DNA from: an uncultured Pseudomonadota bacterium
GTDB lineage: Bacteria > Babelota > Babeliae > Babelales > CAIQNR01
Length of the DNA: 64,000 nt
NCBI GenBank assembly: GCA_964592275.1
Contig: CAZQDJ010000001.1
Coordinates: 4,770 to 68,769 of the forward strand
Reading direction: 5' to 3'
Shown here: piece by piece, positions 1-64,000 of the stretch
How positions within the stretch are numbered: the first letter of the stretch is position 1
Layout: every line of letters begins with the position of its first letter
Position numbers and translations under genes: made by a program
Notes under the pieces: model-generated
Seen by the model: the letters and a program-made list of their open reading frames with translations, nothing else
What the model was told of the DNA's origin: nothing
The model's database searches: none

Positions 1-133
1 CAGGATCACCGCCATAGCCATATTCTAAAGGAGCAATCGTCCCTTCAAAAAGACGTAATAAAAGCACCCCTGTAGTTTTAAACGCAGCTATGGTTTCATG
101 AAAAAGCTCAAGGCGACACAACATTATATCCAT
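1..133 (-). CDS. hypothetical protein, N-terminal fragment (gene continues past window start)
   Basis: ATG at 133-131 overlaps the TGA of the upstream GT2 gene (ATGA). The frame stays open to position 1 (MDIMLCRLELFHETIAAFKTTGVLLLRLFEGTIAPLEYGYGGDP...). No motif recognised. Confidence 0.3.
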   Translation of the reverse strand, partial: MDIMLCRLELFHETIAAFKTTGVLLLRLFEGTIAPLEYGYGGDP

Positions 134-1077
134 CAATTTCCTTTGAACTTAGTTCCCATTGTTTCCTCCGTAATATAGAGAGGTCTATTTCTTTGTTGGT
201 CATACATTCTTCCAATGTATTCCCCTAAAAGCCACATCAACAAAAACTGAACTCCCATAAAAATATAGACAACCGTTACCAGCCATTTAAAAAGTGGATA
301 ATAAACCCCATGCGATAACGCATCCCACGCTATATATAAAAACATTAACGAGCCGGTAAGAATTACAAATATCCCCATAAAAGCCGCAATCCGCAGAGGG
401 AATAATGAAAACCCAGAAAGACCATCAAAAGCCAATTTTAAAAGCTTTGCCCAGCCGTAACCAGAAACCCCAGCTTCTCTTTCTTTGCGATCAAACGTTA
501 CATAGGCATGACTAAACCCTGTCCATGCAACAATCCCACGCAAATAACAAGCTCGCTCACGACACAGCTGAATCTGCTCAAGAACTTTTTTATCGATTAA
601 GCGAAATTCCCCCACGTGTTGAGGGATCGCAACATCAGAAACCAAATATAAAAGTTTATAATAACAAGATGCGGTAAAGTCTTTCCAAAACCCATCATTT
701 CTTGATCGCCTGCGAGCGTAAACTATGCAAGCGCCACTTTCCCATTTTGCTATCATATCTTTCACCAACGCAGGCGGATCTTGCAAGTCAGCATCAAGTG
801 AAATAACTGCATCTCCTGTTGCATTATCATAACAAGCTCGCAAAGCAATTTGATGACCAAAATTTCGCGTAAATGAAATCGCTTGAACACGTTCATCTTG
901 AGAAGCAATCTGTTTAATAATTTCCCAGGACGTATCCTTACTTCCATCATTCACAAAAATCATCTCAAAGCAATAAGAATAAGATAATTCATCACAAATT
1001 TCTGTAAGTTTTTGATATAAAAGAGCAAGGCTATCTTCATTATTATAGACAGGAATAACGAACGATATTTTTTTCAT
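133..1077 (-). CDS. family 2 glycosyltransferase, polyprenyl-phosphate sugar synthase type (ArnC/GtrB/DPM1-like)
   Basis: 314-aa ORF. N-terminal MKKISFVIPVYN, DGSKD, DADLQDPP (DxD-type), and two C-terminal TM helices (FSLFPLRIAAFMGIFVILTG, VTVVYIFMGVQFLLMWLLG). Confidence 0.8.
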   Translation of the reverse strand: MKKISFVIPVYNNEDSLALLYQKLTEICDELSYSYCFEMIFVNDGSKDTSWEIIKQIASQDERVQAISFTRNFGHQIALRACYDNATGDAVISLDADLQDPPALVKDMIAKWESGACIVYARRRSRNDGFWKDFTASCYYKLLYLVSDVAIPQHVGEFRLIDKKVLEQIQLCRERACYLRGIVAWTGFSHAYVTFDRKEREAGVSGYGWAKLLKLAFDGLSGFSLFPLRIAAFMGIFVILTGSLMFLYIAWDALSHGVYYPLFKWLVTVVYIFMGVQFLLMWLLGEYIGRMYDQQRNRPLYITEETMGTKFKGN

Positions 1078-1090
1078 ACCTCATCCTTAG

Positions 1091-2029
1091 TTAAATGCCA
1101 GATGAATCAGTTTTTTCTTCAATAATATAAAGTGGCCTGTTTTTTTGCTGATCATAAATTCTACCTATGTATTCACCAATCAACCACATCAACAAAAACT
1201 GTACTCCCATAAAAATATACGTGATAGTAACAAGCCACTTAAAAAGCGGATATCGAGCACCGTGGAGGAATGCATCAAATGCAATATACATAAACATTAG
1301 TGAACCAGTAAAAATGACAAAGACTCCTACAAATGCAGCAATGCGCAGAGGAAACAAAGAAAAAGCAGTAACACCATCAAAAGCAAGTTTGAACAATTTT
1401 AACCAACTGTATCCTGACACACCCGCCACCCTTTCAGGTCTTTTAAATTCAACATACGTATGTTTAAAACCGGTCCACGCAACAATGCCCCGCAAATAAC
1501 GGGCTCGTTCACGACACCGCCTTATTTCTTGCAAAACTCGTTTATCAATAAGCCTAAAATCCCCCACATTTTGTGGAATGGGAACGTCGGCGACATAATG
1601 TAAAAGCTTATAATAAAGAGAAGCGGTAAGGTCTTTTATGAATCCATCATTGCGTGAACTACGACGAGCATAGACTATGTAAAAACCCTGCTCCCATTTT
1701 TCTATCATTTCGTAAATGAGTTCTGGTGGATCTTGCAAATCTGCATCCAAACCTATAATTGCATCACCACGAGCATGATCATACGCAGCAGTAAGGGCCA
1801 TTTGAAATCCAAAATTTCTGCTGAATGAAATTCCTCTCACCAGATGATCATCCTTTGCAAGATTTTTTATTATCTGCCAAGAATTATCAACACTTCCATC
1901 ATCAACTAAAAGGATCTCTGCTCTATATTTTTTGGAAAAATGATCACAGATCGCCTTGAGCTTTTCATACAAAAGAGAAAGATTACCCTCTTCATTATAA
2001 ACAGGAACAACAAATGATATTTTTTTCAT
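1091..2029 (-). CDS. family 2 glycosyltransferase, tandem paralog of 133..1077
   Basis: 312-aa ORF collinear with the neighbouring GT2 and carrying the same motifs (VPVYN, DADLQDPP, RNDGF, GEYIGRIYDQQKNRPLYI). Only a 13-nt spacer separates the two genes. Confidence 0.8.
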   Translation of the reverse strand: MKKISFVVPVYNEEGNLSLLYEKLKAICDHFSKKYRAEILLVDDGSVDNSWQIIKNLAKDDHLVRGISFSRNFGFQMALTAAYDHARGDAIIGLDADLQDPPELIYEMIEKWEQGFYIVYARRSSRNDGFIKDLTASLYYKLLHYVADVPIPQNVGDFRLIDKRVLQEIRRCRERARYLRGIVAWTGFKHTYVEFKRPERVAGVSGYSWLKLFKLAFDGVTAFSLFPLRIAAFVGVFVIFTGSLMFMYIAFDAFLHGARYPLFKWLVTITYIFMGVQFLLMWLIGEYIGRIYDQQKNRPLYIIEEKTDSSGI

Positions 2030-2133
2030 ACATCCTTTTTGAGATTAAGCAGCATCACACTACTTGCCTTTTTTCCATCTCACATCGGTCTAGTTTTCTC
2101 TTTTTTAAGCAAAAAAGCAAAACCAAGCATAGC

Positions 2134-2176
2134 GCAGTCTCCTCCTTCGCTATTAAGCTTCGGCGTGACAGACTGC
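2134..2176 (-). terminator. candidate hairpin / weak intrinsic terminator between the GT4 C-half gene and the GT2 genes
   Basis: GCAGTCT (2134-2140) pairs with AGACTGC (2170-2176) around a 29-nt loop that contains GCTTCGGC. On the minus strand a T-rich run (ttggttttgctttttt) follows a few nt later. Confidence 0.25.
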
Positions 2177-2240
2177 CGTAGCCTCGCAAATGACACTAAC
2201 AACCTTACACAAAGGTACATGACGTCGGTGGATCTTCTTT

Positions 2241-2873
2241 TTATAACTGAGCATGATCAATAATTTTTTTCACATGCTGACGCCACGTATACTGATCAAG
2301 AGCTTTCTTACGTGCATTCATACCTATTTTTTTTCTATCAACATCAGACATACGTACACATAGTAAACATGCATTTACAAACCCCTGAATATCTAACGGA
2401 TTAACCAAAAATCCAACCTGATCTGCAATCATCAAATATTGGTCGTGTAAATCTTTACTATAAATTGCTGGACTTACAATCTCTGCTACTTGCTCAAGGT
2501 CCGATGCAATCACCGGTTTGCCCATACTCATATATTCAAAAAGCTTTGTAGGAGAACCAAAAAAACGTGTTCCATCATTATTTGATTGCGTTGGACATAA
2601 AAAAATATCGCATTGAGCAAGATATGCAGGAGCTTCTTCTGGAAGAATTTTTCCTGTAAAAGTAACGTATTCTAATAAACCCTGTTCTTGCAAAGAATAT
2701 TCAAGTGACGCACGACCTATCCCATCACCCATCAGAAGGAAATAAACATTTTTTTCAGCCGCAATAAGAACTGGGATAATTTTCTCCAAAACACTAATCC
2801 CATGCCACTGCCCAAAAGTCCCAATGAAACCGAAAGTGATTTTTTTACCTAAAGAATTCATAATTTTTAGCAC
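2241..2873 (-). CDS. GT4-family (GT-B) glycosyltransferase, C-terminal donor-binding half only
   Basis: 210-aa ORF with a GTG at 2873 and an ATG at 2861. It begins at the linker (NSLGKKITFGFIGTFGQWHG) and contains FGSPTKLFEYMSMGKPVIAS (E-x7-E-like region). No N-terminal Rossmann domain is present. The matching N-half lies at 14767..15396. Confidence 0.7.
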   Translation of the reverse strand: MLKIMNSLGKKITFGFIGTFGQWHGISVLEKIIPVLIAAEKNVYFLLMGDGIGRASLEYSLQEQGLLEYVTFTGKILPEEAPAYLAQCDIFLCPTQSNNDGTRFFGSPTKLFEYMSMGKPVIASDLEQVAEIVSPAIYSKDLHDQYLMIADQVGFLVNPLDIQGFVNACLLCVRMSDVDRKKIGMNARKKALDQYTWRQHVKKIIDHAQL

Positions 2874-3387
2874 GCATAACAGGCAAAAATGTAGAATCTT
2901 TTTCGCTCACTATTGGATTCTTGCATGGCCATTGAATGTTAAGATCAGGATCATTCCAAACAACTCCTGATTCATGAGCTGCGTTATAATATTGCGTGCA
3001 CTTATAATTCATAATGACCTCATCACTCAACACATAAAAGCCATGCGCAAATCCAGGCGGCATATATAATTGACGAGGCAGATCACTCGCAAGTACCAAA
3101 GAAAAATATTTTTGAAAGGTCGTTGAATAAGGTCTAAGATCAACTACTACATCGAAAATAGAACCTTGTAAAACGGTCACCAGTTGTCCCTGATTTTTTT
3201 GATAATGCAATCCTCTTAATACATTTTTTTTCGATACAGAAATATTATCTTGCAAAAAAGATTCTTGTATTCCCATTTCTTTATACTGATTTTCTCGCCA
3301 GCTTTCGTAAAACAACCCCCGCTCATCACAATAAATCTTTGGTTTTATAATAACCAGTCCGTCAAAACCAGTTTGAATAGTATTCAT
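2845..3387 (-). CDS. rmlC: dTDP-4-dehydrorhamnose 3,5-epimerase
   Basis: 180 aa. DERGLFYESWR, RGLHYQ and GFAHGF cupin motifs. Adjacent to rmlA and rmlB. Confidence 0.9.
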   Translation of the reverse strand: MNTIQTGFDGLVIIKPKIYCDERGLFYESWRENQYKEMGIQESFLQDNISVSKKNVLRGLHYQKNQGQLVTVLQGSIFDVVVDLRPYSTTFQKYFSLVLASDLPRQLYMPPGFAHGFYVLSDEVIMNYKCTQYYNAAHESGVVWNDPDLNIQWPCKNPIVSEKDSTFLPVMRAKNYEFFR

Positions 3388-4259
3388 TATTCAAGCAATC
3401 CTTTTAAATACTGTTTATAACGACCTTTAGGAAGCATTTCTAACAAAGTATCCAATGGAGCCTTCCCTATAAAGTTCATACGCCACGCAACTTCTTCTGG
3501 TGAAGCAATTGCAATACCTTGTCGATCTTGCACGACCTGCACATAATTTGATGCATCCAACAGTGCTCGCGGAGTTCCCACGTCAAACCATACGGTCCCT
3601 CGCCCTAAATGAGACATTGTCAGTGATTCTTGAGCAAGATAGCTTTTTAAAAGATCAACAATTTCCAACTCATTGCGCTCAGATGGCACAAGAGCTCGTG
3701 CTCGCCTTGAAACTGAACCGTCAAAGTAATAAAGCCCGGTAATGGCAAGATTAGATTTGAATGTTTTCGGCTTTTCTTCAATCGATATAATCTCTCCCTG
3801 CTTAGTTGTTACCACCACCCCATACTGACTAGGGTCTTCAACTTGATGAGTAAAAATATGTGCTCCCTCACAACCATCCATTGCTTTTGCAAGGAGCTCA
3901 CATAATCCTTGCGCATGAAAAAAGTTATCACCCAAAATCATTGCAACAGGCTGCTCATCAATAAAACGCTCTCCTAGAACAAATGCTTCCGGCAATCCAC
4001 CAGGATGCACCTGCACTTTGTAAGAAAACTTCATTCCCAAGCGGCTGCCATCTCCAAAAAGATCTTCTAATGTAAGCAGATCGCGAGCAGTGCAAATAAA
4101 AAGCACTTCCTGGATCCCAGCAAGCATCAATGTTGTCAGGGGATAATAAATAACGGGTTTATCATAGATAGGAAGCAGCTGCTTATTAGTTGCAATCGTT
4201 AATGGATACAAACGAGATCCAGTACCACCGGCTAAGACTATCCCCTTTTTTATCTTCAT
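3387..4259 (-). CDS. rmlA: glucose-1-phosphate thymidylyltransferase
   Basis: 290 aa. N-terminal KGIVLAGGTGSRLYPLT..NKQLLPIYDKPVIYYPL. Confidence 0.92.
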   Translation of the reverse strand: MKIKKGIVLAGGTGSRLYPLTIATNKQLLPIYDKPVIYYPLTTLMLAGIQEVLFICTARDLLTLEDLFGDGSRLGMKFSYKVQVHPGGLPEAFVLGERFIDEQPVAMILGDNFFHAQGLCELLAKAMDGCEGAHIFTHQVEDPSQYGVVVTTKQGEIISIEEKPKTFKSNLAITGLYYFDGSVSRRARALVPSERNELEIVDLLKSYLAQESLTMSHLGRGTVWFDVGTPRALLDASNYVQVVQDRQGIAIASPEEVAWRMNFIGKAPLDTLLEMLPKGRYKQYLKGLLE

Positions 4260-4263
4260 GTTT

Positions 4264-5298
4264 TTATCCTAATCCAATCCTTTTTCGAGCTTCAACTTTA
4301 CATCCAACTTGAGTGTAATGATCCAAATACCATTGCACCGTTTTCCGCAATCCATCTTTAAAAGATATCTGTGGTTTCCACCCTGTATCGCTTTTTAACA
4401 ATGAAGCATCTGTCGCATACCTAAAATCATGTCCTGGTCGATCAGAAACAAACGTTATCAATTCTTTGTAAGAAGTAAATAAGCTATATGGTCTCAGTTC
4501 ATCAAGCAGTTCGCATATCGTTTCAACTAAAGAAAGATTAGTTCTTTCATTATCCGATCCTACGCAATAGGAAGACCCAATGTTACCCCATTCAATAAGT
4601 GAGTACAGCGCCCGCACATGATCATCTACATACAGCCAATCCCGTATCTGTTCGCCATTTCCATACACAGGAAGGTTCTTTAATTCACACGCATTAAGAA
4701 TGGTAAGTGGAATAAGTTTTTCTGGGTACTGTTTTGGGCCATAGTTATTGGAAGAATTTACAATGATAGTCGGTAGTCCATACGTCTTGTGGTACGAGCG
4801 AACCAAATGATCAGAAGATGCTTTTGATGCCGCATAAGGAGAATTTGGTCGATAGGGCATTGACTCATTAAACTTTCCCTCAGCCCCTAGCGCTCCAAAA
4901 ACCTCATCTGTCGAAAGATGAACAAAACGAAATGAATCTTTGAGAGGAGATTTTTTATAATAACTAAGTACTGCATTGAGTACGGTATACGTCCCCATAA
5001 CATTAGCTTTTATAAAATCATCGGGACAATCTATCGAACGATCTACATGCGATTCTGCAGCCATATGAATAACAACTTCTGGTTGATGTTGAACCAAAAT
5101 TGAATCTAATGCAGGCCCATTGCAGATATCTTCTTTATAAAAAAAATGATTTTTATGATTTTTATATTCACCAAAATTTTCAAGATTTCCAGCATAGGTT
5201 AACAAGTCAATAGTGATGACTTGATGGCCTTTTTCAAGCATAGAACAAACAAAATTCGACCCTATAAACCCAGCACCACCAGTAACAAGAATTTTCAT
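4264..5298 (-). CDS. rmlB: dTDP-glucose 4,6-dehydratase
   Basis: 344 aa. MKILVTGGAGFIGSNF Rossmann motif and the YAASKASSD (YxxxK) catalytic motif. Confidence 0.92.
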   Translation of the reverse strand: MKILVTGGAGFIGSNFVCSMLEKGHQVITIDLLTYAGNLENFGEYKNHKNHFFYKEDICNGPALDSILVQHQPEVVIHMAAESHVDRSIDCPDDFIKANVMGTYTVLNAVLSYYKKSPLKDSFRFVHLSTDEVFGALGAEGKFNESMPYRPNSPYAASKASSDHLVRSYHKTYGLPTIIVNSSNNYGPKQYPEKLIPLTILNACELKNLPVYGNGEQIRDWLYVDDHVRALYSLIEWGNIGSSYCVGSDNERTNLSLVETICELLDELRPYSLFTSYKELITFVSDRPGHDFRYATDASLLKSDTGWKPQISFKDGLRKTVQWYLDHYTQVGCKVEARKRIGLG

Positions 5299-6236
5299 AA
5301 CGCATCCCTTTTTGAAGCATTTTTTATAAGCCGTATGGTGTCACCAATCCCCTTTTCTAAAGAACCCGAAAAAGAAAATCCCGTTGTTTTAAATTTATCC
5401 GAAAGCACCTCATAAGAAAGCGTGTTCATAATGGTATGTTTTACCAACGAAATTTCGCATTTTTCATTACATTCTTCAATGGCCGATACAACGTGCCGAA
5501 CGGTATGATTCCCTGTCACGATATTGTACGTTTCCCCCTCAAAAAGATTATTTTTAATAATCCACGCAAGGGCACGCACAGCATCATCCAAAGATAAATA
5601 GGGGCGCTTTTGATTAAGAGCAGTTTCCCAAATGGTCAATGGTTGCTTTACTACTGCTTGCCAACAAAATCGATTTACTGCTGTGTGAAAACGCATACCC
5701 TGAGAAACACCATAAATAGTACCAAACCGGCAAATTACACCTTTCAATCCATTACGTTCAAACATGTCTCGCAACAATATTTCTTCTTTAATTTTGCAGT
5801 CAGCATAAGGGCTTTGCGAAGATAGTTCGGTACAATATTCATCAACCGTTGCTTCTCGCGAACCATACAAACTTGTCGTTGAAGGAAAAATAAGAGGAAC
5901 CTCAAACAAAAGGCACGCTTGTGCAACAGCCTGTGTTCCCGAAAAATTGTTGTTATACATAGCCTCAGGCTTATCGGCAGTACCCGATGCATCAGTAGCA
6001 GCAGCCAAATGGATTACCACATCAGCATCTTTAAGGATTTTGCTCCAATCAACAGACTGAACTTTGCCTTCTATAAACTCATACGAAGCGGTAGTTGGTA
6101 AATTAAATAAACTGGCATAACGCTGCGTAGAAAGATCATCAATCATCACAATTGAAGGCTTATCAAAAAGATCTGGTAACTTCCTGATAAGCGCAGAACC
6201 AATATGCCCTAAAGCACCCGTTATCACACATTTCAT
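5295..6236 (-). CDS. NAD-dependent sugar epimerase/dehydratase/reductase (extended SDR)
   Basis: 313 aa. MKCVITGALGHIGSAL Rossmann motif and YADCK (YxxxK). Sits in the nucleotide-sugar cluster. Substrate unknown. Confidence 0.75.
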   Translation of the reverse strand: MKCVITGALGHIGSALIRKLPDLFDKPSIVMIDDLSTQRYASLFNLPTTASYEFIEGKVQSVDWSKILKDADVVIHLAAATDASGTADKPEAMYNNNFSGTQAVAQACLLFEVPLIFPSTTSLYGSREATVDEYCTELSSQSPYADCKIKEEILLRDMFERNGLKGVICRFGTIYGVSQGMRFHTAVNRFCWQAVVKQPLTIWETALNQKRPYLSLDDAVRALAWIIKNNLFEGETYNIVTGNHTVRHVVSAIEECNEKCEISLVKHTIMNTLSYEVLSDKFKTTGFSFSGSLEKGIGDTIRLIKNASKRDAL

Positions 6237-6673
6237 AGACTGTTCCTAAACTGTAAAAATTCTTTATAGTCGCGAATATAATCAGCTGGATCATACAACT
6301 GATCAGTCAAAACCATAAGGAGCGTCTCTTTCTCATAACTCTGCTCAGCCCAAATAGTTGCAGGCACTAATAATCCTTGCGCAGGACTTTTTAATACATA
6401 TTCTTTTTTTTCTTTACCATCATCACAGGTCACTGTGCATACACCACGCAAAGCAATCATAAGTTGGGTACATTCTTTATGAGCATGAGCACCACGCAAA
6501 CAAGGCTGATAGGCATCAACAGTAAAAACACGTTTTATAGAGAAAGGAACTTGATCTCCCGATGGGAAAATAGAAAGAATAGAATGAGGCTCAGTAAATT
6601 GCACAAAATTAATAAGGTGCACTTGCGTTACCGGTTGGTGTTTTTTGTGCATAATGTTGGATCCCAGAATCAT
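6233..6673 (-). CDS. FdtA/QdtA-like dTDP-4-keto-6-deoxyhexose 3,4-ketoisomerase (WxcM-type cupin)
   Basis: 146 aa (an alternative ATG at 6652 is also possible). RGAHAHKECTQLMIALRG cupin motif. Followed upstream by an aminotransferase and an acetyltransferase in classic fdtA-B-C context. Confidence 0.7.
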   Translation of the reverse strand: MILGSNIMHKKHQPVTQVHLINFVQFTEPHSILSIFPSGDQVPFSIKRVFTVDAYQPCLRGAHAHKECTQLMIALRGVCTVTCDDGKEKKEYVLKSPAQGLLVPATIWAEQSYEKETLLMVLTDQLYDPADYIRDYKEFLQFRNSL

Positions 6674-7799
6674 AACCCTTCCTTTTTTCTAAAATACTTT
6701 TCATAGCCTTGCTTATGGTCTCTATTTGCTCTTCAGTCACACTAAATGCACAAGGAAGGTTAATGCCTCGTTCCGAAATATCATAAGCAACCGGACTATT
6801 TTTTCGACCTTCGTCACAAGGACCATTAAAAGCTGGTAAAAATGTCAAAGGATAAAAAAATGGACGACTTGGCAATCCCATTTTTGTAAATTCATCCATC
6901 ATGTACTGCTTGGTAACTCCATGAGATCTCCCAAACACAAGTGCTGTGCACCACACTCCATTAAGAACATGCGCTGGCTCTGGATTAAAATGTAAATCAG
7001 GAACATCTGATAAATGCTCCATAAATTTTTTCCAAATCCATCGTTTTTTTTCTACCAATTCATCAATTCTTAAAAATTGAGCATAGCCAAGCGATGCTAA
7101 TAAATTTGATGGCATATATTTAAATGTCACTTCAGTATTGAAATAAGTACCAGGAGCGCGCCCGTGATCTCTTAGAAATTTACATCGCTCATAAAGCTCT
7201 TTATTATCAAGGAGCAACATACCGCCTTCACCAGTCGTAATAGTTTTTGTTCTATGAAAACTGAACACAGAACCAACTCCAAACTTGCCCGCTCTTTTTC
7301 CTTTATACATAGATCCTAAAGATTCTGCAGCGTCCTCTATTAAATAAATTCCTCGCCTGTCACAAATTTCTTGCAGAGCATCCATGTCTGGCATGTTCCC
7401 ATACAAGTCTACAACAATAACAGCCTTCGTTTTATCAGTAATTTTATCTTCAAGTTTAAGTGGATCTACACACCAATTAATAGGATCAATATCAACAAAA
7501 ACCGTTTTTGCTCGTTGATAAGTAATCGGAGCAGCACTTGCTATCCACGTACATTCAGGAACAATTACTTCATCCCCTTCTGTAACGCCTAGCCCTGCCA
7601 GTAAAAGATGTATTGCTGTGGTACAGTTTGGAGTCATTAAGGCAAATTGTCTATCATGATAAGCAGCAAATTCTGCTTCAAATTTTTCAACATAAGCATA
7701 AGCGTTCTTTCCATACCACCCGTTACGAAGAGCATCTAACACTATTTTCTCTTCAAATTCAGTGACCCAAGGGCCTGCCATGTATATTTCTTTATTCAT
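6609..7799 (-). CDS. DegT/DnrJ/EryC1/StrS-family PLP sugar aminotransferase (FdtB/QdtB-like)
   Basis: 396 aa. SFHRTKTITTGEGGML, the PLP-lysine motif of the family. Confidence 0.85.
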   Translation of the reverse strand: MNKEIYMAGPWVTEFEEKIVLDALRNGWYGKNAYAYVEKFEAEFAAYHDRQFALMTPNCTTAIHLLLAGLGVTEGDEVIVPECTWIASAAPITYQRAKTVFVDIDPINWCVDPLKLEDKITDKTKAVIVVDLYGNMPDMDALQEICDRRGIYLIEDAAESLGSMYKGKRAGKFGVGSVFSFHRTKTITTGEGGMLLLDNKELYERCKFLRDHGRAPGTYFNTEVTFKYMPSNLLASLGYAQFLRIDELVEKKRWIWKKFMEHLSDVPDLHFNPEPAHVLNGVWCTALVFGRSHGVTKQYMMDEFTKMGLPSRPFFYPLTFLPAFNGPCDEGRKNSPVAYDISERGINLPCAFSVTEEQIETISKAMKSILEKRKGYDSGIQHYAQKTPTGNASAPY

Positions 7800-7801
7800 T
7801 T

Positions 7802-8476
7802 TTATCCACAGATTTTATTTTGTTTTAAAAATTTCGCAGGCACTCCTGTCCAAATTTCTCCAGCAGGAACATCTTTCACAACAACAGCCCCTGCTCCTAT
7901 TATTGTATTTTCGCCAATTTTTAAACGTGGAAGTACTGTAGCATGTGCTGCTACCCAAGAATAATTCCCCACTTCAACTCGCCCGCATAAAACCGCTCCT
8001 GGAGCTATTTCAACGCCTTCCCCCAGTTGATCATGATGTTCAACAACGCTACGCGTATTAAGAATGCACTGACGCCCTATTTTTGCTCGCGCATTAATAA
8101 TTGTGCCTTTCATAATCTGTGCACCTTCCCCAATCTCAACATCAGCATCAATCAAAGCTGATTGCGCACAAAAACTTACGGGAGTTAATCCTTTAGCAAC
8201 CAAATAATCATGCAACTGACACCGAACAAAGCCATACGGGTTTCCTATCGCTATAACAAACCCTATTTGAGAAGAATCACGTCCAATCAACCACTTCTCA
8301 AAAAAAGCTTTACCTTGCAGTAATGTAATATTTTGAAAAGGAGAAAGAAGCCCTGGAGTATCATCAAAAATAATATCAAAATCAGCACCAAGCATTTTAA
8401 TAATGGGATGTATCACCATTGCTTGATCACCACCACCCCAACAGATCAACTGCTTCTTAAAATTATTTATTTTCAT
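7802..8476 (-). CDS. hexapeptide-repeat sugar N-acetyltransferase (NeuD/PglD/FdtC-like)
   Basis: 224 aa. N-terminal Rossmann-like part followed by left-handed beta-helix repeats (IGEGAQI..., IGRQCIL..., LGEGVEIAPGAVL..., IGENTIIGAGAVV). Confidence 0.8.
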   Translation of the reverse strand: MKINNFKKQLICWGGGDQAMVIHPIIKMLGADFDIIFDDTPGLLSPFQNITLLQGKAFFEKWLIGRDSSQIGFVIAIGNPYGFVRCQLHDYLVAKGLTPVSFCAQSALIDADVEIGEGAQIMKGTIINARAKIGRQCILNTRSVVEHHDQLGEGVEIAPGAVLCGRVEVGNYSWVAAHATVLPRLKIGENTIIGAGAVVVKDVPAGEIWTGVPAKFLKQNKICG

Positions 8477-8489
8477 ACTGTTTCACAAC

Positions 8490-9221
8490 TTAAACTCGCT
8501 TTAAATAGCCATTACGCGTAAATGAATTTATCGCTTTTTTGTTGTATTCATTGTCTCTAGAAAATCGAATTTTTTCTTGCTCCAAAAATCCTTCCACAGC
8601 TGTTCTAGGATTATTTCCACGCCCCCATGGACGAGGCCTATGCGCCTGAGCTGGAATCTCTTCTACGACCGTATCTGAAATTACAAGATAGTTATTAAGA
8701 GAAACCAATTCTTTATATGCTTGTAGCTCATTAAAAACATGCTCATGAGTATGATTACTATCCAAAATAACCATTACTTTATCAGTAGGAGCAATTAATT
8801 TTTTAATCTGCGCAATACTACTTTCATCAGTAGAAGACCCTTCAATAAGGTGTATTCTTTTTGAAAAAGCGTAGTTCATTATTTGATCAATATTTTTCTG
8901 CGGCAATACCATATCAATACCTATCACCTTTCCCTTACCAACCATTTCAAGCACTGATGCATAAAGAGCTATGCTACCACCCCAAGCAATACCCGTTTCA
9001 ATAATAACATCAGGTTTTGTGTCCCAGATAATCTCTTGAATAATAACTATATCTTCTGGCATCTGAATTACCGGCAAACCAAGCCAGGTCCAATTATAGG
9101 CATAATTATATTGATCAGATTTTGTGATAAATTTTAATGCAAGATCGTTCAATTCCTGGTCTTGAAAGGCTTTCTGAATATTGGCTTGCTTTTGTTGATT
9201 AAACTCATCTCTATCAAACAT
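8490..9221 (-). CDS. CmcI / cephalosporin-hydroxylase-family class I methyltransferase (sugar O-methyltransferase-like)
   Basis: 243 aa. YNWTWLGLPVIQMPEDIVIIQEIIWDTKPDVIIETGIAWGGS matches the CmcI-family pattern. Confidence 0.7.
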   Translation of the reverse strand: MFDRDEFNQQKQANIQKAFQDQELNDLALKFITKSDQYNYAYNWTWLGLPVIQMPEDIVIIQEIIWDTKPDVIIETGIAWGGSIALYASVLEMVGKGKVIGIDMVLPQKNIDQIMNYAFSKRIHLIEGSSTDESSIAQIKKLIAPTDKVMVILDSNHTHEHVFNELQAYKELVSLNNYLVISDTVVEEIPAQAHRPRPWGRGNNPRTAVEGFLEQEKIRFSRDNEYNKKAINSFTRNGYLKRV

Positions 9222-9247
9222 GTCTTACTCCCACATTTTTATAATTC

Positions 9248-10360
9248 TTATAACAGTCTTTGTAATAATTCAGGATACATAGGAAGCGTTAAAATCTTTT
9301 TTACACATTCTTCAGTAACAGAAAGACCTTCAGCAGCTATTCGGATTTTATCTTGATAACCAGGATGCACATGCGCCGGATACTGATAATGAACACCAGC
9401 TTCAATACCATAGCTAGCTAATTTTTCTTTTAGCTCATCCCGAAAATCAGACTGCACCACATATAAATGAAACACATGCTCCGTTTCTTTTCTTACAAGT
9501 GGATGCACTACTTCTTTAAAAAATGGATTTGCTCGGTACTGATCGGCAATGGCTCTTCTTTTTGCATTGTCTTGATCTAAGTAACGCAACTTTACTCGTA
9601 ATATCGCAGCTTGGAGTTCATCAAGACGAGAAACCGCTCCCACTTCTTGTCCCAACCGTTTTTCATCCCAGCCATACTGACGAAGACGAATCAATCTATC
9701 TTTTAAAACTGTATCATTCGTAATTACTCCACCAGCATCACCAATAGCTCCAAGGTTTTTAGTCGGATAAAAGCTAAAACAGCCTGCATCACCAAACGTA
9801 CCAACCTTTTTACCCTGATATAAAGCTCCATGGGCCTGCGCACAATCTTCAATAACTTTAAGATTATGTAGTTTTGCAAGTTCCATTATTGGCTTCATAT
9901 CACAAGATTGGCCATACAAATGAACAGGAATAATCGCTTTTGTTTTAAGAGTAATCGCTTTTTTAATTTTTTCAGGATCGATGGTGTAATAATCGGGCTC
10001 TATATCAACCAACACCGGAGTTGCTCCGGCAATAACAATCGCTGACACAGTGGCAAGAGCAGTATGAGACACCGTAATTACTTCATCCCCTGGACCAATA
10101 TCATAGGCCTTTAAAGTAAGTGATAAAGCATCAGTACCACTTCCTACTCCAATTGCATGCGCTACTCCATGATACCGGGCAAACTCTTCCTGAAATGCTT
10201 CTACTTCTGGCCCCAAAATATAAGGGCCATTTTCACATACTCGTTTTATCGCTTCCAAAATTTCTTCATGATAGCTATGAAACTGCGCGGGAGGAAAGCC
10301 ACAACACAACTTTTCTAAACTTGTTCCAGCACTTTTACTTCTGGAATAAATGTGATCCAT
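9248..10360 (-). CDS. DegT/DnrJ/EryC1/StrS-family PLP sugar aminotransferase (second copy)
   Basis: 370 aa. GVGSGTDAL and [18 protein letters not shown] (PLP lysine). Confidence 0.85.
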
Positions 10361-11547
10361 TTTCCACCTTTTTTAGTAAAATTTTCTTCTTTTTCAAAAA
10401 TCTCTTGTGCATGATTCCATGCAAATAATACTGCATAATCAGGAGTATCATCGGTAAATTCTTGATAGGGCTTAATAGGAATATGCATTCCAGGACTAAA
10501 CTTACCCTGCTTTAAAGGAGTCGTATCACTAATATAGTCTATGCTCTCTTTCCCAATACCACAGTAATTCAAAATTGTGGTGCTCTTTGATGTTGCAGCA
10601 TAGCCAACTACTCGTTTACCGGCAGCTTTTAACTCTTTTAAAAGAATAACTAATTCTTGCCTGCTTTTTTCACAAGCATCTCTAAAATGAATAAAGGTCT
10701 CTACTTTATCAAGACCAAGGATTTTTTCGATTTCTAACTGTTTTTTAACAGAATCTTGAATAGTTCTTTGTCCTTTTAGACAAAGATAATAACGCATTGA
10801 TCCGCCATGAGTTATTTGAGACTCAACATGAAAAAGTTCTAACCCATAAGGTTCAAATATCTGCTGAACCGAAAGAAGACTAAAAATATACACATGCTCA
10901 TCGTAAATTTGATCATAGGAAATCTTTTGAATCACATCACCTAAATAAGGATCTTCAAATATAAAAACTCCCTCTTTTTTTAGTAATGAAACAACTCCTT
11001 TTGCCACAGAAGCAAGATCAGGGATATGACACATTACATTAGAAGCGCAAATAATATCTGCTTGCCCGTAATCCTTTAAAATTTCAGCCGCTGTTTGCTC
11101 ACCAAAAAATGCCACTTTTGTAGCAACCCCTTGCTCACGAGCAATGTGAGCCACATTTTCAGAAGGCTCTACTCCTAAATGATTAATACCTTCTTGAGCA
11201 AAATACTTGAGCATAATCCCATCATTACTTCCCAATTCAACAACAAATGCTTTTTGAGTATCAGTAATGAACTGTTGTCTATAATTTTCAGCCATTGTTT
11301 TAAAATGCTCAGCCATTTTTTTTGAAGTGCCAGAAAAAAAAGCGTAATTTTCGTGAAACATAAGCTGAGGATCTGGTTGTTCAACAAGTTGAAATGTCTT
11401 ACAAGACGCACAAAACATCGTTTCTAAATCAAAAAAATATTCTTCTTTAAAAGAATCCTGTTTCAAAAAATTATTAGCTATAGGCATCTTTCCAAAAGAG
11501 TTGATTACTTGTGTTTTATTACTGCATATTCTACAAACCATTATCAC
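10315..11547 (-). CDS. NDP-hexose C-methyltransferase-like SAM-dependent methyltransferase
   Basis: 410 aa. N-terminal Cys4 zinc ribbon (CRICSN...CASCKT), SAM motif VVELGSNDG, and a C-terminal C-methyltransferase-type domain (TylCIII-like architecture). Confidence 0.7.
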
Positions 11548-12670
11548 TCCTTAAGCCTTTTATTATCTTTGGTGGCATTTTCAAATCTTCTATACCAGAC
11601 CGATATGCATGTATTTTAGAATCTTTAATTAAATTATTTACCAATTCAAATTCTACGTAATAGGAAGAACTTTTTTCGTAAAGAAAGCATTCTCCTGATA
11701 AACGAGATCTCTTTATTGCATTAAAAGCCTTTTTTATCTGTTTTAATCCAACCAATACACAAACAGGAGCAAACTGCTTTATTAATCGCTTTACCGAAAA
11801 ACCAGTTACTCTTTGATGAGGAAAAATACAATTAAAATGATATTCAATAAATTTTTGTATAATAATCTTACTTTTAAAATCAGCAGTTTTTGAATCTAAC
11901 TGCAAGGCCTGCTCTAATGCATTCTTTATCCCTAATTCCATTAATCGCGCATTTTTTTCAAAATTTTCATCGAGCAACCATTTTTCATGATATTTTGCTC
12001 CTGTAGAAGTCTTCCTTTGCTCTCTCCATGAAAAAGGGACCTTTAAATATTTTCCCTTGCCAGAAAGAAGGGCGAGAATAGTAACCATATTTTCAAGAAA
12101 TTTTCCACAAAAATCATTGGCATAAATCATGCTCTGCTCTAAAACAGAATCCAGAACCGCTGTTCTGAAAAGTGAATGAAATGTAGAAGTATAATTCACA
12201 AGATACGAATCAATTCTTTCAAGAGAATTTTCTTGAGCAATCGATCTTGGATGATAAGAATCACCGGTATAGTACCAATCAAGATCAGTACCAACATAGG
12301 TGTATCCATATTGATATCCGGCAACAAAGGAGTAATCGGGATTATCGCACAAAAAAAATGCTCCTTCACGAAGCGTCTGAACTGAAAAAAAATCGTCCAT
12401 AGAAGCAAGAAGAACATAGGGAGTACAAACTTGCTTAACAACCAATCCTACCTTTTCTGTAAATGTTGTTGCATTGTCATACTCGAATATAATCGGAAAA
12501 AACAAATCACTTTGAAACTCTTTCACGATCATACGCATCTGAATTCTTTCTTCAGAAGAACTAGAATCAGCGATGAAAATCCTGCCCTTAAACCCTGCTG
12601 TTTTGTAATAATCAAGGGCCCTTTTCAAATACTGAGAAGTATCTCTAGACAGTAAAATTATTGTTATCAT
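11531..12670 (-). CDS. putative GT-A-like glycosyltransferase, uncharacterised
   Basis: 379 aa. The N-terminus ITIILLSRDTSQYLKRALDYY...IFIADSS resembles GT2-like domains seen in polysaccharide loci. The assignment is weak. Confidence 0.4.
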   Translation of the reverse strand: MITIILLSRDTSQYLKRALDYYKTAGFKGRIFIADSSSSEERIQMRMIVKEFQSDLFFPIIFEYDNATTFTEKVGLVVKQVCTPYVLLASMDDFFSVQTLREGAFFLCDNPDYSFVAGYQYGYTYVGTDLDWYYTGDSYHPRSIAQENSLERIDSYLVNYTSTFHSLFRTAVLDSVLEQSMIYANDFCGKFLENMVTILALLSGKGKYLKVPFSWREQRKTSTGAKYHEKWLLDENFEKNARLMELGIKNALEQALQLDSKTADFKSKIIIQKFIEYHFNCIFPHQRVTGFSVKRLIKQFAPVCVLVGLKQIKKAFNAIKRSRLSGECFLYEKSSSYYVEFELVNNLIKDSKIHAYRSGIEDLKMPPKIIKGLRSDNGL

Positions 12671-12679
12671 GTGTATCCT

Positions 12680-13945
12680 TTAAGAAGTATGCCATTTCAA
12701 AAAAGGTTTTATTTTCCCTTTTTTATTTTGTAGAAAAGCTGACCTATCAGTACTTTTTTCCACAGAATGCTCACTCATAACAAAATTGAGAATATTTTTT
12801 TCAGAAAATAAAGTTGCTTGTTCAAAATCAGGTAAAGTACCATCATATCCAAGGTCAAAAACCTCAAGACCAACCATAACTACTCCCTCCTGAAAAATAT
12901 GCTCTGGAATCGTGCAAACTAATGTTTCTTTAGCATCTAGCGCAACAGCTTCATAATCTCGCACAACCCTAGAACTCGTAAAAAGCAAATCTTCTTCTTC
13001 ATTATAAAAAGAGAGAATAAATAAGGCTGTTTTATCACTATCAAACCTCCTGAACCCTATGTGAACTTTAAGCGGATCAGAAAGAAAAAACCGTTCTTGT
13101 TCATCACCATCAGTAGAAAGAATTTTAAGAGAGTCAAGAGCAAGCAAAGAACCTAACATAAGTCCGACATCACCCCACACCACTGAAGAAGAAGCAATCT
13201 TTTGTGTTCCCAAGTGAGCAGCCACTGCCTGAAGAGGGCCTCCTATAAATTCTTCACGCCCTTGCTTTAAAACAAGCACTCGAGAACATAATTTTTTTAC
13301 AGCCACAAGATTATGTGAAACAAATAAAATCGTTCTGCCAGCTTTTCCCAAGTCACTCATTGATTGAATACATTTTTTTTCAAACTCATAGTCACCCACT
13401 GCTAACACTTCATCTATCAAAAGAATTTCTGGTCGCAAGTGCGCCGCTACTGAAAAGGCAAGCCGTAACCGCATCCCTGATGAATATTTTTTTACCGGGA
13501 TATCAAGAAACTGTTCTACCCCTGCAAATGACACAATTTCATCGAAATACTTACTTATTTCCCAACGCTTCATCCCAAGAATAACTCCACTCAGGTAAAT
13601 ATTTTCACGGCCACTTAGTTCTCCATGAAACCCAGTTCCCACCTCTAAAAGGCTCGCTACGCGTCCACGAATTGTCACTTTGCCAGAGGTAGGTGCGGTT
13701 ATTCTGCTCAAAATTTTTAATAAAGTACTTTTACCAGAACCATTTTTTCCAATAACTCCCAGTACTTCTCCTTCTTGAACTTCAAAAGAAACATCTTTTA
13801 AGGCATAGAAAGATTTTTTAGGTAACGATGGTTTAAATAAAGAACTCACTTGAGAAAACAAAAGCTCGCGAAAGCTCTGATCCTTATCAGCTTGAGTTCC
13901 GAGTTGATAGATTTTTGAAAGATTTTCAACAATTATGCGCTTCAT
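12680..13945 (-). CDS. wzt: O-antigen/teichoic-acid-type ABC exporter ATPase with C-terminal extension
   Basis: 421 aa. Walker A GKNGSGKST, signature YSSGMRLRL, Walker B ILLIDEVLAVGD. The roughly 170-aa C-terminal domain is typical of Wzt carbohydrate-binding modules. Confidence 0.85.
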   Translation of the reverse strand: MKRIIVENLSKIYQLGTQADKDQSFRELLFSQVSSLFKPSLPKKSFYALKDVSFEVQEGEVLGVIGKNGSGKSTLLKILSRITAPTSGKVTIRGRVASLLEVGTGFHGELSGRENIYLSGVILGMKRWEISKYFDEIVSFAGVEQFLDIPVKKYSSGMRLRLAFSVAAHLRPEILLIDEVLAVGDYEFEKKCIQSMSDLGKAGRTILFVSHNLVAVKKLCSRVLVLKQGREEFIGGPLQAVAAHLGTQKIASSSVVWGDVGLMLGSLLALDSLKILSTDGDEQERFFLSDPLKVHIGFRRFDSDKTALFILSFYNEEEDLLFTSSRVVRDYEAVALDAKETLVCTIPEHIFQEGVVMVGLEVFDLGYDGTLPDFEQATLFSEKNILNFVMSEHSVEKSTDRSAFLQNKKGKIKPFLKWHTS

Positions 13946-13954
13946 ACATAAACC

Positions 13955-14770
13955 TTAAATGATATCTGCAAACTGTTCTTCTGCTTTTTTAAAGTACAGA
14001 ATACTCACAATAGAAATGCCCACTGTCATTGCCAACGAAACAACCGCATACTCACCATACAACGGCTCATTCAACAAACAAAAACGAAACCCATTAATAA
14101 TTCCAGACAATGGATTCAGTGCCAAAAAAATACGTAGTTGTTGCGGAACCATACAAAAATTAAAAGCAACAGGAGTGCAATAAATCCCTAACTGGGCAAC
14201 AAACGGTAAAATGTGCCTGAAATCTCGATAGCGAACTATAAGCGAAGCGAATAAAAGACTAACAGATAGAGATAGTACCGCTAACCAAATACCAAACAAT
14301 GGTAAGAAAAAAATAGTAAGTGAAGGGAAATACTGATAGCGAAAAATGGCAATCAACAAGTAACACAAAAATGAAATGGAAAAATCAACGCCAGCACACA
14401 GCAATCGACTTGAAGGAAGCATGATCCGCGGAAAGTAAACCTTAGAAACTAACTGTTCATTTGCTAAAAAACTCATACTTGCATGCGTTAACATGTCAGC
14501 AAAAAATTGCCAGGCAAGCATCGCAGAAAAAATCACCAATGAGTACGGAGTATTTCCACTTGATATTCCCGCAATTTTACTAAAAATAACCGTGAAAACT
14601 GCCACTGTTAAAAGCGGCCTCACTACAACCCATAACACTCCAATAACTGTTTGCTTATATTGAACGAGAATATCTCGCCACCCTAAAAAGAAGAAAACTT
14701 CCCGATAATCCCAAAGCTCACCAAACACTACTTTCCATGATTTTTTAGGAGTGATAATTATTTCATTCAT
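13955..14770 (-). CDS. wzm: ABC-2 type polysaccharide exporter permease
   Basis: About 271 aa counted from the ATG at 14770, which overlaps the stop of the upstream ORF as ATGA. Six predicted TM segments. Adjacent to wzt. Confidence 0.8.
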   Translation of the reverse strand: MNEIIITPKKSWKVVFGELWDYREVFFFLGWRDILVQYKQTVIGVLWVVVRPLLTVAVFTVIFSKIAGISSGNTPYSLVIFSAMLAWQFFADMLTHASMSFLANEQLVSKVYFPRIMLPSSRLLCAGVDFSISFLCYLLIAIFRYQYFPSLTIFFLPLFGIWLAVLSLSVSLLFASLIVRYRDFRHILPFVAQLGIYCTPVAFNFCMVPQQLRIFLALNPLSGIINGFRFCLLNEPLYGEYAVVSLAMTVGISIVSILYFKKAEEQFADII

Positions 14771-15396
14771 TGTGCACACTCTCTTTTTATTCGTTTCGGA
14801 TCAAACTGTTCCGTATCAACTCCATTGGGATTTACCAAGATTTTTTTTGCGGGTACACCCCAACTAATAAGCTCATTTTTTAGAATTTCTGAAACTACCA
14901 CAAGATAATCTGCTTGTCTTATGGTATATCGTTCAATCCACGACAAAGGCTTTATCAAAAACGTTAATCTTTTTTTAGGAACCCATTCAAATGCGGTCCA
15001 TACCTCTGAACAGTTATATTCAAGAATTAATTTCTTTCTGTACCAACGCGCAAGCAACACACCAGTCAAGTTAAGAAGACTATAACGTTGATAGATACAG
15101 GCAATAGGATACTCATGAATAAGTTTTTTAGTTTGAAAAAAGAAAAAAAAAGATGATAAAAAACAGTTCATCTTCCAGCATAAGAATCGCAACCATTGAG
15201 GATTTGAAAGCTTTACCAATGTTTCTAATTTCACATTCTTTAATGCTGAGTCCAAACACGAAGAAGCGCACACAACTCGATACCCAAGTTCATGAAATCC
15301 TTTGATAACTCCCAGCGTATGAGTTACTGAACCACCTACGATTAATTCTTCATCCCAAATATCGGTGCGCAGATACAAAATATATTTGTCGCTCAT
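14767..15396 (-). CDS. GT4-family (GT-B) glycosyltransferase, N-terminal acceptor half only
   Basis: 209 aa. GGSVTHTLGVIKGFHELGYRV and ADYLVVVSE...ILVNPNGVDTEQFDP are N-domain motifs of GT4 enzymes. The ORF stops right after the linker, and no C-domain follows. Confidence 0.7.
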   Translation of the reverse strand: MSDKYILYLRTDIWDEELIVGGSVTHTLGVIKGFHELGYRVVCASSCLDSALKNVKLETLVKLSNPQWLRFLCWKMNCFLSSFFFFFQTKKLIHEYPIACIYQRYSLLNLTGVLLARWYRKKLILEYNCSEVWTAFEWVPKKRLTFLIKPLSWIERYTIRQADYLVVVSEILKNELISWGVPAKKILVNPNGVDTEQFDPKRIKRECAQ

Positions 15397-17348
15397 TCAA
15401 GCGCCCCTGTTGCTAAAAGATTTTGAAGAGCCCATAACTGTGGAGAATAATTACCATAAGAAAGCGTGTTATTTTTTACTATTTTCTCAATTTCTGCGCC
15501 CTTAAAAAGAAACTCTAAGTCATGCCGCTTGGTAGATAACAAATCAGAAAAATAAGCTTTAAAGTACGATCCATTTTTGAACCAATGAGCTGCAGGAGTT
15601 CCAAAACCAACTTTTTTACGATAAATAATATCGTTTGGTAAAATACCTTCACATGCCTTTTTAAGAATGTATTTTGTTATCCCATTTTTGTATTTCAGTG
15701 CAGTTGAAACCTGAAGAGCAAATTCAACATGCTCATGATCCAAGAATGGAACGCGTCCTTCAACTGACGTTGCCATGGTCATTTTATCAACACGCATCAG
15801 TAACAACTCAGGAAGGCGTTGTTTAAGTTCTAAGTAGGTCATGGATTGTAAAAAATCACCTTGCGGATTTTTTACATAAAACTTTTTAAGATGATATTCA
15901 ACTATTGCATAACTATCAGATGTTTGTTGTAACTCTGGGTATATTTTTCTAATGACGTCATCCTCGCTTTGTTTCTCGTCAAAAAAAAGTAATTGACGCT
16001 TCCAATCATCTGAAAAAGCAATCGCTTCCCCCCAAAATAAATGCTGCCCAGAAGCCCACCTATCAACAACAAACTGCTGATTTTTTTTATAAGGAAAAAG
16101 CTGTGCAGCAATCCACGCCCCTGCTTTTTTGATTGGTTGAGGTATGCCCACGGTTGGTTGATAATAGCGGCGATAAACATCAAGGTACTGAGCATAGCTT
16201 TGATACCCACAATAGAGCTCATCAGATCCTTCGCCCACTTGAACAACGGCAACCCCTGAATCTCTCAGTAATTTTGAAACATAATACAAGGGAATGCAGA
16301 CAGAATCGGCTAATGGCTCATCTTGGTGGTACACCATTTTTTGGAAAAATTCGAATGCTTCTTTTTCAGAAATCGTAATTTCATAATGCTCGGTATTGAA
16401 TAATTTTGAAACTTTACGCGCCCAGGCAACTTCGCTGTATTCAGGACCATCAGAAAATGAAACGTTAAACGTCTTCACTCGGTCAGTAAATCGAGACATC
16501 AATGCAGTGATTAAACTTGAATCGACTCCTCCTGATAAAAAGACTCCAAAAGAAACATCCGATATCATTCGTTTTTGTACTGCATCAGTCAGCAGAGTGC
16601 GAATTTGAGCAATACAAAACTGTTCATCAGCTAAATCTTTTTCTGGATACATAATTTTCGGGACAAGCGGATTATACCATTCATGAAAAGTTATTTCTTT
16701 TGCCGTATCCATTTTCATATACATACCAGCAGGGAGCTTATACATCCCTTGATATAACGTGTAAGGAGCCGGAGTTACCAGAAACGTAAGATAATGATAC
16801 AACGCCTGGTGATTAAGTTTTTTATTCAGCCATGGCAAGTGCCACAACGCTTTAATTTCTGAAGCAAAACTAAAATAGCCCCCTTCTAAAGAAAAATAAA
16901 ATGGCTTAATTCCAATACGATCACGAACACAATACCACTCATTGGTCAGCAAATTACCTAATACAGCCGCAAACATACCTTCTAACTTATCAAGGCACGC
17001 AATTCCCCATTGTTTAAAAGCGTAGAGAAATACTTCTGTATCGGTCTGAGAAGTGAACTGGTGACCATATCCTTCAAGCTCTGTACGTAATTTTTTGTAA
17101 TTATAAATTTCACCATTGAACATAATGACAGTCGTTCTCTGTGCATCGAACATCGGCTGCGCGCCAGCATGCGAAAGATCAATGATACTCAATCGACGAT
17201 AGACAAAGGCTGCTTTATGTTTTTCAGAAACCCAAATACCATGTCCGTCAGGCCCCCGATGAGCAATAGTGGTATGCATTTTTTCAAGAACTTCTTGGTC
17301 AACTGCAAACTGTCCGCCACATGAAATATACCCTGCAAATCCACACAT
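15393..17348 (-). CDS. asparagine synthase (glutamine-hydrolysing)-type amidotransferase
   Basis: About 651 aa from the ATG at 17348, which gives the MCGFAGY N-terminal nucleophile Cys. FLSGGVDSS PP-loop. The context suggests sugar or uronate amidation. Confidence 0.85.
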   Translation of the reverse strand: MCGFAGYISCGGQFAVDQEVLEKMHTTIAHRGPDGHGIWVSEKHKAAFVYRRLSIIDLSHAGAQPMFDAQRTTVIMFNGEIYNYKKLRTELEGYGHQFTSQTDTEVFLYAFKQWGIACLDKLEGMFAAVLGNLLTNEWYCVRDRIGIKPFYFSLEGGYFSFASEIKALWHLPWLNKKLNHQALYHYLTFLVTPAPYTLYQGMYKLPAGMYMKMDTAKEITFHEWYNPLVPKIMYPEKDLADEQFCIAQIRTLLTDAVQKRMISDVSFGVFLSGGVDSSLITALMSRFTDRVKTFNVSFSDGPEYSEVAWARKVSKLFNTEHYEITISEKEAFEFFQKMVYHQDEPLADSVCIPLYYVSKLLRDSGVAVVQVGEGSDELYCGYQSYAQYLDVYRRYYQPTVGIPQPIKKAGAWIAAQLFPYKKNQQFVVDRWASGQHLFWGEAIAFSDDWKRQLLFFDEKQSEDDVIRKIYPELQQTSDSYAIVEYHLKKFYVKNPQGDFLQSMTYLELKQRLPELLLMRVDKMTMATSVEGRVPFLDHEHVEFALQVSTALKYKNGITKYILKKACEGILPNDIIYRKKVGFGTPAAHWFKNGSYFKAYFSDLLSTKRHDLEFLFKGAEIEKIVKNNTLSYGNYSPQLWALQNLLATGALE

Positions 17349-17403
17349 ACTACACACCTTTTTTAGTCTCTTTATCTATTAGTTCGCTAACTCGGCCTTG
17401 TGT

Positions 17404-17466
17404 GTCATTCCCAGCTTGCACTAGCAAGTAGGTAGGGGAATCTTTGGCGTACCTATCAAGTCCTTT
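17404..17466 (+). repeat. structured repeat, copy D (GTCATTCCCAG...GGGGAATC variant)
   Basis: GTCATTCCCAG-CTTGC ACTA GCAAG-TAGGTAGGGGAATC, followed by GGCGTACCTATCAAGTCCT. Homologous to the copies at 62.3-62.8 kb. Confidence 0.6.
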
Positions 17467-17491
17467 TAAATGAATTTTTTATTTTTTCAAA

Positions 17492-17528
17492 GATCCCCGT
17501 ACCGTTCACTCCGTTCTCTGGGGATGAC
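17492..17528 (-). repeat. structured repeat, copy E (minimal 37-nt form)
   Basis: The reverse complement reads GTCATCCCCAGAGAACGGAGTGAACGGTACGGGGATC. It overlaps the last 8 codons and the stop of ORF 17506..18912. Confidence 0.65.
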
Positions 17529-18912
17529 ACGTTTTACTATTACGTCGCTGAAAATGACACTTATACATTTTATACAAACTTAAAATACCTTGTGCTGCAA
17601 GTATCAATAATAACGGTTCAAATAAAATGCGGTATCTTCCAGCGCCATAAAAGCCCGTTACTGCAGAAAAACACCCAATTACACAGAAGAAAAAAATCAG
17701 AAGTTCATACAATCCTTTTTGATACCAGTCTTTTATTGCCCATGCACCAAAGAACCATTTTAAACCGTTCATTACGGCTTCAAAAAGCATGAGTGACCCA
17801 ACAAATGGATTTCTGAATGCCCACGCAAAATAGCTATAAACTTGCGCAAAAAGCGATCCTTGTAATTCATGAAAAGGGATGATGTTCCCGCGCATTCCTG
17901 AATCGAAAAGAAGCTGTAACTGAACTGAATATAATCCAAAAAAAGTTTTTGAAATATTCTGAAGATACATCTTTAAAACAATAAAGGGATGATCTAAACA
18001 TGTTTCAAAAAAAAGCTTTTTTAAAGGAATCCAATATTCTTGCTGAAAAGTCGAATAACGAATATCCCCTAACGTTCTCAATTCTGAAACTATTTCCAAA
18101 ACAGGTCTTTTTTGTAGCTGTGCCTGAATAACTGCATGAAACCAATGATAAAGACCTCCCTCTACCAAAAAAGAAAGTTTGTAACACCCAAAAACCATCC
18201 CATTTCTGATGATGTACCACATAATAGGAATATAAAATGCTCCACAAAAATAAGCATAATCACCCCATGTCACTGAAAGTCGAATCACACGAGAAAGAAC
18301 AAAAAAACAAAACGCTAAACACCACGGGAAAAATAAAGCGGTCGGTTTTACTAGAACAGAAAGACCAAGGAAAAAGCCTGCTAAAACAAGATTGATCCTT
18401 TTTTTTGTATAATAAAAGAGAGCACACTGTTCAAAAAAAACAGTTACCAAAAAAAGTAATAAAGTATCTGCCAACATAAATTGCGGGTACACAAAAAAAG
18501 CCCCATCAACTAATGCAAGTGCAAAAACAATACGCGCACATGTCCGTCCACACAAAAGAAAAGCTGTCTGAGCTGTTGAGAAAATAGAAAACAACGCTAG
18601 CAAAACCTGTAGTGCAATTACGAGCCAAAGATCTTCTCCATAATCTCGGTAGATTATCCCCAAGAAAAAATGATATCCCCGTGTATGAACAGGAAGGAAA
18701 CCATCAGGCTCACAAACATTTCCTGTCTTTACAAAGTTGCGAGCAACTCGATCGTAAGCAGAAGAATCAACGTCATAATGACCATCTTGAAAGCTATACG
18801 AATAAAGCCCATATGAAAATGCCACAAAAATGATTGATCCAACCGTTGAAAAAAACTTATTCTCCGTAAGAAAATTCTTTATTTCCGCCACCTTTGCATA
18901 CCAATTCGTCAA
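17506..18912 (-). CDS. polytopic membrane protein, GT-C (ArnT/PMT-like) glycosyltransferase candidate
   Basis: 468 aa with more than 10 hydrophobic segments. The first loop (DVDSSAYDRVARNF) is reminiscent of ArnT/PMT_2 enzymes. The C-terminal TCHPQRTE* is encoded by repeat copy E. Confidence 0.5.
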   Translation of the reverse strand: MTNWYAKVAEIKNFLTENKFFSTVGSIIFVAFSYGLYSYSFQDGHYDVDSSAYDRVARNFVKTGNVCEPDGFLPVHTRGYHFFLGIIYRDYGEDLWLVIALQVLLALFSIFSTAQTAFLLCGRTCARIVFALALVDGAFFVYPQFMLADTLLLFLVTVFFEQCALFYYTKKRINLVLAGFFLGLSVLVKPTALFFPWCLAFCFFVLSRVIRLSVTWGDYAYFCGAFYIPIMWYIIRNGMVFGCYKLSFLVEGGLYHWFHAVIQAQLQKRPVLEIVSELRTLGDIRYSTFQQEYWIPLKKLFFETCLDHPFIVLKMYLQNISKTFFGLYSVQLQLLFDSGMRGNIIPFHELQGSLFAQVYSYFAWAFRNPFVGSLMLFEAVMNGLKWFFGAWAIKDWYQKGLYELLIFFFCVIGCFSAVTGFYGAGRYRILFEPLLLILAAQGILSLYKMYKCHFQRRNSKTCHPQRTE

Positions 18913-21034
18913 TAATAAGTGTTAATTCAGCAACTCTATTCAAACGCTCTAGGGAAATAGGCATCCTGCGTTCTTCACTCTGAAGTCCATCAAAAAATTT
19001 CTCTAATAAAATTTCATGCCCTTTATCTGGATATCTCGTGCTTTCATTAAAACTATGTGATAAGCCAAATCCTTGGAGCACTTTATAATCATCCATTACA
19101 ATCGTTTTTGAATCGTAAAAAACTTCCATACGCTCTTTACCAAGCGCGCTATGTCCTAATGCAGTGTAAAGAAGGGTACAAATCGAACCATCATCAAAAC
19201 TTATTTGCGTTGAAAAGTTATCAGTAGGGAAAATATCATCAGAGCCTGGTTTTACCGATTCAACGGAAACTGCTACCGGCTTTGCTCCGGTTAAAAAACA
19301 AAAAAGATCAAAAATATGACAGGCTTCACCGATCACACGTCCAGCACCAAGTTCTGTTTGTGTCCAATGATCACCAGGAATATACCCAGCATTCATGCGA
19401 TAATGGATAACAACGGGAGACTTTCTTGAAACCAATTCCCACTTTATTTTTTGCATATACGGAGCAAACGAACGGTTATAATCTACGCAGAAAGGAACCT
19501 TTGGATTATCCACCAAAAATTTACTGATACGCGCATACTGCTCAAACGTTGTTGCCATAGGCTTTTCAAGAAACACCGCTTTTCCATGTGCAAGTGCTTC
19601 CATTGCTTGATCACAATGGAATTTGTGAGGAGAAGCAATGACTATCGCATCAACAATATCTTTTTCAAAAAGATCGTGTGAATCCGTTAACGCAACGGCT
19701 GCTCCATACGTACGACACACATTTTTCGCATTAGTAACATCAGTATCAACGATTGCCGAAATTTTTACATCGCGCACCTTAGAAACAAGAGGAAGAAGTT
19801 TAACTTTTGAAAAACCACCAACTCCTACAAATCCTACGCGCAATGAAGTTCCCACAGCAGGTGTAAAAGCAAGAGCTTTCACTGATAATGGCTTACGAAT
19901 GGCAGGAACAAAAGAAATTTCATTCTTAGGAGTGTAGCGTAAAATAACTCCTAAAACCTCTTTAGTTTTAATAAGTTCATATGCCTTTGTAACATCCTCT
20001 ATATAAAATTCTTTGGTTGCTAACTTATCAACGAACAGTTTTTTTTGAACTATTAGATCAACAATTGCTTCCATATTGCGATTTTCAGTCCAACGAACAT
20101 AATCGTATGGATAATCTTTTCCTTCTATTTCATACGAAGTATCATAGCGACCTGGACCATAAGAACAGGATATGAGAAGATCAATTTCTTTTTTATAAAG
20201 CGGGTTACGTTGTAAATCAAGACCAACATCTCCAACTACTACCACCTTACCTTTGCGCCGAGTTACTTCCATAGCAGCTTGTACAATCGCACTACTTGGA
20301 GTTGCTGCAGTAATAATCGTACAATCAACTCCGCGATGGTGAGTCAAAAATTCTAAATCTTTTTCGAACGTTTCTGAATCTGCCTTAAAAACATGATCTG
20401 CTCCAAGTTCAGAGGCAAGGGCCATACGTTCAGGAAGAAGATCAACACCAATTACTTTGCATCCGGCATTTTTTGCAAGTTGAACAGTAATTTGCCCAAG
20501 AAGCCCCAACCCCATCACACACACTGTTTCTCCAAGCTGAAGCTCAGCTCGTCGAATACCCTGCAACGCAATAGAACCTATCGTAGTAATACTTGCATGC
20601 TTTACAAAGGCTTCATCTTTAACGGCAACTACTAATTTTTCGGGAACACAAACAACATCAGCGTGATTAGCCCATCCAGCTCCCGCGCATGCTACAAAAT
20701 CTCCCGCTCGAAACTTAGTGACTTTTTTACCAACAGCAAGAACTCGCCCCGAACATGAATACCCAAGAGCCTGTAAATTACTTTTTAACTTTGTATTGAT
20801 AAGAGCGCTCGTACCACCAAATCCATTATCTGTAATTGATTGGAGCACTGCCTTAATTTTATGAGGAACGTTACTAAACATAACACTTCGCTGCGCATTG
20901 GAAATGGTGGCTGCTTCTGTCCCCGAACTTATAAAAGAATAATGTACAGAAATCAAAACCGATCGTTCATCCAACGAAGGTTGTGCCACTTCTTGAACAA
21001 TAAGAGATCCCTTATCTAAAAATAGTTGTCTCAC
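18857..21034 (-). CDS. bi-domain oxidoreductase: MDR/zinc-type alcohol dehydrogenase-like N-half fused to a Gfo/Idh/MocA C-half
   Basis: 725 aa. The N-half has a GroES-like part plus the Rossmann motif VCVMGLGLLGQ. The C-half has LRVGFVGVGGFS...EKPMA, typical of Gfo/Idh/MocA. Confidence 0.75.
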   Translation of the reverse strand: MRQLFLDKGSLIVQEVAQPSLDERSVLISVHYSFISSGTEAATISNAQRSVMFSNVPHKIKAVLQSITDNGFGGTSALINTKLKSNLQALGYSCSGRVLAVGKKVTKFRAGDFVACAGAGWANHADVVCVPEKLVVAVKDEAFVKHASITTIGSIALQGIRRAELQLGETVCVMGLGLLGQITVQLAKNAGCKVIGVDLLPERMALASELGADHVFKADSETFEKDLEFLTHHRGVDCTIITAATPSSAIVQAAMEVTRRKGKVVVVGDVGLDLQRNPLYKKEIDLLISCSYGPGRYDTSYEIEGKDYPYDYVRWTENRNMEAIVDLIVQKKLFVDKLATKEFYIEDVTKAYELIKTKEVLGVILRYTPKNEISFVPAIRKPLSVKALAFTPAVGTSLRVGFVGVGGFSKVKLLPLVSKVRDVKISAIVDTDVTNAKNVCRTYGAAVALTDSHDLFEKDIVDAIVIASPHKFHCDQAMEALAHGKAVFLEKPMATTFEQYARISKFLVDNPKVPFCVDYNRSFAPYMQKIKWELVSRKSPVVIHYRMNAGYIPGDHWTQTELGAGRVIGEACHIFDLFCFLTGAKPVAVSVESVKPGSDDIFPTDNFSTQISFDDGSICTLLYTALGHSALGKERMEVFYDSKTIVMDDYKVLQGFGLSHSFNESTRYPDKGHEILLEKFFDGLQSEERRMPISLERLNRVAELTLIIDELVCKGGGNKEFSYGE

Positions 21035-22425
21035 GGGTTCCCCCCTTTCTCAACAGAGCGTTGTCCCAACATGTGTGCCATTTTTGCTTGTTCTTTTTGC
21101 ACTACTTCTTCGTAACTACGGGCGGCCCAAAAGAACTGTTCTTGCGACACTGATTGCTCATGTGGAGCATGCAATAACCCACAAAAATCAATAAATTTTT
21201 TATGCGCTACTAATTTTTTATCAAGAGATTTAAAAGGAGTATGAGGAACTAAACAGACAACAATATCTGCCATCTCTAAGCCATCTTCTAATGAAACAGC
21301 ATGACGAGCAACATCAAGTCCCAAAGCTTGTTTAGCAACATTTGGCTCACAAACAAAGATTTCCATTTCATTTTTTTTAATTAAATGACGAGCAATTTGA
21401 AGCGCTGGCGATTCACGCAAGTCATCAACATCAGCTTTATAAGTAACCCCAAGGAGCACTACTCGGCAAGTCTTTGCTGCATGCAACTCTTTCCATTTTG
21501 CTACTTTTTGTTCAAGAGCAGCGATTACTTCAAGCGGTCGTTTCTCATTAACAAGACGAGCTTCTTTTAACAATGTCGTTTGCGCTGGAAACGTTTCTAT
21601 CAAAAAATAAGGGTCAACAGCCAAACAATGACCTCCAACTCCACTGGTTGGGCGCAAAATGTTAACGCGTGGATGCTTATTTGCAAGATCTATTAATTCG
21701 TAAGGATCAATACCAACAACTTGAGCCATTGAAGCAACCTGATGCGCAAATGCAATATTTACATCACGGTAACTATTTTCAATAAGTTTTGTCATTTCAG
21801 CAGTTTCAGCAGTAGTTAAATATAAGTCACCACTCACAAAATATTTATAAAATTTAGCAACGTGTTGCGTTGAACCACGATCAACACCACCGATAATGCG
21901 ATCATTTACTTTAAGTTCATGGAAAATATTTCCAGGAAGCACTCGTTCTGGACAATGAGCAACAAAAAAATCTTGCCCCACAGAAAGGCCTGTTTTTGAA
22001 GATAAAAATTGCCCCAATGCTTTTGTAGTACCAACAGGAACAGTTGATTCTAAAATAACCGTATCCCCTGCTTTTAAAACACCTGCTATGGAAGCAGCGG
22101 CTGCAAATACATAAGAAAGATCTGCTTTTTTATCAGCAGTAAACGGAGTAGGAACTGCTATAATAAAAAAATCAGCAGGCTCATACACTGTCGTAGCATA
22201 AAAATATTCCGTGTTTAAAACCGTCTTAAGTTTTTCTACAATTTCAGGTTCTTGAATAATTGGACAGCATCTATTAATACATGCGACAGAGTCTTCGTTA
22301 ATATCAATGCCAACAACTTTGAGTCCTGCTTGTGCTGCAACAATGGCAGTAGGCAATCCTATATACCCAAGACCAACAACACATACTTTTTTTATTTCAT
22401 TAAGAGATGCTTTTTTCATACTCAT
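21031..22425 (-). CDS. wecC: UDP-N-acetyl-D-mannosamine (nucleotide-sugar) dehydrogenase
   Basis: About 464 aa from the ATG at 22425 (RBS aggaaagg). KKVCVVGLGYIGLPTA Rossmann motif and the catalytic region GVGGHCL. Immediately downstream of wecB. Confidence 0.75.
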   Translation of the reverse strand: MSMKKASLNEIKKVCVVGLGYIGLPTAIVAAQAGLKVVGIDINEDSVACINRCCPIIQEPEIVEKLKTVLNTEYFYATTVYEPADFFIIAVPTPFTADKKADLSYVFAAAASIAGVLKAGDTVILESTVPVGTTKALGQFLSSKTGLSVGQDFFVAHCPERVLPGNIFHELKVNDRIIGGVDRGSTQHVAKFYKYFVSGDLYLTTAETAEMTKLIENSYRDVNIAFAHQVASMAQVVGIDPYELIDLANKHPRVNILRPTSGVGGHCLAVDPYFLIETFPAQTTLLKEARLVNEKRPLEVIAALEQKVAKWKELHAAKTCRVVLLGVTYKADVDDLRESPALQIARHLIKKNEMEIFVCEPNVAKQALGLDVARHAVSLEDGLEMADIVVCLVPHTPFKSLDKKLVAHKKFIDFCGLLHAPHEQSVSQEQFFWAARSYEEVVQKEQAKMAHMLGQRSVEKGGNP

Positions 22426-23596
22426 ATCCTTTCCTCTGGTAATCACACTCCCTACTTTCTTCGTACTGCTTCATTCGTAAGGTCTTAACAATCTCCACAA
22501 TACGATCTGCAGAAAACCCATCTCCGTAAACAGAATTACGTATTAATTGCTGTTTTTTTTCATCATCCAAACTACTCGCAAGAGCTTTTAGGATAGCATT
22601 TTCTTGCGTTCCTACTAGTACCGCAAGCCCTTCCCATACTCCTTCCATTCTTTCACTTTTTTCTCGTAAGACAAGTACATTCTTACCCATACTTACTGCT
22701 TCTTCCTGAATACCTCCTGAATCAGTCATAACACAATCAACAGATTGCAAAAGGAAGACCAGTTCGTGATATGCAAGAGGAGGGAAAAGGGAAATATTTT
22801 GCTCATCAGCAAGCTGTACTTCTGCTAATGCAGCCATCACAACAGGATTAGGATGATAGGGATAAAAAAAAGCAGTTTCAGGATGCATTTGTGCATATCG
22901 CTTTACTGCACGAAGAATACGCACAATTCCATCAGGGAACGATTCTCTTCTATGTGCAGTCACCAACACTTTTTTGTAACCCCGATCATCAGCCATCTTG
23001 ACTGCAGAAAAAAGTTCAGGACAAATACGTACACTTCCCACTTTTATTTTTTCTTCAATAATACGAAGTGCATCAACCACTGTATTGCCCACACAAAAAA
23101 CAGTGCTTCGCTTTTTTCCTTCGGCAAGAAGATTTCCCGTAGCAAGAGAAGTTGGTGCAAAATGATACTGAGCAAGAAGGCCAACAATACAACGATGTGC
23201 TTCTTCAGGATAGGGGTTCAACATATCCCCTGTTCTCAAGCCAGCTTCAACATGACCTACTGGAATTTTTTCATAAAAAGCTGCCAATGCTGCTGCCATA
23301 ACCGTTGTTGTATCACCTTGGAGTAGCACCAATGAAGGCTTGTGACGCGCATACACTTCCTTCATCGATTCAAGAACTGCACAAGTAAGATATGAAAGAT
23401 CCTGGCCAGGCTTCATTAAAGAAAGTTTGATATCAGGCGTTACCGAAAAAAGAGTAAATACTTCATCAAGCAGGGAACAATGCTGACCTGTTGAACAAAT
23501 GATTACAGGAACACCTGCGCGCTTTAAAGCAAAGAAGATAGGCATCATTTTGATACCTTCTGGTCGAGTTCCTACCACCAACATAACAGGTTGCAT
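22400..23596 (-). CDS. wecB: UDP-N-acetylglucosamine 2-epimerase (non-hydrolysing)
   Basis: About 398 aa from the ATG at 23596 (GGGAG RBS). MLVVGTRPEGIKM and HVEAGLRT motifs. Confidence 0.88.
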   Translation of the reverse strand: MQPVMLVVGTRPEGIKMMPIFFALKRAGVPVIICSTGQHCSLLDEVFTLFSVTPDIKLSLMKPGQDLSYLTCAVLESMKEVYARHKPSLVLLQGDTTTVMAAALAAFYEKIPVGHVEAGLRTGDMLNPYPEEAHRCIVGLLAQYHFAPTSLATGNLLAEGKKRSTVFCVGNTVVDALRIIEEKIKVGSVRICPELFSAVKMADDRGYKKVLVTAHRRESFPDGIVRILRAVKRYAQMHPETAFFYPYHPNPVVMAALAEVQLADEQNISLFPPLAYHELVFLLQSVDCVMTDSGGIQEEAVSMGKNVLVLREKSERMEGVWEGLAVLVGTQENAILKALASSLDDEKKQQLIRNSVYGDGFSADRIVEIVKTLRMKQYEESRECDYQRKGYEYEKSIS

Positions 23597-23755
23597 CGCC
23601 ACTCCCTTTTTAATCATTACTGATTACGCTTAAATCGCAGATCACTTTACCATTTCACCTTATTGTTAGCAAAAAGAGAGATTTATTGATTGCCTACCAT
23701 AACCAAAGTAAACTATCTTCTTTTTATCATCTCCAAAACTAACAGGGTAAAAAGT

Positions 23756-24277
23756 ATGAATATTCTCTATGCTCCGTGGCGCGAAGAATACACAAATGCA
23801 ACCGCACATGGCCCAAAAGGGCAAGAGGGTGTCGGCCCTGAAAATTGTGTCTTTTGTCCTCGTTTTTCGCAAACAAATGATGAAGAAAATTTTATCCTCG
23901 CCCGTTACCAATACACCTGTATCATGTTAAACCGTTATCCTTATAACTCCGGACACCTTCTGATACTTCCTTTTGAACACAATGGAGCACTTGAAGATCT
24001 TTCTATTGAAACACAAAAAGAGCTCATTCAGCTTATCTCACACAGTACAGTTATTTTGAAAAAAGAGCTTAAAGCCCAAGGTATTAACGTTGGAATAAAT
24101 CTTGGAAAAGCTGCAGGAGCTGGAATACCTTCACATCTTCACGTACATGTATTGCCTCGCTGGTTTGGGGACACCAACTTCTTACCAACCCTTTCTGAAA
24201 CCAAACAAGTTTCTAGCGATCTTGGAAAACTTTATAAAGACTTAAGCCCAAAGTTTAAAAACCTCCCCCTTTATTAA
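23756..24277 (+). CDS. HIT-family nucleotide hydrolase/transferase
   Basis: 173 aa from the ATG at 23756. Histidine triad HLHVHVLPR. N-terminal YAPWREEY and NRYPYNSGHLLI are typical of the Ap4A-phosphorylase-like HIT branch. Confidence 0.8.
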   Translation: MNILYAPWREEYTNATAHGPKGQEGVGPENCVFCPRFSQTNDEENFILARYQYTCIMLNRYPYNSGHLLILPFEHNGALEDLSIETQKELIQLISHSTVILKKELKAQGINVGINLGKAAGAGIPSHLHVHVLPRWFGDTNFLPTLSETKQVSSDLGKLYKDLSPKFKNLPLY

Positions 24278-24392
24278 TGCTATTAGAATAGTGAGCCAAA
24301 CACCCCTTTGCCCCCTTTTTTAAAACAAGTATCTTTATCATAATTGCTTAGAGATTTACCTAAAACGACAATTAACTGTGGAGGTTATGGTC

Positions 24393-25388
24393 ATGAAACT
24401 GATTTCAAGAAATGTATCTTTTATTTTTATAAGCATACTAATGTCCCAAAATTGCACCCTGCAAGCTGTTACATCAGTACTAAATGATCCAGCTGGTTAT
24501 ACTTTGAAAACTATAGGATCAGCAATAGTGTATGTCACTCCGATAGTCACAGACTATCTTAAAACTATAAAGGCAGCTGTCATAAGTAATATTATTACGC
24601 CTACTTATAATGCAGAGGCGATCCTTGCTAAAGCACAATCCATTAATGATGGCTCACTTCTAAACGGTATTAGTGTACTTGAACCTGCTACGAAGCATAT
24701 TCTTACTCCTATAGATTTACAGACTTTACTGCTAAATCAATCAGACTCTGCATTTACCGTAGTCAAATCAATTCAACAAGGTTCAAACAATTTTGGACTT
24801 TTGAATTATTGGGCACCAAAAGTAAATGTCACTGAAGTCGCTCAAGAAATTGTTAAAAACACAGGAAATACAGCAAGTTCTTATGTTCCCGATGTAAGCT
24901 CTTTGATTCCCGATGTAAGCTCTTATATACCTGATGTAAAGCATCATATTCCCGATGTAAGGAGGACCCCTGATGTGAATTCTTGGATCAAAAGTATTCC
25001 TTCACCAAGCGAAATCATTTCAAAAATTCCCGTTATCTCAACCATTGTTAAACATCCAGGAAAAAGTATTGCTCTTTATCTTGCTGTCGGATGCGCAGCC
25101 GTCTATACCATTAAACGACTTCAATTGTATTACTTACAAAAAGAGTTTTTAAAAACTCTTGAAGCTACAGAGGCAACTCGTGACCCTCACCAATGGACAC
25201 AATGCAAAGATATGATGCATCAATTTTCTCCTACAAATTATCCTAACATCAATGCTATAAATACTGAGATGGCAATGAAATTTGTAACCAATTTAAGTCC
25301 AGCTGATATAAGCAACAAATTTCTTAAAAAGTTTTTTCCTCTCCATACATTGGTAGCATATGCTGCAAATGTAATGTCGAATATTTAA
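24393..25388 (+). CDS. hypothetical secreted/membrane protein with heptad repeats
   Basis: GGAGG RBS 8 nt upstream of the ATG at 24393. Signal-like N-terminus, an internal xPDV(S/K)xx heptads region, and a TM segment (SIALYLAVGCAAVYTI) near residue 235. Confidence 0.55.
   Translation: MKLISRNVSFIFISILMSQNCTLQAVTSVLNDPAGYTLKTIGSAIVYVTPIVTDYLKTIKAAVISNIITPTYNAEAILAKAQSINDGSLLNGISVLEPATKHILTPIDLQTLLLNQSDSAFTVVKSIQQGSNNFGLLNYWAPKVNVTEVAQEIVKNTGNTASSYVPDVSSLIPDVSSYIPDVKHHIPDVRRTPDVNSWIKSIPSPSEIISKIPVISTIVKHPGKSIALYLAVGCAAVYTIKRLQLYYLQKEFLKTLEATEATRDPHQWTQCKDMMHQFSPTNYPNINAINTEMAMKFVTNLSPADISNKFLKKFFPLHTLVAYAANVMSNI
24885..24985 (+). repeat. 21-bp tandem repeat (about 4.5 units) inside the CDS
   Basis: Units are gttcccgatgtaagctctttg / attcccgatgtaagctcttat / atacctgatgtaaagcatcat / attcccgatgtaaggaggacc / cctgatgtgaattc. 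They encode VPDVSSL IPDVSSY IPDVKHH IPDVRRT PDVNS. Confidence 0.85.
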
Positions 25389-25421
25389 CACATACGATAA
25401 GTCAAAAAGATACTATGAGTG

Positions 25422-25457
25422 GGACAGAGATTTTTACGAATTTCTGTCCTTTTTTTT
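25422..25457 (+). terminator. rho-independent terminator between convergent genes
   Basis: GGACAGAGATTT-TTACG-AATTTCTGTCC hairpin (one mismatch or wobble) followed by T8. Confidence 0.6.
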
Positions 25458-25481
25458 ACAGCACTAAAAAAACTTTAAAAA

Positions 25482-26021
25482 TTATAGAGAAAATTCGGCA
25501 AGAGGCCATGGTTCACTAAAATCAAGATGAATATCTTGTAGAGGTTCGTGACGCACTAAAATGTAAAGGAGTGAAGCAGCGCATCCTTGTTCTTTATAAT
25601 TTTTTAGCAAGGCTGAAATAAAAGATTCTTTCTGATGGATTGACCAGTTTTTTTCAAAAGGATTGTGATCAAACGATACGTACATTTCGTAACCAGATGG
25701 AGAAAATAACACACTTTCAGCCTTTATTTTTTTTGAAAGAATAGATTCATCGTAAAGCCATGCAAGCCAGGTAGTTGTCAAAAGTTTAAAATTTTCCTGG
25801 TTACTTTCTGCCCAAAGAATTTGGAATGATTCCTTAATCCAATCACTATTTTTTTCTCTCCACAACGTAATATTTTTCTTCTCTACCACAGAAGTAGCTT
25901 GTTTATGATGTGATGGTTTGTGCCAATAAATAACTAACCATTCTTGATAAGTACAAAAGAAAACGAGACCTGCTAGAAACCCAATGATTGAAAAAACTAC
26001 CATTAAATTTTTCTTATTCAT
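25482..26021 (-). CDS. hypothetical membrane-anchored protein
   Basis: About 179 aa from the ATG at 26021. N-terminal anchor MVVFSIIGFLAGLVFF. Overlaps the end of the amidase-like gene, so probably co-transcribed with it. Confidence 0.5.
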   Translation of the reverse strand: MNKKNLMVVFSIIGFLAGLVFFCTYQEWLVIYWHKPSHHKQATSVVEKKNITLWREKNSDWIKESFQILWAESNQENFKLLTTTWLAWLYDESILSKKIKAESVLFSPSGYEMYVSFDHNPFEKNWSIHQKESFISALLKNYKEQGCAASLLYILVRHEPLQDIHLDFSEPWPLAEFSL

Positions 26022-26655
26022 GCACATTTTTGCTCGCAATCATAATCACTTCTTTAAGGCCCTCAAAAAGTTGTGAAAAATATACTTTCCACTCCTTTTG
26101 TTTGCTTATTCCAATCTCAACGAGAAATGAAGGCGCAATGACTGCTTGTAAAGGTTTAAGAGGTAGTGCGATTGGTTTAAAAACAGGAATCACACCATTA
26201 TTTTTTGCCGTGTTAAAAAATAGAGAAGCAATTTTTTTTGATGTTTGAGCATGTTTTTCATGCACTCTATGTGCTGGAGTAAACGTAAGCAATTCATTCT
26301 TTTGTTGATGGATGTTTTCTGAGTTCTGTGTTGAACAAGTATAGATACGAATAGTTTTTGCACTTTCAATTTCAATAAAAACATTAAGAACAATATGTAA
26401 ATCAGCATTGATACAGTTAGAAAAAGAAGCTGATTGCAGAGGGTCAATTGTTTCTTGTGATGTCCGAGAAAGTACAATACGTACGTCGTGTGGAAAAATA
26501 TCTTCAAGTGACTGTTTTAACCAAGTGAGAGCTTCGTGAGAACCAGTTGTATCGTGTTGCACTCCTTGATCAAGCACAACAGTAAAAAAACGTGCAGAAA
26601 TGGTTGTGGAAAACATTGTGAAAAGCATTAGAAAAAAAAACTGTTTTATCTGCAT
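26014..26655 (-). CDS. amidase_3 (AmiC-type N-acetylmuramoyl-L-alanine amidase)-like protein, apparently degenerate
   Basis: 213 aa with a signal peptide. The layout VVLDQGVQHD...VLSRT...NADLHIVLNVF...PSFLVEIGIS parallels the amidase_3 pattern IDPGHGG.D...LTR...ADLFISIHANA...PAVLVEVGF, but the usual Zn ligands are substituted. Confidence 0.45.
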   Translation of the reverse strand: MQIKQFFFLMLFTMFSTTISARFFTVVLDQGVQHDTTGSHEALTWLKQSLEDIFPHDVRIVLSRTSQETIDPLQSASFSNCINADLHIVLNVFIEIESAKTIRIYTCSTQNSENIHQQKNELLTFTPAHRVHEKHAQTSKKIASLFFNTAKNNGVIPVFKPIALPLKPLQAVIAPSFLVEIGISKQKEWKVYFSQLFEGLKEVIMIASKNVHE

Positions 26656-28820
26656 GCTAAATCACTGGTTAAATAGTGAGTAAGAAACGTAAGACGTTCC
26701 GTTCCTTTAGTGTTTTTAATGGCCATGGCAAGCGCTTTATATTGACCAATAATAAAACATACTTTTTTTGCTCGTGTCAGCGCTGTGTAAACAAGATTGC
26801 GTTGCAAGAGAGTAAAATGTTGCATAAAGAGAGGAATGATGACTGCTGAAAATTCTGACCCTTGGCTTTTATGAATTGAGATAGCATATGCCAAAGTAAG
26901 TTCATCAAGTTCAGAAAAATCATAATCAACCTCCTTTTCTGGGAAGGTAACAGTTAAAATTTTATCTTCTTCATCAATTTTACTAATGGTACCAATATCA
27001 CCATTGAATACATGTTTATCGTAATTGTTTCTGATTTGCATTACAGGGTCATCAATTTTAAAAGTGGAAAACATACGTTGTACTTGTGCTTTTTTTTCTG
27101 AGTTTAATAGAAGCTGCATGTCTTGGTTAAGTTTTTGTGTTCCTGCAATGCCACGATTCATAGGAGCCAAAATAAGAGCATCCTGAACATTTATGCCAAA
27201 ACGAGGAAGGAGTCCATGTATAATTTTTTTAAGATGAAGTGGAAGGTTAGCAGGATCTTCTTCTGCAATAAAAAAGTAATCTTGAAATGTACATTCTGCT
27301 TTTGAAACAGGCATCTCCCCTTTGTTGATACGGTGAGCATTGTACGTAATTAAACTATTTTGCGCTTGTCTAAAAATATAACTGAGTTTGGTAACAGGAA
27401 CAGTATTGCTTGCAATAAGATCTCGTAAAAAATTTCCTGCGCCAACAGGGGGCAATTGATCAATATCACCAATAAAAATAATGTGTGCCGTAAAAGGAAT
27501 TGATTTTATTAATGCGTATGCAAGAAACGCATCAATCATAGATGCTTCATCAACAATGAGATAATCAACTTTAAGCGAATGCTGTTCGTTATAGGTAAAT
27601 GTCATAGTATGAGGATTAAATTCTAGAAGCCGATGAATAGTAACCGCAAAACGCCCTGTGCTTTCCATCATACGCTTTGCTGCGCGTCCGGTAGGTGCAG
27701 TTAATTTATAGCCAATCTGTAGTCCATCCAGAATACCAAGTAATTTTTTAATCAGTGTTGTTTTCCCTGTTCCAGGACCTCCTGTAATAATAGAAACTTT
27801 TGCTTGAAGACAATCGATAATCCCTTTTTGCTGTGCTTCATTAAGCTCGACTTCATCTTCTTTAGGTATACGTAACGATTGATAGATTGCGTCAATATCA
27901 AATGAGCGGGTTGAGTAATGATTAATAACCGTATCTAACTTTGCAGCAATGTTTTTTTCGACATAATAATGTTGAGCAAGGGTTACGTAATGTTTATTAT
28001 CGTACGTTACTAATTTTATTTTTTGCATTTCATGAAGTTCATGGAACGAGCGTTTAAGCGTTGCTTGAACCTCTGGCTCTTCTTCAAGCTCTAGCAGTTC
28101 CAATGTTTTCTTTTTAAGCTCATCAAGTTCAACATAAAGATGACCAAAAGTGGTTGCAGTGGTAATGGCAAAAATAATGCCAGCTTTTATGCGTTTTGCT
28201 GATTTTTTTTCAAACCCAAGATTTTGCGCAAGAAGATCAGCCATTTTAAAACCAATACCCCACACTTCTTCTGCCAGGCGATAGGGATTTTCAGTGACGA
28301 TAGCAACGGAACTTGTCCCATATTTTTTATAAATTTTTGCTGCATAAGCAGGAGATGCACCTTTTTCCTGCAAAAAGACCATAATTTTTGCGATATCTTT
28401 TTGATCTTTCCATGCGGCAATGATCTGTTCAAGCCGCTTAGGTCCAATACCAGAAACTTCTGAAAGTCGTTCTGGGTGCTTATCGATAACTTCAAGAACG
28501 GTGGCACCAAAAGCGTTGACCAATTTGTCAGCATAGGTTTTCCCAATGCCTTTAATCATTCCTGAACTTAAATATCTTCGTAGACCAAGAACACTGGTTG
28601 GCAGGGTTGCTTTGCACGATTGTGCATCGAACTGTTTGCCAAATTTAGGATGAGTAACCCATGCACCTTCAACTTCCACATCTTGTCCTGGATGGAAAGA
28701 AACTGCATGGGCACGAACAACTATTGAAGTTTCACGCTCAACTTTGAGAAGGAACACACAAAAGCTTTTTTCGCTATCTTGAAAAAGAAATCGTTCAACT
28801 GTTCCGCTTAGTGTTTCCAT
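26646..28820 (-). CDS. recD2: RecD2-type SF1B ATP-dependent DNA helicase
   Basis: 724 aa. N-terminal OB/HhH region, Walker A ITGGPGTGKTT, Walker B YLIVDEASM, and the C-terminal AISIHKSQGSEF motif. Confidence 0.85.
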   Translation of the reverse strand: METLSGTVERFLFQDSEKSFCVFLLKVERETSIVVRAHAVSFHPGQDVEVEGAWVTHPKFGKQFDAQSCKATLPTSVLGLRRYLSSGMIKGIGKTYADKLVNAFGATVLEVIDKHPERLSEVSGIGPKRLEQIIAAWKDQKDIAKIMVFLQEKGASPAYAAKIYKKYGTSSVAIVTENPYRLAEEVWGIGFKMADLLAQNLGFEKKSAKRIKAGIIFAITTATTFGHLYVELDELKKKTLELLELEEEPEVQATLKRSFHELHEMQKIKLVTYDNKHYVTLAQHYYVEKNIAAKLDTVINHYSTRSFDIDAIYQSLRIPKEDEVELNEAQQKGIIDCLQAKVSIITGGPGTGKTTLIKKLLGILDGLQIGYKLTAPTGRAAKRMMESTGRFAVTIHRLLEFNPHTMTFTYNEQHSLKVDYLIVDEASMIDAFLAYALIKSIPFTAHIIFIGDIDQLPPVGAGNFLRDLIASNTVPVTKLSYIFRQAQNSLITYNAHRINKGEMPVSKAECTFQDYFFIAEEDPANLPLHLKKIIHGLLPRFGINVQDALILAPMNRGIAGTQKLNQDMQLLLNSEKKAQVQRMFSTFKIDDPVMQIRNNYDKHVFNGDIGTISKIDEEDKILTVTFPEKEVDYDFSELDELTLAYAISIHKSQGSEFSAVIIPLFMQHFTLLQRNLVYTALTRAKKVCFIIGQYKALAMAIKNTKGTERLTFLTHYLTSDLACR

Positions 28821-28835
28821 ATCGTTGAGGTGACC

Positions 28836-29540
28836 TTATTTAGTATGTGCTTTTTGCACAAGTTCTTTGTACTGTTTATGCGCTTCTGGACATGATTCAA
28901 TCATGTCTTCTATAAAGTGACTAAGATCATTCAAGAACATAAAGAACTCAGTGGCAGATGCATCGTAGAGTCGCTTTTTTTCATCAGGAAGATCAGCATT
29001 CGCCATCAAAGATGTTTCTCTCTTTTGATCTTTCAAAAAAAAGGCGATCAATGAATGTTTGATGCTTTTTGCTATGTCACTTTCTTCTTTTTTTCCGCGC
29101 AATGTTTTCATCTTATCAGTAAAATCATCTTTAATCTTGCTCAGAACTGCATTGAGTTTTGTCCAGCGGACATCACTTTTTGCAACATTCTCTTTGATAA
29201 GCTTATGTTCTTCAATAACAAGTTCTTGAAGAGTTACCAATCTATCTTCAAAAGAATAAAGCCCATTTCTTTTTTGTGTGGCTTTATCACGTTGCCCGTA
29301 TTGAATAGCTTTGATTTTTGAAAGCGCTTGGAGCGATTCATGAACAGACGTTGCATCAAAAAAACCGTATTTCCCATCTACTTTTTTAATAAGATCAAGT
29401 TCCTTAAAATTGGTTCGTTTACGTTTTTTTGCTAGATGCATAGCTGCAGCAGCTTCAACTCCTGGTACAGTGCTTGCTTCAGCTGCTATAAAACATACGT
29501 GCGAGCATAGTAATAAAAGTGATAGTATTTGTTTTTTCAT
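28836..29540 (-). CDS. hypothetical secreted alpha-helical protein
   Basis: About 234 aa from the ATG at 29540 (MKKQILSLLLLCSHVCFIAAEA signal peptide). Lys/Glu-rich. Confidence 0.5.
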   Translation of the reverse strand: MKKQILSLLLLCSHVCFIAAEASTVPGVEAAAAMHLAKKRKRTNFKELDLIKKVDGKYGFFDATSVHESLQALSKIKAIQYGQRDKATQKRNGLYSFEDRLVTLQELVIEEHKLIKENVAKSDVRWTKLNAVLSKIKDDFTDKMKTLRGKKEESDIAKSIKHSLIAFFLKDQKRETSLMANADLPDEKKRLYDASATEFFMFLNDLSHFIEDMIESCPEAHKQYKELVQKAHTK

Positions 29541-29557
29541 AGTAGTGCGTTCCTTTT

Positions 29558-31177
29558 TTAGAAGAATTTTTGGATGAGAAGACAGGCGCCCCATTCTTCT
29601 CCTACCCCAAAACTGTTAGCCGTTACTTCGCCTCGCAAACCAAATTTCCAGGAAGAACCTGGCTTGAATTTTTTTTCTAAAGAAAACCATAGCATTGATT
29701 GATAGCCGTAACCCATTTTTGCCATTGATTTTTTAATGATTTGTTGGTTTTTGATTTCTGCTGGTGCATCAATAGTTAAGAATCGTTCATCGGTATGCCA
29801 CCATAAATCAGTACCTGCCGTTATATCAAGACGTCTTCCTGTGTAGGTAAATGCAGAAGTACTTTGAATAATAAAACCAGGAAAAACCGAAACGTTGTAA
29901 CGAGTTGGAAAAAATTTGGCAATAAATTGCTGATTTAAAAAATCCAGCTTTGCAGAAAGTTGTCCCGTTGCAGGATTGGTATCATCCCAATCAAAAGCAT
30001 TAAAAGCAGTCACTGGGGTATAAGTAATAAAAAAACGCTGTTCGTTAGCAGGAAGTAACATTTCTGCAGAAAGGAGCCCTGAAAGAGAAAATTTCTCACT
30101 AAAAATCATTTTATTATGCGTAAAAACCCCAATACCAAGATGGTGATTATTTCCCAATGGTGTTTGTACAAGAATAGTTGAAAGCCGATCCATAATAGCA
30201 TTTCCAAGTTTTTGAATATTTTCTTGGACTAAAGGTATATTTTGATCAGGCGGCGTACTCATACCTGGTAAAAGTAAATCAGTATACAAATCAAAAGCTG
30301 GAGCAGGTGCGTAGACATTAAAATTGGTTCCGTACAACCCTTTTTTTACTGCAAAAGCAGTTGGAATGGTTGCTCGTACGCCAGCACTAAAAACTTGTTT
30401 ATGAGTGTCTATAAATAAATGTTCAAAGTTAAGCCGTAGATCTCCGAATCCTACTTGGTCACTGATTAAATGTTCACGCGCAAAATCGACTTCATCAAAA
30501 CCAGTGTCACTAAAGAAAAGATTTTTTTGAACTATTAACTGATCTTCTTCTGGCATATTAAGATTATGTTCCGCATATAAAAATGGAATACGCCCAGAAA
30601 GAGTCCACGTGTCTGTTGATTTTACGTACTCAAACATTGCTCCTGCGCGCCGTTCTTCTAGATAGATCGTATTAAAAAGCCCAAGAACGTTGCTCAGATT
30701 AACTCCTTCAAAATCAACATCTTCGATCTTTGTAAGAAGATCATTGAGTGCATTGTTAGCATCGTTTTGGTTCATATCGATGTAATAATTTATATTCGAT
30801 CTTGTATCGTAAAAATATTCTTTGAACGTCTGTGTGGCAAACGGTTTAAAGCTGAAATTTTGACCATGCAATCCTTGTTCTACAAATTGTTGAAATATTG
30901 GATTATCAATAATGTTTCTACGTAGAGGTGGATTACTGCGGTAATATAAAGGATTCTGAAGAACCTTTTGCGCATCAACAAGTGTAGTTAAATTAGCAAC
31001 AGCATCATCTTTTGAAATAACAGCACGCGTGGTACTAAAATCTAAGCTTTGATCTTCTGCTGCCTCTAAGAGATATGGTTCTTCTCCCAGTTGATCAAAA
31101 ACATTTTCCCATTCTTCTGCATAAATGTTTATAGATGTGAATACCAATATGAATAAAAAATAGCGACCGTACTTCAT
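29558..31177 (-). CDS. putative outer-membrane beta-barrel protein
   Basis: 539 aa. Signal peptide MKYGRYFLFILVFTSINIYA, alternating amphipathic C-terminal strands, and a terminal ...LLIQKFF (the aromatic C-terminus typical of OMPs). Confidence 0.5.
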   Translation of the reverse strand: MKYGRYFLFILVFTSINIYAEEWENVFDQLGEEPYLLEAAEDQSLDFSTTRAVISKDDAVANLTTLVDAQKVLQNPLYYRSNPPLRRNIIDNPIFQQFVEQGLHGQNFSFKPFATQTFKEYFYDTRSNINYYIDMNQNDANNALNDLLTKIEDVDFEGVNLSNVLGLFNTIYLEERRAGAMFEYVKSTDTWTLSGRIPFLYAEHNLNMPEEDQLIVQKNLFFSDTGFDEVDFAREHLISDQVGFGDLRLNFEHLFIDTHKQVFSAGVRATIPTAFAVKKGLYGTNFNVYAPAPAFDLYTDLLLPGMSTPPDQNIPLVQENIQKLGNAIMDRLSTILVQTPLGNNHHLGIGVFTHNKMIFSEKFSLSGLLSAEMLLPANEQRFFITYTPVTAFNAFDWDDTNPATGQLSAKLDFLNQQFIAKFFPTRYNVSVFPGFIIQSTSAFTYTGRRLDITAGTDLWWHTDERFLTIDAPAEIKNQQIIKKSMAKMGYGYQSMLWFSLEKKFKPGSSWKFGLRGEVTANSFGVGEEWGACLLIQKFF

Positions 31178-31355
31178 AATTTTTTTTTCCTGCGTAAACT
31201 CTTTATTACTACTATCACTAAAGAAGGATGGGTATTTTATGAGATTAAGGCATTCTGTTTTAATGCAAGTCAGTATACTTAAAACGTCTAGTTATGACAA
31301 AACAGTTCAAAATTAAGCTTATTCTACACATTATCGTTCAAGGGAGTCGATTTTT

Positions 31356-32096
31356 ATGGTGCACAACCCATCCAATTTAAAAAGTTTTATGGTTGAAGGA
31401 AATATTGGAGCGGGTAAATCGACATTCTTGCGATTAATCGAAGAACATTTGCCAGTGCAAATTGTCTATGAACCTGTAGATCAATGGCAACGTGTTGCAG
31501 CTGGAGAAAACCTTCTTGAACGTTTTTACAAAGATACGCAACGATGGGCATACACTTTTCAATCTTATGCTTTTATTACACGCGTTATGGAACAACAAAA
31601 AAAAGCCCTCGAATTAGTACACGGCTTACAAGTTATTGAACGATCTGTGTATTCAGATCGTTACTGTTTTGCAAAAAATTGTTTTGAGATGGGTACTATG
31701 AACCCCCTTGAATGGAGTTTGTATCAGGAATGGTTTGACTGGTTAATTGAAAACTATGTACAAAAACCATCTGGATTTATCTATTTACGCACAAGCCCAG
31801 AAAAAAGTTATGAACGTCTAAAAAAACGTGCTCGCTCAGAAGAGAAAGTGGTTCCTTTAGAATATTTGACACTATTACACAACAAGCATGAGCAGTGGTT
31901 GATTGAAAAAAAGAATGTAGCACAATCACTTTTTGATGTTCCTGTATTGGTTATTGAGGCAGACCAAGAATTTGAGAGTTCTCCAGCTCAAATGGAAGAA
32001 CATGTCACTCAAATTGCTAAATTTATAGGAGCACTTTCTCCAGCAAGTAAAGCTAGTCAGACTGTATCTTCAGTTTTTTCGCATATATCCTTGTAA
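31356..32096 (+). CDS. deoxynucleoside kinase
   Basis: 246 aa. P-loop EGNIGAGKST, and ERSVYSDRYCFA (the dNK ERS motif). Confidence 0.85.
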   Translation: MVHNPSNLKSFMVEGNIGAGKSTFLRLIEEHLPVQIVYEPVDQWQRVAAGENLLERFYKDTQRWAYTFQSYAFITRVMEQQKKALELVHGLQVIERSVYSDRYCFAKNCFEMGTMNPLEWSLYQEWFDWLIENYVQKPSGFIYLRTSPEKSYERLKKRARSEEKVVPLEYLTLLHNKHEQWLIEKKNVAQSLFDVPVLVIEADQEFESSPAQMEEHVTQIAKFIGALSPASKASQTVSSVFSHISL

Positions 32097-32168
32097 GGAA
32101 CTAAAAAAGTGGAGTAGAATAACGAACTACACTGTTAAAATGAAAATAGATCTGTGAAAGGGTATCCA

Positions 32169-32408
32169 ATGGAATATTACGTAAAAGCTGCTGCTTTTTT
32201 AGGCGCTGCAATCGCTATAGGGTTAGGAACACTTGGGCCATCTTTGGGGATGGGAATGATTGCTTCAAAGGCGTGTGAAAATATAGGAAAATATCCAGAA
32301 AGCGCTAATCAAATTAGAAGCGCTATGATGTTTGGACTTATTATGGTCGAAACAGCAGCCGTGTATGCGTTTGTTATTTCTTTTGTTACGATTCTTTTTA
32401 ATCGTTAA
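32169..32408 (+). CDS. atpE: F0F1 ATP synthase subunit c
   Basis: 79 aa from the ATG at 32169. Two-TM hairpin, Gly-rich helix 1 (GLGTLGPSLGMGM), and the essential carboxylate in MVETAAVYAF. Confidence 0.85.
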   Translation: MEYYVKAAAFLGAAIAIGLGTLGPSLGMGMIASKACENIGKYPESANQIRSAMMFGLIMVETAAVYAFVISFVTILFNR

Positions 32409-32440
32409 TCTTTTCGCTTTTTAGTAAGCAAGGTGATCGC

Positions 32441-32812
32441 ATGATTCAGATTAACGTTACTCTTTTTATTCAAATGCTTAACTTTATAGTTGCATGGAAA
32501 ATACTTGATACCTTTTTTTTACGTGACTGCGTAAAAGAAGTTCATAAAGAACGTCACGTCATTACACTTCTTGAGCAATGCGTTGAATCTGAAAAAAATG
32601 CAGCCCGTCAGATAGAAAATGAGCATTCTTGTGCCCTTGAAGTCATTCGCCAGAATTTTATTGCAGCACTTCCTCCTGTAGCAGAAGACCTTTCTCCTAA
32701 AAACATTTCAATCGATACGTTTTCATTTTCTCGAGAATGTGACATTGCCGAGCGCCAACAAATAACAGACGAAACGATTCAGTTCTTGGTAAAGAGAGTA
32801 ACGCATGTCTAG
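32441..32812 (+). CDS. F0 subunit b'-like protein
   Basis: 123 aa. A single N-terminal TM helix followed by a charged helix. Lies between atpE and atpF. Confidence 0.5.
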   Translation: MIQINVTLFIQMLNFIVAWKILDTFFLRDCVKEVHKERHVITLLEQCVESEKNAARQIENEHSCALEVIRQNFIAALPPVAEDLSPKNISIDTFSFSRECDIAERQQITDETIQFLVKRVTHV

Positions 32813-33305
32813 TTTTTCTTGGCCTATTCTTTTTAATAAACTGCTCAATCTAGGAGTGCTTGTCACTACCTGTATTTACTTAGCAAAAAAATATCTTTCC
32901 CCTTACATAAAAAAAAGTCTTAAACATCGCGAAGAACAAATTTTTTTATTAGAACAGGAAGTACTAGGGCTTCGAGTAAAGAAAACTGATAGTATCCGAG
33001 AAATGGATGAACAAAAAGCATATGCCGCACAACTGCTTTGGAAAGTGCAGCTTTGGAAAAACGTGATGGAAGAACGATGTATTCTCCAAGATCAAGAACG
33101 AACAATCATTGAAAAAAAATCTCTTGAATATTTAAAAAAACGAGCCGACGGCTTGTGTCATGAATATTTGAAGCGTGAAGTAATACCTCAGATTTTTGCT
33201 CAAACAAAAGAACAAGTTCTTACTTTTTTTGTAGATGAAAAAATCCAAAAAAAATACATAGCAACTTCTTTGATAAGCATGACAAAAGGAAATTTGCATG
33301 GATAG
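32805..33305 (+). CDS. atpF: F0F1 ATP synthase subunit b
   Basis: 166 aa. N-terminal TM helix plus a long charged coiled helix. Operon position supports the call. Confidence 0.6.
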   Translation: MSSFSWPILFNKLLNLGVLVTTCIYLAKKYLSPYIKKSLKHREEQIFLLEQEVLGLRVKKTDSIREMDEQKAYAAQLLWKVQLWKNVMEERCILQDQERTIIEKKSLEYLKKRADGLCHEYLKREVIPQIFAQTKEQVLTFFVDEKIQKKYIATSLISMTKGNLHG

Positions 33306-33840
33306 ATCAGGACTTTTTCTTGCTCGACGTTATGCACAAGCTTATTTAAAAACATTTTATCATCTTCTTACCCCTGATCATATTGCTGCGTTTGAAGCAA
33401 TACATGTTTTTTTTACCGAACATCAACCTGCTTGTTTTTTAATGGATTTAACTTTGTTATCATCAGAGATAAAGAAAAATGCGCTTACTAATTTAATTGA
33501 GCGCTTCAAGCTTCCCGTTTCTTGTTATGCATTAATGTGTTTGATTATTGCTCATCATCGCGCTGCACTCCTTGCTCCTGTGTTTCATCAATTGGCAGAT
33601 CTGTATCAAGAGCAAGCAAAGATTATGACATTTTGCGTACAAAGTTCAGTTGCACTCTCTGATGAAGAAAAAACTGGCATAGAAAAATTTTTAAAGAAGC
33701 AGGTACCTATGCAGATACAATGCTCTTATGAACTAAATCCAGAACTGATAGCTGGTGTGCGTATTTTTAATGAACGGTATTTGTGGGAATATTCTGCTCA
33801 GGCTCAACTACGAGCACTGTATACGAGCGTACGACGCTGA
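33298..33840 (+). CDS. atpH: F0F1 ATP synthase subunit delta (OSCP)
   Basis: 180 aa. ARRYAQAY start and the C-terminal ELNPELIAGVRIFNERYLWEYSAQAQL pattern. Confidence 0.75.
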   Translation: MDRSGLFLARRYAQAYLKTFYHLLTPDHIAAFEAIHVFFTEHQPACFLMDLTLLSSEIKKNALTNLIERFKLPVSCYALMCLIIAHHRAALLAPVFHQLADLYQEQAKIMTFCVQSSVALSDEEKTGIEKFLKKQVPMQIQCSYELNPELIAGVRIFNERYLWEYSAQAQLRALYTSVRR

Positions 33841-33846
33841 GGTTTT

Positions 33847-35358
33847 ATGAAGATAAAAAGTACCGATCTTGTTTCTCTTTTTGAAAAAGCTTTACATGAT
33901 GGGCCGCAAGAAAATTTAGAAGAAATTGGAATTGTTGTTCAAGTAGGTGATGGGATTTGCCGTGTTCATGGACTTGAGCGAGCAGTTTATAATGAAATTG
34001 TCGAATTTGACGAAGGAAACAAGGGAATCATTCTTGATCTTGATGAAAGTTACGTCTCTGTTTTTCTTTTATATGCAAATATACCTGTTGTTGAATTAGA
34101 AGTAGTCAGACGCACTGGGCATGTCTTTAAAACTCCTGTAGGAATGAACCTTCTTGGTCGCGTTATCAATGCGATTGGAACTCCCATCGATGGCCTTGGA
34201 GAATTAGATACAGAGGAAGTAGCACCGATAGAAGCGTTTGCTCCAGGGGTTATTGAACGCAATCCAATTAACGAACCACTACAAACAGGAATTCTTGTTA
34301 TTGATGCGTTAGTGCCTGTTGGCAAGGGTCAGCGAGAGCTAATTATTGGAAATAGAAATACCGGTAAAACCGCCGTTGCGCTTGATGCAATTTTAAACCA
34401 AAAAGGTAAAAATGTTTTCTGTATCTATGTTTCGATTGGTCAACGCCAAGCAAATTTAGCACGTGTTATTCAGCTCTTAAGTGAAAATGGAGCACTTGAA
34501 TACACTGTTGTAGTAAGCGCCGATTCAAGTGATGCAGTGCTGTGCCAATATCTTGCACCGTACGTTGGTTGTACCATTGGTGAATATTTTAGAGATAGAG
34601 GACACGATGCTCTTATTGTCTATGATTCTTTAAGTAATCATGCCATTGCTTACCGAGAAATGTCTCTCTTATTGCGTAGACCACCAGGACGTGAAGCATA
34701 TCCAGGTGATGTATTTTATCTCCACTCTCGTCTTTTAGAGCGTGCAGGAAAACTTGCAAAAGGTGGTTCACTAACAGCACTTCCTATTATTGAAGTACAA
34801 TCAGATGATATCACTGCGTACATTCCAACCAATCTTATTTCCATCACTGACGGACAAGTATTCCTTGATGACCAACTGTTTAAAAGTGGGATTCGTCCTG
34901 CAGTAAATATTGGTCTTTCGGTATCTCGTGTTGGTGGTGCTGCACAAACGCGTGCAGTAAAAAAGATGGCAAAGACCTTAGGCCTTGAGCTTGCACAATA
35001 TCGTGAATTGTTAGATTTTTCTCAATTTGGCACTGACCTTGATAAAGAAGCACAACAACGCCTTGCCCGTGGTCAATGCGCTATGGAAGTGCTTAAACAG
35101 GGCCATTACACAACCTATAACTTTGTGCAGGAAGCATTAATGCTTTTTATTTTACAAGAAGGTTTTTTGCATGATGTTGCGCTTCCTACTATTCAAGCAT
35201 TTGTGTCACAGTTCGTAAGCTACGTTGAATCAGTCTATCCGCAAGTTTATAACACCATTTTAGAATCAACCGATGTGTCCGATCAAATTAAAACTGAACT
35301 TATTGCAGTAGCAAAAGAGTTTAAAGTTCTTTTTGTGGCACCTGAATTAATGGGATAA
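33847..35358 (+). CDS. atpA: F0F1 ATP synthase subunit alpha
   Basis: 503 aa. Walker A GNRNTGKT. REAYPGDVFYLHSRLLERA and ITDGQVFL motifs. Confidence 0.93.
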   Translation: MKIKSTDLVSLFEKALHDGPQENLEEIGIVVQVGDGICRVHGLERAVYNEIVEFDEGNKGIILDLDESYVSVFLLYANIPVVELEVVRRTGHVFKTPVGMNLLGRVINAIGTPIDGLGELDTEEVAPIEAFAPGVIERNPINEPLQTGILVIDALVPVGKGQRELIIGNRNTGKTAVALDAILNQKGKNVFCIYVSIGQRQANLARVIQLLSENGALEYTVVVSADSSDAVLCQYLAPYVGCTIGEYFRDRGHDALIVYDSLSNHAIAYREMSLLLRRPPGREAYPGDVFYLHSRLLERAGKLAKGGSLTALPIIEVQSDDITAYIPTNLISITDGQVFLDDQLFKSGIRPAVNIGLSVSRVGGAAQTRAVKKMAKTLGLELAQYRELLDFSQFGTDLDKEAQQRLARGQCAMEVLKQGHYTTYNFVQEALMLFILQEGFLHDVALPTIQAFVSQFVSYVESVYPQVYNTILESTDVSDQIKTELIAVAKEFKVLFVAPELMG

Positions 35359-35372
35359 AAAAAGTAGCCGCA

Positions 35373-35933
35373 ATGAAAAAAATAAAAGTAATTCTCATGC
35401 ATGGTAATGGCTCAAGTTCTCCACAGGATAATTGGTGGCCATATGTTAAAAGCAAATTAGAAAAAAAAGGCTTTACAGTTCTTGCCCCTCAATTTCCCGA
35501 TGCTCCACTTTGCAGAGAAAAATACTGGCTCCCTTTTTTAAAAGAGCTAGGTGCCGATGAGAGTACAATACTTATCGGCCATTCAACAGGTGCTATTGCT
35601 GCTATGCGGTTTGCTGAAAGCAATCGCATTTTAGGATCGGTGCTTATTGGTTCTTATGTAAGTGACTTGGGTATGGAAACTGAAAAGCTCAGTGGGTATT
35701 TTGATCGTCCATGGAAATGGAATGCCATTAAAAACAATCAAACCTTTATCATTCAATTTGCATCCACTGATGATCCATGGATTCCTATTACCGAAGCACG
35801 AGCAGTACACGAAAATCTAAACACTGAATATTACGAGTTTACCGATGAAGGTCACTTTGGCGGAGACGATGAAAAGCTAGAGTTTCCTGAATTGGTCAAT
35901 GCGGTTAGTAATCAACTCAAAGCCGTACGTTAA
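35373..35933 (+). CDS. YdeN/RBBP9-family alpha/beta serine hydrolase
   Basis: 186 aa. ILMHGNGSS start and the GHSTG nucleophile elbow. Confidence 0.65.
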   Translation: MKKIKVILMHGNGSSSPQDNWWPYVKSKLEKKGFTVLAPQFPDAPLCREKYWLPFLKELGADESTILIGHSTGAIAAMRFAESNRILGSVLIGSYVSDLGMETEKLSGYFDRPWKWNAIKNNQTFIIQFASTDDPWIPITEARAVHENLNTEYYEFTDEGHFGGDDEKLEFPELVNAVSNQLKAVR

Positions 35934-36478
35934 TGAATTTTATACCGTTAAAAACAAAACGTTTTCCGCTATTGATTCAGTGGCTTAATACACCTCATGT
36001 TGCTCAATGGTGGTCAGATGGTAAGGTATGGGATGAAGTAGCAGTTGCTGAAAAATATACCTCTTACATTGATGGTTACAAAATTAATGAGCATAGTGAA
36101 AAAAAGCCGATCTTTCCTTTTATAATTCAGTATCAGGGTACCATGATCGGCTACATTCAGTATTACGATGTGCGCGATTTTACAAGAGAGTCATTTGATG
36201 TTGTACAGCCGTATCTTCCCGCTTCATGCGCTGCCTTAGATTTTTTTATAGGTGATGAAGCTTTTCTTGGAAAAGGTCTGGGCACAACCTTTCTTGTGCA
36301 ATTTTTGCAAGAACATATTTTTAAGAATTTTGAGGCTTGTTACGTTGATCCTGAAAAAGAAAACCATCGCGCTTTGCGTACGTATGAAAAAGCAGGATTT
36401 ACTGTTCTTAGTGATGTTAATCAGATAATTTTGGAAGAACTTTCTATTGTGCCGTTGGTTATTTTAAAAGATTTTTAG
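35933..36478 (+). CDS. GNAT-family N-acetyltransferase (aminoglycoside 6'-N-acetyltransferase-like)
   Basis: 181 aa. LIQWLNTPHVAQWW start and the G.GLGT acetyl-CoA loop (GKGLGTTF). Confidence 0.6.
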   Translation: MNFIPLKTKRFPLLIQWLNTPHVAQWWSDGKVWDEVAVAEKYTSYIDGYKINEHSEKKPIFPFIIQYQGTMIGYIQYYDVRDFTRESFDVVQPYLPASCAALDFFIGDEAFLGKGLGTTFLVQFLQEHIFKNFEACYVDPEKENHRALRTYEKAGFTVLSDVNQIILEELSIVPLVILKDF

Positions 36479-36490
36479 GAGCTACGTAGT

Positions 36491-36997
36491 ATGAAACATC
36501 ACGGTAGTATTTCTGCTGATCTTCTTACTGCTCAAGAATGTGCATACGAGCCATTAGGATTAATCTACAGCAACCTGGTCCAAGAAGCAGAAAGCAAAGA
36601 ATATGAAGCTTGCAGTTTTAATCTTTGCCAAAAACATATCAAGTTCCGTACAGCAAAAATCACCCCAACAAAAATAGGACAATTCGTTACCTTCTGGAAA
36701 CGAATCAGCGATGGGCCTATTATGCCGTACGATGTAAATGACGACTTTGATTTTTTAGTAGTGAGTGTGCGTGATACGAATCGCCTAGGTCATTTTGTTT
36801 TTCCAAAAGATGTTCTTTTGCAAAAAGGGTTGCTGTCAAAAGATGGACAGGGTGGAAAGCGGGCTATGCGCGTATATCCTTTGTGGGACATAACGGATAA
36901 CTTTCAAGCAAAAAAAACTCAAACTTGGCAGTTGCTTTATTTTGTTGGAATTCAGCCTTCTTTTGATAAAGAGAAGATGAGAAAATTTTTAGCTTAA
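36491..36997 (+). CDS. MepB-family protein
   Basis: 168 aa. The pattern YEACSF...RTAKITPTKIGQFVTFWKR...FDFLVV...GHFVFPK matches my recollection of MepB-like proteins. Not verified by search. Confidence 0.5.
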   Translation: MKHHGSISADLLTAQECAYEPLGLIYSNLVQEAESKEYEACSFNLCQKHIKFRTAKITPTKIGQFVTFWKRISDGPIMPYDVNDDFDFLVVSVRDTNRLGHFVFPKDVLLQKGLLSKDGQGGKRAMRVYPLWDITDNFQAKKTQTWQLLYFVGIQPSFDKEKMRKFLA

Positions 36998-37003
36998 TGG
37001 CGC

Positions 37004-37453
37004 TTACTCTTGTCCACTAAGAGAGTTTTCATGTTCACAACTCCCTGAACCATAGCGCTGCTTCAGTAGCACTACCATTTTTTTTAATGCTGGAAAGTAA
37101 CGATTTTTAACGCACTCATAAATATGATCGGCAACTTTTTCATCATAAGTATGAGTTGTTTGATTTCTGTCATCAAGCATATCGAGCCATAACTTTTCAT
37201 TATCAATCAAATGCTGTTGAAAAGCATATTGAAGAGCTCCTCGTGGCGAATTCGTTTCTATTCCACACTTCTCTAACAATACGATTTTTAATGTCTTCCA
37301 GGCCAGTTCAAACGTATATTCAAACCGTTGAATACATGCATCAATCACAAATCTTTTACCTACAATAGGCTCATTGACGACTTCTTCAAGAGTAGTGACC
37401 GCTTTCTCAAAAACCTCAATTCTAAAAGCTGATTTTTCGAAACTCTTATGCAT
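37004..37453 (-). CDS. HEPN-domain nucleotidyltransferase substrate-binding protein (HI0074 family)
   Basis: 149 aa. R-x4-H motif RNQTTHTY. Overlaps the upstream nucleotidyltransferase gene by 8 nt. Confidence 0.75.
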   Translation of the reverse strand: MHKSFEKSAFRIEVFEKAVTTLEEVVNEPIVGKRFVIDACIQRFEYTFELAWKTLKIVLLEKCGIETNSPRGALQYAFQQHLIDNEKLWLDMLDDRNQTTHTYDEKVADHIYECVKNRYFPALKKMVVLLKQRYGSGSCEHENSLSGQE

Positions 37454-37799
37454 GTGTTTCCTTTCTATGAAATATAATTACGCGATCGTTCAAAATATTT
37501 TTCCTAAAAGGATTATCCTCTCTTATCGTATCAAATTGCACACAATCAATTTTTAATAGGGTGTCTGCCTGATTAATTACCTCCCTAAGGTCGTACCATT
37601 CATCTCTTGTTGCACGCGGGCAGACAATAGCAATATCAATATCAGATCGCTCTTGATTGTCTCCTCGAGCACGCGAACCATAGAGCCAAATTTCATCAAC
37701 GAAGGGAAATTCACACAGTTTTTTAAAAAAATTATAGTCTTTAATCCACGCATATTTTTCAGAACAAATTTCCATATTTTGTCTTTCATACGTCATCAT
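37446..37799 (-). CDS. minimal nucleotidyltransferase (MNT, HI0073-like)
   Basis: LYGSRARGDNQERSDIDIAIV (G-S-x9-12-D-x-D). The start is uncertain: ATGs occur at 37799 and 37775, and the ORF is open to 37838. Confidence 0.7.
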   Translation of the reverse strand: MMTYERQNMEICSEKYAWIKDYNFFKKLCEFPFVDEIWLYGSRARGDNQERSDIDIAIVCPRATRDEWYDLREVINQADTLLKIDCVQFDTIREDNPFRKNILNDRVIIFHRKETHA

Positions 37800-37850
37800 C
37801 AACCCGCTAAAACATAACATACAAGGATATGGTGACACTGTGTTATGCTT

Positions 37851-37877
37851 AAAAAAAGGGAGCTCGAAAGCCCCCTT
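37851..37877 (-). terminator. rho-independent terminator downstream of rho
   Basis: Minus strand: AAGGGGGC-TTTCGA-GCTCCCTT (8 bp with one G-U pair) followed by T7. Confidence 0.55.
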
Positions 37878-37890
37878 AAGTTTTTACTAC

Positions 37891-39696
37891 TTAGTTCGAA
37901 GAACCAGACGACCCAGCTCCAGGACCTGCAGGAATAGTAAGAACGGTAGTGCCATTCTTCTTTGTTCCCATTGATTCAAAAAACTCTTCATTCGTTTTGA
38001 ACTTCTTCATCTTATCAATCAAGAATTCCATACCTTCAATAACGTTCATATTAGAAAGGAATTTCTGTAGAACCCATGCACGCTTGAGTTCAGCATCAGG
38101 AAGCAATAAATCTTCTCGACGCGTACCAGAAACCAAGAGGTCGTAGGCAGGATAAACGCGACGGTTTGCCAGTTTACGGCTCATATGCATTTCCATGTTA
38201 CCAGTACCCTTAAACTCTTCGAAAATAACTTCGTCCATACGAGAGCCAGTTTCGATAAGCGCCGTTGCTATGATCGTTAATGAACCACCTTCTTCAGTGT
38301 TACGTGCAGCACCAAAGAAACGTTTTGGACGTTGTAAAGCGTTTGCATCAATACCACCCGTCAATATTTTTCCAGAAGCAGGAGCTGTTGTGTTATAAGC
38401 ACGAGCAAGACGAGTAATTGAATCAAGCAAGATAACTACATCTTTTTTCGATTCAACGAGGCGCTTTGCTTTTTCAAGAACCAATTCTGCTACTTGTACA
38501 TGACGTTCAGCTGATTCATCAAAGGTTGAGCTGATAACTTCAGCATGAGCACCTTTAACACAACGTTTCATGTCTGCAACTTCTTCAGGACGTTCATCAA
38601 CCAAAAGAACAATTATGAAAACGTCAGGATGATTACCAATTAAACTTTGAGCGATTTCTTTTAAAAGAACCGTTTTACCTACACGAGGAGGAGCAACAAT
38701 CAAACCACGTTGCCCTTTACCAATAGGAGTAAAGATGTCCATGATACGAGTAGAAATAAAAGATGCATCAAATTCGAGTTTAAATTTTTTGTCAGGATGC
38801 ATTGGAGAAAGACGATCAAAAAATGGTCGTTCATTCAATTTTATTGGATCTTCAAAATTAACTTTAATTATTTTATCAAGTGCAAAGTATTTTTCACCAT
38901 CTTTTGGCTTACGAATAGTTCCCACAACGTTATCACCTGTGCGTAATCCGATACGGCGCACTTGAGATGGAGAAACATACACATCATCAGGACTTGAAAC
39001 ATAATCAAATCTACTTGAACGTAAAAAACCAAAACCATCTGGAAGTCTTTCCAAAACTCCTTCAACTGGAATTTCGCGATCTGGATCTTTTTGTATTTCG
39101 AAAATTTTAACAATTAAATCTTTATGAGATAGCAAGCTTGCGCCAATCATACCAAGCCGACGAGCATGAACATTCAATTCTTGCATAGAAAGTTCAGACA
39201 ACTGTTCTTCAGTAAGATTTTTTAAAGGAGCCATTTCAAGCTGCCTGGAACCATAAGACTGATTGTCTCCACGATTTTGATAAGACTGATTTTGTTGAGC
39301 ATGGCTTGAAGTACTATGAGGGCGACGACTGCCAGATCTATCTTGTCTATCATAACGATCTTGACGACCCTCTCCATCGTTCCTCGAAGAACGATTGTCA
39401 TAACGATTTTGCCCTTCTCCATCATTTCTATTCTCGCTTCTCATAGGACGCTTATCGCGATTTTCACGACGAACTTCTCCCTCTTGTCGAGGTGCAACGC
39501 TAGGAGCAGGAGTAGAGATAGGAGTCTGATGAGGAGGATTTACTTGAGGAGTACTTGTGTATGAAGTTGCAGAACCAGCACTATTAGTACGCTTACGATT
39601 ATAAGTTCTCTTTTTTTCTTTTTGTTGTTGCGGTTGCGTAGAAGCAGAACCTTCAACAGGAATAGATGGCGGTGTTACCGGTGTATCATCTTGCAT
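37891..39696 (-). CDS. rho: transcription termination factor Rho with a long disordered N-terminal extension
   Basis: 601 aa. Walker A PPRVGKT, the RNA-binding CSD-like region GFGFLR, and a roughly 180-aa N-terminal R/D/N/G/Q/S-rich segment. Confidence 0.92.
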
Positions 39697-39827
39697 TTAT
39701 GTATATCTCCCTAACAGTAGTAGAATGCTCACATTTGAACATTTCTTGCAAAACCAAACACTCCACCCATATGAAGATTTTTAGTTTTTTAGACACAACT
39801 TAAAAATTCAAGAAACTTATATCGACC

Positions 39828-40709
39828 CTAAATCCGGCGACGTAACGCCAACATTACAGGACTTGCAACATAAATAGAGGAATAAGTTCCAATTACAATC
39901 CCAATTAAGAACGAAAGTGAAAGCGTATGAAGCGCTTCACCACCAAAGACAAAAAGCGCACCTGCTGCCAATGTTGTAGCAAAACTGGTCATCAAGGTTC
40001 TTCTTAATGTTTGGTTAATACTTTCATTCACAATGACTTCAATGTCCTTGCCTTTTTCTTTTGCCATATTTTCACGAATACGAGAATAAATAATAATCGT
40101 ATCATTAATTGAGTAACTCAACATTGCTAAAATAGCGCAAATAACATTAGGAGAAATTTCAAGACCAAAACAAGCAAAAACGGTCAAAATCGCAATCGCA
40201 TCATGGAAAATTGCAACCATTGCACCCACGCCAAAAGAGATCGACCAAAAACGCCACGCTATGTAGAAAAGCATCAAAAGTAGACCCAACATCAAGGCAA
40301 TCAATGAGTTAAGAAACAACATTTTACCCGCTGCAGGCCCCACAGCATTCGCCTCTTCAACAGTAATCACCGTATCAGGAAATTCAACTTGCAGACCATT
40401 TTTCATTTTTTCAGCTAAGCCAGCAACATCCGTAGTAAAATCTTTTACACGAACTGCAACGTCAGAGTTTCCAAGTTCACGAATAACCGCATCACCCCAC
40501 CCTTGCTTAACAAGAGTTGTCTTTAAGTGCTCAGAACCAATCGGTTTACTGAACTTATAAAGAACCTGAGTTCCACCGCTAAAATCTACACTGTAAACAA
40601 AGCCACCACGATACACGTAACCAGCAATACCAGCTGCTAACAATGCGCATGAAAAAAGCGCTGCAAAATAACGATACTTCAAAAAATCAATGCGTGTATA
40701 TTCAGTCAT
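39828..40709 (-). CDS. secF: protein-export membrane protein SecF
   Basis: 293 aa. IDFLKYRYFA start, six TM segments, and the INDTIIIYSRIRE motif. Confidence 0.85.
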   Translation of the reverse strand: MTEYTRIDFLKYRYFAALFSCALLAAGIAGYVYRGGFVYSVDFSGGTQVLYKFSKPIGSEHLKTTLVKQGWGDAVIRELGNSDVAVRVKDFTTDVAGLAEKMKNGLQVEFPDTVITVEEANAVGPAAGKMLFLNSLIALMLGLLLMLFYIAWRFWSISFGVGAMVAIFHDAIAILTVFACFGLEISPNVICAILAMLSYSINDTIIIYSRIRENMAKEKGKDIEVIVNESINQTLRRTLMTSFATTLAAGALFVFGGEALHTLSLSFLIGIVIGTYSSIYVASPVMLALRRRI

Positions 40710-40794
40710 CCTTACTCTCCGAGGGATACGTAACCTTCACACTGCTCCCTTTTTAAAGGAGCACCTAACTCTATTGTCATACTTTAAAAATGAA

Positions 40795-41058
40795 CTATTG
40801 GCCACTCACTGGATCAATAGAAACAAATTTACGTCCACGTTGACCAAAATGGAATCTCAGAACACCAGTACCTGTTGCAAACAAAGTATGATCTTTGCCC
40901 ATACCAACCAATTTACCTGGGTGAATGCGAGTGCCACGTTGTCTTACAATAATCTCGCCGCCTGTTACTTCTTGTCCTGCAAAAAGCTTAATACCAAGAC
41001 GTCTACCTTTACTATCACGACCATTTTGAGTGGAACCACCCGTTTTACTCGTTGCCAT
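40795..41058 (-). CDS. rpmA: 50S ribosomal protein L27
   Basis: 87 aa. [24 protein letters not shown]...RQRGT..HPG. Confidence 0.95.
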
Positions 41059-41138
41059 CGGAAATCCTTAGATTGTTTAAAAAATTGATTTGAAAATTTT
41101 CAAGAAAGAGCACATAACCTTAAGAAATAATGTTTTTG

Positions 41139-41166
41139 AGTATGACAACATACTGTTAAATGTCAA
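41139..41166 (-). promoter_or_regulatory. candidate sigma70-type promoter for rpmA
   Basis: Minus strand: TTGACA (41166-41161), 16-nt spacer, CATACT (41144-41139). About 80 nt upstream of the rpmA ATG. Confidence 0.3.
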
Positions 41167-41206
41167 TACCATCGCTATTCTTGCAACCTTAATGCAGCTT
41201 ATTTTT

Positions 41207-41509
41207 TTAAAAAATACCCAGCAAAATAAGCTTATCTAATGATAATAAAAGAGCAGGAATCCAACATTCTCCACAGCAAGAAGAATATTTATTCAAAGAA
41301 CAACTAGCACACATATGAGCTTTTTCAGCCTTTGGTTGAGAATCGATAAAGCTTACCCCTTCTTCTACCCCTCTTAATTCAGAATAAACTGATTCTGCTC
41401 CTGCTTGCTTACTGTCGGTTAATTCCAGCGCCTTACCTTGATTATCACTTGCAAAACAACATCCTGAAAAAATTAGTCCACACCACAAAACTACTACTCT
41501 TTTTCCCAT
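41207..41509 (-). CDS. small Cys-rich lipoprotein-like protein
   Basis: 100 aa from the ATG at 41509 (AAGGAA RBS). Lipobox-like IFSGC, a C-terminal CASCSLNKYSSCCGEC cluster, then a hydrophobic tail. Confidence 0.45.
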   Translation of the reverse strand: MGKRVVVLWCGLIFSGCCFASDNQGKALELTDSKQAGAESVYSELRGVEEGVSFIDSQPKAEKAHMCASCSLNKYSSCCGECWIPALLLSLDKLILLGIF

Positions 41510-41525
41510 CGCTTTATTCCTTTTT

Positions 41526-42296
41526 TTAACGAACATCACCAAGTTGTTCAGTCCATTCTTTAAGAGTGGTTGCCCATTCTTCACCGATTAAATATTTTTT
41601 TTGCCAAGCATTCAAAGTAACTGGAAAATGAGGGAGAGCCAAACGTAAAAGTGCCTTTGCATAATCCCTAATTTCTGATTGAGCACCATGAGATAAACGT
41701 AATTTCATAAAGTGCATAAGTGAATGCATATTGCAGGTAAAGATAAATTCTGTATACGTACCAACCGGCAATAAGGCTCTTGCCTGTTCTCGACATACCC
41801 CTGCTTCAAGTAACTGCTCATAAGCTTTATACGAAGCATCTAATGTTTGTTTATAAAGCGCTAAAAGCGATTCATCAAAAAAAGCACCGTTCGAGCTTTG
41901 TTTATTAACCATATCTTGATAACGAAATTCTTTAGGAATATAAAATTCAGTTTTCACTGTCACATAGCGATAACTGATTTCATTATATGAATTCATGCGA
42001 TGACGCATCCATTGGCGTGCCACAAAAATAGGAGCTTTTATTCTAAAAGAAAGCTGATTGTGCTCAAATGGACTGGTATGCTCATGCTCCATTAAGAAAT
42101 CGATAAGCTTTGTATCGCGCTCGCTAATCGCAGCTGAAACACGACCATAAGAAACACGGGCAGCGTTGGCAATATCTAAATCAGAACCTGATACCCGTAA
42201 GAGCTCAACTGAACTTAGACCATCTTGTAATGGATCAAGCTTATCGTTTTTTTCTGCAAAGGCTGTTATTGCTTGCGCAGTGTTCACTTGTTTCAT
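41526..42296 (-). CDS. thyX: FAD-dependent thymidylate synthase
   Basis: 256 aa. ThyX motif RHRMNSYNEISYRY. Confidence 0.92.
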   Translation of the reverse strand: MKQVNTAQAITAFAEKNDKLDPLQDGLSSVELLRVSGSDLDIANAARVSYGRVSAAISERDTKLIDFLMEHEHTSPFEHNQLSFRIKAPIFVARQWMRHRMNSYNEISYRYVTVKTEFYIPKEFRYQDMVNKQSSNGAFFDESLLALYKQTLDASYKAYEQLLEAGVCREQARALLPVGTYTEFIFTCNMHSLMHFMKLRLSHGAQSEIRDYAKALLRLALPHFPVTLNAWQKKYLIGEEWATTLKEWTEQLGDVR

Positions 42297-42313
42297 ATTT
42301 CATCCCAACCTAT

Positions 42314-45019
42314 TTAACTAACTTCTTTCCAATTATTACCAACTGCGACATTCACCGTCAAAGGAACTTCCCATGATATGATATTTTCTAATTCCTGAAT
42401 AACCATTTTTTGTACTGCATCAATTTGAGATTGTGCAACAGTCAGTAAAAGCTCATCATGAATTTGTAAAATAAGCGCAGCATCAAAGCCTGATTTTTTT
42501 AATGCTGTATGAACTTGCAACATTCCCATCTTCATAATTTCTGCCGCAGTTCCTTGCGCTACCGTATTAATTGCAATGCGACATGCTTCCTCGAACAAAT
42601 GCTTATTGCGCTCATGAATGCCAGGTATTGGTCTTCTTCTACCAAATATCGTTTCGGTATAACCAAGCCGTTTCGTTTTTTCAATCACACTATCCATCCA
42701 TTCTTTTACTTTTGGATAACGATCAAAATAAGCGTCTATATATTTTTTTGCATCTTTTAACGAAATGTCCATATCCTTAGAAAGGCCATACGGCGTTAAG
42801 CCATACAAAATACTAAAGTTAATGCGCTTACCAATGTTTCGGTCATGCTTAGTAAGCTCATTTGCAGGAATACCAAGTAATGCTGATGCTGTTTCTGCAT
42901 GAATATCATGCCCCTCTTTAAAAGCTTTCATCAAGTTTTCATCTTTGCATAGATGAGCAAGAATGCGCAGTTCAATTTGTGAATAATCAGCTGCCAAAAA
43001 CACATGTCCCTCTTCAGGATAAAATGCTCTACGAACCATGCTCCCTAGTCCATCAGTTGGAATATTTTGCATATTTGGTTCAGAACTTGCCAAACGTCCT
43101 GTCGCAACACGAGTCTGACTGTAGGTAGTATGAATACGGCCCGTACGAGGATTAATATATCCAGGCAAAGCCTCAAGATAGGTGCTTTTTAATTTATATA
43201 ATTCGCGATACTGAATCAAAAAACTCGGAATAGGATGCACCTTTGAAAGCTCTATTAACACTTCATTATCAGTAGCAAACCCAGTTCTTTTAGCACTCTT
43301 TTTCTGTGTTGGTAATTGCAGATATTCAAACAACAGTTCTGCTACTTGTTTTGGAGAATTAAGATTGATCGATGCATACCGAGGATCAATAAGACCGATA
43401 ATCGTTCTATAAAGTTCACCTAATTTTTTCTCAACCACTTCATGCAAGGTTTGTAATATTTCTCGATCACAATAAATACCACGCGCTTCCATTTCAAAAA
43501 GAACATCCACCAGCGGTAATTCAATATCGTAATACAATGAGATTGCATTTTTTTCTTGCAATAGTTTTTGCAAAGGCTTGTAGAGTTTTAATGTTTGATG
43601 CGCATCAGCAGCTGCGTATTCCGTTGCCTTATCTAAAGGAACTTCAGAAAAATCTTTATACTTTTTATCAAAGACAACGCTTTCAAACGTAAGCATTGGT
43701 TCTTGTAAATAATGAGCAGAAAGCTCTTTCAAAGAACTTTTTTGCCATTCATCTTTTACTAATGCTGCAGCAATAATCGTATCAAAAATAAGACCTTTTT
43801 CTCGTATCCCATTTTGATAGAGCACAAGCTCATCAAACTTAGCATGATGAGCTATTTTTTTAATCGCCTCATCTTCAAACACCGGTTTAAGTGCAGCAAT
43901 CAACTCTTCACGCGAAAGTTGTTTTTCATTAGTACGATGCCCACAAGGAATGTAGTACGACACTCCTTCTTGTGTACAAAGTGAAATCCCCATAATGTTC
44001 ATCAATAAAGGATTAAGTCCATCACCTTCTGTATCATACGCAAACATTCCTGCACTTTTTATTTCTTTAATTACATTTTGAAGCTGCACCTGCGTGGTCA
44101 CCAGCTCAAAGCGATATCCTTTATCTTGAGAGCTTTGCACTGCAGATGTACCAGCACCTGAGGCAGGCATATCTTTAAGCAAACTTTTAAAATTTAATTT
44201 CTCAAAAAGTGGTCGCGCATTAATCCATCCAGAATAATCAAAGACTACATCTTTCTCGGTGCTGGTTATCGGATACGTATGAAGCGTAAATAAACGCTCA
44301 CTTAAAAACGCATCGTCTTTGTGCCCTTCTAATGACCGCCTTACTCCTGGTTGCGCTACGCGGTGGATATCTTTATAAACCGCTTGTAACGAATCAAACT
44401 GATTTACCAATTCAAGTGCTCGTTTTTCGCCAATCCCTTTTACTCCAGGAATATTATCGGAAGAATCTCCCAACAGCGCAAAATAAAAAGCTGTTTTTGC
44501 TACTGGGAAACCCATTTTTTCTTGGAAAGCAGCTTCATTGATAAAAATATTTTTAAACGAATCATAGATCATGACCGATTCTGAAAGCATCTGCCCCATA
44601 TCTTTATCAGACGTCACCACAACTACCGTTCCCCCTTGAGCCTGCCACCACAGACCAAGCGAATACATCAAATCATCAGCTTCAACACCTGTTTGAGAAA
44701 ATTGATGCAACCCTACCATCTGCGCAAATTCTTGTATCAACTCTTTTTGCTCAAACAAGTCGCTAGGAGGAGCTTGACGGGTAGCTTTGTACTCTTCATA
44801 GATTTCATGACGCTTTGTTTTTCCTTTGCTGTCCCACACCACCACCATATTTTGAGGCGCGAATTTTTCGACAAGATTTTTGATCATGCGACAAAAACCA
44901 TAGACCGCTTGAACTGGCTTACCATCAGCTGTATGGAGTGGTTGTAATCCATAATAAGCTCGATACAAAAACGATGATCCATCAATTAAAAAGAGACTTT
45001 TTTTCATATCAAAACTCAT
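42314..45019 (-). CDS. polA: DNA polymerase I
   Basis: About 901 aa from the ATG at 45019 (GAAAGG RBS). 5'-nuclease LIDGSSFLYRAYY, a 3'-5' exonuclease region, and polymerase motifs DYSQIELR and QIHDELL. Confidence 0.93.
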   Translation of the reverse strand: MSFDMKKSLFLIDGSSFLYRAYYGLQPLHTADGKPVQAVYGFCRMIKNLVEKFAPQNMVVVWDSKGKTKRHEIYEEYKATRQAPPSDLFEQKELIQEFAQMVGLHQFSQTGVEADDLMYSLGLWWQAQGGTVVVVTSDKDMGQMLSESVMIYDSFKNIFINEAAFQEKMGFPVAKTAFYFALLGDSSDNIPGVKGIGEKRALELVNQFDSLQAVYKDIHRVAQPGVRRSLEGHKDDAFLSERLFTLHTYPITSTEKDVVFDYSGWINARPLFEKLNFKSLLKDMPASGAGTSAVQSSQDKGYRFELVTTQVQLQNVIKEIKSAGMFAYDTEGDGLNPLLMNIMGISLCTQEGVSYYIPCGHRTNEKQLSREELIAALKPVFEDEAIKKIAHHAKFDELVLYQNGIREKGLIFDTIIAAALVKDEWQKSSLKELSAHYLQEPMLTFESVVFDKKYKDFSEVPLDKATEYAAADAHQTLKLYKPLQKLLQEKNAISLYYDIELPLVDVLFEMEARGIYCDREILQTLHEVVEKKLGELYRTIIGLIDPRYASINLNSPKQVAELLFEYLQLPTQKKSAKRTGFATDNEVLIELSKVHPIPSFLIQYRELYKLKSTYLEALPGYINPRTGRIHTTYSQTRVATGRLASSEPNMQNIPTDGLGSMVRRAFYPEEGHVFLAADYSQIELRILAHLCKDENLMKAFKEGHDIHAETASALLGIPANELTKHDRNIGKRINFSILYGLTPYGLSKDMDISLKDAKKYIDAYFDRYPKVKEWMDSVIEKTKRLGYTETIFGRRRPIPGIHERNKHLFEEACRIAINTVAQGTAAEIMKMGMLQVHTALKKSGFDAALILQIHDELLLTVAQSQIDAVQKMVIQELENIISWEVPLTVNVAVGNNWKEVS

Positions 45020-45220
45020 GAGGCACCTTTCTAAAATAAGTTTTTTTAAAAGTGTACTCCAGGCGACAAAATACACCAGCTAGTCATCTTTTTTAAAAAA
45101 ATTTAAGCAAAGCATAAGCTTAGTCATCATACTATCAAACAAAATACTATTGCTTTCTCATGATCCAGTCAGTTAATCTGATGATATGAAAGCAGAATAG
45201 TTTGGCTGATTGGAGGTAAA

Positions 45221-45448
45221 ATGAAAAATAAAACAATAAAAGCTTTAATGGCAGGGCTCATTGCGCTTACTATCATTACCTTACAAGGACAAAGTCACTA
45301 CGGAGACCGTTATGAGTTTGGAAAAATCTATGCAGAAAAAGAAAGACTGAAAGATGAAATTGATACTCTTCACACAGATAAAGAAATCCAAGAATGGAGA
45401 GAGGAACAATGCTCCCATTGTTCCTGTGAAGATAATGAGGATCAGTAA
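45221..45448 (+). CDS. small secreted protein (1 of 4 in tandem)
   Basis: 75 aa. GGAGG RBS. Signal peptide MKNKTIKALMAGLIALTIITLQG. Confidence 0.55.
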   Translation: MKNKTIKALMAGLIALTIITLQGQSHYGDRYEFGKIYAEKERLKDEIDTLHTDKEIQEWREEQCSHCSCEDNEDQ

Positions 45449-45451
45449 AAA

Positions 45452-45706
45452 ATGAAGAAAAAATTAGTAGCATTAACGCTCTTATTTACAACAGGCACTG
45501 CACTTCAAGCACAATCACAAGAAAACTCAGTACGTAAAATACTATCTACACCGAGCCACCTTCATGAACATGAACAATATAGAAATGGCCATTGGATTCC
45601 TGTCATAAGAGACAGAGGACAATGGGTTGCGGTAGTACAAAAAAATGGAGAGTTAATTTCAATAGAAACACCAAAACAAGAAATGAAGCGGAAATCTAAA
45701 GAATAA
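45452..45706 (+). CDS. small secreted protein (2 of 4)
   Basis: 84 aa. Signal peptide MKKKLVALTLLFTTGTALQA. NGHWIPV motif shared with the next gene. Confidence 0.55.
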   Translation: MKKKLVALTLLFTTGTALQAQSQENSVRKILSTPSHLHEHEQYRNGHWIPVIRDRGQWVAVVQKNGELISIETPKQEMKRKSKE

Positions 45707-45718
45707 ATTTTATAAATC

Positions 45719-45758
45719 GCTTTCTTTTTAGAAAGCATAAATAAATGGAGAACATAAA
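45719..45758 (+). promoter_or_regulatory. conserved leader: hairpin plus AAATAAATGGAGAACA box upstream of secreted-protein gene 3
   Basis: GCTTTC-TTTTTA-GAAAGC, followed by ATAAATAAATGGAGAACATAAA and the ATG. Confidence 0.45.
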
Positions 45759-46136
45759 ATGAAAAAACAACTAGTAACGATAGCTCTTTTGCTATCAGCA
45801 AATGCAGCATTACCCGCAGCAAATGGTGGAATGACAATGAGAATGCAACCAGCAGAATTTGATACGACAATGAGCCTGACCCCCCAAGAAGCACCAAGAG
45901 AACCCGCTCTTGGGACCATACGTACAAGAGAGTTTTCACCTGGTGGAAGAGCTGTTGATAGTTTTATGCGAGAAGAATATCTAGGAAACGGTCACTGGAG
46001 AAATGTTCCATTTAAAGATGTTTCACTTGAGCTTGGACGCAAGACTGTCGAATCTGATCGCGCACAATATGAAGAATTGTTACGCAACGTTCATGACATT
46101 TTAAAAATAGTTACAGAACTAAAAGAGAGACAATAA
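45759..46136 (+). CDS. small secreted protein (3 of 4)
   Basis: 125 aa. Signal peptide MKKQLVTIALLLSANAALPA. NGHWRNVPF motif. Confidence 0.55.
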   Translation: MKKQLVTIALLLSANAALPAANGGMTMRMQPAEFDTTMSLTPQEAPREPALGTIRTREFSPGGRAVDSFMREEYLGNGHWRNVPFKDVSLELGRKTVESDRAQYEELLRNVHDILKIVTELKERQ

Positions 46137-46159
46137 ATAGAATAAGTATTTCAATAATC

Positions 46160-46200
46160 TGCTCTCATTGCAGAGAGCACAAATAAATGGAGAACAAAAA
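46160..46200 (+). promoter_or_regulatory. conserved leader: hairpin plus AAATAAATGGAGAACA box upstream of secreted-protein gene 4
   Basis: TGCTCTC-ATTGCA-GAGAGCA, followed by CAAATAAATGGAGAACAAAAA and the ATG. The architecture matches 45719-45758 but the stem sequence differs. Confidence 0.45.
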
Positions 46201-46752
46201 ATGAAGAACAAAAAACTAGGAATAGCTTTGTTAACGCTTGCTGTTTTTACAAGCACACAAGCCAACAACCCCAGAACTCCAGGTGAAGCTGTAACCGCCG
46301 CACCAGCAGTTATTTTAAACGGAGCCGCTGATATTTTGAGTTTTGGCCATGCAAAACAACTACAAGAATACGGGGACAGAAATCAACAAGATCCTGCAAA
46401 CGTTTCCCCAACAGTTGGTGAAGGACTATTAGCACCAGTAACTGGTATTATCGATGCTCCTTTTGGCCAAACAGGCAAAGAAAGCTACATAAAAAAGACC
46501 GACTCAAAACAAACAAATAAACATAGAGTAAAAAAAGAAAAATCTTGTAAAAAATCTTGTGATTCAAAAACGCAAACCCCCAAGAAAACAAGAACAAAAA
46601 AGACAAAAGATAATGACGGACACCCAGCTGAAGCAGTAGTTTTACCAGTAACGGTAGCTGCTGATGTAGTTACCCTTGGCACACAACACTTCACAGCGAG
46701 AGCTGTCGATTCAATCAATGGTGATTCTGATACAGAACGTACTGCTGAGTAA
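46201..46752 (+). CDS. small secreted protein (4 of 4), Lys-rich centre
   Basis: 183 aa from the ATG at 46201. Signal peptide MKNKKLGIALLTLAVFTSTQA. Confidence 0.55.
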   Translation: MKNKKLGIALLTLAVFTSTQANNPRTPGEAVTAAPAVILNGAADILSFGHAKQLQEYGDRNQQDPANVSPTVGEGLLAPVTGIIDAPFGQTGKESYIKKTDSKQTNKHRVKKEKSCKKSCDSKTQTPKKTRTKKTKDNDGHPAEAVVLPVTVAADVVTLGTQHFTARAVDSINGDSDTERTAE

Positions 46753-46770
46753 TAGATAGATCAAACAAAA

Positions 46771-46798
46771 GAGGGGCACTTGCCCCTCGTATTTTATT
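46771..46798. terminator. bidirectional rho-independent terminator between convergent genes
   Basis: GAGGGGC-ACTT-GCCCCTC. GTATTTTATT follows on the plus strand and a T-rich run follows on the minus strand. Confidence 0.6.
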
Positions 46799-46812
46799 CC
46801 GTGTAAAAAATC

Positions 46813-47772
46813 TTACTGCGCTTTATAACGAATACAAACAACCGTAATATCATCTCTACTCTTGCGAGTGCGCGCTTTTTCAGCCAACTGTTGCGCAATA
46901 GCCTTACAGTCCCTATTTTCCTTTATTCCAGCCATCACAAGATCATACGTCTCGTTATTAGTAAGCATATCCCAGTACCCATCAGAAGCGATAACAATAA
47001 CGTCATTTTCTTCTAAAGTAATTTTTGTAATTTCAGGTTCTGCATTCAAATCATAGAATTTATGCATATCAATATCGCCTAAAGAACGGCTTAATGCCAA
47101 CATTGCCCCTGGTTTACCTTTATGATCAACTGTAGAAAAAGGAATACTTTGTCGCGATGGACGAATAACTATCAAACGCGAATCGCCGACATTAGCAACC
47201 GTTAACACACCATCTTGCAAGGTTCCCGCAACTAACGTTGTCCCTGATTGTTGCGCATTTGCTAATTTTTTATATTTTTCTTGTAACTTTTTACATGCAG
47301 CTACCATGCCATATTTAATTTCTTTGTGTTTAAAAACTTCCAAAGGAAATTGTTCTACGGCATCCTGCGCAATAAGATCACCTTTATCTCCATGACCATC
47401 ACACACTGCAAACATTATTTTGCCAAGCATTGTTCCTGCAAATACACGATCCTGACATGGATACGCGCGCCGATTATTGCCCCCACGAATATTTTCAATC
47501 ATAAAAACACCATAGGTAACATCTTTATCAATGCGCTCTTCGTGCAACGTATGTATTTTTTCTACTGGGGTATAAAGAGGTGCAATCTGCTGTTGTGAAA
47601 TAAGAGCAGGTTGAGGAGTTGTATAATTGTGATATTGCATCGCAGCAGCTTTAGAAACAACACGAGCTGAGAGAGCTCTATTTGTTGAGAAAGGTTTTGC
47701 CGTTTGAGCATAAGCCAAAAATTGAGAGGTCCAAAAGACAAAAATCAGTGCAATTTTTATAAAATTTTTCAT
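46813..47772 (-). CDS. PP2C-family Ser/Thr phosphatase with N-terminal signal peptide
   Basis: About 319 aa from the ATG at 47772 (MKNFIKIALIFVFWTSQFLAYAQT). PP2C motifs VCDGHGD, VANVGDSR, IASDGYWD and DDITVVC. Confidence 0.85.
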   Translation of the reverse strand: MKNFIKIALIFVFWTSQFLAYAQTAKPFSTNRALSARVVSKAAAMQYHNYTTPQPALISQQQIAPLYTPVEKIHTLHEERIDKDVTYGVFMIENIRGGNNRRAYPCQDRVFAGTMLGKIMFAVCDGHGDKGDLIAQDAVEQFPLEVFKHKEIKYGMVAACKKLQEKYKKLANAQQSGTTLVAGTLQDGVLTVANVGDSRLIVIRPSRQSIPFSTVDHKGKPGAMLALSRSLGDIDMHKFYDLNAEPEITKITLEENDVIVIASDGYWDMLTNNETYDLVMAGIKENRDCKAIAQQLAEKARTRKSRDDITVVCIRYKAQ

Positions 47773-47897
47773 AACAAATAACCTTAAAATAAAGAGTGCA
47801 TCTACTCTCATAGTATCGATTATGAGCGCCTTTAGCAAAAGGTCCCTACATCAAATAGTCCCTTCTTCGCCTTTTTTGCAAAATTATATTTTTAGAA

Positions 47898-48393
47898 CAA
47901 GACGTAAGTATGCACTTCACGTGCAGGGCCAAACAGGTTGCTCACCCAACCTGTTTGGAAACAAGGGTGTAAACGTGCCGTTTAATCGCCAACGGATATG
48001 ATCCGGAAGCGTTGCTCCCGCTTCCTGCTGCATACGCCGTCGTCATACTCCGACGATATGCTCGATGATATCCTTATACGGATTATTATTTATGAATTCC
48101 AATGTCCCTTACTTTGTTTTTCGAAAATGACTATGCATTCACAGCACGTGCGGCGAGGAACGCACGTCGATCTGCCCAATTCCGCATGGGAGGTGAAGGT
48201 GGAAAACCTTCTTGGAGAAAATCAAAAATTTCCGTATCAGATCCATCTTGTATGAGGGGTTGTCGTACGCAAGGATGCAAGCCCGAGTTATGGTCGTTAA
48301 GCGGTCAAGCCGCAGGTTTGCACCCTTGTTTCCAAACAGGTTGGGTGAGCAACCTGTTTGGTGCTGCCCGCAAAGGGCATACTTGCGTCTTGC
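47898..48393. other. GC-rich non-coding element bounded by long inverted repeats (MITE-like, invertible segment, or structured RNA gene)
   Basis: The left arm (47898-47980) and right arm (48311-48393) are reverse complements. They share a perfect 40-bp core (CAAACAGGTTGCTCACCCAACCTGTTTGGAAACAAGGGTG) plus imperfect extensions. Each arm carries a 12-bp-stem hairpin. The interior has several GC-rich hairpins and no convincing ORF. Confidence 0.7.
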
Positions 48394-48485
48394 GCAAAAA
48401 AATAAAGATTCTTGCGCAGATACCGCTTTTTTGATAGGAAATATAGCATATTTTAACGATCCTTTTAACGAAAAAAGAGCCTCAC

Positions 48486-48728
48486 ATGAAAACACAAAAA
48501 TGTTTCTGTTTAGATCTTCTTAAATGTTCTTTTGCTCCTGAAGCTTGCAAATCGGACGCCAGCAAACACGAAGGATCTCATTCTAAGCATCATACCGCTG
48601 AACAAGATCATGGTGTTCATGGAAATCCAGCATCTCAAACAATAGCAAAAGAGTGTCCACTAGGTACTCGGTGCAATTCCGGCAAACATGTTGGCTATAC
48701 CGATATGTGCATAAAGAACAAAAAGTAA
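48486..48728 (+). CDS. small Cys/His-rich hypothetical protein
   Basis: 80-aa ORF with 7 Cys and 8 His (CFCLDLLKC..., HSKHH, CPLGTRCNSGKH). Weak RBS. Coding status uncertain. Confidence 0.3.
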   Translation: MKTQKCFCLDLLKCSFAPEACKSDASKHEGSHSKHHTAEQDHGVHGNPASQTIAKECPLGTRCNSGKHVGYTDMCIKNKK

Positions 48729-48772
48729 ATACTTACACCTGACCCAAAATTATTTGTGATACACTGAAAGGT

Positions 48773-50719
48773 ATGTTTATAGATGTTAAGCTCCTTTCAG
48801 GTTTTTCAAAACCACTTACGTATCAAGTTCCTCAAGATTGGCACATTATCGTGCCAGGAATGCTTGTTAGGGTACCCTTGCGCGCAACACGAGTACCCGC
48901 TTTAGTACTACGAGTTTATAATGAAAAGCCAGACACCTTGTTTGCACTCAAAGAGGCCTGTTACGTCGAACCATTTCCTCAAGATGTTCATTATCTTTCT
49001 TACTTAAGGCAACTCGGTGCTCATCATCTCGTTGATGAAGTACATTTTATAAAACGAATGCAAAGTTTTTTGCACGAAAAAGAACGCTCTGAGCTGTTCT
49101 TTTTAGAAGAGTCAGCAGCTCCAAAAAAAATAGTCACATTAACGGAAGATCAGCAAACCATTGTTGACACATTAAAACCAGCCATCTCCAATTCTCTTTA
49201 CAGCCCTAATCTTATTCATGGAGTAACGGGATCAGGAAAAACAGAAGTCTATAAAGCACTGATTATTCATGCTTTTGCTCTTAAAAAAACAACTATGCTG
49301 TTACTTCCTGAAGTATCCCTTGCAGTACAATTTGAACGGATTCTAAAAGAACAACTTGCTTCTGATATCCCCGTGTTTGCTTTTCATTCAGCAGTAACAC
49401 CCAAACAAAAAAAACTATTATGGCAACATCTTATGCAAAACCAGCCAGTACTTATTATTGGCGTACATCTTCCTGTATTAGCCCCATGCTCAAACTTAGG
49501 GCTCATTATTATTGATGAAGAACACGAAACTGGGTTTCAAGAAAAAAAACACCCAAAAATAAATACTAAGCATGCCGCTTTATTGCGAGCACAACAATAC
49601 CAAATTCCTATCGTACTCGGTTCAGCAACTCCTTCTATTGCCTCACTTTACAATGTACAACACCGTGGATGGCGCTTGTTTTCACTCCAACACCGATTTG
49701 CAGGAAAGTTCCCCACAGTACAAGTAGTTTCACTCACCGATAAAAAACAACGCAAAAATTTCTGGATCAGCAATCAACTTTATGATGCGATAAAAGATCG
49801 TCTCATACGGCGCGAACAAACAATCATCTTTTTAAACCGACGCGGTGTCTGCTTTTTTGTGCAATGCAAAGCATGCTCCTTTATTTTTTCCTGCACTTCA
49901 TGTTCAGTAAGCCTTACGCTTCATGCCGATAACACCCTGCGCTGCCATTATTGTGGGTATCAACACACACAACCCCCCTCTTGCACTAAATGCAGCGGCA
50001 CTGAATTTCTCAAAAAAGGTATTGGTACTGAGCAAATTGTTACCATCTTACAAAAACTGTTTCCTTTTGCGCGCATTGGCAGAGCGGATCTTGATGCAAC
50101 CACCAACAAGCTTTTATGGAAAAAAACGATTACTGATTTTGAAAATAGAGAACTCGATATTCTAGTAGGCACGCAAACAATCACCAAGGGCTATCACTTT
50201 CCGCATGTTACCTTAGTCGGTGCAATCTGGGCAGACATCAACCTTAACTTCCCCTTTTACAATGCGCAAGAAACAACGCTACAGCAACTTATTCAGGTAG
50301 CAGGCAGAGCAGGAAGACAATCACATACGAGCACCGTCATCATTCAGACAATGACTGACCATCCACTCTTTAACCATTTGAATGAAGTGAATTATCTCGA
50401 TTTTTATGAGCAAGAACTTGATCGTAGAAAAATGCTCAGCTATCCCCCGCTCATCCGTTTTGCAGAGATTGAACTCAAACATAAAAATGAAGAGGTTGTT
50501 GACCAAGAGGCACAGCACTGCGCCGCTACTCTTATGCGCTTTGAAGGCATTACGGTTTTAGGGCCTGCGCAACCTCCTGTCGCCCGCATCAAAACAATAG
50601 TAAGTAGAAAAATGTATTTGAAAGCACACAGCTTTACTCTACTACAAAAAGCATTTAGTTCCCTTGATCAAAAAAAGTATAAGAGTACATTATTTTTCAC
50701 TCCAGACCCACTGAGCTAA
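48773..50719 (+). CDS. priA: primosomal protein N' (replication restart helicase PriA)
   Basis: 648 aa. Walker A GVTGSGKTE, DEEH box IIIDEEHE, and a Cys-rich zinc-binding insert (CKACS..CTSCS...CHYCG...CTKCSG). Confidence 0.9.
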   Translation: MFIDVKLLSGFSKPLTYQVPQDWHIIVPGMLVRVPLRATRVPALVLRVYNEKPDTLFALKEACYVEPFPQDVHYLSYLRQLGAHHLVDEVHFIKRMQSFLHEKERSELFFLEESAAPKKIVTLTEDQQTIVDTLKPAISNSLYSPNLIHGVTGSGKTEVYKALIIHAFALKKTTMLLLPEVSLAVQFERILKEQLASDIPVFAFHSAVTPKQKKLLWQHLMQNQPVLIIGVHLPVLAPCSNLGLIIIDEEHETGFQEKKHPKINTKHAALLRAQQYQIPIVLGSATPSIASLYNVQHRGWRLFSLQHRFAGKFPTVQVVSLTDKKQRKNFWISNQLYDAIKDRLIRREQTIIFLNRRGVCFFVQCKACSFIFSCTSCSVSLTLHADNTLRCHYCGYQHTQPPSCTKCSGTEFLKKGIGTEQIVTILQKLFPFARIGRADLDATTNKLLWKKTITDFENRELDILVGTQTITKGYHFPHVTLVGAIWADINLNFPFYNAQETTLQQLIQVAGRAGRQSHTSTVIIQTMTDHPLFNHLNEVNYLDFYEQELDRRKMLSYPPLIRFAEIELKHKNEEVVDQEAQHCAATLMRFEGITVLGPAQPPVARIKTIVSRKMYLKAHSFTLLQKAFSSLDQKKYKSTLFFTPDPLS

Positions 50720-51830
50720 AAATTATCCTCTTTAGCTCTTCATCATTATAAATGTCTTCCACATAAACTTGTGGAGTATGTGCCTGATTAGATTTTCTAC
50801 TTCTATTACGAAACACCTTAATAGGGAAATGCAAAGTTGCTAATGAACTTGGCAAAACCACATCCCGACATTCTAGATAATTCGTATCAACATTGGTAGG
50901 AAGGCCAACTTGCAATACAGGCCCTAATACAAATAACTCATCAAGAAAGTCTAAACAAGCGCTAGCACAATAACTATCAGTAATAACAACTACCCGAGCA
51001 TTCAAATGATTTTCAGAGATCGGCACTTCAGCAGTCTCCACTGAATTATTTAATGACCTATAAAAAGGGTTATCTACTATCAAATTTTTTTCCATTTCAG
51101 AAATGATAACTGAAAACTCAGTTACCACATCACCTTTCCCAAATCGTTTTTCTAACGTTATGAGCAGCTCTTTTAAGTATCCTATGTTCCCTTGACTAGC
51201 ACGCCATTCAACATATTGTTTAGCACGAAGTCTTTTAAAACAAGCGTTACAATACTGTTCCCCATACAAATTTTCTAAAATCTGTGTTCCATAATGAGAA
51301 TTGCCGCCCTTGTTCCCACGTACGTCAAAGATGATAAATTTATTATCTTTATATTTTGGCATTAAGCTTATTATATTTTTAAGAGCATCTTCTTCTTCAG
51401 TACTTTGAGGATAAAATGATGGAATCGTTACCCATACCTGTTGTGGCCCAAGCTCTTTTACACTTGCTAATAACACCTCTCCTTTAGGAGCCTTAGAAAG
51501 ATCATCAGAACCAAAAACTACAGGATCATAGATAAGCCTTAGATGGTTATCTTTGAATCCATTCACAAAAAACTGTAAGCCATCCAAATAGCCAACAGAA
51601 GATGTTATCTGATCGGCTTTATGCAAAGCCTGTGCGTACCCACTAATAAGCCATGCTTTAAACTCAGGGTTTTGATCATCATAAAATCCTGGATGATTTT
51701 CTTTTAAAATTTCATAAATAGCTTTTAAATCTTTTTTATAAATCATTCGCCATGAGTTCATGTTATTTTGATACAAAAATAGGCCTATGGCGACTATTAA
51801 TCCAAGAGCTATAAATAGTTTTTTCAGCAT
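50697..51830 (-). CDS. S41-family (tail-specific/C-terminal processing) peptidase-like protein
   Basis: 377 aa. N-terminal anchor, FDVRGNKGGNS (DLRGNGGG-like), and the ITDSYCASACLDF serine region. Confidence 0.65.
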   Translation of the reverse strand: MLKKLFIALGLIVAIGLFLYQNNMNSWRMIYKKDLKAIYEILKENHPGFYDDQNPEFKAWLISGYAQALHKADQITSSVGYLDGLQFFVNGFKDNHLRLIYDPVVFGSDDLSKAPKGEVLLASVKELGPQQVWVTIPSFYPQSTEEEDALKNIISLMPKYKDNKFIIFDVRGNKGGNSHYGTQILENLYGEQYCNACFKRLRAKQYVEWRASQGNIGYLKELLITLEKRFGKGDVVTEFSVIISEMEKNLIVDNPFYRSLNNSVETAEVPISENHLNARVVVITDSYCASACLDFLDELFVLGPVLQVGLPTNVDTNYLECRDVVLPSSLATLHFPIKVFRNRSRKSNQAHTPQVYVEDIYNDEELKRIIFSSVGLE

Positions 51831-51831
51831 T

Positions 51832-52305
51832 TTACTGAGTTATCCGTTTTTTAATGCGATCGAAAGTTGAAATGAGAACAGGTATTGATTTCTGAACTTG
51901 ATTTAAAAAATCTGCTTGCAACTCTGCCTTGTTAGCATATTCATGTGAAAGATTATTTCTAAGATCACGCAAATCGCTCCATTGATAACTACTATCAATA
52001 ATCTTCAATTTTTCTAGTAAATTAAGTCTATCTAGAACAGCGACTACTGGTTGCTCTTTAATCGTATCTAAAAAATCCGGAAATATCTTGTCTGCCAGGG
52101 TATCCTGCACATGCGTAAATCGAAAAAGTAAAGCGTCACAACGATCCTGTTCATTAAATGTAATATTTTCCACTTTTTCGGCTGTGAAAGGGAATAGGTA
52201 TTCTAAATTCCCCAGTAACCGCTTTATATTAGTTAGATGTATCTCAACTGCATCAAGATTCTCTTCCAACGATTGATTTCTTTTTTTTATTACACGTGCA
52301 TTCAT
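51832..52305 (-). CDS. HEPN-domain protein (HepT/DUF86-like toxin candidate)
   Basis: 157 aa. R-x4-H motif in LRDLRNNLSHEY. Start overlaps the stop of the upstream MNT gene. Confidence 0.7.
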   Translation of the reverse strand: MNARVIKKRNQSLEENLDAVEIHLTNIKRLLGNLEYLFPFTAEKVENITFNEQDRCDALLFRFTHVQDTLADKIFPDFLDTIKEQPVVAVLDRLNLLEKLKIIDSSYQWSDLRDLRNNLSHEYANKAELQADFLNQVQKSIPVLISTFDRIKKRITQ

Positions 52306-52640
52306 ACGAGCTTCACCCCTTCTTCTTTAGCAACTGAATAAATCAATTTATCTTCTGTATCTGATGCTAGGTGTAAAACAACGTCAATTTTTTGTTCTCC
52401 AATAGTAGCCCAAAGGTCACCCACAAACCTTCTTTTTTTCTGATAAGCACTCTCAAGCGACTCTGATGTTTCAATGTATAAATCGATATCACCACCTTTT
52501 TTTTCAAGCTCAACACGTGAACCAAAAATCCAAAGATGGTCATCTAGTCCAAAATTTTTCTTGAATGCAGCCTTTATTGCTTCAACATCATACTCACGCA
52601 ACCGTATTTTAGGATGCATTGCTTTATTCTTTTTTATCAC
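52302..52640 (-). CDS. minimal nucleotidyltransferase (MntA-like antitoxin candidate)
   Basis: 112 aa. GTG start with a GGAG RBS 7 nt upstream. IFGSRVELEKKGGDIDLYIE (G-S...D-x-D). Confidence 0.7.
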   Translation of the reverse strand: MIKKNKAMHPKIRLREYDVEAIKAAFKKNFGLDDHLWIFGSRVELEKKGGDIDLYIETSESLESAYQKKRRFVGDLWATIGEQKIDVVLHLASDTEDKLIYSVAKEEGVKLV

Positions 52641-52666
52641 TTTTTTACTCCTGCAAGCAATCCTGG

Positions 52667-53227
52667 CTAAAACATCGAGCTCGTTTTAAAAAAATGGCGT
52701 TTGTAATGCTTTAATTCATTAATCGATTCATAAATATCATCAAGAGCACGATGACAGTTCTGTTTTTTAAAATTAATTTGTGGATCATTCGGGTACCAGC
52801 GTTTGATAAGTTCTTTAACAGAACTCACATCGATGGTTCGATAAAATAAAAAGTCGTACACTTTTGGCATGTAAAATTTGAGAAAAAATCGATCGAGCCA
52901 TACTGAATTTCCACAAAGAGGTGATTTTTTTTCATAACAATGTTCTTTTAAAAATTCGAGCGTAATACGTTCTGCTTCCTGCATAGAAATTGTTGAGTTA
53001 AGCACTGATTGCATAAGCCCAGTTTTTGTATGCATCCCTATGCACCATGGGTCCATTTTTTTAAGAATTACTTCTGGATGATTAATAACAATAGTCGGCC
53101 CTTCTGCAACAATATCCAAATCTTCCGTGGTAATAACCGTAGCAATTTCCAAAATGGTGTTACCAACAGGATCAAGTCCCGTCATTTCAAGATCTATCCA
53201 CACAAAATGCTTAATATTGGCGCTCAC
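52667..53227 (-). CDS. orn: oligoribonuclease
   Basis: 186 aa. WIDLEMTGLD DEDDh exonuclease motif, and HRALDDI near the C-terminus. Confidence 0.88.
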   Translation of the reverse strand: MSANIKHFVWIDLEMTGLDPVGNTILEIATVITTEDLDIVAEGPTIVINHPEVILKKMDPWCIGMHTKTGLMQSVLNSTISMQEAERITLEFLKEHCYEKKSPLCGNSVWLDRFFLKFYMPKVYDFLFYRTIDVSSVKELIKRWYPNDPQINFKKQNCHRALDDIYESINELKHYKRHFFKTSSMF

Positions 53228-53256
53228 AAGTTACCTTTCTATATTTCTCAAGTTCA

Positions 53257-53643
53257 CTATTCTAGCTCTAATGGAAAAATGTCATCGTCTTCTTTATTGC
53301 TTTCTCTGTCTGACTCTGGACTTTCAATAGTTGCATCATCAAAATTTACAATTTTTTGTACATTCTCTTGTTCTTTCTTCTCTTTATCTTTCACAGCAGA
53401 AGGCTCATTTTTAAGATTATCTTGTTGTATTGAAGCAGAACGAAAACCCGCTATAAATAAAGATTTGCCCCCTGTTGTTTTGTCAGAAAGAGACAGTTGG
53501 CGACGCGGAACTTTAATAGAATAAGTGGTTGGAGCGGTTGAAGCTTTATCAACAAACGTATCTTTTTCAGACCCTCGCACAAAAAAAACTACTCCACACA
53601 AAAATATCATTTGTACCATGCTTTTCATAACCAACTCCTTCAA
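53257..53643 (-). CDS. hypothetical secreted acidic protein
   Basis: 128 aa. Signal-like MVQMIFLCGVVFFVRG and a low-complexity Lys/Glu/Asp-rich C-terminus. Confidence 0.45.
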   Translation of the reverse strand: MKELVMKSMVQMIFLCGVVFFVRGSEKDTFVDKASTAPTTYSIKVPRRQLSLSDKTTGGKSLFIAGFRSASIQQDNLKNEPSAVKDKEKKEQENVQKIVNFDDATIESPESDRESNKEDDDIFPLELE

Positions 53644-53814
53644 ACGTATTGATTTCTTTCTTTTTTTAAAAAATAACGGCAGAAAAGGAAAGTGTACCGT
53701 TTTTCGATTCTTTTAATAGTTCCATAAAATACCATTTCTGCTTGACTAAACCACGCTTCTTTTTATCTTTAGCATGTATACAAAAAAACTATTAGGTAAA
53801 TAAAATAGGTAATC

Positions 53815-56049
53815 ATGACAAGTAAATTAAGAATTGGCGTATTAATGGGCGGATTATCAATTGAACGAGAAGTTTCTTTTAGTTCGGGCCGTACCGTATG
53901 CGATCATCTTGATTCTGAATTATACAATGTCATTCCTCTTTTTCAAACCATTAAAAATCGTCTTTTTGTTCTCCCTTGGCGTTTTTTACATCGAGGAAAA
54001 ATTAGTGATTTTGAAGACCGTCTCACTAAAGAAGCTGAAGAAATAAAATGGGATTCTTTAAAAGATTGTATCGATTTTATGTTTATCGCCCAACATGGCA
54101 GATATGCAGAAGACGGAGCGATACAAGGGTTCTTAGAAGTGCTCGGCATTCCTTACCTTGGATCAAAAATTTTAGGCAGCGCATTAGGCATGGATAAAAT
54201 TCTACAAAAAGAATTTTTGAAAGGGCATGGTGTCACGGTACCTCGAAATATTGTTGTGCGCCCACATGAACTATCTACCTTTGAAAATGATCCAGAAAAA
54301 TTATTTACCATCCTACACGAACAGAACCTTTCATTGCCTGTTGTTGTTAAACCAGCACAAGAAGGATCAAGTTTTGGTATTGCAGTCATATTTAAAAAAG
54401 AAGAACTCCTTCCAGCGCTCTGTACAGCAAGTACCATAACTCCTGGAATCGCGCAAAGCGTCATTATTGAAGATCGCATTGAAGGAATGGAATTTACCTG
54501 CGTCATCATGATTAACCCCATTACCAAAGAACCTTTCTTTTTTCCGATCACCGAAATTTTATATGAACCCGGTGTTTATTTGCATGGCTACGAACAAAAA
54601 TACATGCCTGGACGCTCGGTAAAGTTCACCCCCGCACGTTGTGATAAAGATGCTACAAACATGATTTACAAAACCTGTTTGCACGTTATGAAAGCCTTAG
54701 AGTTCAACACTTTTGGACGCATTGATGGATTTTTGAAAGCTGATGGTTCTGTCATTATTATCGATCCAAACACCTTGTCTGGCCTTGCTCCCTCTGGTTT
54801 CTTTTTTACTCAAGCGGCACAAATAGGGATGAGCCATACGGACGTCATCAATTACCTGATCAAAAATGAATTAAAGGGATATGGTATGGATCAAAACATT
54901 TCCAACGAAATCAACACCACACAAGCACCTTCAAAAAAAATTAAAATCGGCGTACTCCTTGGCGGTCCTTCAAATGAAAAAGAAACATCGTTAAATTCTG
55001 GTCGCAATATTTGCTACAAGCTTTCTCCACAAAAGTATGAAGTGCTCCCTTTGTTTGTTGATGCAAAAACAGAACTTTATCCTCTTAATCAGCAACTACT
55101 TGTTTTAAATGCAACTGCAGAAATTGAGCACAAGCTTGATCGCACCACTAAAATTAACTGGCATGATCTTCCACAACTTGTAGATTTTGTTTTTATTGGG
55201 CTCCATGGAGGACCTGGTGAAAATGGAGCAGTTCAAGGAACCTTAGAAATGCTTGGAATTCCTTACAATGGACCTGGCATAGCAGCAAGCGCTCTTTGTA
55301 TCGATAAATACAAGGCGAATGATTTTCTTCGCACACAAGGGTTTGATGTTCCTGATTCTTTACTCGTTTCAAAGCATGAGTGGCTACTTAATTCAAATTC
55401 ACTTGCTGAAACATGCATTGCACAACTTTCTTTACCAATGATTGTAAAGCCTCATGATGATGGCTGCAGTGTGATGGTTCAAAAAGCAAAAACTAAAGAA
55501 GAGCTTATCACTGCAATTCATGCAGTTTTTGCACAAGCCAAAGATCACGTCATGGTAGAAGAATGCATTATTGGAACAGAACTTACTGTTGGAGTAGTGG
55601 GGAACGAAAACCCACAAGCACTCCCACCAAGCCAAGTTTTTTCATCGGGCGATATTCTTTCCATGGAAGAAAAATTTTTACCAGGAGCAGGCGAAAATCA
55701 AACCCCTGCACTGCTTCCACAAGACATTATTGCACGCGTCAAGCGTACGATGGAACAGGTATTTAAAACTGTTGGATGCACCGGCTATTCCCGTATAGAT
55801 TGCTTTTATCAAACAGCAACTCAAAGTAAAACAGGCAAAGAGCGCATCATTACTCTAGAAATCAACACCCTGCCAGGCTTAACTCCTGCAACCTGCATTT
55901 TTCACCAAGCCGCTGAAGTTGGCATTAAACCAATGGATTTTATCGATCTACTTGTAACCCTTGGCTTTGAACACCACAAAAAAATAATAGCTCCACAAGT
56001 TTTTTCTTCCCTCCAAAATATTCTTTCTCTTAAGCAAAATGGGTATTAA
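53815..56049 (+). CDS. ddl: tandem-fused D-alanine--D-alanine ligase (two complete Ddl modules)
   Basis: 744 aa. Module 1 has LRIGVLMGGLSIEREVSFSSG...GRYAEDGAIQGFLEVLGIPYLGS. Module 2, from about residue 375, has IKIGVLLGGPSNEKETSLNSG...GGPGENGAVQGTLEMLGIPYNGP. Each is followed by an ATP-grasp region. Confidence 0.85.
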   Translation: MTSKLRIGVLMGGLSIEREVSFSSGRTVCDHLDSELYNVIPLFQTIKNRLFVLPWRFLHRGKISDFEDRLTKEAEEIKWDSLKDCIDFMFIAQHGRYAEDGAIQGFLEVLGIPYLGSKILGSALGMDKILQKEFLKGHGVTVPRNIVVRPHELSTFENDPEKLFTILHEQNLSLPVVVKPAQEGSSFGIAVIFKKEELLPALCTASTITPGIAQSVIIEDRIEGMEFTCVIMINPITKEPFFFPITEILYEPGVYLHGYEQKYMPGRSVKFTPARCDKDATNMIYKTCLHVMKALEFNTFGRIDGFLKADGSVIIIDPNTLSGLAPSGFFFTQAAQIGMSHTDVINYLIKNELKGYGMDQNISNEINTTQAPSKKIKIGVLLGGPSNEKETSLNSGRNICYKLSPQKYEVLPLFVDAKTELYPLNQQLLVLNATAEIEHKLDRTTKINWHDLPQLVDFVFIGLHGGPGENGAVQGTLEMLGIPYNGPGIAASALCIDKYKANDFLRTQGFDVPDSLLVSKHEWLLNSNSLAETCIAQLSLPMIVKPHDDGCSVMVQKAKTKEELITAIHAVFAQAKDHVMVEECIIGTELTVGVVGNENPQALPPSQVFSSGDILSMEEKFLPGAGENQTPALLPQDIIARVKRTMEQVFKTVGCTGYSRIDCFYQTATQSKTGKERIITLEINTLPGLTPATCIFHQAAEVGIKPMDFIDLLVTLGFEHHKKIIAPQVFSSLQNILSLKQNGY

Positions 56050-56120
56050 GGAACCAGAAGGTACAGAACGTCGTACTCCATAAAACTTTTCCCTTTTTCA
56101 ATCTCTTGAAAAAAACAGTT

Positions 56121-56152
56121 GATTAATTTTATATTTGAATATGAAATTAATC
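56121..56152. promoter_or_regulatory. 32-bp near-perfect palindrome (operator-like) overlapping a candidate promoter
   Basis: GATTAATTTTATATT-TG-AATATGAAATTAATC (15-bp arms with one mismatch), 31 nt upstream of the ATG at 56183. TTGAAA (56106-56111) and TATATT (56130-56135) with an 18-nt spacer are promoter-like. Confidence 0.4.
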
Positions 56153-56182
56153 ATAGCTATTAAAGTTTAGGGGAGAGAAAGT

Positions 56183-56803
56183 ATGTGTTTTTCAGCGCAA
56201 GCAAGTTTTGGGGCAAGTGCGATTTTAGGGGTTATGGGTGCCTACGCATTACGTAAGGCAAAACAAAACGAATTATTTCTTGCTCTGATACCAATACTTT
56301 TTTCCATCCAACAAGCATGTGAAGGGATCGTTTGGATTACCTATGCAAATCCAAATTACCAACTCATCACCACTGCTGCTACCTACAGTTTTTGCTTTTT
56401 TGCCTTTTTCTTTTGGCCAGTATGGATACCAGTTACTATTTTAAAAATGGAAACCAATCCACACAAAAAACTTGTTCTGCGAGCACTTCTATTTCTTGGA
56501 TTTTTTATTGCTTCAATTCTTGTATTTACCATGCTCACCAATGGCATTCACACAACCGTCTCATGTAGTCACATTGAATACACTATTTTTCTTCCAGAAT
56601 CCTTGGAAACAATAGGAGCAGTTTTTTATTGCATCACCACTATTCTTCCACCTCTTCTTTCAAGCAGAAAATGGCTCCCTTTCTTTGGACTATTGACTCT
56701 TGGATCTGTTGGCATCACCTACTTTTTTTACAGCACTTATTTCACCTCAGTGTGGTGTTTTTTTGCCGCACTTTTAAGCAGTGTAATCATTTTGATACTT
56801 TAA
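56183..56803 (+). CDS. hypothetical polytopic membrane protein
   Basis: 206 aa with about 6 hydrophobic segments. GGGGAG RBS upstream. Confidence 0.55.
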   Translation: MCFSAQASFGASAILGVMGAYALRKAKQNELFLALIPILFSIQQACEGIVWITYANPNYQLITTAATYSFCFFAFFFWPVWIPVTILKMETNPHKKLVLRALLFLGFFIASILVFTMLTNGIHTTVSCSHIEYTIFLPESLETIGAVFYCITTILPPLLSSRKWLPFFGLLTLGSVGITYFFYSTYFTSVWCFFAALLSSVIILIL

Positions 56804-56832
56804 AAGCCCTACTTATCTATTACAAGCATTGT

Positions 56833-57588
56833 TTATTTCGTAAAACTATTACTCACGATAGACATGATAATACCTGCAGCAACGGAAGCATTGTAAGAAA
56901 CATCTGAAGATTTTTGAGGCAAAGTAACTACAGTCCCCGCTTTTAATGATTGCTGAGAAACTCCAAGCCCTTCACTGCCAATTACTAAACACAATGGCTT
57001 TTTATATTCAACCGTGAATGCATTTGCAGTCTCGCTCAATGCAGCAACGTAAATGTTATACCCCGCATGTTTAAGATCCATAAGAGCAACAGATGGGGTA
57101 GTTGCCTGATAGATGCTCATACGTTCAGCAAGACCAGCTGATGCTTTAAGCGCTGCAGCATTTAATGAAACACCTTGTTTTTGAATCAAAATCACTCCAT
57201 CAGCTCCTGTGCAATAGGCAGAACGAATAATCGCTCCTAAATTGCGAGCATCCTGAATACCATCAAGCATGACTAAAAATTGATCTCGAGCAACATCAAA
57301 AAACTTCTTGCGATATGAAAATGGTTCTGCAAGAGCAGCAACTCCTTGGTGATCAGTTGTTCCAATACGTTCAGAAAGAGCCTGTCTATTTAATCTATGC
57401 AAGGAATACGGATACTTAGGCAACAATGGTTGCAACTCATTCCATACTTTTGGATCATCAGAAAGCGTAAGAATGTCGTAAACTTTGCGTTTTTTTTGAG
57501 TGAGGAGTTCCCGCACTGGATGCACTCCGTACACTAATTCAGCGGCTACTTTTTGTAGAGGATTTTTTTTCACTGACTGATCCTTCAT
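56833..57588 (-). CDS. rlmB: SpoU/TrmH-family 23S rRNA 2'-O-methyltransferase (RlmB-like)
   Basis: 251 aa. N-terminal substrate-binding domain (YGVHPVRELL) and SpoU motifs (DGIQDARNLGAIIRSA, LVIGSEGLGVS). Confidence 0.8.
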   Translation of the reverse strand: MKDQSVKKNPLQKVAAELVYGVHPVRELLTQKKRKVYDILTLSDDPKVWNELQPLLPKYPYSLHRLNRQALSERIGTTDHQGVAALAEPFSYRKKFFDVARDQFLVMLDGIQDARNLGAIIRSAYCTGADGVILIQKQGVSLNAAALKASAGLAERMSIYQATTPSVALMDLKHAGYNIYVAALSETANAFTVEYKKPLCLVIGSEGLGVSQQSLKAGTVVTLPQKSSDVSYNASVAAGIIMSIVSNSFTK

Positions 57589-57918
57589 TTACGATCCTTC
57601 AAAGCTTATAGACACCCCATAGCTGTAAGCGAAGGTGGATGGCATAGAAAGGATTAGGTTAAAAACTGATCTAGTGAGTATACCACAGATATTAGACAGA
57701 GAAAGAATCGCGACCTAATTGCATTTTCACATCAAACCAACTATTTTAAAATCAATTCAGCACTTTTTACGAAAGACTCTTAGAAAACTTATGATTACAC
57801 ATTTCACCGTCATCACCCCTGATCTTACAAAAAAACTTCAAGCTATTCTTAATCATCCTTCTGACTGTAGTACTTGTCCTTCCTGTAGTTCGCTTTCTTT
57901 TTAAAAAATAGGATTTTT

Positions 57919-58407
57919 ATGATTTTTTCTTACAGAATAATACTAGTCACTCATCTCTTATTCCTTACTGTATCACCCTGTATTTCATCAGACAGACCAC
58001 TAAAAACAACGGTAAGAACTGCTTCTTCTGGTTTGCTAAGCGCTGGATTTGGATGGGGGCTCCATGAAGTTGCTAATCGTTCTTGTGCAAACTATTCTCT
58101 GGATATACCAACTGTAATAACTCACACAGGAGAAAGCCGCTTATTATTAATTGCTGCTAGTGCTGCAGGAGCACTCCTTGTAAAAGAAAAGATACTCCAT
58201 GATACAAAGACTCCTTTTGATACCATTCTCCCTGACAATGGAAAAAAATATCAGATAGGAAAAGCTCTTGAAATAGGAATAAAAGCTGGTACCACTTTTG
58301 CTTTACTTACAACTGTAGGCAAGCAAAGCACTCTTGATGCTGCACTCTGCACTGTTTTTGGCCTCGGAGTACTTACCTGTTTAGAAACTGATGAAACAAA
58401 AAACTAA
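57919..58407 (+). CDS. hypothetical membrane/secreted protein
   Basis: 162 aa. Signal-like N-terminus. Stop overlaps the alr start (TAATG). Confidence 0.45.
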   Translation: MIFSYRIILVTHLLFLTVSPCISSDRPLKTTVRTASSGLLSAGFGWGLHEVANRSCANYSLDIPTVITHTGESRLLLIAASAAGALLVKEKILHDTKTPFDTILPDNGKKYQIGKALEIGIKAGTTFALLTTVGKQSTLDAALCTVFGLGVLTCLETDETKN

Positions 58408-59537
58408 TGACTCCTCACAGCATTGTAGAAATAAGTAAAAGCGCACTGCTTCATAATGTCGCAAGTTACAAAACAATTCTTACGCCACAAACCGTTCTTG
58501 CACCGGTTATCAAAAGTAACGCCTATGGACATGGGTTGCTAGAAGTGGGAACCATCCTTGATGCAAGCCCTGCAGTCGGATATTTGTGCGTTGTCAGTGT
58601 TTCTGAAGCTCTACAATTGCGCACACATGGAATTACTAAATCGATTCTGGTGCTTAGTATTATTGATGGTGATTTAAAACATGCTATCGATCAAAACATT
58701 GATTTAGTTGTCTACGACCTGCCATTTGCACAAAAACTCAACAGTATCGCGCAACTCCTTTCTAAAAAAGCTCGCATTCATCTAAAAATAGATACCGGAC
58801 TTTCTCGTTTGGGCGTGCATCATCAGGAAGCAGAAGCATTTGTACACGCATGCGCACGACTTCAAGGTATTGAAATTGTAGGCATCTTTTCACACTTTGC
58901 TGCATCTGAACGAAGCGATCTTTCTTTTTCTCATCTACAAATAGAGCGCTTTTTCAATCTCATTGAACAACTAGAAAAATCAGGCATTCACATCCCATTC
59001 AAGCATTTTGCAAGTTCTGCAGCGATTACTTCACTCCCCGAAAGCCACCTCACCTTTGCACGCTTAGGTATTAGTACCTACGGACTCTGGTCTTCAGTGG
59101 AAAGTAAAGTACGCATGGAAACATTGCACCCACATTTTTTTTTACGACCGGTCATGCACTGGAAAACACGAGTCATTGCACGTAAAACAATCCCTGCTGG
59201 AAGCTATGTTGGCTACGATTGCACCTATCAAGCACCTATCACTACAGAAACCGCTTTGTTACCTATTGGCTATTACGATGGATATGATCGCAGACTTTCA
59301 AATCAGAGTTTTGTAAAAATTAAAGATCAGTTTTTCCCTATCCGTGGACGTATCGCTATGAATTTATGCATTATTGATGTAACAACATGCCCAAACATTG
59401 CTGTAGGAGATGAAGTCACCCTCCTTGGAACAGAACATTTAATAACAACAGAAACTCTTGCCGAGCAATGCCGCACCATTAATTATGAATTTGTTGCACG
59501 AATCAATCCTTTAATCCCACGCGTAGTTGTTGAGTAA
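58407..59537 (+). CDS. alr: alanine racemase
   Basis: 376 aa. PLP-lysine motif VIKSNAYGHG and a C-terminal beta-domain with the YGLW region. Confidence 0.9.
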   Translation: MTPHSIVEISKSALLHNVASYKTILTPQTVLAPVIKSNAYGHGLLEVGTILDASPAVGYLCVVSVSEALQLRTHGITKSILVLSIIDGDLKHAIDQNIDLVVYDLPFAQKLNSIAQLLSKKARIHLKIDTGLSRLGVHHQEAEAFVHACARLQGIEIVGIFSHFAASERSDLSFSHLQIERFFNLIEQLEKSGIHIPFKHFASSAAITSLPESHLTFARLGISTYGLWSSVESKVRMETLHPHFFLRPVMHWKTRVIARKTIPAGSYVGYDCTYQAPITTETALLPIGYYDGYDRRLSNQSFVKIKDQFFPIRGRIAMNLCIIDVTTCPNIAVGDEVTLLGTEHLITTETLAEQCRTINYEFVARINPLIPRVVVE

Positions 59538-59595
59538 CGTTATTTTTCTTATACTGATGTATATGTTTACTTTAGAGTTTTTCTGAAAGGCTCCC

Positions 59596-60261
59596 ATGTA
59601 TTTAGTTGAAGGCAATGTTGGCGCTGGAAAATCAACTCTTCTTTCTTTACTCTCCCAACAACTCCCATCGATACAAGTTGTTTTTGAAGCAGTTAATTCA
59701 TGGGATGCTGTTGATCATGGCACGTCACTTCTTGCCAATTTTTATCAAGATACTCGCCGCTGGTCATACACCATGGAAACATTCACCATGTTCAAACGTA
59801 TACAAGAACATTTACGTGAACAAGCTAACAATAATCCTTTCCGCATCGTTGAACGCTCTTTATATTCAGGACACTACTGTTTTGCAAAAAACGGCTATCT
59901 CCATGGTTTTTTAGATGATGCTGAATGGGAACTCTACAATACATGGTTTACCTTTTTAGTAGAACAACGTTGCAAAAACCCTCATGGTTTTATCTACCTG
60001 CAAACTGATCCAAGGGTTTGTTATGAGCGAGCAAAAAAGCGAAGCCGTTCAAGCGAAGAAACAATTCCTCTTGCGTACTTTGAACAAATTCATGAACAGC
60101 ACGAAGAATTTTTAATAAAAAAACAGGGCATTTTACCTGCGCTTAAAAATGTTCCTATCCTTGTTCTTGATGTTTCTTTTGAATTTGAAACAAACGAAGA
60201 ACGAATAAAAGAATACGCTGAAAAAATTTACGATTTTATGCTTTTAACAAGTAATCGCTAA
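59596..60261 (+). CDS. deoxynucleoside kinase (second paralog)
   Basis: 221 aa. P-loop EGNVGAGKST and ERSLYSGHYCFA. Confidence 0.85.
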   Translation: MYLVEGNVGAGKSTLLSLLSQQLPSIQVVFEAVNSWDAVDHGTSLLANFYQDTRRWSYTMETFTMFKRIQEHLREQANNNPFRIVERSLYSGHYCFAKNGYLHGFLDDAEWELYNTWFTFLVEQRCKNPHGFIYLQTDPRVCYERAKKRSRSSEETIPLAYFEQIHEQHEEFLIKKQGILPALKNVPILVLDVSFEFETNEERIKEYAEKIYDFMLLTSNR

Positions 60262-60270
60262 AAGCTTTCT

Positions 60271-61458
60271 CTAAGCAATTTTATAAATTCGGTGCTTGCC
60301 CACTTTGATCGTCATACCAGATTTCCACGCAATGAGCGCTTTAAAATCAGTCACCGGTTCTCCATCAATGATCACTGCATTTGTTTCTATCAAACGTTTT
60401 GCATCAGATGAGGTTTTAATCGCTCCTAATGTTTTGAGCAATTCTACCACCCAAAGAGGGTTTTCTAGACCTGCAGGCAACGCAACCTCTTGCGCTTGAG
60501 AAAGATCTTTCTTTTGAAAAACCGTTTCAAAATACTGTTGCGCCACGTCAGCTTCTGCCGGTGACCAAAACATTGAAAGTACTTGGTGAGCCATGCTCTT
60601 TTTTAAATCAAGAGGATGCACACTACCATCTTTTACTTGTTGCTGCATTGCAGCAATATCAATCAAAGAAGTAAGTAACAGTACTTCGTAATAACGCCAC
60701 ATAAGCACATCAGAAATTGACATTAACTTTCCATACGCATCCTGCGGCAATTCAGAAAGGCCAATATAATTGCCCAACGACTTGGACATTTTTTCAACCC
60801 CATCAAGGCCTTCAAGAAGTGGTAACGTCATAATAACTTGTGGTTCTTGTCCGTATTGTTCTTGTAAAAAACGTCCCATCAAAAGGTTGAATGTTTGATC
60901 GGTTCCGCCAAGCTCTACATCTGCTTTGAGCGCTACAGAATCGTATCCCTGCATTAATGGATAAAAAAGTTCATGAAACCCAATCGGACTATTTTCTTCC
61001 AATCTATTTGCAAAATCTTCACGTTCAATAAGACGAGCAAGGGTCACTTTTGCACACAGTTTTAAAAGATCAGCACAACTCAATTTTGAAAGCCATTCAG
61101 AGTTAAAACACAAGGTAAAATTTTCCTGAGAAAGCACTTTGCTTACCTGCTCTAAGTAAGTCTTAGTATTTGCAATAATAGCTTCATCTGAAAGCACTGG
61201 ACGGGTTTTTGATTTGCCTGTTGGATCACCAATGCGTGCGGTAAAATCGCCAATCAAACATAAAATTTCGTGACCCATGTCCTGGAATTGACGCAATTTT
61301 CTGAGCACCACTGCGTGACCAAGATGCAAATCTGGAGCCGTAGGATCCATTCCCAATTTAATGCGTAGTTTTTTACCGGTTGCTATCTTTTTTTCAAACT
61401 CTTTTTCTGGGATAACGGCAATGATGCCTCTTTTAAGCGCTTCTATTTGGTTATTCAT
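60271..61458 (-). CDS. tyrS: tyrosine--tRNA ligase
   Basis: 395 aa. HIGH-type PDLHLGH, KMSKS, and a C-terminal S4-like domain. Confidence 0.92.
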   Translation of the reverse strand: MNNQIEALKRGIIAVIPEKEFEKKIATGKKLRIKLGMDPTAPDLHLGHAVVLRKLRQFQDMGHEILCLIGDFTARIGDPTGKSKTRPVLSDEAIIANTKTYLEQVSKVLSQENFTLCFNSEWLSKLSCADLLKLCAKVTLARLIEREDFANRLEENSPIGFHELFYPLMQGYDSVALKADVELGGTDQTFNLLMGRFLQEQYGQEPQVIMTLPLLEGLDGVEKMSKSLGNYIGLSELPQDAYGKLMSISDVLMWRYYEVLLLTSLIDIAAMQQQVKDGSVHPLDLKKSMAHQVLSMFWSPAEADVAQQYFETVFQKKDLSQAQEVALPAGLENPLWVVELLKTLGAIKTSSDAKRLIETNAVIIDGEPVTDFKALIAWKSGMTIKVGKHRIYKIA

Positions 61459-61468
61459 TATCAGTTCC

Positions 61469-62200
61469 CTACGAAAGAAGAGTTATACATTTCCAAAACC
61501 ACATCCCAATCGAAATAATCAACCAGAGAATACCCATGTGAATCTTATTTACAAACAACATCAAAAGAATAATGGGAACAATAAACATCATCCATTGCAT
61601 GCGATCACCAGAATAAAGTCCAAAAGCCCCTTGTTCGTCTTTAGAAAAATAGAAAAAACCTACATAAAACAAATTTACGATGATGTTAAACGCAGCCAAC
61701 ATACTGTTGAAAAAGATAATATTACGAAGCAACAAAGCCACCACAATCGCAAATGATGATGTTGTCTCATACCCTGGATAGAGTACCGCAGTCCGTGCTT
61801 GGGAAAAACTCAAAAAGAATTCAAGTGGATCAGAACCAAAGAGAAGAACAAAACAAAATAATGCCAAGAGAGCCATTATAATATTTGCAAAGGCATCGGA
61901 TAAATAAGCAGTAACCATTTTTGGAACCCGCCATTTACCATAAAAATTATGTGGATTGAGAGGAATATACTGACCAAACCCAAATGGTGTAAGCCCAAGC
62001 GCCATAATGGCTAGCCAAAAAAAACTTACGTGCGCCATAGGATTCAGAGTGAGAAAACCTAATTTCTCCGGAGTATCATCACCCATTTTTTCTGCTACCC
62101 ACGCTCTAAAACATCCAATAATCGGGATAATAGAAAAATAAGTGAGCAAAACAATTAACGTATCGATCATTAACTCTGTTGCTTGAACGGTCATACCCAC
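61469..62200 (-). CDS. site-2-protease (M50)-like membrane protein lacking the HExxH motif
   Basis: 243 aa. IIGCFRAWVAEKMGDDTPEKLGFLTLNPMAHV aligns with the family pattern HEFAHAWVA..LGD.T....GRLTLNPLAH, but HEFAH is replaced by GCFRA. Confidence 0.5.
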   Translation of the reverse strand: MGMTVQATELMIDTLIVLLTYFSIIPIIGCFRAWVAEKMGDDTPEKLGFLTLNPMAHVSFFWLAIMALGLTPFGFGQYIPLNPHNFYGKWRVPKMVTAYLSDAFANIIMALLALFCFVLLFGSDPLEFFLSFSQARTAVLYPGYETTSSFAIVVALLLRNIIFFNSMLAAFNIIVNLFYVGFFYFSKDEQGAFGLYSGDRMQWMMFIVPIILLMLFVNKIHMGILWLIISIGMWFWKCITLLS

Positions 62201-62290
62201 AAAAGGCTCCCCATTAGTTTTGTCCTACTATTTTTATCTTTACTGCAGTTTAAAAAGATTTGCCGGAAGGGTCAAACTCATGCAAAAATT

Positions 62291-62431
62291 GGGTTATCTT
62301 AAAATTAATGGTAAATAAAAAGTTAATAAAAATTCCCGTCATCCCCAGAGAACGGTAGTCACAGCAGTGCCAAAGGCACTGTCTAGACGAAGTGAACGTA
62401 CGGGGACCAAGACGTAACAAGAAGAAGTCAT
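62291..62431 (+). repeat. structured repeat, copy A (full-length unit)
   Basis: GGTTATCTTAAAATTAAT box, then CCCGTCATCCCCAGAGAACGG, internal hairpin CAGTGCC-AAA-GGCACTG, AGTGAACGTACGGGGACC, and AAGACGTAACAAGAAGAAGTCAT. Confidence 0.7.
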
Positions 62432-62445
62432 AATAAAATATAAAG

Positions 62446-62579
62446 TTAGAGCTTATCCGAAAATTAATAGATACATTAAAAAAGTCCCGTCATCCCCAGC
62501 GATAGGAGTAGCCACGTCCGAATGGACGAGTGGCGTATGACTGAGCGTTGGGGATCCAGTTGTTACAGGAAGAAGTCAT
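62446..62579 (+). repeat. structured repeat, copy B (full-length unit)
   Basis: TTAGAGCTTATCCGAAAATTAA box, then CCCGTCATCCCCAGCGATAGG, internal hairpin GCCACGTCC-GAAT-GGACGAGTGGC, GACTGAGCGTTGGGGATCC, and AGTTGTTACAGGAAGAAGTCAT. Confidence 0.7.
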
Positions 62580-62629
62580 TTTTTTGATTGTATAGAGATG
62601 GATAATCGATACTAGATAGCATTTGAACT

Positions 62630-62781
62630 ATGAGGACTTTGTCTTGTTACGTCTGGATCCCCGTACCGTTCACTCAGTCTAACGAAACATTTTATGTTTC
62701 GCCGCGACTTCGTTCTCTGGGGATGACAGTAAAAAAACAAACTTAAAAGATGGATTGATTTAATTTTCGGATAAGCTCTAA
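62630..62781 (-). repeat. structured repeat, copy C (full-length unit, inverted relative to B)
   Basis: The reverse complement reads TTAGAGCTTATCCGAAAATTAA...CTGTCATCCCCAGAGAACGA, internal hairpin CGAAACAT-AAA-ATGTTTCG, GACTGAGTGAACGGTACGGGGATCC, AGACGTAACAAGACAAAGTCCTCAT. Confidence 0.7.
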
Positions 62782-62841
62782 AAATAGAAGAATGACAGTT
62801 GAAAAATAACCAACTCATTTTCTAAAAGAAGGAGAATTGTT

Positions 62842-64000
62842 ATGACCGCATTCAAAGAACAAAAAAAACAATCACCACAATGGAAATGGACTCTTGCCGC
62901 TACCATAGTACTGGCAACCGTAACTATCATTTCTTACTACCCATCCCTTTCATATAATTTTCAGTTTGATGACATTTTTAATATTCAAAAATTCTTTCAC
63001 TTACGTATTAATGATTTCAAATCGTGGGTATTTGGTGGTAGTAGGTGGATCAGTTATGTGCTCAATGCGGTGCATTACAAGATCGGAAAACATAATCCCT
63101 TCGTCTACCGACGCACCAATATGCTCTTCCATGTAACAGCTGGCCTTCTTCTCTTTTTTGTAACCTACTATGCCCTTTTAAATCTTAAAAAATATGCTTC
63201 ACTGGTAAAAAAAGCCTTACCAGTCGCCTTCTTTACCGCGCTTCTTTTTTTACTGCACCCTGTCCAAACACAAACAGTTTCATATGTTATTCAGGGGCAA
63301 CTAGAAGGGCTTGCCACTCTTTTTATGATAGCGATTATGCTTGTGTATTTTTTCTATCAAAAAGCTCAATCATGGAATGTTAAAGCACCTCTTCTTATAC
63401 TCATTACCATTCTTGGGATATTTTCTTGTGGTACCAAAGAAATTGCCATTCTTTCTCCTTTAATGCTCTTACTTTTTGATTGGTTTTTTATCTCTCAAGG
63501 CAGTTTTACAGAATTAAAAAAGAAATGGCTTTTTTTTACAAGCTATACCGCACTTATCGCTTTTCAATATGTTCGTTATTTAAATTTTCATTTTCTTAAA
63601 ACTTCTTTTTTAGGAACGGCGGTACTACCAAATAATGTTGGTAATGTAATTACTGCCAATGCACAACAAACCATTAATCCACTCACGTACTGCATGTCTC
63701 AATTTAAAGTAGTAGTACATTACATTGTTATGTTTCTCTGGCCTTTTAATATTAGCGTCGACTATGACTGGAAAATGCCATCAAGTTTCTTTACCACTGA
63801 AGTACTAGCTCCTCTTTTCTTTCTCCTCTGTCTATTTACAGGAACACTTTTTTTATTGCGTAAAGATACAACACACCCTGTTGCTTTTTGTTCATTATGG
63901 TTCTTTATTGGGCTTGCCCCACGCTCAACTATCATCCCTTCAACAGAATTAGTTGCTGATTACAAAACCTATTTTAGCTCTTTTGGCATTTTTTTATTAC
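62842..64000 (+). CDS. polytopic membrane protein, TMTC/PMT-like GT-C glycosyltransferase candidate (partial, runs off window)
   Basis: AAGGAG RBS 8 nt upstream of the ATG at 62842. I read the frame codon by codon and it stays open to position 64000. SYNFQFDDIF, LLHPVQTQTVSYVIQG and many TM segments resemble DUF1736/PMT_2-type proteins. Confidence 0.6.
   Translation, partial: MTAFKEQKKQSPQWKWTLAATIVLATVTIISYYPSLSYNFQFDDIFNIQKFFHLRINDFKSWVFGGSRWISYVLNAVHYKIGKHNPFVYRRTNMLFHVTAGLLLFFVTYYALLNLKKYASLVKKALPVAFFTALLFLLHPVQTQTVSYVIQGQLEGLATLFMIAIMLVYFFYQKAQSWNVKAPLLILITILGIFSCGTKEIAILSPLMLLLFDWFFISQGSFTELKKKWLFFTSYTALIAFQYVRYLNFHFLKTSFLGTAVLPNNVGNVITANAQQTINPLTYCMSQFKVVVHYIVMFLWPFNISVDYDWKMPSSFFTTEVLAPLFFLLCLFTGTLFLLRKDTTHPVAFCSLWFFIGLAPRSTIIPSTELVADYKTYFSSFGIFLL

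Follow-up and report, generated by a model that had tools for sequence, protein, structure and literature searches.

The window analyzed here, a 64-kb stretch of metagenomic DNA, carries two open reading frames (ORFs) that each encode a single Rossmann domain of a GT4-type glycosyltransferase. Instead of residing on one polypeptide, as in GT4/GT-B enzymes, the two domains are split over ORFs 11.9 kb apart, which we call the N-half and the C-half, with 13 ORFs between them running from wzm/wzt to rmlC, all on the strand of the halves (table 1). The N-half ends in ILVNPNGVDTEQFDPKRIKRECAQ followed by its stop codon (ORF list), and Glyco_transf_4 covers it at model positions 1–170 of 170 (E = 4e-19; 69.7 bits, cut-off 28.5; Pfam). 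Translated from GTG 2873, the C-half begins with MLKIMNSLGKKITFGFIGTFGQWHG and contains FGSPTKLFEYMSMGKPVIAS; the ATG at 2861, giving 206 aa, is the likelier start because the database protein P0208, 100% identical, has that length. Its Pfam matches are Glycos_transf_1 (13–170 of 172; E = 1.7e-16; 60.7 bits) and Glyco_trans_1_4 (E = 3.6e-22; 79.6 bits). Judged by these domain models, the N-half is a complete GT4 N-domain and the C-half a complete GT4 C-domain. A tblastn search found no further N- or C-domain of this GT4 family elsewhere in the 64-kb window.

Table 1. Genes of the split GT4 locus, in order of transcription (coordinates of the window)
Feature	Position	Strand	Basis or description
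AsnB-like glutamine amidotransferase	15393..17357	-	Pfam Asn_synthase 1.7e-90 and GATase_7
N-half	14767..15396	-	Free-standing N-terminal Rossmann domain of GT4 type (acceptor side), 209 aa
wzm-like ABC-2 permease	13955..14770	-	PF01061 ABC2_membrane on identical L001 gene
wzt-like ABC ATPase, 421 aa, C-terminal extension	12680..13945	-	NCBIfam TagH and galactan Wzt/RfbE-type matches, residues 31-236; PF00005 on identical L001 gene
379-aa protein, N-terminal TIGR04440-type glycosyltransferase domain	11531..12670	-	NCBIfam TIGR04440, 1.3e-35, above cut-off; no Pfam match
Sugar C-methyltransferase	10315..11547	-	Pfam Methyltransf_13/23/14
DegT/DnrJ/EryC1-type sugar aminotransferase	9248..10360	-	PF01041 on L040 ortholog, 95% aa identity
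CmcI/rhamnosyl O-methyltransferase-family methyltransferase	8490..9221	-	Pfam RMNT_CmcI, 2.4e-69
Hexapeptide-repeat acyltransferase	7802..8476	-	Pfam Hexapep, 5.5e-18
Second DegT-type aminotransferase	6609..7799	-	PF01041 on L040 ortholog, 97% aa identity
FdtA/WxcM-like sugar 3,4-ketoisomerase	6233..6673	-	Pfam FdtA, 2.5e-39
NAD-dependent epimerase/reductase	5295..6236	-	Pfam Epimerase, 1.4e-33
rmlB-like dTDP-glucose 4,6-dehydratase	4264..5298	-	Epimerase and GDP_Man_Dehyd on L040 ortholog, 89% identity
rmlA-like nucleotidyltransferase	3387..4259	-	PF00483 on L040 ortholog, 78% identity
rmlC-like dTDP-sugar isomerase/epimerase	2845..3387	-	PF00908 on L040 ortholog, 77% identity
C-half	2241..2873	-	Free-standing C-terminal Rossmann domain of GT4 type (donor side), 210 aa from GTG 2873
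Two tandem paralogous GT2 genes, ArnC/PgfS-like, downstream of C-half	1091-2029 and 133-1077	-	NCBIfam PgfS 2.4e-66, ArnC-type 3.1e-56, both below cut-off

When the halves are joined, the resulting 419-aa chain aligns with the 425-aa GT4 P0001 in a single BLASTP HSP (52% identity; E = 2e-144), with a gap of only one residue at the junction. Query coverage is 95–100% in each of the best 120 matches, which are 401–442 aa long save for one 621-aa partial record, and a MAFFT alignment of the joined chain with full-length homologs contains no net indel at the junction. The description given by the sequence-only reading, two collinear GT4 halves around 13 same-strand genes, is thereby borne out, as is its proposal that the joined halves map contiguously onto the same full-length homologs. 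The gene overlaps that it reported are also present: the TGA of the N-half and the ATG of wzm overlap as ATGA, and the start of the C-half overlaps the 3′ end of rmlC. At its 5′ side, the N-half start overlaps the end of the asnB-like gene.

The cassette contains a Wzm-type ABC-2 permease and a Wzt-type ATPase, as expected of a locus for ABC-transporter-dependent glycan export. The TagH and Wzt/RfbE scores of the ATPase fall below the NCBIfam equivalog cut-offs, and its C-terminal extension is of about 180 aa, a Wzt_C match being seen only weakly, in the L002 ortholog. An AF2 model of the joined chain, computed with an MSA, shows the two-Rossmann GT-B fold (pLDDT 94.5; pTM 0.92) with the junction between helices 200–206 and 208–217, at its lowest confidence; because the chain was modeled as a fusion and full-length homologs were part of its alignment, the result bears on the fold of the joined sequence and not on the trans-assembly of this N/C pair. 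Foldseek matches the model to the retaining GT4 enzymes MshA, GlgM, BshA, and PimB′ (TM 0.70–0.75; E down to 2e-18), PimB′ being also the best PDB match by sequence. The best NCBIfam match, TIGR04063 (stp3), lies far under its own cut-off. These enzymes and HepE share the two-Rossmann GT-B fold of the joined model but are single chains, only 14–19% identical to it.

Stand-alone halves recur in other genomes, mostly Dependentiae/Babeliales MAGs, with about 65 homolog clusters for the N-half (44–86% identity) and about 43 for the C-half (46–100%). All N-half clusters stop right after NPNGVD..F, all C-half clusters begin right before FGFIGTFG.WHG, and each set has 24 invariant columns; the donor-binding motif DG..FFGSPTKLFEY, also present in full-length homologs, is invariant among C-halves. 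N- and C-halves lie on the same contigs, 8–13 kb apart (8.4–12.7 kb in five loci), around cassettes of varying content. Besides the window, such pairs occur on ERZ3460577 NODE_1 (about 10.9 kb, with a three-gene block inverted), on the P0122 contig (9.7 kb) and in L043 (8.4 kb). The L043 C-half is preceded by a gene on the opposite strand and then by 210 bp of spacer, so that it must be expressed independently. Seven further pairs were deduced by matching contig sizes only, and all loci are metagenomic contigs. The N-half is present in every free-C-half locus whose DNA extends that far, and no second unpaired GT4 N-domain turned up, either in the 64-kb window or, in relatives, within 10 kb. 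The order asnB, N-half, wzm is kept across loci, the stop codon of one gene overlapping the start codon of the next. Identity between the window and L006/L002 falls at the N-half/wzm junction, from 74–79% in the N-half to 64–66% in wzm, 57–58% in wzt, and 33–43% in cassette genes, and synteny with the closest relative ends directly after the C-half.

Both halves are under purifying selection, as estimated from pairwise comparisons: dN/dS is 0.104 for the N-half (dS 0.60; window vs. L005) and 0.169 for the C-half (dS 0.54; window vs. L040), within the range of neighboring genes (0.03–0.22). Conservation of the N-half is just as high where no free C-half lies nearby; its dN/dS is 0.22 between L009 and L011, whose sole nearby C-domain is fused to an N-domain of its own, and its function can therefore not depend solely on a free C-half. 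The marks of a pseudogene or relic (relaxed selection, truncation, or frameshift) were absent from both halves: dN/dS values are 0.10, 0.17, and 0.22, the domain models are fully covered and the conserved columns are intact. The obvious decay that the sequence-only reading had named as counter-evidence is thus lacking. The layout is conserved and under selection in a clade of uncultured Dependentiae (Babeliales)-like bacteria. Because stand-alone halves are the norm in this clade, they do not reflect an insertion particular to the window genome, and by a criterion that the sequence-only reading itself had set, this speaks against a recent event.

Three types of full-length GT4 relatives bear on the descent of the halves. 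Paralog A adjoins asnB, a conserved upstream neighbor of both A and the N-half (adjacency in about 30 loci); paralog B is a fusion of a polytopic membrane domain to a GT4 (846–927 aa; 10–13 TM-like segments), with a weak Polysacc_synt match under the Pfam curated cut-off; and paralog S is a 430-aa GT4 found in sister loci that also hold a free N-half. N-halves were nearer to paralog A than to paralog B in all 42 comparisons and S N-domains nearer to B in all 16, and in an unbiased HMMER search the nearest non-S relatives of the S N-domain were B-type fusions (51–52% identity). Mean identity is 54% between C-halves and S C-domains, 57% within the C-halves, and 42% between N-halves and S N-domains. 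In neighbor-joining trees, whose deep support is moderate, C-halves separated from S C-domains in 0/200 bootstraps, whereas the N-domains of S grouped to the exclusion of all others in 172/200. A clade of halves and S without A-type members was recovered in 1/200 bootstraps for N-domains and 136/200 for C-domains, and a clade of N-halves and A excluding S in only 24/200. All eight S-type loci examined carry the N-half and wzm/wzt, and asnB where the contig extends. The C-half and the S gene also have downstream neighbors in common (epimerase, GT2, acetyltransferase, aminotransferase, and methyltransferase), and orthologs of the tandem GT2 genes lie downstream of the C-half or of an S-type gene in relatives. 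Loss of the S N-domain is confined to genomes with a free N-half. The affinities of the two halves differ, and they probably do not stem from one ancestral gene, the N-half coming from A and the C-half from S. In a single-gene variant, S may be a chimera in which a foreign N-domain was fused to an old A C-domain; this variant keeps its standing because C-domains do not tell A from B.

The explanation that we favor, and to which we give about an even chance of being right, is that the halves are a conserved GT4 half-protein pair, with an A-derived N-half and an S-derived C-half assembling in trans, and not the products of a fresh cassette insertion. We infer the trans-assembly, the order of events and the substrates as follows. 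The ancestral locus would have had the order asnB, A, B; a wzm/wzt ABC exporter would then have replaced the C-domain of A and the membrane (Wzx-like) domain of B, leaving a free A N-domain, the N-half, and the 430-aa S, which would be the GT4 module of B. Sister loci, with an N-half and a full-length S, would still be in this state. In the lineage of the window and at least two others, a dTDP-sugar biosynthesis cassette would subsequently have replaced the N-domain of S, creating the free C-half. On its own, a GT-B C-domain has no acceptor half to complete the active-site cleft. The N-half would provide this acceptor side, and the C-half would bring the nucleotide-sugar side, of a non-covalent retaining GT-B enzyme working in an ABC-transporter-dependent surface-glycan pathway. 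There are precedents: separately expressed N- and C-domains of different GT-B parents form active heterodimers (PMC10937113), and in nature GT-B enzymes are found split as Alg14/Alg13 and EpsE/EpsF (PMC8993221). The halves may also bound the segment swapped between lineages, because they are conserved and the intervening DNA is not.

It is distinctly improbable, in our judgment, that an export/biosynthesis cassette inserted itself into the linker of a single asnB-adjacent GT4 and that the halves are the two pieces of that gene. Such an origin would agree with the full collinearity of the halves, with zero residues missing at their junction, with the derivation of the N-half from A, and with the nesting of C-halves and S C-domains among the C-domains of A and B, which these domains do not distinguish, S N-domains lying outside A diversity. 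It would make the S gene of sister loci a secondary re-fusion of an old C-half with a B-like N-domain, and repeated re-fusions after a split have occurred in the Alg14/13 family (PMC8993221). However, S genes are dispersed in the C-domain tree, yet on the N-domain side they group in a single clade that branches in the same pattern as their C-domains, so that for re-fusion the same N-domain would have to have been captured independently several times, or to have spread laterally. Moreover, S N-domains are nearest to the neighboring paralog B, which makes S resemble an intact B GT4 module, and no locus with an A-like free C-half was found among those examined. The insertion into an ancestral gene proposed by the sequence-only reading thus stands only in part: clade-wide conservation strengthens the two-piece enzyme, whereas an insertion specific to this genome is contradicted and a single ancestral gene is not favored. 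Both halves might instead be functional without forming one enzyme, the C-half working with an N-domain protein encoded elsewhere and the N-half having a role of its own, for example, as a non-catalytic acceptor- or lipid-binding partner or a scaffold for AsnB, Wzm/Wzt, or an S-type GT. This fits the purifying selection on N-halves in loci without a free C-half nearby, the tightly conserved gene order around the N-half, and the origin of the halves from different paralogs. We nevertheless consider it rather unlikely, given that the free C-half is always accompanied by the N-half where the DNA extends, with no alternative unpaired N-domain in the regions searched, that loss of the S N-domain is restricted to genomes carrying a free N-half, and that GT-B halves of different parents can assemble (PMC10937113).

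The other origin put forward from the sequence, in which a swap of polysaccharide cassettes left both halves as non-functional relics at its junctions, is very improbable. Both halves do sit at synteny or identity breaks between relatives, which supports their position at a cassette boundary, but intact ORFs in about 65 and 43 divergent clusters, purifying selection like that on neighboring genes (dN/dS 0.10–0.22) and the invariant donor-binding motif argue against decaying remnants. An assembly or annotation artifact, either a full-length gene broken by a frameshift or a chimeric contig, could be suspected from the metagenomic source, yet its probability is practically negligible: the N-half/wzm junction is 100% identical in a separate Logan assembly, possibly of the same sample, the rmlC/C-half junction also occurs in the relatives L040 and L041, the same architecture is seen across many samples and assemblers, and the N-half stop is followed by wzm, not by an out-of-frame C-domain.

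The analogy with Alg13/Alg14 drawn at the outset holds. In Alg14/Alg13 (the eukaryotic UDP-GlcNAc transferase) and EpsE/EpsF (e.g., Cps14F/G-type), as here, a GT-B enzyme is distributed over two polypeptides, an N-terminal (acceptor/membrane side) and a C-terminal (nucleotide-sugar side) Rossmann domain; in these systems the split has persisted across distantly related lineages, and the family contains fused as well as split forms (PMC8993221). Unlike them, the halves described here match only GT4-type Pfam models, with no Alg14 or Glyco_tran_28_C (MurG-related) match at E ≤ 0.01, and their genes lie 8–13 kb apart around a variable cassette instead of being adjacent. The N-half, moreover, has no TM-like segment in a hydropathy scan and occurs also without a free C-half, and the two halves apparently come from different paralogs. 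The engineered "mix and match" heterodimeric GT-B enzymes (Bretagne et al. 2024, PMC10937113) display the cross-parent assembly that we propose for the A-derived N-half and the S-derived C-half, although those are laboratory constructs in a GT1-family chimera background, whereas the present pair is natural, of the GT4 type and known from sequence. Wzm/Wzt O-polysaccharide loci with WbdA/B/C-type GT4 enzymes likewise place wzm/wzt beside GT4, GT2, methyltransferase, and nucleotide-sugar genes in one co-directional array. We know of no split GT4 in such ABC-transporter-dependent O-polysaccharide loci. They also differ from the family of the window in that its more distant relatives carry, instead of wzm/wzt, a GT4 with a fused polytopic membrane domain.

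The two half-genes encode an N- and a C-terminal GT4 glycosyltransferase domain that, once joined, are collinear with full-length enzymes, and they lie on either side of 13 genes, an arrangement proposed by the sequence-only reading and confirmed in full by Pfam matches, a single BLASTP HSP and the ORF coordinates (table). The N-half holds a complete Glyco_transf_4 domain (1-170/170), the C-half, which begins (MLKI)MNSLGKKITFGFIGTFGQWHG and contains FGSPTKLFEYMSMGKPVIAS, matches Glycos_transf_1 and Glyco_trans_1_4, and each has a predicted size of ~24 kDa. The joined chain aligns with P0001, a 425-aa GT4, in one HSP (52% identity, E 2e-144), a single residue being gapped at the junction; no net indel appears there in a multiple alignment. 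Among the 120 best database hits, none covered less than 95% of the joined query (range 95-100%), and all were 401-442 aa long except a 621-aa partial record. The gene array is co-directional on the minus strand from ~23.6 kb down to 133. The N-half stop overlaps the wzm start (ATGA), a junction found unchanged in a Logan assembly that possibly derives from the same sample, and the end of rmlC overlaps the C-half start. No full-length paralog was detected by tblastn elsewhere in the 64-kb window, and a promoter/terminator scan gave sites fewer than, or no more numerous than, those in shuffled sequences.

The split is not peculiar to the window. Searches with the N-half returned ~65 clusters of 187-231-aa proteins containing the N-domain only (44-86% identity), many of them encoded on contigs of 0.1-1 Mb; all stop just past the NPNGVD..F linker motif and have 24 invariant columns in common. 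The C-half returned ~43 clusters of 185-222-aa proteins (46-100% identity), all beginning just ahead of FGFIGTFG.WHG and with an invariant DG..FFGSPTKLFEY motif. Pairs of halves on one contig were confirmed by coordinates in the five cases of the table, and seven more may be inferred from matching contig sizes. In a genome scan, the MAGs that bear the family had the titles Candidatus Babeliales, Dependentiae or Babelota, some records being evidently mislabelled. Several of the Dependentiae-type loci L006-L009, L015, L020-L022, L024, L028, L029 and L032 carry the MAG titles 'uncultured Pseudomonadota' or 'Alteromonas naphthalenivorans', which are probably taxonomic mislabels.

Split GT4 genes, same-contig pairs and other features of the window and of related loci
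Locus	Feature	Position	Strand	Details
Window	N-half	14767-15396	-	209 aa; ends ...NPNGVDTEQFDPKRIKRECAQ before the stop
Window	C-half	2241-2873	-	210 aa from GTG, 206 aa from ATG 2861
Window	Pair of halves	11.9 kb apart		13 co-directional genes between
ERZ3460577 NODE_1	Pair of halves	~10.9 kb apart		three cassette genes inverted; epimerase gene, not rmlC, coupled to C-half
L043	Pair of halves	8.4 kb apart		upstream of C-half, an opposite-strand gene, then a 210-bp spacer
P0122 contig	Pair of halves	9.7 kb apart		part of cassette on opposite strand
L005 + L040	Pair of halves	~12.7 kb apart		closest relative, composite of two assemblies; window cassette plus one extra gene
L044	Stand-alone N-half (S1)	4864-5529
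L045	Stand-alone N-half (S1)	5766-6452
L045	Two tandem asnB-like genes	1380-5769		649 aa each; upstream of N-half
L012	B-type ORF	12059-14776
L014	B-type ORF	11246-13975
L018	B-type ORF	9437-12226
L019	B-type ORF	15754-18540	-
L022	B-type ORF	11372-13966
L028	B-type ORF	5661-8402
L023	Three consecutive full-length GT4 paralogs	9926-19819		followed by wzm/wzt
Window	Spacer after C-half	2030-2240	-	210 bp
Window	Two tandem paralogous GT2 genes	133-2029		ArnC/PgfS-like; 314 and 312 aa, 952 bp apart in register
Window	FdtA-like ORF	6233-6673
Window	Aminotransferase ORF	6609-7799		overlaps FdtA-like ORF by 65 nt (6609-6673) as listed
Window	Polytopic membrane protein	17506-18912		468 aa; 7 TM-like segments (crude scan)
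Window	ADH-GFO fusion	18857-21034		725 aa

Relative to L006 and L002, the window shows 83-84% identity in its dehydrogenase-oxidoreductase fusion (ADH-GFO), 74% in asnB and 74-79% in the N-half; past the N-half, identity is 64-66% in wzm, 57-58% in wzt and 33-37% in the next genes, and the cassette genes are 34-43% identical and differently ordered. The more distant L008 (asnB 70%, N-half 57%) has a window-type cassette at 62-78%. With its closest relative, the window is collinear to the end of the C-half, after which L040 has an additional 4.9 kb of genes ahead of the GT2a ortholog. Because identity and collinearity break there, the half-genes sit at the borders of the segment that is exchanged. 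Thus one part of an alternative offered by the sequence-only reading, that the halves mark the junctions of a cassette swap, holds in spirit; its other part, that they are relics, is contradicted by dN/dS estimates (Nei-Gojobori, unsaturated dS) from comparison with the closest relatives. With dN/dS of 0.104 for the N-half (dS 0.60) and 0.169 for the C-half (dS 0.54), and 0.03-0.22 for neighbouring genes, both halves are maintained genes under purifying selection. Recent insertion of a mobile element was rejected, as we found no notable flanking direct or inverted repeats and no tRNA, and the comparison of cassette and flanks proposed by the sequence-only reading gave no GC shift across 1-22 kb.

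The spacer downstream of the C-half contains a 55-65-nt stretch (GTTTTGCTTTTTTGCTTAAAAAAGAGAAAACTAGACCGATGTGAGATGGAAAAAAGGC...) 98-100% identical to L040:10635-10854, the flanking genes being ~83% identical to L040; it has no Rfam match and an unremarkable fold (z = -0.9). The second copy that L040 seems to have is an artefact, the duplicated sequence flanking a scaffold gap on each side.

A tblastn survey of 39, later 46, loci distinguished three states. In S0, found in more distant relatives, asnB is followed by A, a full-length GT4, and in six loci next by B (proteins P0327-P0333), a fusion of ~865-930 aa with a GT4 as its C-terminal part; over its first ~480 residues it shows 10-13 TM-like segments and a weak match, short of the Pfam cut-off, to Polysacc_synt (Wzx-type). 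Such a fusion of a flippase-like domain and a complete GT4 in one ORF is unusual per se. No wzm/wzt lies between the GT4 genes of these loci. In S1 (L009, L010, L011, L020, L031, L044, L045 and L007/L032, probably one locus on two contigs of one MAG; the L031 contig begins inside the N-half), asnB is followed by the N-half, in some cases by a methyltransferase or other small genes, then by wzm and wzt and, after a few more genes, by S, a full-length GT4 of ~430 aa. The only C-domain within 10 kb of the S1 N-half is that of a full-length GT4, and beyond the N-half and S, no GT4 domain was found within ±10 kb in the S1 loci checked. Between L009 and L011 the N-half (82% amino acid identity, dN/dS 0.22) is under purifying selection and conserved as well as elsewhere, and the N-domain of S itself is less conserved (0.29). 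S2, represented by the window, its closest relatives and at least two other lineages, has the S1 layout but with a dTDP-sugar cassette before a stand-alone C-half. C-half and S occupy the same locus position, since they have downstream neighbours in common (epimerase, GT2, acetyltransferase, aminotransferase and methyltransferase). The L023 locus could be an intermediate or an alternative arrangement; its first and third GT4 paralogs have C-domains that cluster together, which hints at gene conversion.

The two halves differ in their affinities. N-halves average 41.8% identity to S N-domains, 45.1% to A and 55.9% among themselves, and C-halves 54.4% to S C-domains, 45.9% to A and 57.0% among themselves. 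In NJ trees (200 bootstraps, numpy implementation), 41 of 42 N-halves form one clade nested among A-type sequences and S N-domains a separate clade (exclusive in 172/200), and C-halves intermix with S C-domains in one clade (exclusive in 119/200), the two being separable in 0/200. A clade of halves and S without A-type sequences appears in 1/200 bootstraps for N-domains and 136/200 for C-domains. By BLAST bits, all 42 N-halves are nearer A than B and all 16 S N-domains nearer B. An unbiased HMMER search with an S N-domain as query, run over 1.8 billion representatives, placed, after one S-type protein, B-type fusions of 846-927 aa (51-52% identity) above A-type proteins and free N-halves. The major groups are the same in the N-half and C-domain trees, so every N-half has moved together with its C-bearing gene.

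The simplest reading of these trees is that the N-half would be a remnant of paralog A, S the GT4 module of B, and the free C-half S minus its own N-domain. That loss would fall in three or more places in the tree, namely in the groups of the window, of P0237 and of P0238, the last adjacent to the S-type P0100. The proposal that a cassette split one GT4 gene would then stand for collinearity and fail for a single ancestral gene, with an A-like N-half and an S-like C-half. Deep NJ support is modest, with N-halves and A forming a clade without S in only 24/200 bootstraps. Since C-domains do not tell A from B (bit scores AA 196, AB 185, BB 183), S may also be a chimera whose C-domain comes from the old A; in that case the single-gene picture would be right. 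Two further candidates were rejected. The first was a stand-alone S-type N-domain, the intermediate of an insertion into S: HMMER yielded only 140-145-aa fragments, and P0197, P0198 and P0204 proved to be truncated full-length genes. The second was a free C-domain started within S-type genes at a Met in the linker, a residue that S-type sequences do not conserve.

The C-domain of a GT-B enzyme holds the nucleotide sugar but has no acceptor half of the cleft, and the N-half is the only unpaired GT4 N-domain near the C-half. Alg13 requires Alg14 (PMC8993221), and N- and C-domains of different GT-B parents, expressed separately, form active dimers (PMC10937113). An AF2 model of the joined chain built with an MSA has a retaining GT4 GT-B fold (pLDDT 94.5, pTM 0.92; pLDDT 36.7 and unusable without alignment). 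The junction falls in the least confident part, between helices 200-206 and 208-217, and residues 406-417 form a terminal helix. Its structural neighbours are MshA, GlgM, BshA and PimB'; by sequence, the best family match, TIGR04063, is far below cut-off and PDB matches are marginal. Because the C-half is under purifying selection, the N-half is the only unpaired GT4 N-domain nearby, cross-parent dimers are active and the joined chain adopts a GT-B fold, we propose that an A-type N-half and an S-type C-half may assemble in trans as one enzyme, which would act in a Wzm/Wzt-dependent glycan pathway. We give the heterodimer only about an even chance, mainly because the S1 N-half is well conserved with no free C-domain nearby. 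There it may either have a partner elsewhere in the genome or an extra role tied to asnB and wzm, to which it is tightly, often translationally, coupled.

To our knowledge, the natural split GT-B enzymes are essentially those of the Alg14/Alg13-EpsE/EpsF lineage, in which the two genes lie side by side. The putative split GT4 would resemble these in mechanism; it differs in Pfam families, in having its genes apart and in an N-half without TM-like segment. Domain content and fold place it in the GT4 family, except that it is not a single polypeptide. We found no description of it, or of these glycan loci of Dependentiae (a phylum of uncultured bacteria associated with protists) in the literature searched. 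Were trans-assembly true, it would provide a GT4 example of a split enzyme and a natural case of cross-paralog domain complementation, a principle now exploited in glycosyltransferase engineering, with the enzyme pieces delimiting the hypervariable part of a surface-glycan locus. A wider picture, which we consider rather doubtful, is that of a natural mix-and-match GT-B combining in trans the leftover acceptor domain of one GT4 paralog and the donor domain of a second paralog, a pairing that would have permitted the repeated N-domain losses, the halves serving as homologous anchors for the exchange of export and sugar-biosynthesis cassettes among Dependentiae lineages. The putative split GT4 gives work on surface-glycan diversification in this phylum a concrete starting point that can be tested, and draws attention to a conserved orphan GT4 N-domain.

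Other genes of the array have features of their own. Direct repeats of note in the region (families D1-D3) all stem from the tandem GT2 genes. The ADH-GFO fusion, a zinc-type alcohol dehydrogenase domain joined to a GFO/IDH/MocA oxidoreductase domain, has a conserved place upstream of asnB in almost every related locus, and does so even on contigs of Nitrospinaceae, Marinifilum, Saccharibacteria and Desulfobacterales (L034, L036-L038). The membrane protein encoded between it and asnB has no Pfam or NCBIfam match, is the least conserved of the array (75% identity, dN/dS 0.15 vs L005), and is replaced in some relatives by a ManC-like nucleotidyltransferase. The true start of FdtA is probably a downstream ATG, since the relative's FdtA is called at 129 aa.

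Follow-up and report, generated by a model that had tools for sequence, protein, structure and literature searches.

Introduction

Known dispersed extragenic palindromes include the REP/BIME sequences and the REPINs, which RAYT (Y1 HUH) transposases mobilise. These sequences are non-coding and GC-rich, their functional form consists of two inverted units, their hairpins are maintained by compensatory change, and they reside in genomes over the long term, leaving no target duplication and being mobilised in trans. The element described here, from a window of 64 kb (the whole stretch of DNA that was analysed), is similar in these respects, mobilisation in trans being what we propose for it. Its units are nevertheless 200-270 nt long, with three hairpins and an inner domain, compared with 20-40 nt for REP. 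In addition, the 5' tetranucleotide before the outermost hairpin (H1) is not conserved (GTAG, GTAA, GCAA), a handful of copies rather than hundreds was seen, and no RAYT gene was identified in the 64-kb window and the short contigs covered.

Bacterial MITEs (Correia/CREE, ERIC, RUP, Rickettsia palindromic elements and Coxiella QMITEs) are also short, non-coding and intergenic, and they too combine terminal inverted symmetry with multiple dispersed copies, presence or absence among relatives and folding into long hairpins. The element is shorter than ~600 bp, non-coding, bounded by terminal inverted repeats and found at multiple unrelated sites with an empty site. It departs from MITEs in that no target-site duplication of fixed length was consistently found and that ~250 kb of related loci and the window yielded no IS sharing its ends. 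Its copies, moreover, are not near-identical but diverged mosaics whose internal hairpins covary, and it is a head-to-head dimer of a homologous unit.

Two other groups invite comparison. IS200/IS605 elements and PATEs possess subterminal hairpins recognised as folded single-stranded DNA, generate no target duplication and depend on structure plus a short sequence for recognition; for our element, both the recognition of hairpins and that of structure with sequence are proposals. They lack terminal inverted repeats, and their two hairpins share a strand and an orientation, whereas the hairpin flanks are mirrored here (GCAGCA-H2 against H2'-TGCCGC) and we found neither a TnpA/TnpB gene nor an omega-RNA match. 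An IS200/IS605-derived PATE was rejected because hairpin flanks, linkers and end motifs are all mirrored between the two ends. The large structured bacterial ncRNAs OLE, GOLLD, ROOL, HEARO and raiA, known from GC-rich intergenic islands, resemble the element in spanning several hundred nucleotides, in being GC-rich within an AT-rich genome and in their many covarying hairpins, and some of them ride on mobile elements. In contrast to these RNAs, the element has no Rfam match and consists of two units in mirror symmetry; G·U pairs are almost absent from it, it lacks defined transcription signals, and it is not syntenic between relatives.

Dependentiae are uncultured or hard-to-culture intracellular bacteria of protists. 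A literature search found no description of Dependentiae non-coding DNA or RNA, and searches on the core sequence of the element and on Dependentiae or Babela repeats returned nothing relevant. Here we show that a previously undescribed family of dispersed, non-coding, hairpin-dense and GC-rich elements exists in Dependentiae (TM6/Babeliales-like) genomes.

Results

A GC-rich non-coding element between PP2C and priA

The original prediction, made from the letters of the window, placed an element at 47898-48393, between a PP2C gene and priA. The element and these flanking genes were recovered, but the conserved sequence extends outward to ~47871-48422 and a small ORF intervenes on the priA side:

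47871..48422, no strand assigned: whole element, ~552 nt, bounded by conservation in the family
46813..47772, minus strand: flanking PP2C phosphatase gene (Pfam PP2C, E = 2.7e-24), outside the element
48486-48728, plus strand: flanking Cys-rich 80-aa ORF between the element and priA, conserved in relatives, outside the element
48773-50719, plus strand: flanking priA (Pfam PriA domains), outside the element

The gene order around PP2C is conserved among relatives, and the pair formed by the 80-aa ORF and priA is also present in Logan contigs and relatives. The GC content of the element (48.0% at 47892-48420) exceeds that of the window (37.7%) and of the flanks (37-39%), making it the most GC-rich 529-nt stretch of the window (top 0.1%). 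Five 60-nt blocks reach 53-57% GC, in line with the predicted contrast to AT-rich flanks; the blocks at 48040-48099 and 48100-48159 have 35% and 45%. The element has no coding capacity: the ORFs inside it, previously taken for noise, had no Pfam match and none of them is conserved among homologues.

Inverted arms close the element (47889-47989 and 48301-48401); they are 101 nt long, 84% complementary and spaced by 311 nt. Each arm contains a perfect 12-bp hairpin with a 6-nt loop (47929-47958 and 48332-48361), and the arms are identical over a 41-nt core, CCAAACAGGTTGCTCACCCAACCTGTTTGGAAACAAGGGTG. The inverted arms, the hairpin in each of them and a perfect 40-bp core, which lies within these 41 nt, had all been predicted, and so had the outer extension CAAGACG(T/C)AAGTATGC, in which a T faces a G. 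A 30-mer of the core occurs exactly twice in the 64 kb, once per strand, against a shuffled expectation of 0.00. The covariance model R2 matched both ends of the element, at 47871-47994 on the minus strand and at 48296-48422 on the plus strand.

Copies of the element are dispersed and differ among relatives

Scans with the exact core identified homologues in one MAG (L001) and in the metagenome contigs L005, L006, L009, L010 (two copies, L010-1 and L010-2) and L012. The L012 locus recurs identically in three samples, which places the metagenome copies in a single population that carries at least 5-6 of them. Copies of this lake population are diverged and mosaic, not near-identical; the window copy aligns collinearly with that of L005 at 72% over 490 nt. 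Only ~9 copies or fragments, from three or more related genomes, were compared. Neighbour genes are different at every site, both orientations occur, and the contexts are intergenic and unrelated.

The presence of the element differs between relatives. One of them (L014, whose priA is 84% identical) keeps the order PP2C–small ORF–priA with a spacer of only 236 nt and no model match. The spacer of a 92% relative measures 400 nt versus 714 nt in the window, and no element was found upstream of priA in a 91% relative (L017). With 84% protein identity and inexact boundaries, the empty site of L014 may represent a loss rather than a gain. One candidate duplication flanks the window copy:

47871..47878, partner at 48426-48433: candidate target-site duplication CTTTTTTG, weak and possibly due to chance in T-rich DNA

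This is the sole 8-nt direct word common to both window flanks, and the empty site of L014 presents a single T6 run at the matching place. Nothing equivalent or consistent was observed at L005, L006, L012 or L001, a weak negative given the inexact boundaries. The hydrolase neighbour of L012 has no close homologue outside the same population and so provided no second nucleotide-level empty site. Counting copies and looking for empty sites, as originally suggested, showed that the copies are dispersed and that L014 lacks the element; the copies are diverged and no target-site duplication is consistent.

Comparisons against PLSDB and INPHARED with blastn gave no match that would indicate a plasmid or phage origin, and a phage origin was rejected after three IMG/VR scans yielded only a chance match in a tape-measure gene. 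A neighbouring gene or transposase common to the loci was rejected as well: when their ORFs were compared all against all, nothing but ankyrin repeats and spurious in-element ORFs was shared. No partner IS with the same ends was detected in ~250 kb of related loci or in the window, and no transposase or recombinase domain was found among the 35 genuine window ORFs scanned.

The element is built from two mirror-image units

The full element consists of two homologous mirror-image units of ~200-270 nt each, placed tail to tail. From the outside inwards, a unit comprises a T-run, the end motif GCRCAAGA(CGTAGGT), the hairpins H1-H2-H3, a small folded inner domain, the motif YCTGATACGGA and an AT-rich tail. 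The window copy is laid out as follows:

47892..48000, plus strand: left arm, '5'-type' module (model R1, 129.8 bits)
47895-47909: left-arm outer motif GAACAAGACGTAAGT
47911-47925: left-arm hairpin H1
47929-47958: left-arm hairpin H2
47957-47969: left-arm linker GGAAACAAGGGTG
47970-47984: left-arm hairpin H3
48001..48095, plus strand: inner domain of the left unit, with hairpin GGAAGCG/CGCTTCC and closing pairings GGATAT/ATATCC and TAATC/GATTA
48072-48082: left-unit inner motif CCTTATACGGA
48096..48145, no strand assigned: AT-rich centre between the mirror units
48146..48295, plus strand: inner domain of the right unit, with hairpins ACGTGCG/CGCACGT and GAAGGT/ACCTTC
48231-48241, minus strand: right-unit mirrored motif TCTGATACGGA
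48290..48398, minus strand: right arm, a second '5'-type' module in reverse (model R1, 125.1 bits)
48306-48320: right-arm hairpin H3'
48332-48361: right-arm hairpin H2'
48365-48379: right-arm hairpin H1'
48388-48395: right-arm end motif TCTTGCGC
48402..48418, plus strand: conserved 3' tail motif ATAAAGATTCTTGCGCA ('M2'), holding a second TCTTGCGC at 48410-48417

H2 and the linker are invariant in the common arm type, and two diverged arm types keep one and the same three-hairpin layout. The 101-nt inverted repeat of the window copy arises because both of its outer arms belong to the same type. In every complete copy, a model of either arm matches the opposite end on the opposite strand. The units of L010-1 and L010-2 align in reverse at 71% over 219 nt, the left module of L005 is found inverted beside the right arm of L010-2 (81% over 84 nt), and, again in reverse, the right arm of the window copy shares 85% identity over 146 nt with the left unit of L005. 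Units are shuffled between copies.

The inner parts of the units are also conserved. All four interior hairpins of the original prediction (GGAAGCG/CGCTTCC, ACGTGCG/CGCACGT, GAAGGT/ACCTTC and GCGG/CCGC) are present. The consensus fold of the left inner domain with L010-2, L009 and L006 contains 5 pairs changed on both sides, and the region is 75% identical to L010-2 over 249 nt. The right inner domain is ~90% identical to L005 5915-6060, its hairpins being preserved despite the differences. The length of the centre differs among copies, with only ~31 nt between the two GATACGG motifs of L006. Exact or nearly exact versions of M2 occupy the corresponding position in L005, L006, L010-1 and L012; L005 also has it inverted at its left end. 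GCRCAAGA sites number 24 in 127 kb and are enriched in the elements, whose 4 kb contain 10 of them. The orientation of these 10 is fixed, with the plus strand at the left end and the minus strand at the right end, so that all face inward.

Several copies are incomplete or interrupted: L001 2045-2232 is a single-unit copy whose terminal inverted ends measure 14 nt, L005 has an additional end fragment next to it, L010-1 is cut by an IS-like ORF, and a GIY-YIG cassette is located inside L001. Single-unit, stray-end, IS-cut and GIY-YIG-carrying copies are typical of selfish DNA. We rejected a link to the GIY-YIG homing endonuclease because this ORF of L001 is a separate cassette with its own 87-nt inverted repeats; no arm was found at the loci of GIY-YIG homologues (L018-L022). 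A helix closing a single unit, formed by the outer motif and its inner complement, is absent from the minimum-energy folds of the left unit of the window and of the L001 unit.

Hairpins covary without strand preference

Covariation in the hairpins involves Watson-Crick pairs almost exclusively and favours neither strand. When the three local hairpins of each arm were aligned across the family, 99.2% of the 250 cells proved to be paired, and both sides had changed in 8 of the 23 pairs. The number of paired cells, that of double-changed pairs and the covariation score were not attained by any of 500 shuffles, and slid controls had 24-48% of cells paired. G·U and A·C account for only 2 cells each. 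Between the two arms of the window, compensatory pairs are seen in H1 (GCAC/GTGC against GCCC/GGGC) and in H3. Taken alone, the left-arm hairpins fold both as RNA and as DNA. The two strands have similar folding z-scores, and those of the arms folded as DNA range from -3.4 to -4.8.

The long duplex between the arms is not conserved in the family, the longest inter-arm repeats at arm positions being only 14-36 nt. Three compensatory pairs distinguish the two arms of the window copy; they leave the local hairpins intact and disrupt the long duplex. These observations speak against the earlier idea of a large RNA closed by a long arm-to-arm helix, as the arms of the homologues have diverged while each keeps its own three hairpins. 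The local hairpins themselves may still serve in an RNA.

Folding energies of whole elements gave mixed signs by strand. For half-elements, the minimum free energy favours the outward-reading strand in 11 of the 13 half-segments folded, and G exceeds C on this strand in all 12 units. We rejected a strand assignment from folding energy because the asymmetry vanishes in z-scores, which attributes it to G/C skew, that is, base composition.

No excess of sigma-70-like promoters or terminators was detected; the one promoter-like match is below chance expectation. Rfam yielded no match for the whole window at gathering score, nothing relevant around the element at E up to 10, and no match within the elements of five homologue loci at E up to 1. 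The Rfam 15 families covered include RNase P, tmRNA, 6S, SRP, OLE, GOLLD, ROOL, HEARO and group I/II introns. ARAGORN found no tRNA or tmRNA. Both searches agree with the initial failure to recognise RNase P, tmRNA, SRP or 5S signatures. A CsrA-type GGA sponge was set aside, the plus-strand GGA count by eye being close to chance. Integron attC sites have the consensus core sites R''/R' (RYYYAAC ... GTTRRRY), extrahelical bases and lengths of 57-141 nt. They were likewise rejected: H2, (T)CCAAAC ... GTTTGGA, misfits the variable consensus positions, its stem is perfect, and the element is ~550 nt long.

Discussion

Our preferred reading, to which we give a probability of roughly one half, is that the element is a selfish, non-autonomous and structure-dependent mobile DNA similar to MITEs and REPINs. 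An enzyme from another locus of the genome would move or copy the element in trans, and mobility would account for its dispersal. The predicted enzyme would recognise the folded hairpins, probably as single-stranded DNA, together with the invariant H2/linker sequence, and units would recombine freely between copies. An enzyme of the HUH/Y1-type or another non-DDE enzyme would fit, because no target duplication is consistent. Among the three ideas that accompanied the original prediction, a MITE-like element is the best supported: the element is non-coding, dispersed, absent at the site of a relative and has mirror ends. It is not an ordinary MITE, however, since its copies are old and mosaic with compensatory changes, and neither a consistent duplication nor a partner transposase was found.

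Several observations weigh against mobility. Copies within a genome are strongly diverged and mosaic, unlike the products of a recent transposition burst. The compensatory changes and the invariant 41-nt core point to long-term selection, which a functional RNA or a DNA site useful to the host would fit equally well. Structured RNAs typically stand out from an AT-rich genome by their high GC content and have GNRA-like loops such as those seen here (GCAA, GCAAA). Finally, we found no consistent target-site duplication, no autonomous partner with the same ends and no candidate enzyme. A more specific and rather doubtful possibility is that the unit is a new self-folding mobile nucleic acid of an obligate intracellular phylum, in which copying or transcription of each mirror unit would start at the AT-rich centre and run outward, and the three-hairpin arm with its invariant 41-nt H2/linker would be the putative recognition module of a non-duplicating enzyme. 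If true, this would constitute a REPIN-like replicator whose units surpass all described ones five- to tenfold in size and by far in structure or, in an equivalent form, a new class of paired mirror-image structured RNAs on mobile DNA.

The main rival to mobile DNA, which we consider unlikely though it must be taken seriously, is a dispersed family of structured non-coding RNA genes. These could encode a single ~530-nt RNA on the plus strand or one RNA of ~200-270 nt per unit, the element then being a mirror-image pair of paralogous RNA genes; in either form the invariant H2 and linker would be a putative protein- or RNA-binding site. The unmatched GC content of the element in 64 kb of an AT-rich genome, the covariation of three hairpins per arm and several inner hairpins, and the invariance of the 41-nt core across genomes are all consistent with RNA genes. 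So are the purine-rich GNRA-like loops (GCAA, GCAAA, GCA), all on the outward-reading strand of each unit, and the few strand-informative wobbles, which favour the plus strand (H3' in the window and L006; the H2 extension in L006 and L009). The excess of G and the lower folding energy on outward strands can be cited as well, but equal z-scores on the two strands reduce the energy asymmetry to base composition. Against RNA genes stand the rarity of G·U (2 of 250 cells in the best-supported helices), the lack of Rfam matches even at E up to 10, and the lack of a conserved promoter or terminator, the single promoter-like match being below the chance number. Moreover, the element is not kept at the orthologous site of relatives, its orientation relative to neighbouring genes is random, and copies are truncated, IS-cut or GIY-YIG-carrying.

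We regard as improbable that the element is a decaying relic whose arms are the leftover ends of a larger IS, prophage or integrative element that has lost its genes and is now inactive, with hairpins kept perfect by mutational palindrome correction (template switching) instead of selection. Covariation restricted to Watson-Crick pairs is indeed the expected product of template-switch correction of quasi-palindromes, and a relic would agree with the fragments and mosaic copies and with the absence of an enzyme gene nearby. Yet copies from at least three genomes share an identical 41-nt core while the remaining intergenic DNA of these genomes does not align, the three-hairpin layout is retained in two diverged arm types, and no gene-carrying relative with the same ends was observed at any locus. 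Far less plausible still is an invertible DNA switch, another of the initial ideas, in which recombination between the 101-nt arms would turn the 311-nt interior around and change how the divergent PP2C and small-ORF/priA genes are expressed. Long inverted arms do lie between divergent genes, and three short-read assemblies break inside the element. These breaks fall exactly at the palindromic loop of H2', however, where de Bruijn assemblers break without any inversion. The ORFs scanned in the window hold no recombinase domain, most members of the family lack long identical arms, and their short imperfect inter-arm repeats occur in convergent or co-directional gene contexts.

The family provides a marker for the dynamics of Dependentiae genomes: short-read assemblies break at its copies, which also attract insertions of IS and GIY-YIG. 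It further offers a clean test of what causes hairpin covariation in bacterial repeats, be it selection acting on RNA or on folded DNA, or mutational correction of palindromes. A partner enzyme, should there be one, would recognise a hairpin-plus-linker site of 41 nt that does not vary between genomes, and such specificity is what made other hairpin-recognising transposases and guide structures useful. If the elements are transcribed, they would contribute a class of large structured RNA from a neglected phylum.

Structure and setting of the element

On one side the element is flanked by a minus-strand PP2C gene and on the other by a small Cys-rich ORF and then priA, both on the plus strand. 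The surrounding DNA is a bacterial chromosome (PolA, Rho, RecD2, AtpA, Alr and TyrS), and the priA homologues that bear names belong to Candidatus Dependentiae or Babeliales. The original prediction described a GC-rich segment closed by long inverted repeats, with a 12-bp hairpin (6-nt loop) in each arm and further hairpins in the interior. We recovered all of these features, the interior hairpins all being present in the window sequence, and we delimited the arms as follows.

Arms of the window element
47889-47989: left arm, 101 nt, 84% complementary to the right arm
48301-48401: right arm, 101 nt, 311 nt from the left arm

The two arms have an identical core of 41 nt in common. The 12-bp hairpin is perfect in both, and its 30-nt sequence occurs at only two sites in the 64-kb window, both in arms, with a shuffled expectation of zero. 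With a GC content of 48.0%, versus 37.7% for the window, the element ranks first in GC among all 529-nt stretches of the window. Both of its strands fold far better than shuffles (z = -14 and -13), an effect due mostly to the long arm-to-arm duplex.

Other small genes were observed in the window. The ORF directly upstream of priA (48486-48728) encodes 80 aa rich in Cys and His without a Pfam family, and its position is kept in relatives (75 aa in L014, whose priA is 84% identical, and 77 aa in the P0121 contig). An adjacent small pair at 37004-37838, a Polbeta-type nucleotidyltransferase and an NTase substrate-binding protein, and a second Polbeta-type small ORF near 52302-52640 resemble toxin–antitoxin modules.

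Distribution of homologous elements

Copies were sought elsewhere, as proposed with the original prediction. A hairpin scan of one genome per species returned one true homologue, on the MAG contig L001, and a scan of JGI metagenomes with 20 nt of the core returned five further contigs (L005, L006, L009, L010 and L012). The remaining matches of the core scans were due to chance. Because these scans demanded an exact core of 20-28 nt, they missed diverged members. R1, a covariance model built on the arm, recovered all six contigs at 115-130 bits, revealed a second copy on L010, and gave weaker opposite-strand matches at the far end of the complete copies (L005, 50 bits; L006, 36 bits; L012, 17 bits). 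A model of the far-end arm type, R2, matched both ends of every copy reciprocally and detected no extra copies when run on the window and on 60 kb of contigs from relatives. Two other samples, including the source of L010, contain the L012 locus again with the same spacing, which indicates that the metagenome copies come from one population genome with at least five or six diverged copies. This population is closely related to the window organism (a contig from the same metagenome has a priA that is 91% identical). The analysis covered only about nine copies or fragments, drawn from at least three related genomes.

Local hairpins are conserved, not the long duplex

The long closing helix of the original prediction is present in the window but is not conserved: the far-end arm of L005, L006 and L012 is a diverged mirror image, and the longest inter-arm repeats at arm positions span 33, 14 and 36 nt, respectively (75-100%). 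Every arm nevertheless retains three hairpins (H1, H2 and H3). H1 occurs as GCAC/GTGC, GCCC/GGGC and GCGC/GCGC, and the central pair of H3 as G-C, C-G, A-T and T-A. H2 is unchanged throughout the common arm type and is swapped in the other type for a different covarying stem (e.g., GGGTC/GACCC versus GGGTT/AACCC); in three copies, the H2 loop is extended by a 33-nt stem. In an alignment of 11 arms, itself fitted to the model, 99.2% of 250 cells were paired and eight of 23 pairs had changed on both sides. In 500 shuffles the observed paired cells, both-side changes and covariation score were never matched, and slid controls paired 24-48% of cells. Between the two window arms there are three compensatory differences (one pair in H1, two pairs in H3) that keep the local hairpins and introduce mismatches into the arm-to-arm duplex. 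The conserved feature is the local hairpins. The window has its 101-nt repeat because it carries two arms of one type, and this repeat is apparently not the structure under selection.

A mirror dimer of recombining units

The element consists of two homologous units arranged as a mirror dimer. At or near both ends lies the end motif GCRCAAGA, always pointing inward, and 10 of its 24 occurrences in 127 kb scanned fall inside 4 kb of element sequence. The motif YCTGATACGGA occurs once per half, in mirror orientation, flanking an AT-rich centre, and the tail motif ATAAAGATTCTTGCGCA is kept at the right end and is found inverted at the left end of L005. The two L010 copies (L010-1 and L010-2) show reverse homology of whole halves (71% over 219 nt); likewise, the outer 146 nt of the window right half are 85% identical to the left half of L005, and a module beside the L005 left arm is found inverted beside the right arm of L010-2. 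This reverse homology indicates that the halves are units of about 200-270 nt that recombine and can replace one another. A conserved fold of its own was seen for the inner part of the left unit. For the inner part of the right unit, the window and L005 share about 90% identity, and where they differ the hairpins are kept. In L001 there is just one unit (2045-2232), and its two ends, ACAAGACGTAGGTG and CACCTACATCTT, form an inverted repeat.

In L005, an extra element end (5601-5660) with an inverted tail motif and an H1-like hairpin lies some 30 nt beyond the normal left arm and forms a 53-nt inverted repeat (79%) with the right tail (6124-6176), which suggests a nested or tandem insertion.

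Sites of the copies and damage to them

The element is sporadic and not syntenic. Neighbours differ for every copy (Fic and M23 peptidase; MotA and a hydrolase; an ankyrin/RING protein and gltX; hypothetical proteins), and both orientations relative to them occur. A counterpart of the window site without the element was seen in L014, which retains PP2C, the small ORF and priA, with a PP2C-to-small-ORF gap of only 236 nt, flanks that align with the window on both sides of the element and no match to the arm models, in a comparison made at 84% protein identity. The spacer of a 92% relative measures 400 nt versus 714 nt in the window, and a 91% relative has no element upstream of priA. In a relative whose priA is 75% identical (L015/L016), the PP2C–priA spacer holds an unrelated GC-rich segment (L015 5735-5990) with nested inverted repeats (e.g., GCGTCGGGGATCCAGT / ACTGGATCCCCGACGC); it has no match in Rfam or to the arm models, and the small ORF is not called there.

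L010-1 is truncated on its 5' side by an abutting IS-like ORF (L010 111-1124), and the right arm of L010-2 is broken inside H2' at the other contig end (L010 11062-11181), so inserted DNA has cut both copies. The C-terminal signature of the IS-like ORF looks DDE-type (putative).

L001 also carries a GIY-YIG cassette with inverted repeats of its own, which is separate from the element and mobile-looking. It consists of a nuclease gene of about 100 aa between homologous inverted repeats, each about 87 nt long and containing hairpins, whose complementarity is 99% in L001 and 90% in L022, and was observed at L001 2308-2930, L022 2886-3411 and L018 2880-3470. In L001 the segment, about 790 bp long, is bracketed by the 14-bp direct repeat CACACCTACATCTT, and in L018-L021, at the orthologous locus beside gltX, the GIY-YIG gene points the other way.

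Breaks inside the element occur in three independent short-read (Logan) assemblies (L004 and L013 at position 1, L025 at its end), and position 1 of L004 and L013 falls exactly in the right-arm H2' loop (window 48343). These breaks are an assembly artefact of the palindrome, and they will hide such elements in metagenome assemblies.

RNA genes or mobile DNA

The original prediction had failed to match RNase P, tmRNA, SRP or 5S RNA signatures, and our searches likewise found no known RNA: Rfam 15 gave no match in the window at gathering score and nothing relevant around the element at E up to 10, and ARAGORN found no tRNA or tmRNA. Plasmid and phage collections contained no DNA similar to the element, ORFs inside it had no Pfam match, and a literature search (core sequence; repeats in Dependentiae or Babela) returned no description of such elements in Dependentiae.

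The main rival reading, in which structured RNA genes form a dispersed family with perhaps one gene per unit, fits the high GC content, the covarying hairpins, and the purine-rich GNRA-like loops and G>C of the outward-reading strand in all 12 units examined. Of 13 half-segments folded, 11 also gave the lower energy on that strand, but the asymmetry is gone in z-scores and so reflects composition, and whole elements lack a consistent strand preference. Moreover, the best-supported helices hold only two G·U and two A·C cells in 250, and G·U usage typical of RNA families is far above this. Promoter- or terminator-like sites are not in excess, and under DNA parameters both strands of the arms fold well. 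Near-pure Watson-Crick covariation would be expected if both strands need to fold, as single-stranded or cruciform DNA, and also from mutational correction of imperfect palindromes by template switching. We regard RNA genes as a less likely reading.

Selfish, non-autonomous mobile DNA is the best fit, with a probability of about one half, given the dispersal, presence/absence between relatives, mirror ends, single-unit and fragmentary copies, recombining units and insertion tolerance. In the mechanism we favour, a trans-acting enzyme would recognise the folded hairpins plus the invariant H2/linker and would make no duplication; no candidate was found among the 35 genuine window ORFs scanned or beside the other copies. 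Both mobile DNA and RNA genes are likelier than a decaying relic, which seems unlikely, or an invertible switch, which is very improbable.

The nearest known kinds are REPINs/BIMEs and bacterial MITEs, and some defining features of each are missing. Unlike REP, the element lacks a conserved GTAG and its units are far larger. The MITE-like reading of the original prediction holds for dispersal, mirror ends and the empty site, but not for the consistent target duplication and near-identical copies of a classical MITE, neither of which was found across the copies. No partner IS turned up in the window or in about 250 kb of related loci. In IS200/IS605 derivatives, the hairpin flanks are co-oriented, whereas here they are mirrored. 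We class the element with the bacterial interspersed palindromic elements, as one with an unusual two-unit, multi-hairpin design.

Follow-up and report, generated by a model that had tools for sequence, protein, structure and literature searches.

The 64-kb stretch of DNA analysed here (hereafter the window) contains, in the 640-bp spacer between two divergent genes labelled 'M50-like' and 'GT-C', an array of three structured repeat units (A, B and C), and two shorter copies (D and E) are located near 17.4 kb. No Pfam match was obtained in the product of either gene flanking the array; the orthologue of the second flanking gene in locus L045 bears C-terminal TPR repeats, as detected with Pfam. 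The features are the following:

62291..62441, plus strand: unit A, full-length, probably an expanded Ssn-related motif (SRM) unit (nhmmer E=2.4e-34; covariance model 110.3 bits)
62444..62590, plus strand: unit B, type-2, with stems P2 and P3 fused into one long bulged hairpin (nhmmer E=2.2e-21; covariance model 62.1 bits)
62620..62784, minus strand: unit C, full-length (nhmmer E=1.8e-35; covariance model 109.6 bits)
62580..62629, no strand: 50-bp spacer that separates units B and C, which converge; partly kept between the paired units of L016 and L042
17404..17442, plus strand: copy D, a short 39-nt hairpin of SRM size
17492..17528, minus strand: copy E, a short 37-nt form (covariance model 40.7 bits)

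The boundaries obtained with nhmmer (A, 62293-62441, plus; B, 62444-62590, plus; C, 62620-62784, minus) place the three units where an earlier note on this DNA had put them, and, again as stated there, 50 bp lie between the convergent B and C. The hairpin domain of unit A (62338-62408, GTCATCCCC...GGGGACC) holds the nested hairpin CAGTGCC-AAA-GGCACTG, and the 3' tail of this unit terminates in ...AAGAAGTCAT; a positional orthologue of unit A is present at positions 8202-8352 of L045. In unit B the hairpin domain spans 62489-62556 and the internal hairpin, GCCACGTCC-GAAT-GGACGAGTGGC, carries a 2-nt bulge. A relative of unit B with an identical hairpin type is located at positions 19-125 of L016, and contig L001 terminates within unit B. 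The hairpin domain of unit C (62656-62727) contains the nested hairpin CGAAACAT-AAA-ATGTTTCG, and its tail is the variant GTCCTCAT. The spacer between B and C has a motif in common with the L016 and L042 pairs (..AGATGRAT..TACTAGATAG..), and the hexamer GAACGG is present twice per unit. Box 1 (TTAGAGCTTATCCGAAAATTAA), which was found in some copies only, forms a perfect 22-nt inverted repeat between B (62446-62467) and C (62760-62781) and gave 0 matches in shuffled sequence.

With regard to the short copies, D has the stem ATTCCC/GGGAAT, which is the stem of the Neisseria NTS/dRS3 repeat, and its loop holds CTTGC-ACTA-GCAAG. Copy E consists of P1 and both joiners (AGAGAACGG and AGTGAACGGTAC) without the nested P2-P3 hairpin, and it provides the final 8 codons and the stop codon of the ORF at 17506-18912 (minus strand). 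Locus L045 also has a convergent pair of D-like and E-like copies (8074-8109 and 8159-8195). When up to one mismatch was allowed, GTCATCCCCAG occurred five times in the window (in A, B, C, D and E) versus 0.30 times expected; the three units and the short copies are far above chance. A generic hairpin pattern (GTC[AG]T plus a 4-bp stem ... A[CT]C) gave five occurrences versus 2.2 in shuffled sequence, which is not significant alone, and revealed no copies in the window other than A-E. All the internal hairpins quoted previously for A, B, C and D were found, with none in E, and the double change described for the outer stem of copy D (ATTCCC/GGGAAT) is genuine.

About 40 copies were gathered from related Candidatus Dependentiae genomes and from metagenomes. 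In a 17-mer scan of genome contigs, 32 of the 35 matches were single chance matches in unrelated phyla, the true ones being three contigs of the MAG ZH-3nov15-28; L038 (GC 52%), a locus that came up in the metagenome scan, was left out as a hairpin that is unrelated or due to chance. The full units measure 130-165 bp and their hairpin domains 68-83 nt (68-72 nt in A, B and C). A semi-conserved, AT-rich 5' region precedes a basal stem (P1), which encloses a loop of 19-65 nt made up of the invariant joiners J1 (AGAGAACGG) and J2 (GAGTGAACGGTAC), a 3-bp stem (P2) and a third stem (P3), which is fast-evolving yet always base-paired. The hairpin is followed by a conserved 25-nt 3' tail, whose end is a second GTCAT.

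Compensatory changes were found in all three stems across these copies. Paired cells amounted to 96.0% versus 78.9% in shuffles, whereas slid controls were only 26-51% paired, and the 111 cells in which both sides had changed (versus 32.5 in shuffles) were reached by none of 500 shuffles. P1 was paired in 98% of cells. Its second position, in the 40 copies, is C-G in 22, U-A in 16, G-C in one and unpaired in one. Four Watson-Crick variants of P1 were identified, TCCCC/GGGGA, TTCCC/GGGAA, TGCCC/GGGCA and TTCTC/GAGAA, the last in L057; exactly TTCCC/GGGAA is present in copy D and in 16 further copies. Folding as ssDNA closed P1 around the nested hairpin in unit A (z=-2.2), unit B (z=-3.1) and unit C (z=-2.4), and RNA folding gave z values from -2.4 to -3.8. 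On the strand reading GTCAT, 13 G-T wobbles were counted versus 7 A-C mismatches, which fits a fold of one strand, equally of DNA or RNA. These results support the proposal that the conserved boxes and covarying stems are under selection, either as a folded nucleic acid or as a protein-binding module.

The conserved frame around P1 reads 5'-GTCAT, T(C/T)CCC...GGG(G/A)A, (T/C)C-CAG. In all 30 full units the bases GTC, T, CCC+A and GG..A.C.A are invariant, and the GTC that precedes the palindrome is followed by AT or GT; the five copies of the window have GTCAT. The C after GGGRA(T/C) is also invariant, and continues as CAG in most copies. Direct alignment of the Neisseria NTS with copies D and E showed that this frame is common to both. 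The NTS/dRS3 repeat (CGTCATTCCC...GGGAATCYRG) is an SRM (Chenal et al., Nat Commun 2025, PMC11893778). According to that work, SRMs are 20-50 nt long and follow the pattern HGTCWYN(0-2)YYVSBRHN(0-5)WNVSBRGN(0-2)RNCYNB, and the cognate protein, of ~94 aa and in the cd10448 clade, has GIY-YIG as its single domain. In Neisseria, the C following the palindrome is the base most critical for binding, cleavage is governed by the three nucleotides preceding the palindrome (5' flank HGTCWY), the loop is dispensable and can be removed or extended, altering the palindrome while keeping the hairpin abolishes activity, and the protein binds only ssDNA, neither RNA nor dsDNA (PMC11893778). The published SRM pattern gave 0 matches in the window and in L039, L045, L041, L046, L016 and L034, versus 9 in the Neisseria control locus; D and E (37-39 nt) fit the SRM size, but their loops exceed the N(0-5) of the pattern.

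A gene for a protein of 99 aa, with GIY-YIG as its sole Pfam match, was found with convergent units on both sides in L039, L045, L057 and L058/L059. The L039 cassette is arranged as follows:

4609-4719, plus strand: unit
4730-5029: GIY-YIG gene
5042-5151, minus strand: unit

The ssnA homologue of N. gonorrhoeae is a 94-aa ORF, and the ~900 bp to each side of it hold nine canonical NTS in all. Searches of N. gonorrhoeae by tblastn gave one match per chromosome (50-52% identity, E=1e-23), and the L057 protein showed 49% identity with the 94-aa ORF by BLASTP (E=2e-33). Overall, the Dependentiae GIY-YIG proteins are 49-52% identical to it across more than 90% of the length. No ssnA homologue was detected by tblastn in the 64-kb window. 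For the window's own genome, the support for such a gene is co-occurrence in one sequencing run, since L057 derives from run SRR12762304, the source also of the window's TyrRS contig.

The genomic placement of the units was compared among relatives. Units were found in both orientations beside many unrelated genes, and also between convergent genes; most of them are either paired convergently or placed antisense after a gene. The GT-C/M50 spacer, which measures about 530 bp in L045, is unit-free and only 158-211 bp long in L047, L049, L052, L055 and L056. These empty orthologous spacers indicate that the units have been inserted into intergenic DNA, in many cases as convergent pairs; the flanks of this spacer have diverged too far for insertion junctions to be placed exactly or target-site duplications to be recognised. 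When L058 was compared with L041 for orthologous sites with and without ssnA, the DNA-level match was confined to the units.

Solo units with a known downstream gene (in L034, L040, L044, L041 and two in L046) all point toward that gene, a 6/6 orientation that the Ssn model does not predict. They lie 10-30 nt upstream of the start in four cases and about 135-200 nt in the other two, and the genes that follow have no functional relation to one another: glyA, efp, likely murJ (from N-terminal sequence only), a cupin and secreted proteins.

Taken together, the recognition frame, the flanked GIY-YIG gene and the homology with ssnA indicate that the units are most likely ssDNA hairpins targeted by an Ssn nuclease, and not small RNAs or regulator sites. 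We hold with good confidence that they are lineage-specific expanded members of the SRM (NTS/dRS3-like) family of oriented hairpin repeats and predicted targets of an Ssn-family nuclease. The candidate of REP/RPE-like palindromic elements put forward in the earlier note was thus the right kind of thing, but the best match is the NTS/SRM frame with an ssnA-type gene flanked by units in relatives. That note had also stated that its proposal would be refuted if the units matched a repeat family described before; such a match was found in part, since the SRM family was described in 2025, while the architecture (19-65-nt loop, invariant joiners, nested covarying hairpin and conserved 3' tail) is new.

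The units are probably ssDNA hairpins bound by the nuclease, and the following mechanism is proposed. When the DNA turns single-stranded, e.g. during replication, repair or DNA uptake, the strand reading 5'-GTCAT... would fold, and the basal stem P1 (A-T[C/T]CCC / GGG[G/A]A-T), with GTC just 5' and C just 3' of it, would constitute the recognition frame. This frame would be bound by an Ssn-family nuclease of ~99 aa with GIY-YIG as its single domain, and the enzyme would nick the ssDNA at a point a few nucleotides 5' of the hairpin. The loop that is dispensable in Neisseria would have been replaced in the Dependentiae lineage by the 19-65-nt module of J1, J2, P2 and P3, and the nuclease gene lies between a matched pair of arms in an insertion-sequence-like arrangement. 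Biologically, the result could be that recombining ssDNA is restricted or shortened, that the repeats spread, or both.

Whether NTS-ssnA-NTS is or was mobile is a question raised by Chenal et al. (PMC11893778). A tentative extension, which we regard as possible though doubtful, is that unit-ssnA-unit cassettes are IS-like elements still actively mobile, with the 99-aa GIY-YIG ssDNA nuclease as their mobiliser. Solo units and 'empty' convergent pairs would then be non-autonomous derivatives (cf. MITEs/REPINs), and J1/J2 with P2-P3 and the tail GTCAT would act as extra recognition or cleavage signals absent from the Neisseria NTS. Four of the gene cassettes carry GIY-YIG and one, in L046, carries a non-nuclease gene (RibD_C) between matched arms; the arms of gene-carrying cassettes are mutual closest relatives (79-84% identity versus a mean of 61%). 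New material is always located between convergent tails, be it ssnA, RibD_C, unit B in the window or the D/E pair in L045. The four different genomic contexts of the cassettes, the identity of their arms, the tail-bounded inserts, the empty sites and a 142-bp direct duplication flanking one cassette fit an IS-like element, though they do not prove it.

It is improbable that the units are non-autonomous transposable elements without an Ssn link (REP/REPIN-RAYT, IS200/IS605-type or DDE MITE) and the GIY-YIG gene a mere passenger. Their insertion relative to relatives, the REPIN-like convergent pairs, the resemblance of the 22-nt repeat at the outer ends of B-C to a terminal inverted repeat and the RibD_C gene between matched arms would all be expected of such elements. 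However, box 1 occurs in part of the copies only, the two ends of a single unit are unlike and not mutual inverted repeats, and no flanking direct repeat or target-site duplication was found at the unit ends in the 8 convergent pairs examined. No transposase-like gene stood out beside units in about 200 kb of loci inspected, and the gene most often flanked by units encodes GIY-YIG, not the Y1/HUH protein of REP/REPIN-RAYT systems. Furthermore, the coincidence of the invariant bases with the NTS frame would have to be fortuitous.

Slightly less probable still is that the units are genes or leaders of small structured RNAs (sRNAs or cis-regulatory 5' leaders) whose stems are RNA helices; a family of small structured RNAs was among the candidates of the earlier note. 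The covariation of all three helices, the RNA folding values, the modest excess of G-U over A-C and the sense orientation of the six solo units, four of them 10-30 nt upstream of a start, agree with this explanation, but most units are in convergent pairs or antisense downstream of genes, and the downstream genes lack a functional relation. A search of Rfam 15 gave 0 matches at the gathering threshold in the 64 kb, and at E<=10 two chance-level matches only in 62000-63000. The promoter and terminator scan detected no sigma-70-like promoter or intrinsic terminator inside the units, the native M50 promoter being the sole promoter-like site. In addition, the invariant bases match the determinants of a nuclease that is specific for ssDNA and does not bind RNA (PMC11893778). 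The proposal of small RNAs is hence not supported.

Other candidates were also rejected. A riboswitch-type leader was discarded, given that the genes downstream have no function in common and that the majority of copies do not precede a gene. Hammerhead and group II domain V cores, compared by eye, did not fit and had no Rfam support. An antisense small ORF of 29-42 codons, in which the 3' GTCAT would provide ATG and the 5' GTCAT TGA, was dismissed because the domain lengths (50, 51, 53, 54, 55, 56 and 65 nt) are not kept to multiples of three and the frame is lost.

The last candidate, akin to the regulator-binding sites proposed in the earlier note, is that dsDNA sites serve a transcription factor or a nucleoid protein in regulating the two divergent membrane-protein genes. 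This is not supported and very improbable: the array does lie in a divergent promoter region and has conserved boxes, with GAACGG repeated in each unit, but units recur beside unrelated genes and between convergent ones, relatives with the empty orthologous spacer retain the native TTGACC-N17-TAAACT promoter, and neither compensatory stem changes nor variable hairpin length is expected of dsDNA operators.

If the units are SRMs, the Ssn/SRM system reaches Candidatus Dependentiae, whose members live as obligate intracellular bacteria in protists, and SRMs can be composite modules of 130-165 bp. Such modules are missed by the published pattern, so that surveys of SRM abundance may undercount. 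Their natural variation (four P1 stem variants, GTC on the 5' side and C on the 3' side, both invariant, and tolerance of 19-65-nt loops) would provide a data set on the specificity of the predicted 99-aa ssDNA nuclease, an enzyme that attracts interest as a molecular tool. Both the insertion polymorphism and the cassettes with matched arms are relevant to the question of NTS-ssnA-NTS mobility, and the repeats break short-read assemblies of Dependentiae genomes.

The literature on Dependentiae repeats or MITEs and on the core sequence yielded nothing relevant. The units resemble SRM/NTS in being oriented hairpins with a 5' (C/T)GTCAT flank, an A-T(T/C)CCC / GGG(A/G)A-T stem and a C followed by YRG, in their intergenic, clustered location in both orientations, in the presence of the repeat on both sides of the nuclease gene, and in the nuclease itself, which has GIY-YIG as its single domain and a length of about 95-99 aa. 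The Dependentiae hosts are also intracellular, and SRM-rich species are enriched for symbionts and intracellular bacteria (PMC11893778). They differ in that the loop, of a few nucleotides in Neisseria, here measures 19-65 nt with invariant joiners and a nested covarying hairpin, in that the stem is of 5-7 bp only, and in that the 25-nt 3' tail, the AT-rich 5' region and box 1 produce a unit of 130-165 bp instead of 20-50 nt. J1, J2 and the tail are strongly conserved, for which the known properties of Ssn offer no explanation. Compensatory changes are tolerated in P1 here; this free covariation, set against the sensitivity of the Neisseria palindrome, implies that the specificity is looser or that variants of the nuclease have co-evolved with the stem.

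Neisseria intergenic mosaic elements (NIMEs) consist of dRS3 alternating with 50-150-bp repeats in arrays. In the Neisseria locus L060, NTS of alternating orientation surround ssnA with a spacing of mostly about 150-180 bp, and the window array, with a period of 135-165 bp and mixed orientations, is comparable; unlike NIMEs, the DNA between successive P1 stems is here one conserved unit and not separate repeat families. REP/BIME/REPIN elements are likewise short extragenic hairpins recognised as ssDNA, with inverted doublets, a cognate nuclease gene flanked by repeats and compensatory stem evolution, but their nuclease (RAYT) has the HUH/Y1 fold and not GIY-YIG, and the units lack a GTAG-type head and are three to five times longer. 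Finally, Rickettsia palindromic elements (RPE), Correia, ERIC and BOX are structured intergenic repeats of 100-150 bp in host-associated bacteria, some of them modular and some inserted at gene ends, as occurs here with the stop codon provided by copy E. Compared by description, these families have other consensus sequences, or else terminal inverted repeats, as their defining feature.

Three related units are present at 62291-62781 of the window, as the earlier note had claimed, and their shared blocks were recovered by repeat finding. The features in the window are:

62291-62781: units A (+), B (+) and C (-); the last two converge across a gap of 50 bp
62446-62467 / 62760-62781: box 1, TTAGAGCTTATCCGAAAATTAA, a perfect 22-nt inverted repeat (no such match in shuffled sequence)
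17.4 kb: short copies D and E
17506-18912 (-): ORF for a 468-aa membrane-like protein without Pfam match
62275-62247 (-): TTGACC-N17-TAAACT, promoter-like site

The sequence GTCATCCCCAG, with one mismatch at most, has five occurrences in the window, precisely those in A, B, C, D and E (expected 0.30). Every internal hairpin quoted in the earlier note was found, E indeed being without one, and D does carry the ATTCCC/GGGAAT double change. The array observation is confirmed, and a folded nucleic acid or protein-binding module was the right reading; of the three functions guessed, a REP-like element came nearest, and the small RNA and regulator readings are unsupported. The final 8 codons of the ORF, together with its stop (window 17506-17531, ...TCHPQRTE*), come from copy E, whose insertion rewrote the C-terminus of the encoded protein.

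By its TyrRS homologues, the organism belongs to Candidatus Dependentiae/Babeliales. A 17-mer scan (one genome per species) gave mostly lone chance matches, the true copies lying on three contigs of the MAG 'bacterium ZH-3nov15-28'. A gapped pattern run against metagenome contigs returned 10 loci, of which L038 was set aside, with true copies in nine. Copies were collected with a profile HMM, followed by the covariance model that had been proposed earlier; this yielded 40 units at E<=1e-6 in the window and 15 related loci, together with weaker short forms. The proposed Rfam search, run on the whole window, returned 0 families at the gathering threshold, and around the array only chance-level matches at E<=10. 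Not even a tRNA reaches the Rfam gathering score anywhere in window 1-64000. The Logan short-read contig with the window's TyrRS gene (L001) stops within unit B (its positions 1-30 equal window about 62440-62470), as expected of a dispersed repeat; assemblies of this lineage break at such repeats.

The 5' part of the consensus core reads (AAATCAAT) GTCAT [C/T]CCC AG-AGAACGG-(T)AGTC-GCAG-[variable hairpin], followed by G(G/A)C(T/C)A-GAC-(G)GAGTGAACGG(TAC)-GGG[G/A]A [T/C]C-CAGACGTAACAAGAAAAAGTCAT-AATTTT. The hairpin domain measures 68-83 nt and the whole unit 130-165 bp; a second GTCAT terminates the conserved tail.

Table. Elements of the repeat units
P1: base stem, T[C/T/G]CCC paired with GGG[G/A/C]A
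P2: GTC/GAC; variants GCC/GGC, GTT/AAC and ATC/GAT
P3: hairpin of 6-13 bp, highly different in sequence among copies, pairing kept
J1, J2: joiners with hardly any variation, forming a direct repeat (AG[A/T]GAACGG) on either side of P2-P3
Type-2 units (unit B and relatives): single long bulged hairpin in place of P2-P3
Short forms: E has P1 and both joiners, without P2-P3

Pairs were counted over the 40 copies in an alignment fitted to the model. Paired cells amounted to 96.0%, against 78.9% with partners shuffled, and 111 cells were changed on both sides, against 32.5 in shuffles (reached by 0/500), counts that lean toward structure because the alignment is structure-fitted and the copies are related. 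Compensatory change was seen in 13 of 16 pairs, and when the 3' partner was slid by 1-3 columns 26-51% of cells were paired. The many distinct Watson-Crick variants are hard to explain except by structure; P1 alone has four, among them TTCTC/GAGAA in the related locus L057. On the GTCAT strand G-T wobbles exceed A-C mismatches by 13 to 7, a modest excess that discriminates neither the folding strand nor the molecule. In single-stranded DNA folds of units A to C, P1 closes around the nested hairpin (z -2.2 to -3.1). Unit A and its positional orthologue in the related contig L045 (window 62332-62440 / L045 8199-8319) are near-identical outside P3, yet at P3 they hold hairpins of unrelated sequence, CAGTGCC/GGCACTG (7 bp) in A and CCCTTCATAAAGA/TCTTTATGAAGGG (13 bp) in L045. 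This implies that the hairpin was exchanged, whether through gene conversion among copies or through some targeted process.

Units are intergenic and nearly fill the intergenic DNA. Most form convergent pairs (+ then -), tails face to face, with 30-90 bp between, and each of the six solo units whose downstream gene is known is directed toward that gene. A scan of the window units revealed no sigma-70-like promoter and no intrinsic terminator inside them. The sole promoter-like site, TTGACC-N17-TAAACT, lies upstream of the M50-like gene and is conserved beside it in relatives (L045, L047, L049, L052), also where the repeats are absent, and is therefore native; it shows the sigma-70-like promoter form of these Dependentiae.

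Table. Length and unit content of the orthologous spacer that separates the M50-like gene from the TPR/'GT-C' gene
L047, L049, L052, L055, L056: 158-211 bp, no units
P0003 contig: 282 bp (length only)
L045: four copies in about 530 bp
Window: three copies in 640 bp

The presence/absence comparison thus found the orthologous spacer short and empty in five relatives, indicating that the units are insertions in a sub-lineage. The outer copies of the L045 spacer are counterparts of C and A, and the inner slot holds a D-like/E-like pair in L045 and B in the window. Unit distribution is patchy relative to TyrRS similarity: L047-L051 (TyrRS identity 83-84%, GC 43-46% vs 37-39% in the window and L045) carry no units in 14-21 kb, and the more distant L052 (77%, GC 36%) carries them.

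Genes enclosed by convergent units gave the decisive lead to the identity of the repeats. The enclosed gene of L039 and L045 encodes a 99-aa protein with GIY-YIG as its only domain, and a homologue search recovered the same unit-GIY-YIG-unit layout in L057 and L058/L059; the source run of L057, SRR12762304, also contains the window's TyrRS contig. Neisseria meningitidis SsnA is a single-domain GIY-YIG protein of 94 aa that binds NTS (CGTCATTCCCGCGMAVGCGGGAATCYRG), an oriented hairpin repeat, exclusively when it is single-stranded DNA, and cuts a few nucleotides upstream of it (PMC11893778). The three nucleotides preceding the palindrome govern cleavage, the C after it is the most important base for binding, and ssnA homologues from different phyla are flanked by 'Ssn-related motifs' (SRM) (PMC11893778). 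The bases that never vary in the Dependentiae units coincide with the NTS key positions (GTC, palindrome, the C after it, then CAG), and the stem frame A-T(C/T)CCC / GGG(G/A)A-T is shared. The Dependentiae protein had one match per N. gonorrhoeae chromosome (50-52% identity, E=1e-23), to a 94-aa ORF with nine canonical NTS within about 900 bp each side (BLASTP, 49% identity, E=2e-33); this locus, L060 (NZ_CP119140.1 1880278-1884562), served as ssnA/NTS control. The plasmid collection lists two 2.17-Mb N. gonorrhoeae chromosomes under 'plasmids', a source labelling error. Shared frame, gene association and protein homology point to SRM-type repeats and an Ssn-family nuclease, and units and gene are filed here as such on sequence grounds. 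Beside a duplicated ybeY fragment in L045, the sequence CTGTCATTGCGAGCTTGCGCGGCAACCCC (about 235-262, minus strand) has a GTCAT head and TTGC/GCAA stem, and may represent a further, distinct type of SRM within this genome.

Signs of mobility are suggestive only. The ssnA cassettes occupy four different gene neighbourhoods, and in 4 of 5 gene-carrying cassettes the flanking arms are mutual best or near-best matches (79-84% identity vs 61% mean), whereas arms of empty pairs usually are not mutual best matches. Unit pairs can also enclose non-nuclease cargo, since in L046 (2639-3417) a RibD_C/DHFR-like gene of 172 aa (2801-3319) lies between two convergent units that are mutual closest relatives (79% identity). 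In L045 the unit-ssnA-unit cassette lies between two direct copies of a 142-bp stretch from the 3' end of ybeY (269-410 / 1005-1146, 141/142 identical); the length of this duplication far exceeds any transposase target duplication, and it suggests insertion by recombination or replication-template switch. Ordinary unit ends showed no target-site duplication.

To the frame, stems, gene association, homology and insertion status shown here, homology with SsnA adds a probable mechanism: the GTCAT strand would fold once single-stranded, and the Ssn protein would bind P1 with its flanks and nick upstream of the hairpin. In Neisseria, SsnA cleavage reduces integration of transforming DNA bearing NTS (PMC11893778); the consequence in Dependentiae could be recombination control, repeat spread or both.

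The SRM family was described in 2025, so the units are not categorically new. The published degenerate SRM pattern matched none of these copies and 9/9 in the Neisseria control locus. SRM as described are inverted repeats of 20-50 nt, well below the hairpin domain and unit lengths found here. The NTS loop can be removed or extended (PMC11893778), whereas the Dependentiae loop holds invariant joiners and a nested covarying hairpin, and the units add the conserved tail with its terminal GTCAT. Re-design of the Neisseria palindrome abolished activity (PMC11893778); the Dependentiae P1, in contrast, covaries. The Ssn model accounts neither for the joiners and tail nor for why solo units lie in sense orientation. 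The units represent an expanded, previously undetected SRM variant in a new phylum, giving some leverage on the question of Ssn element mobility.
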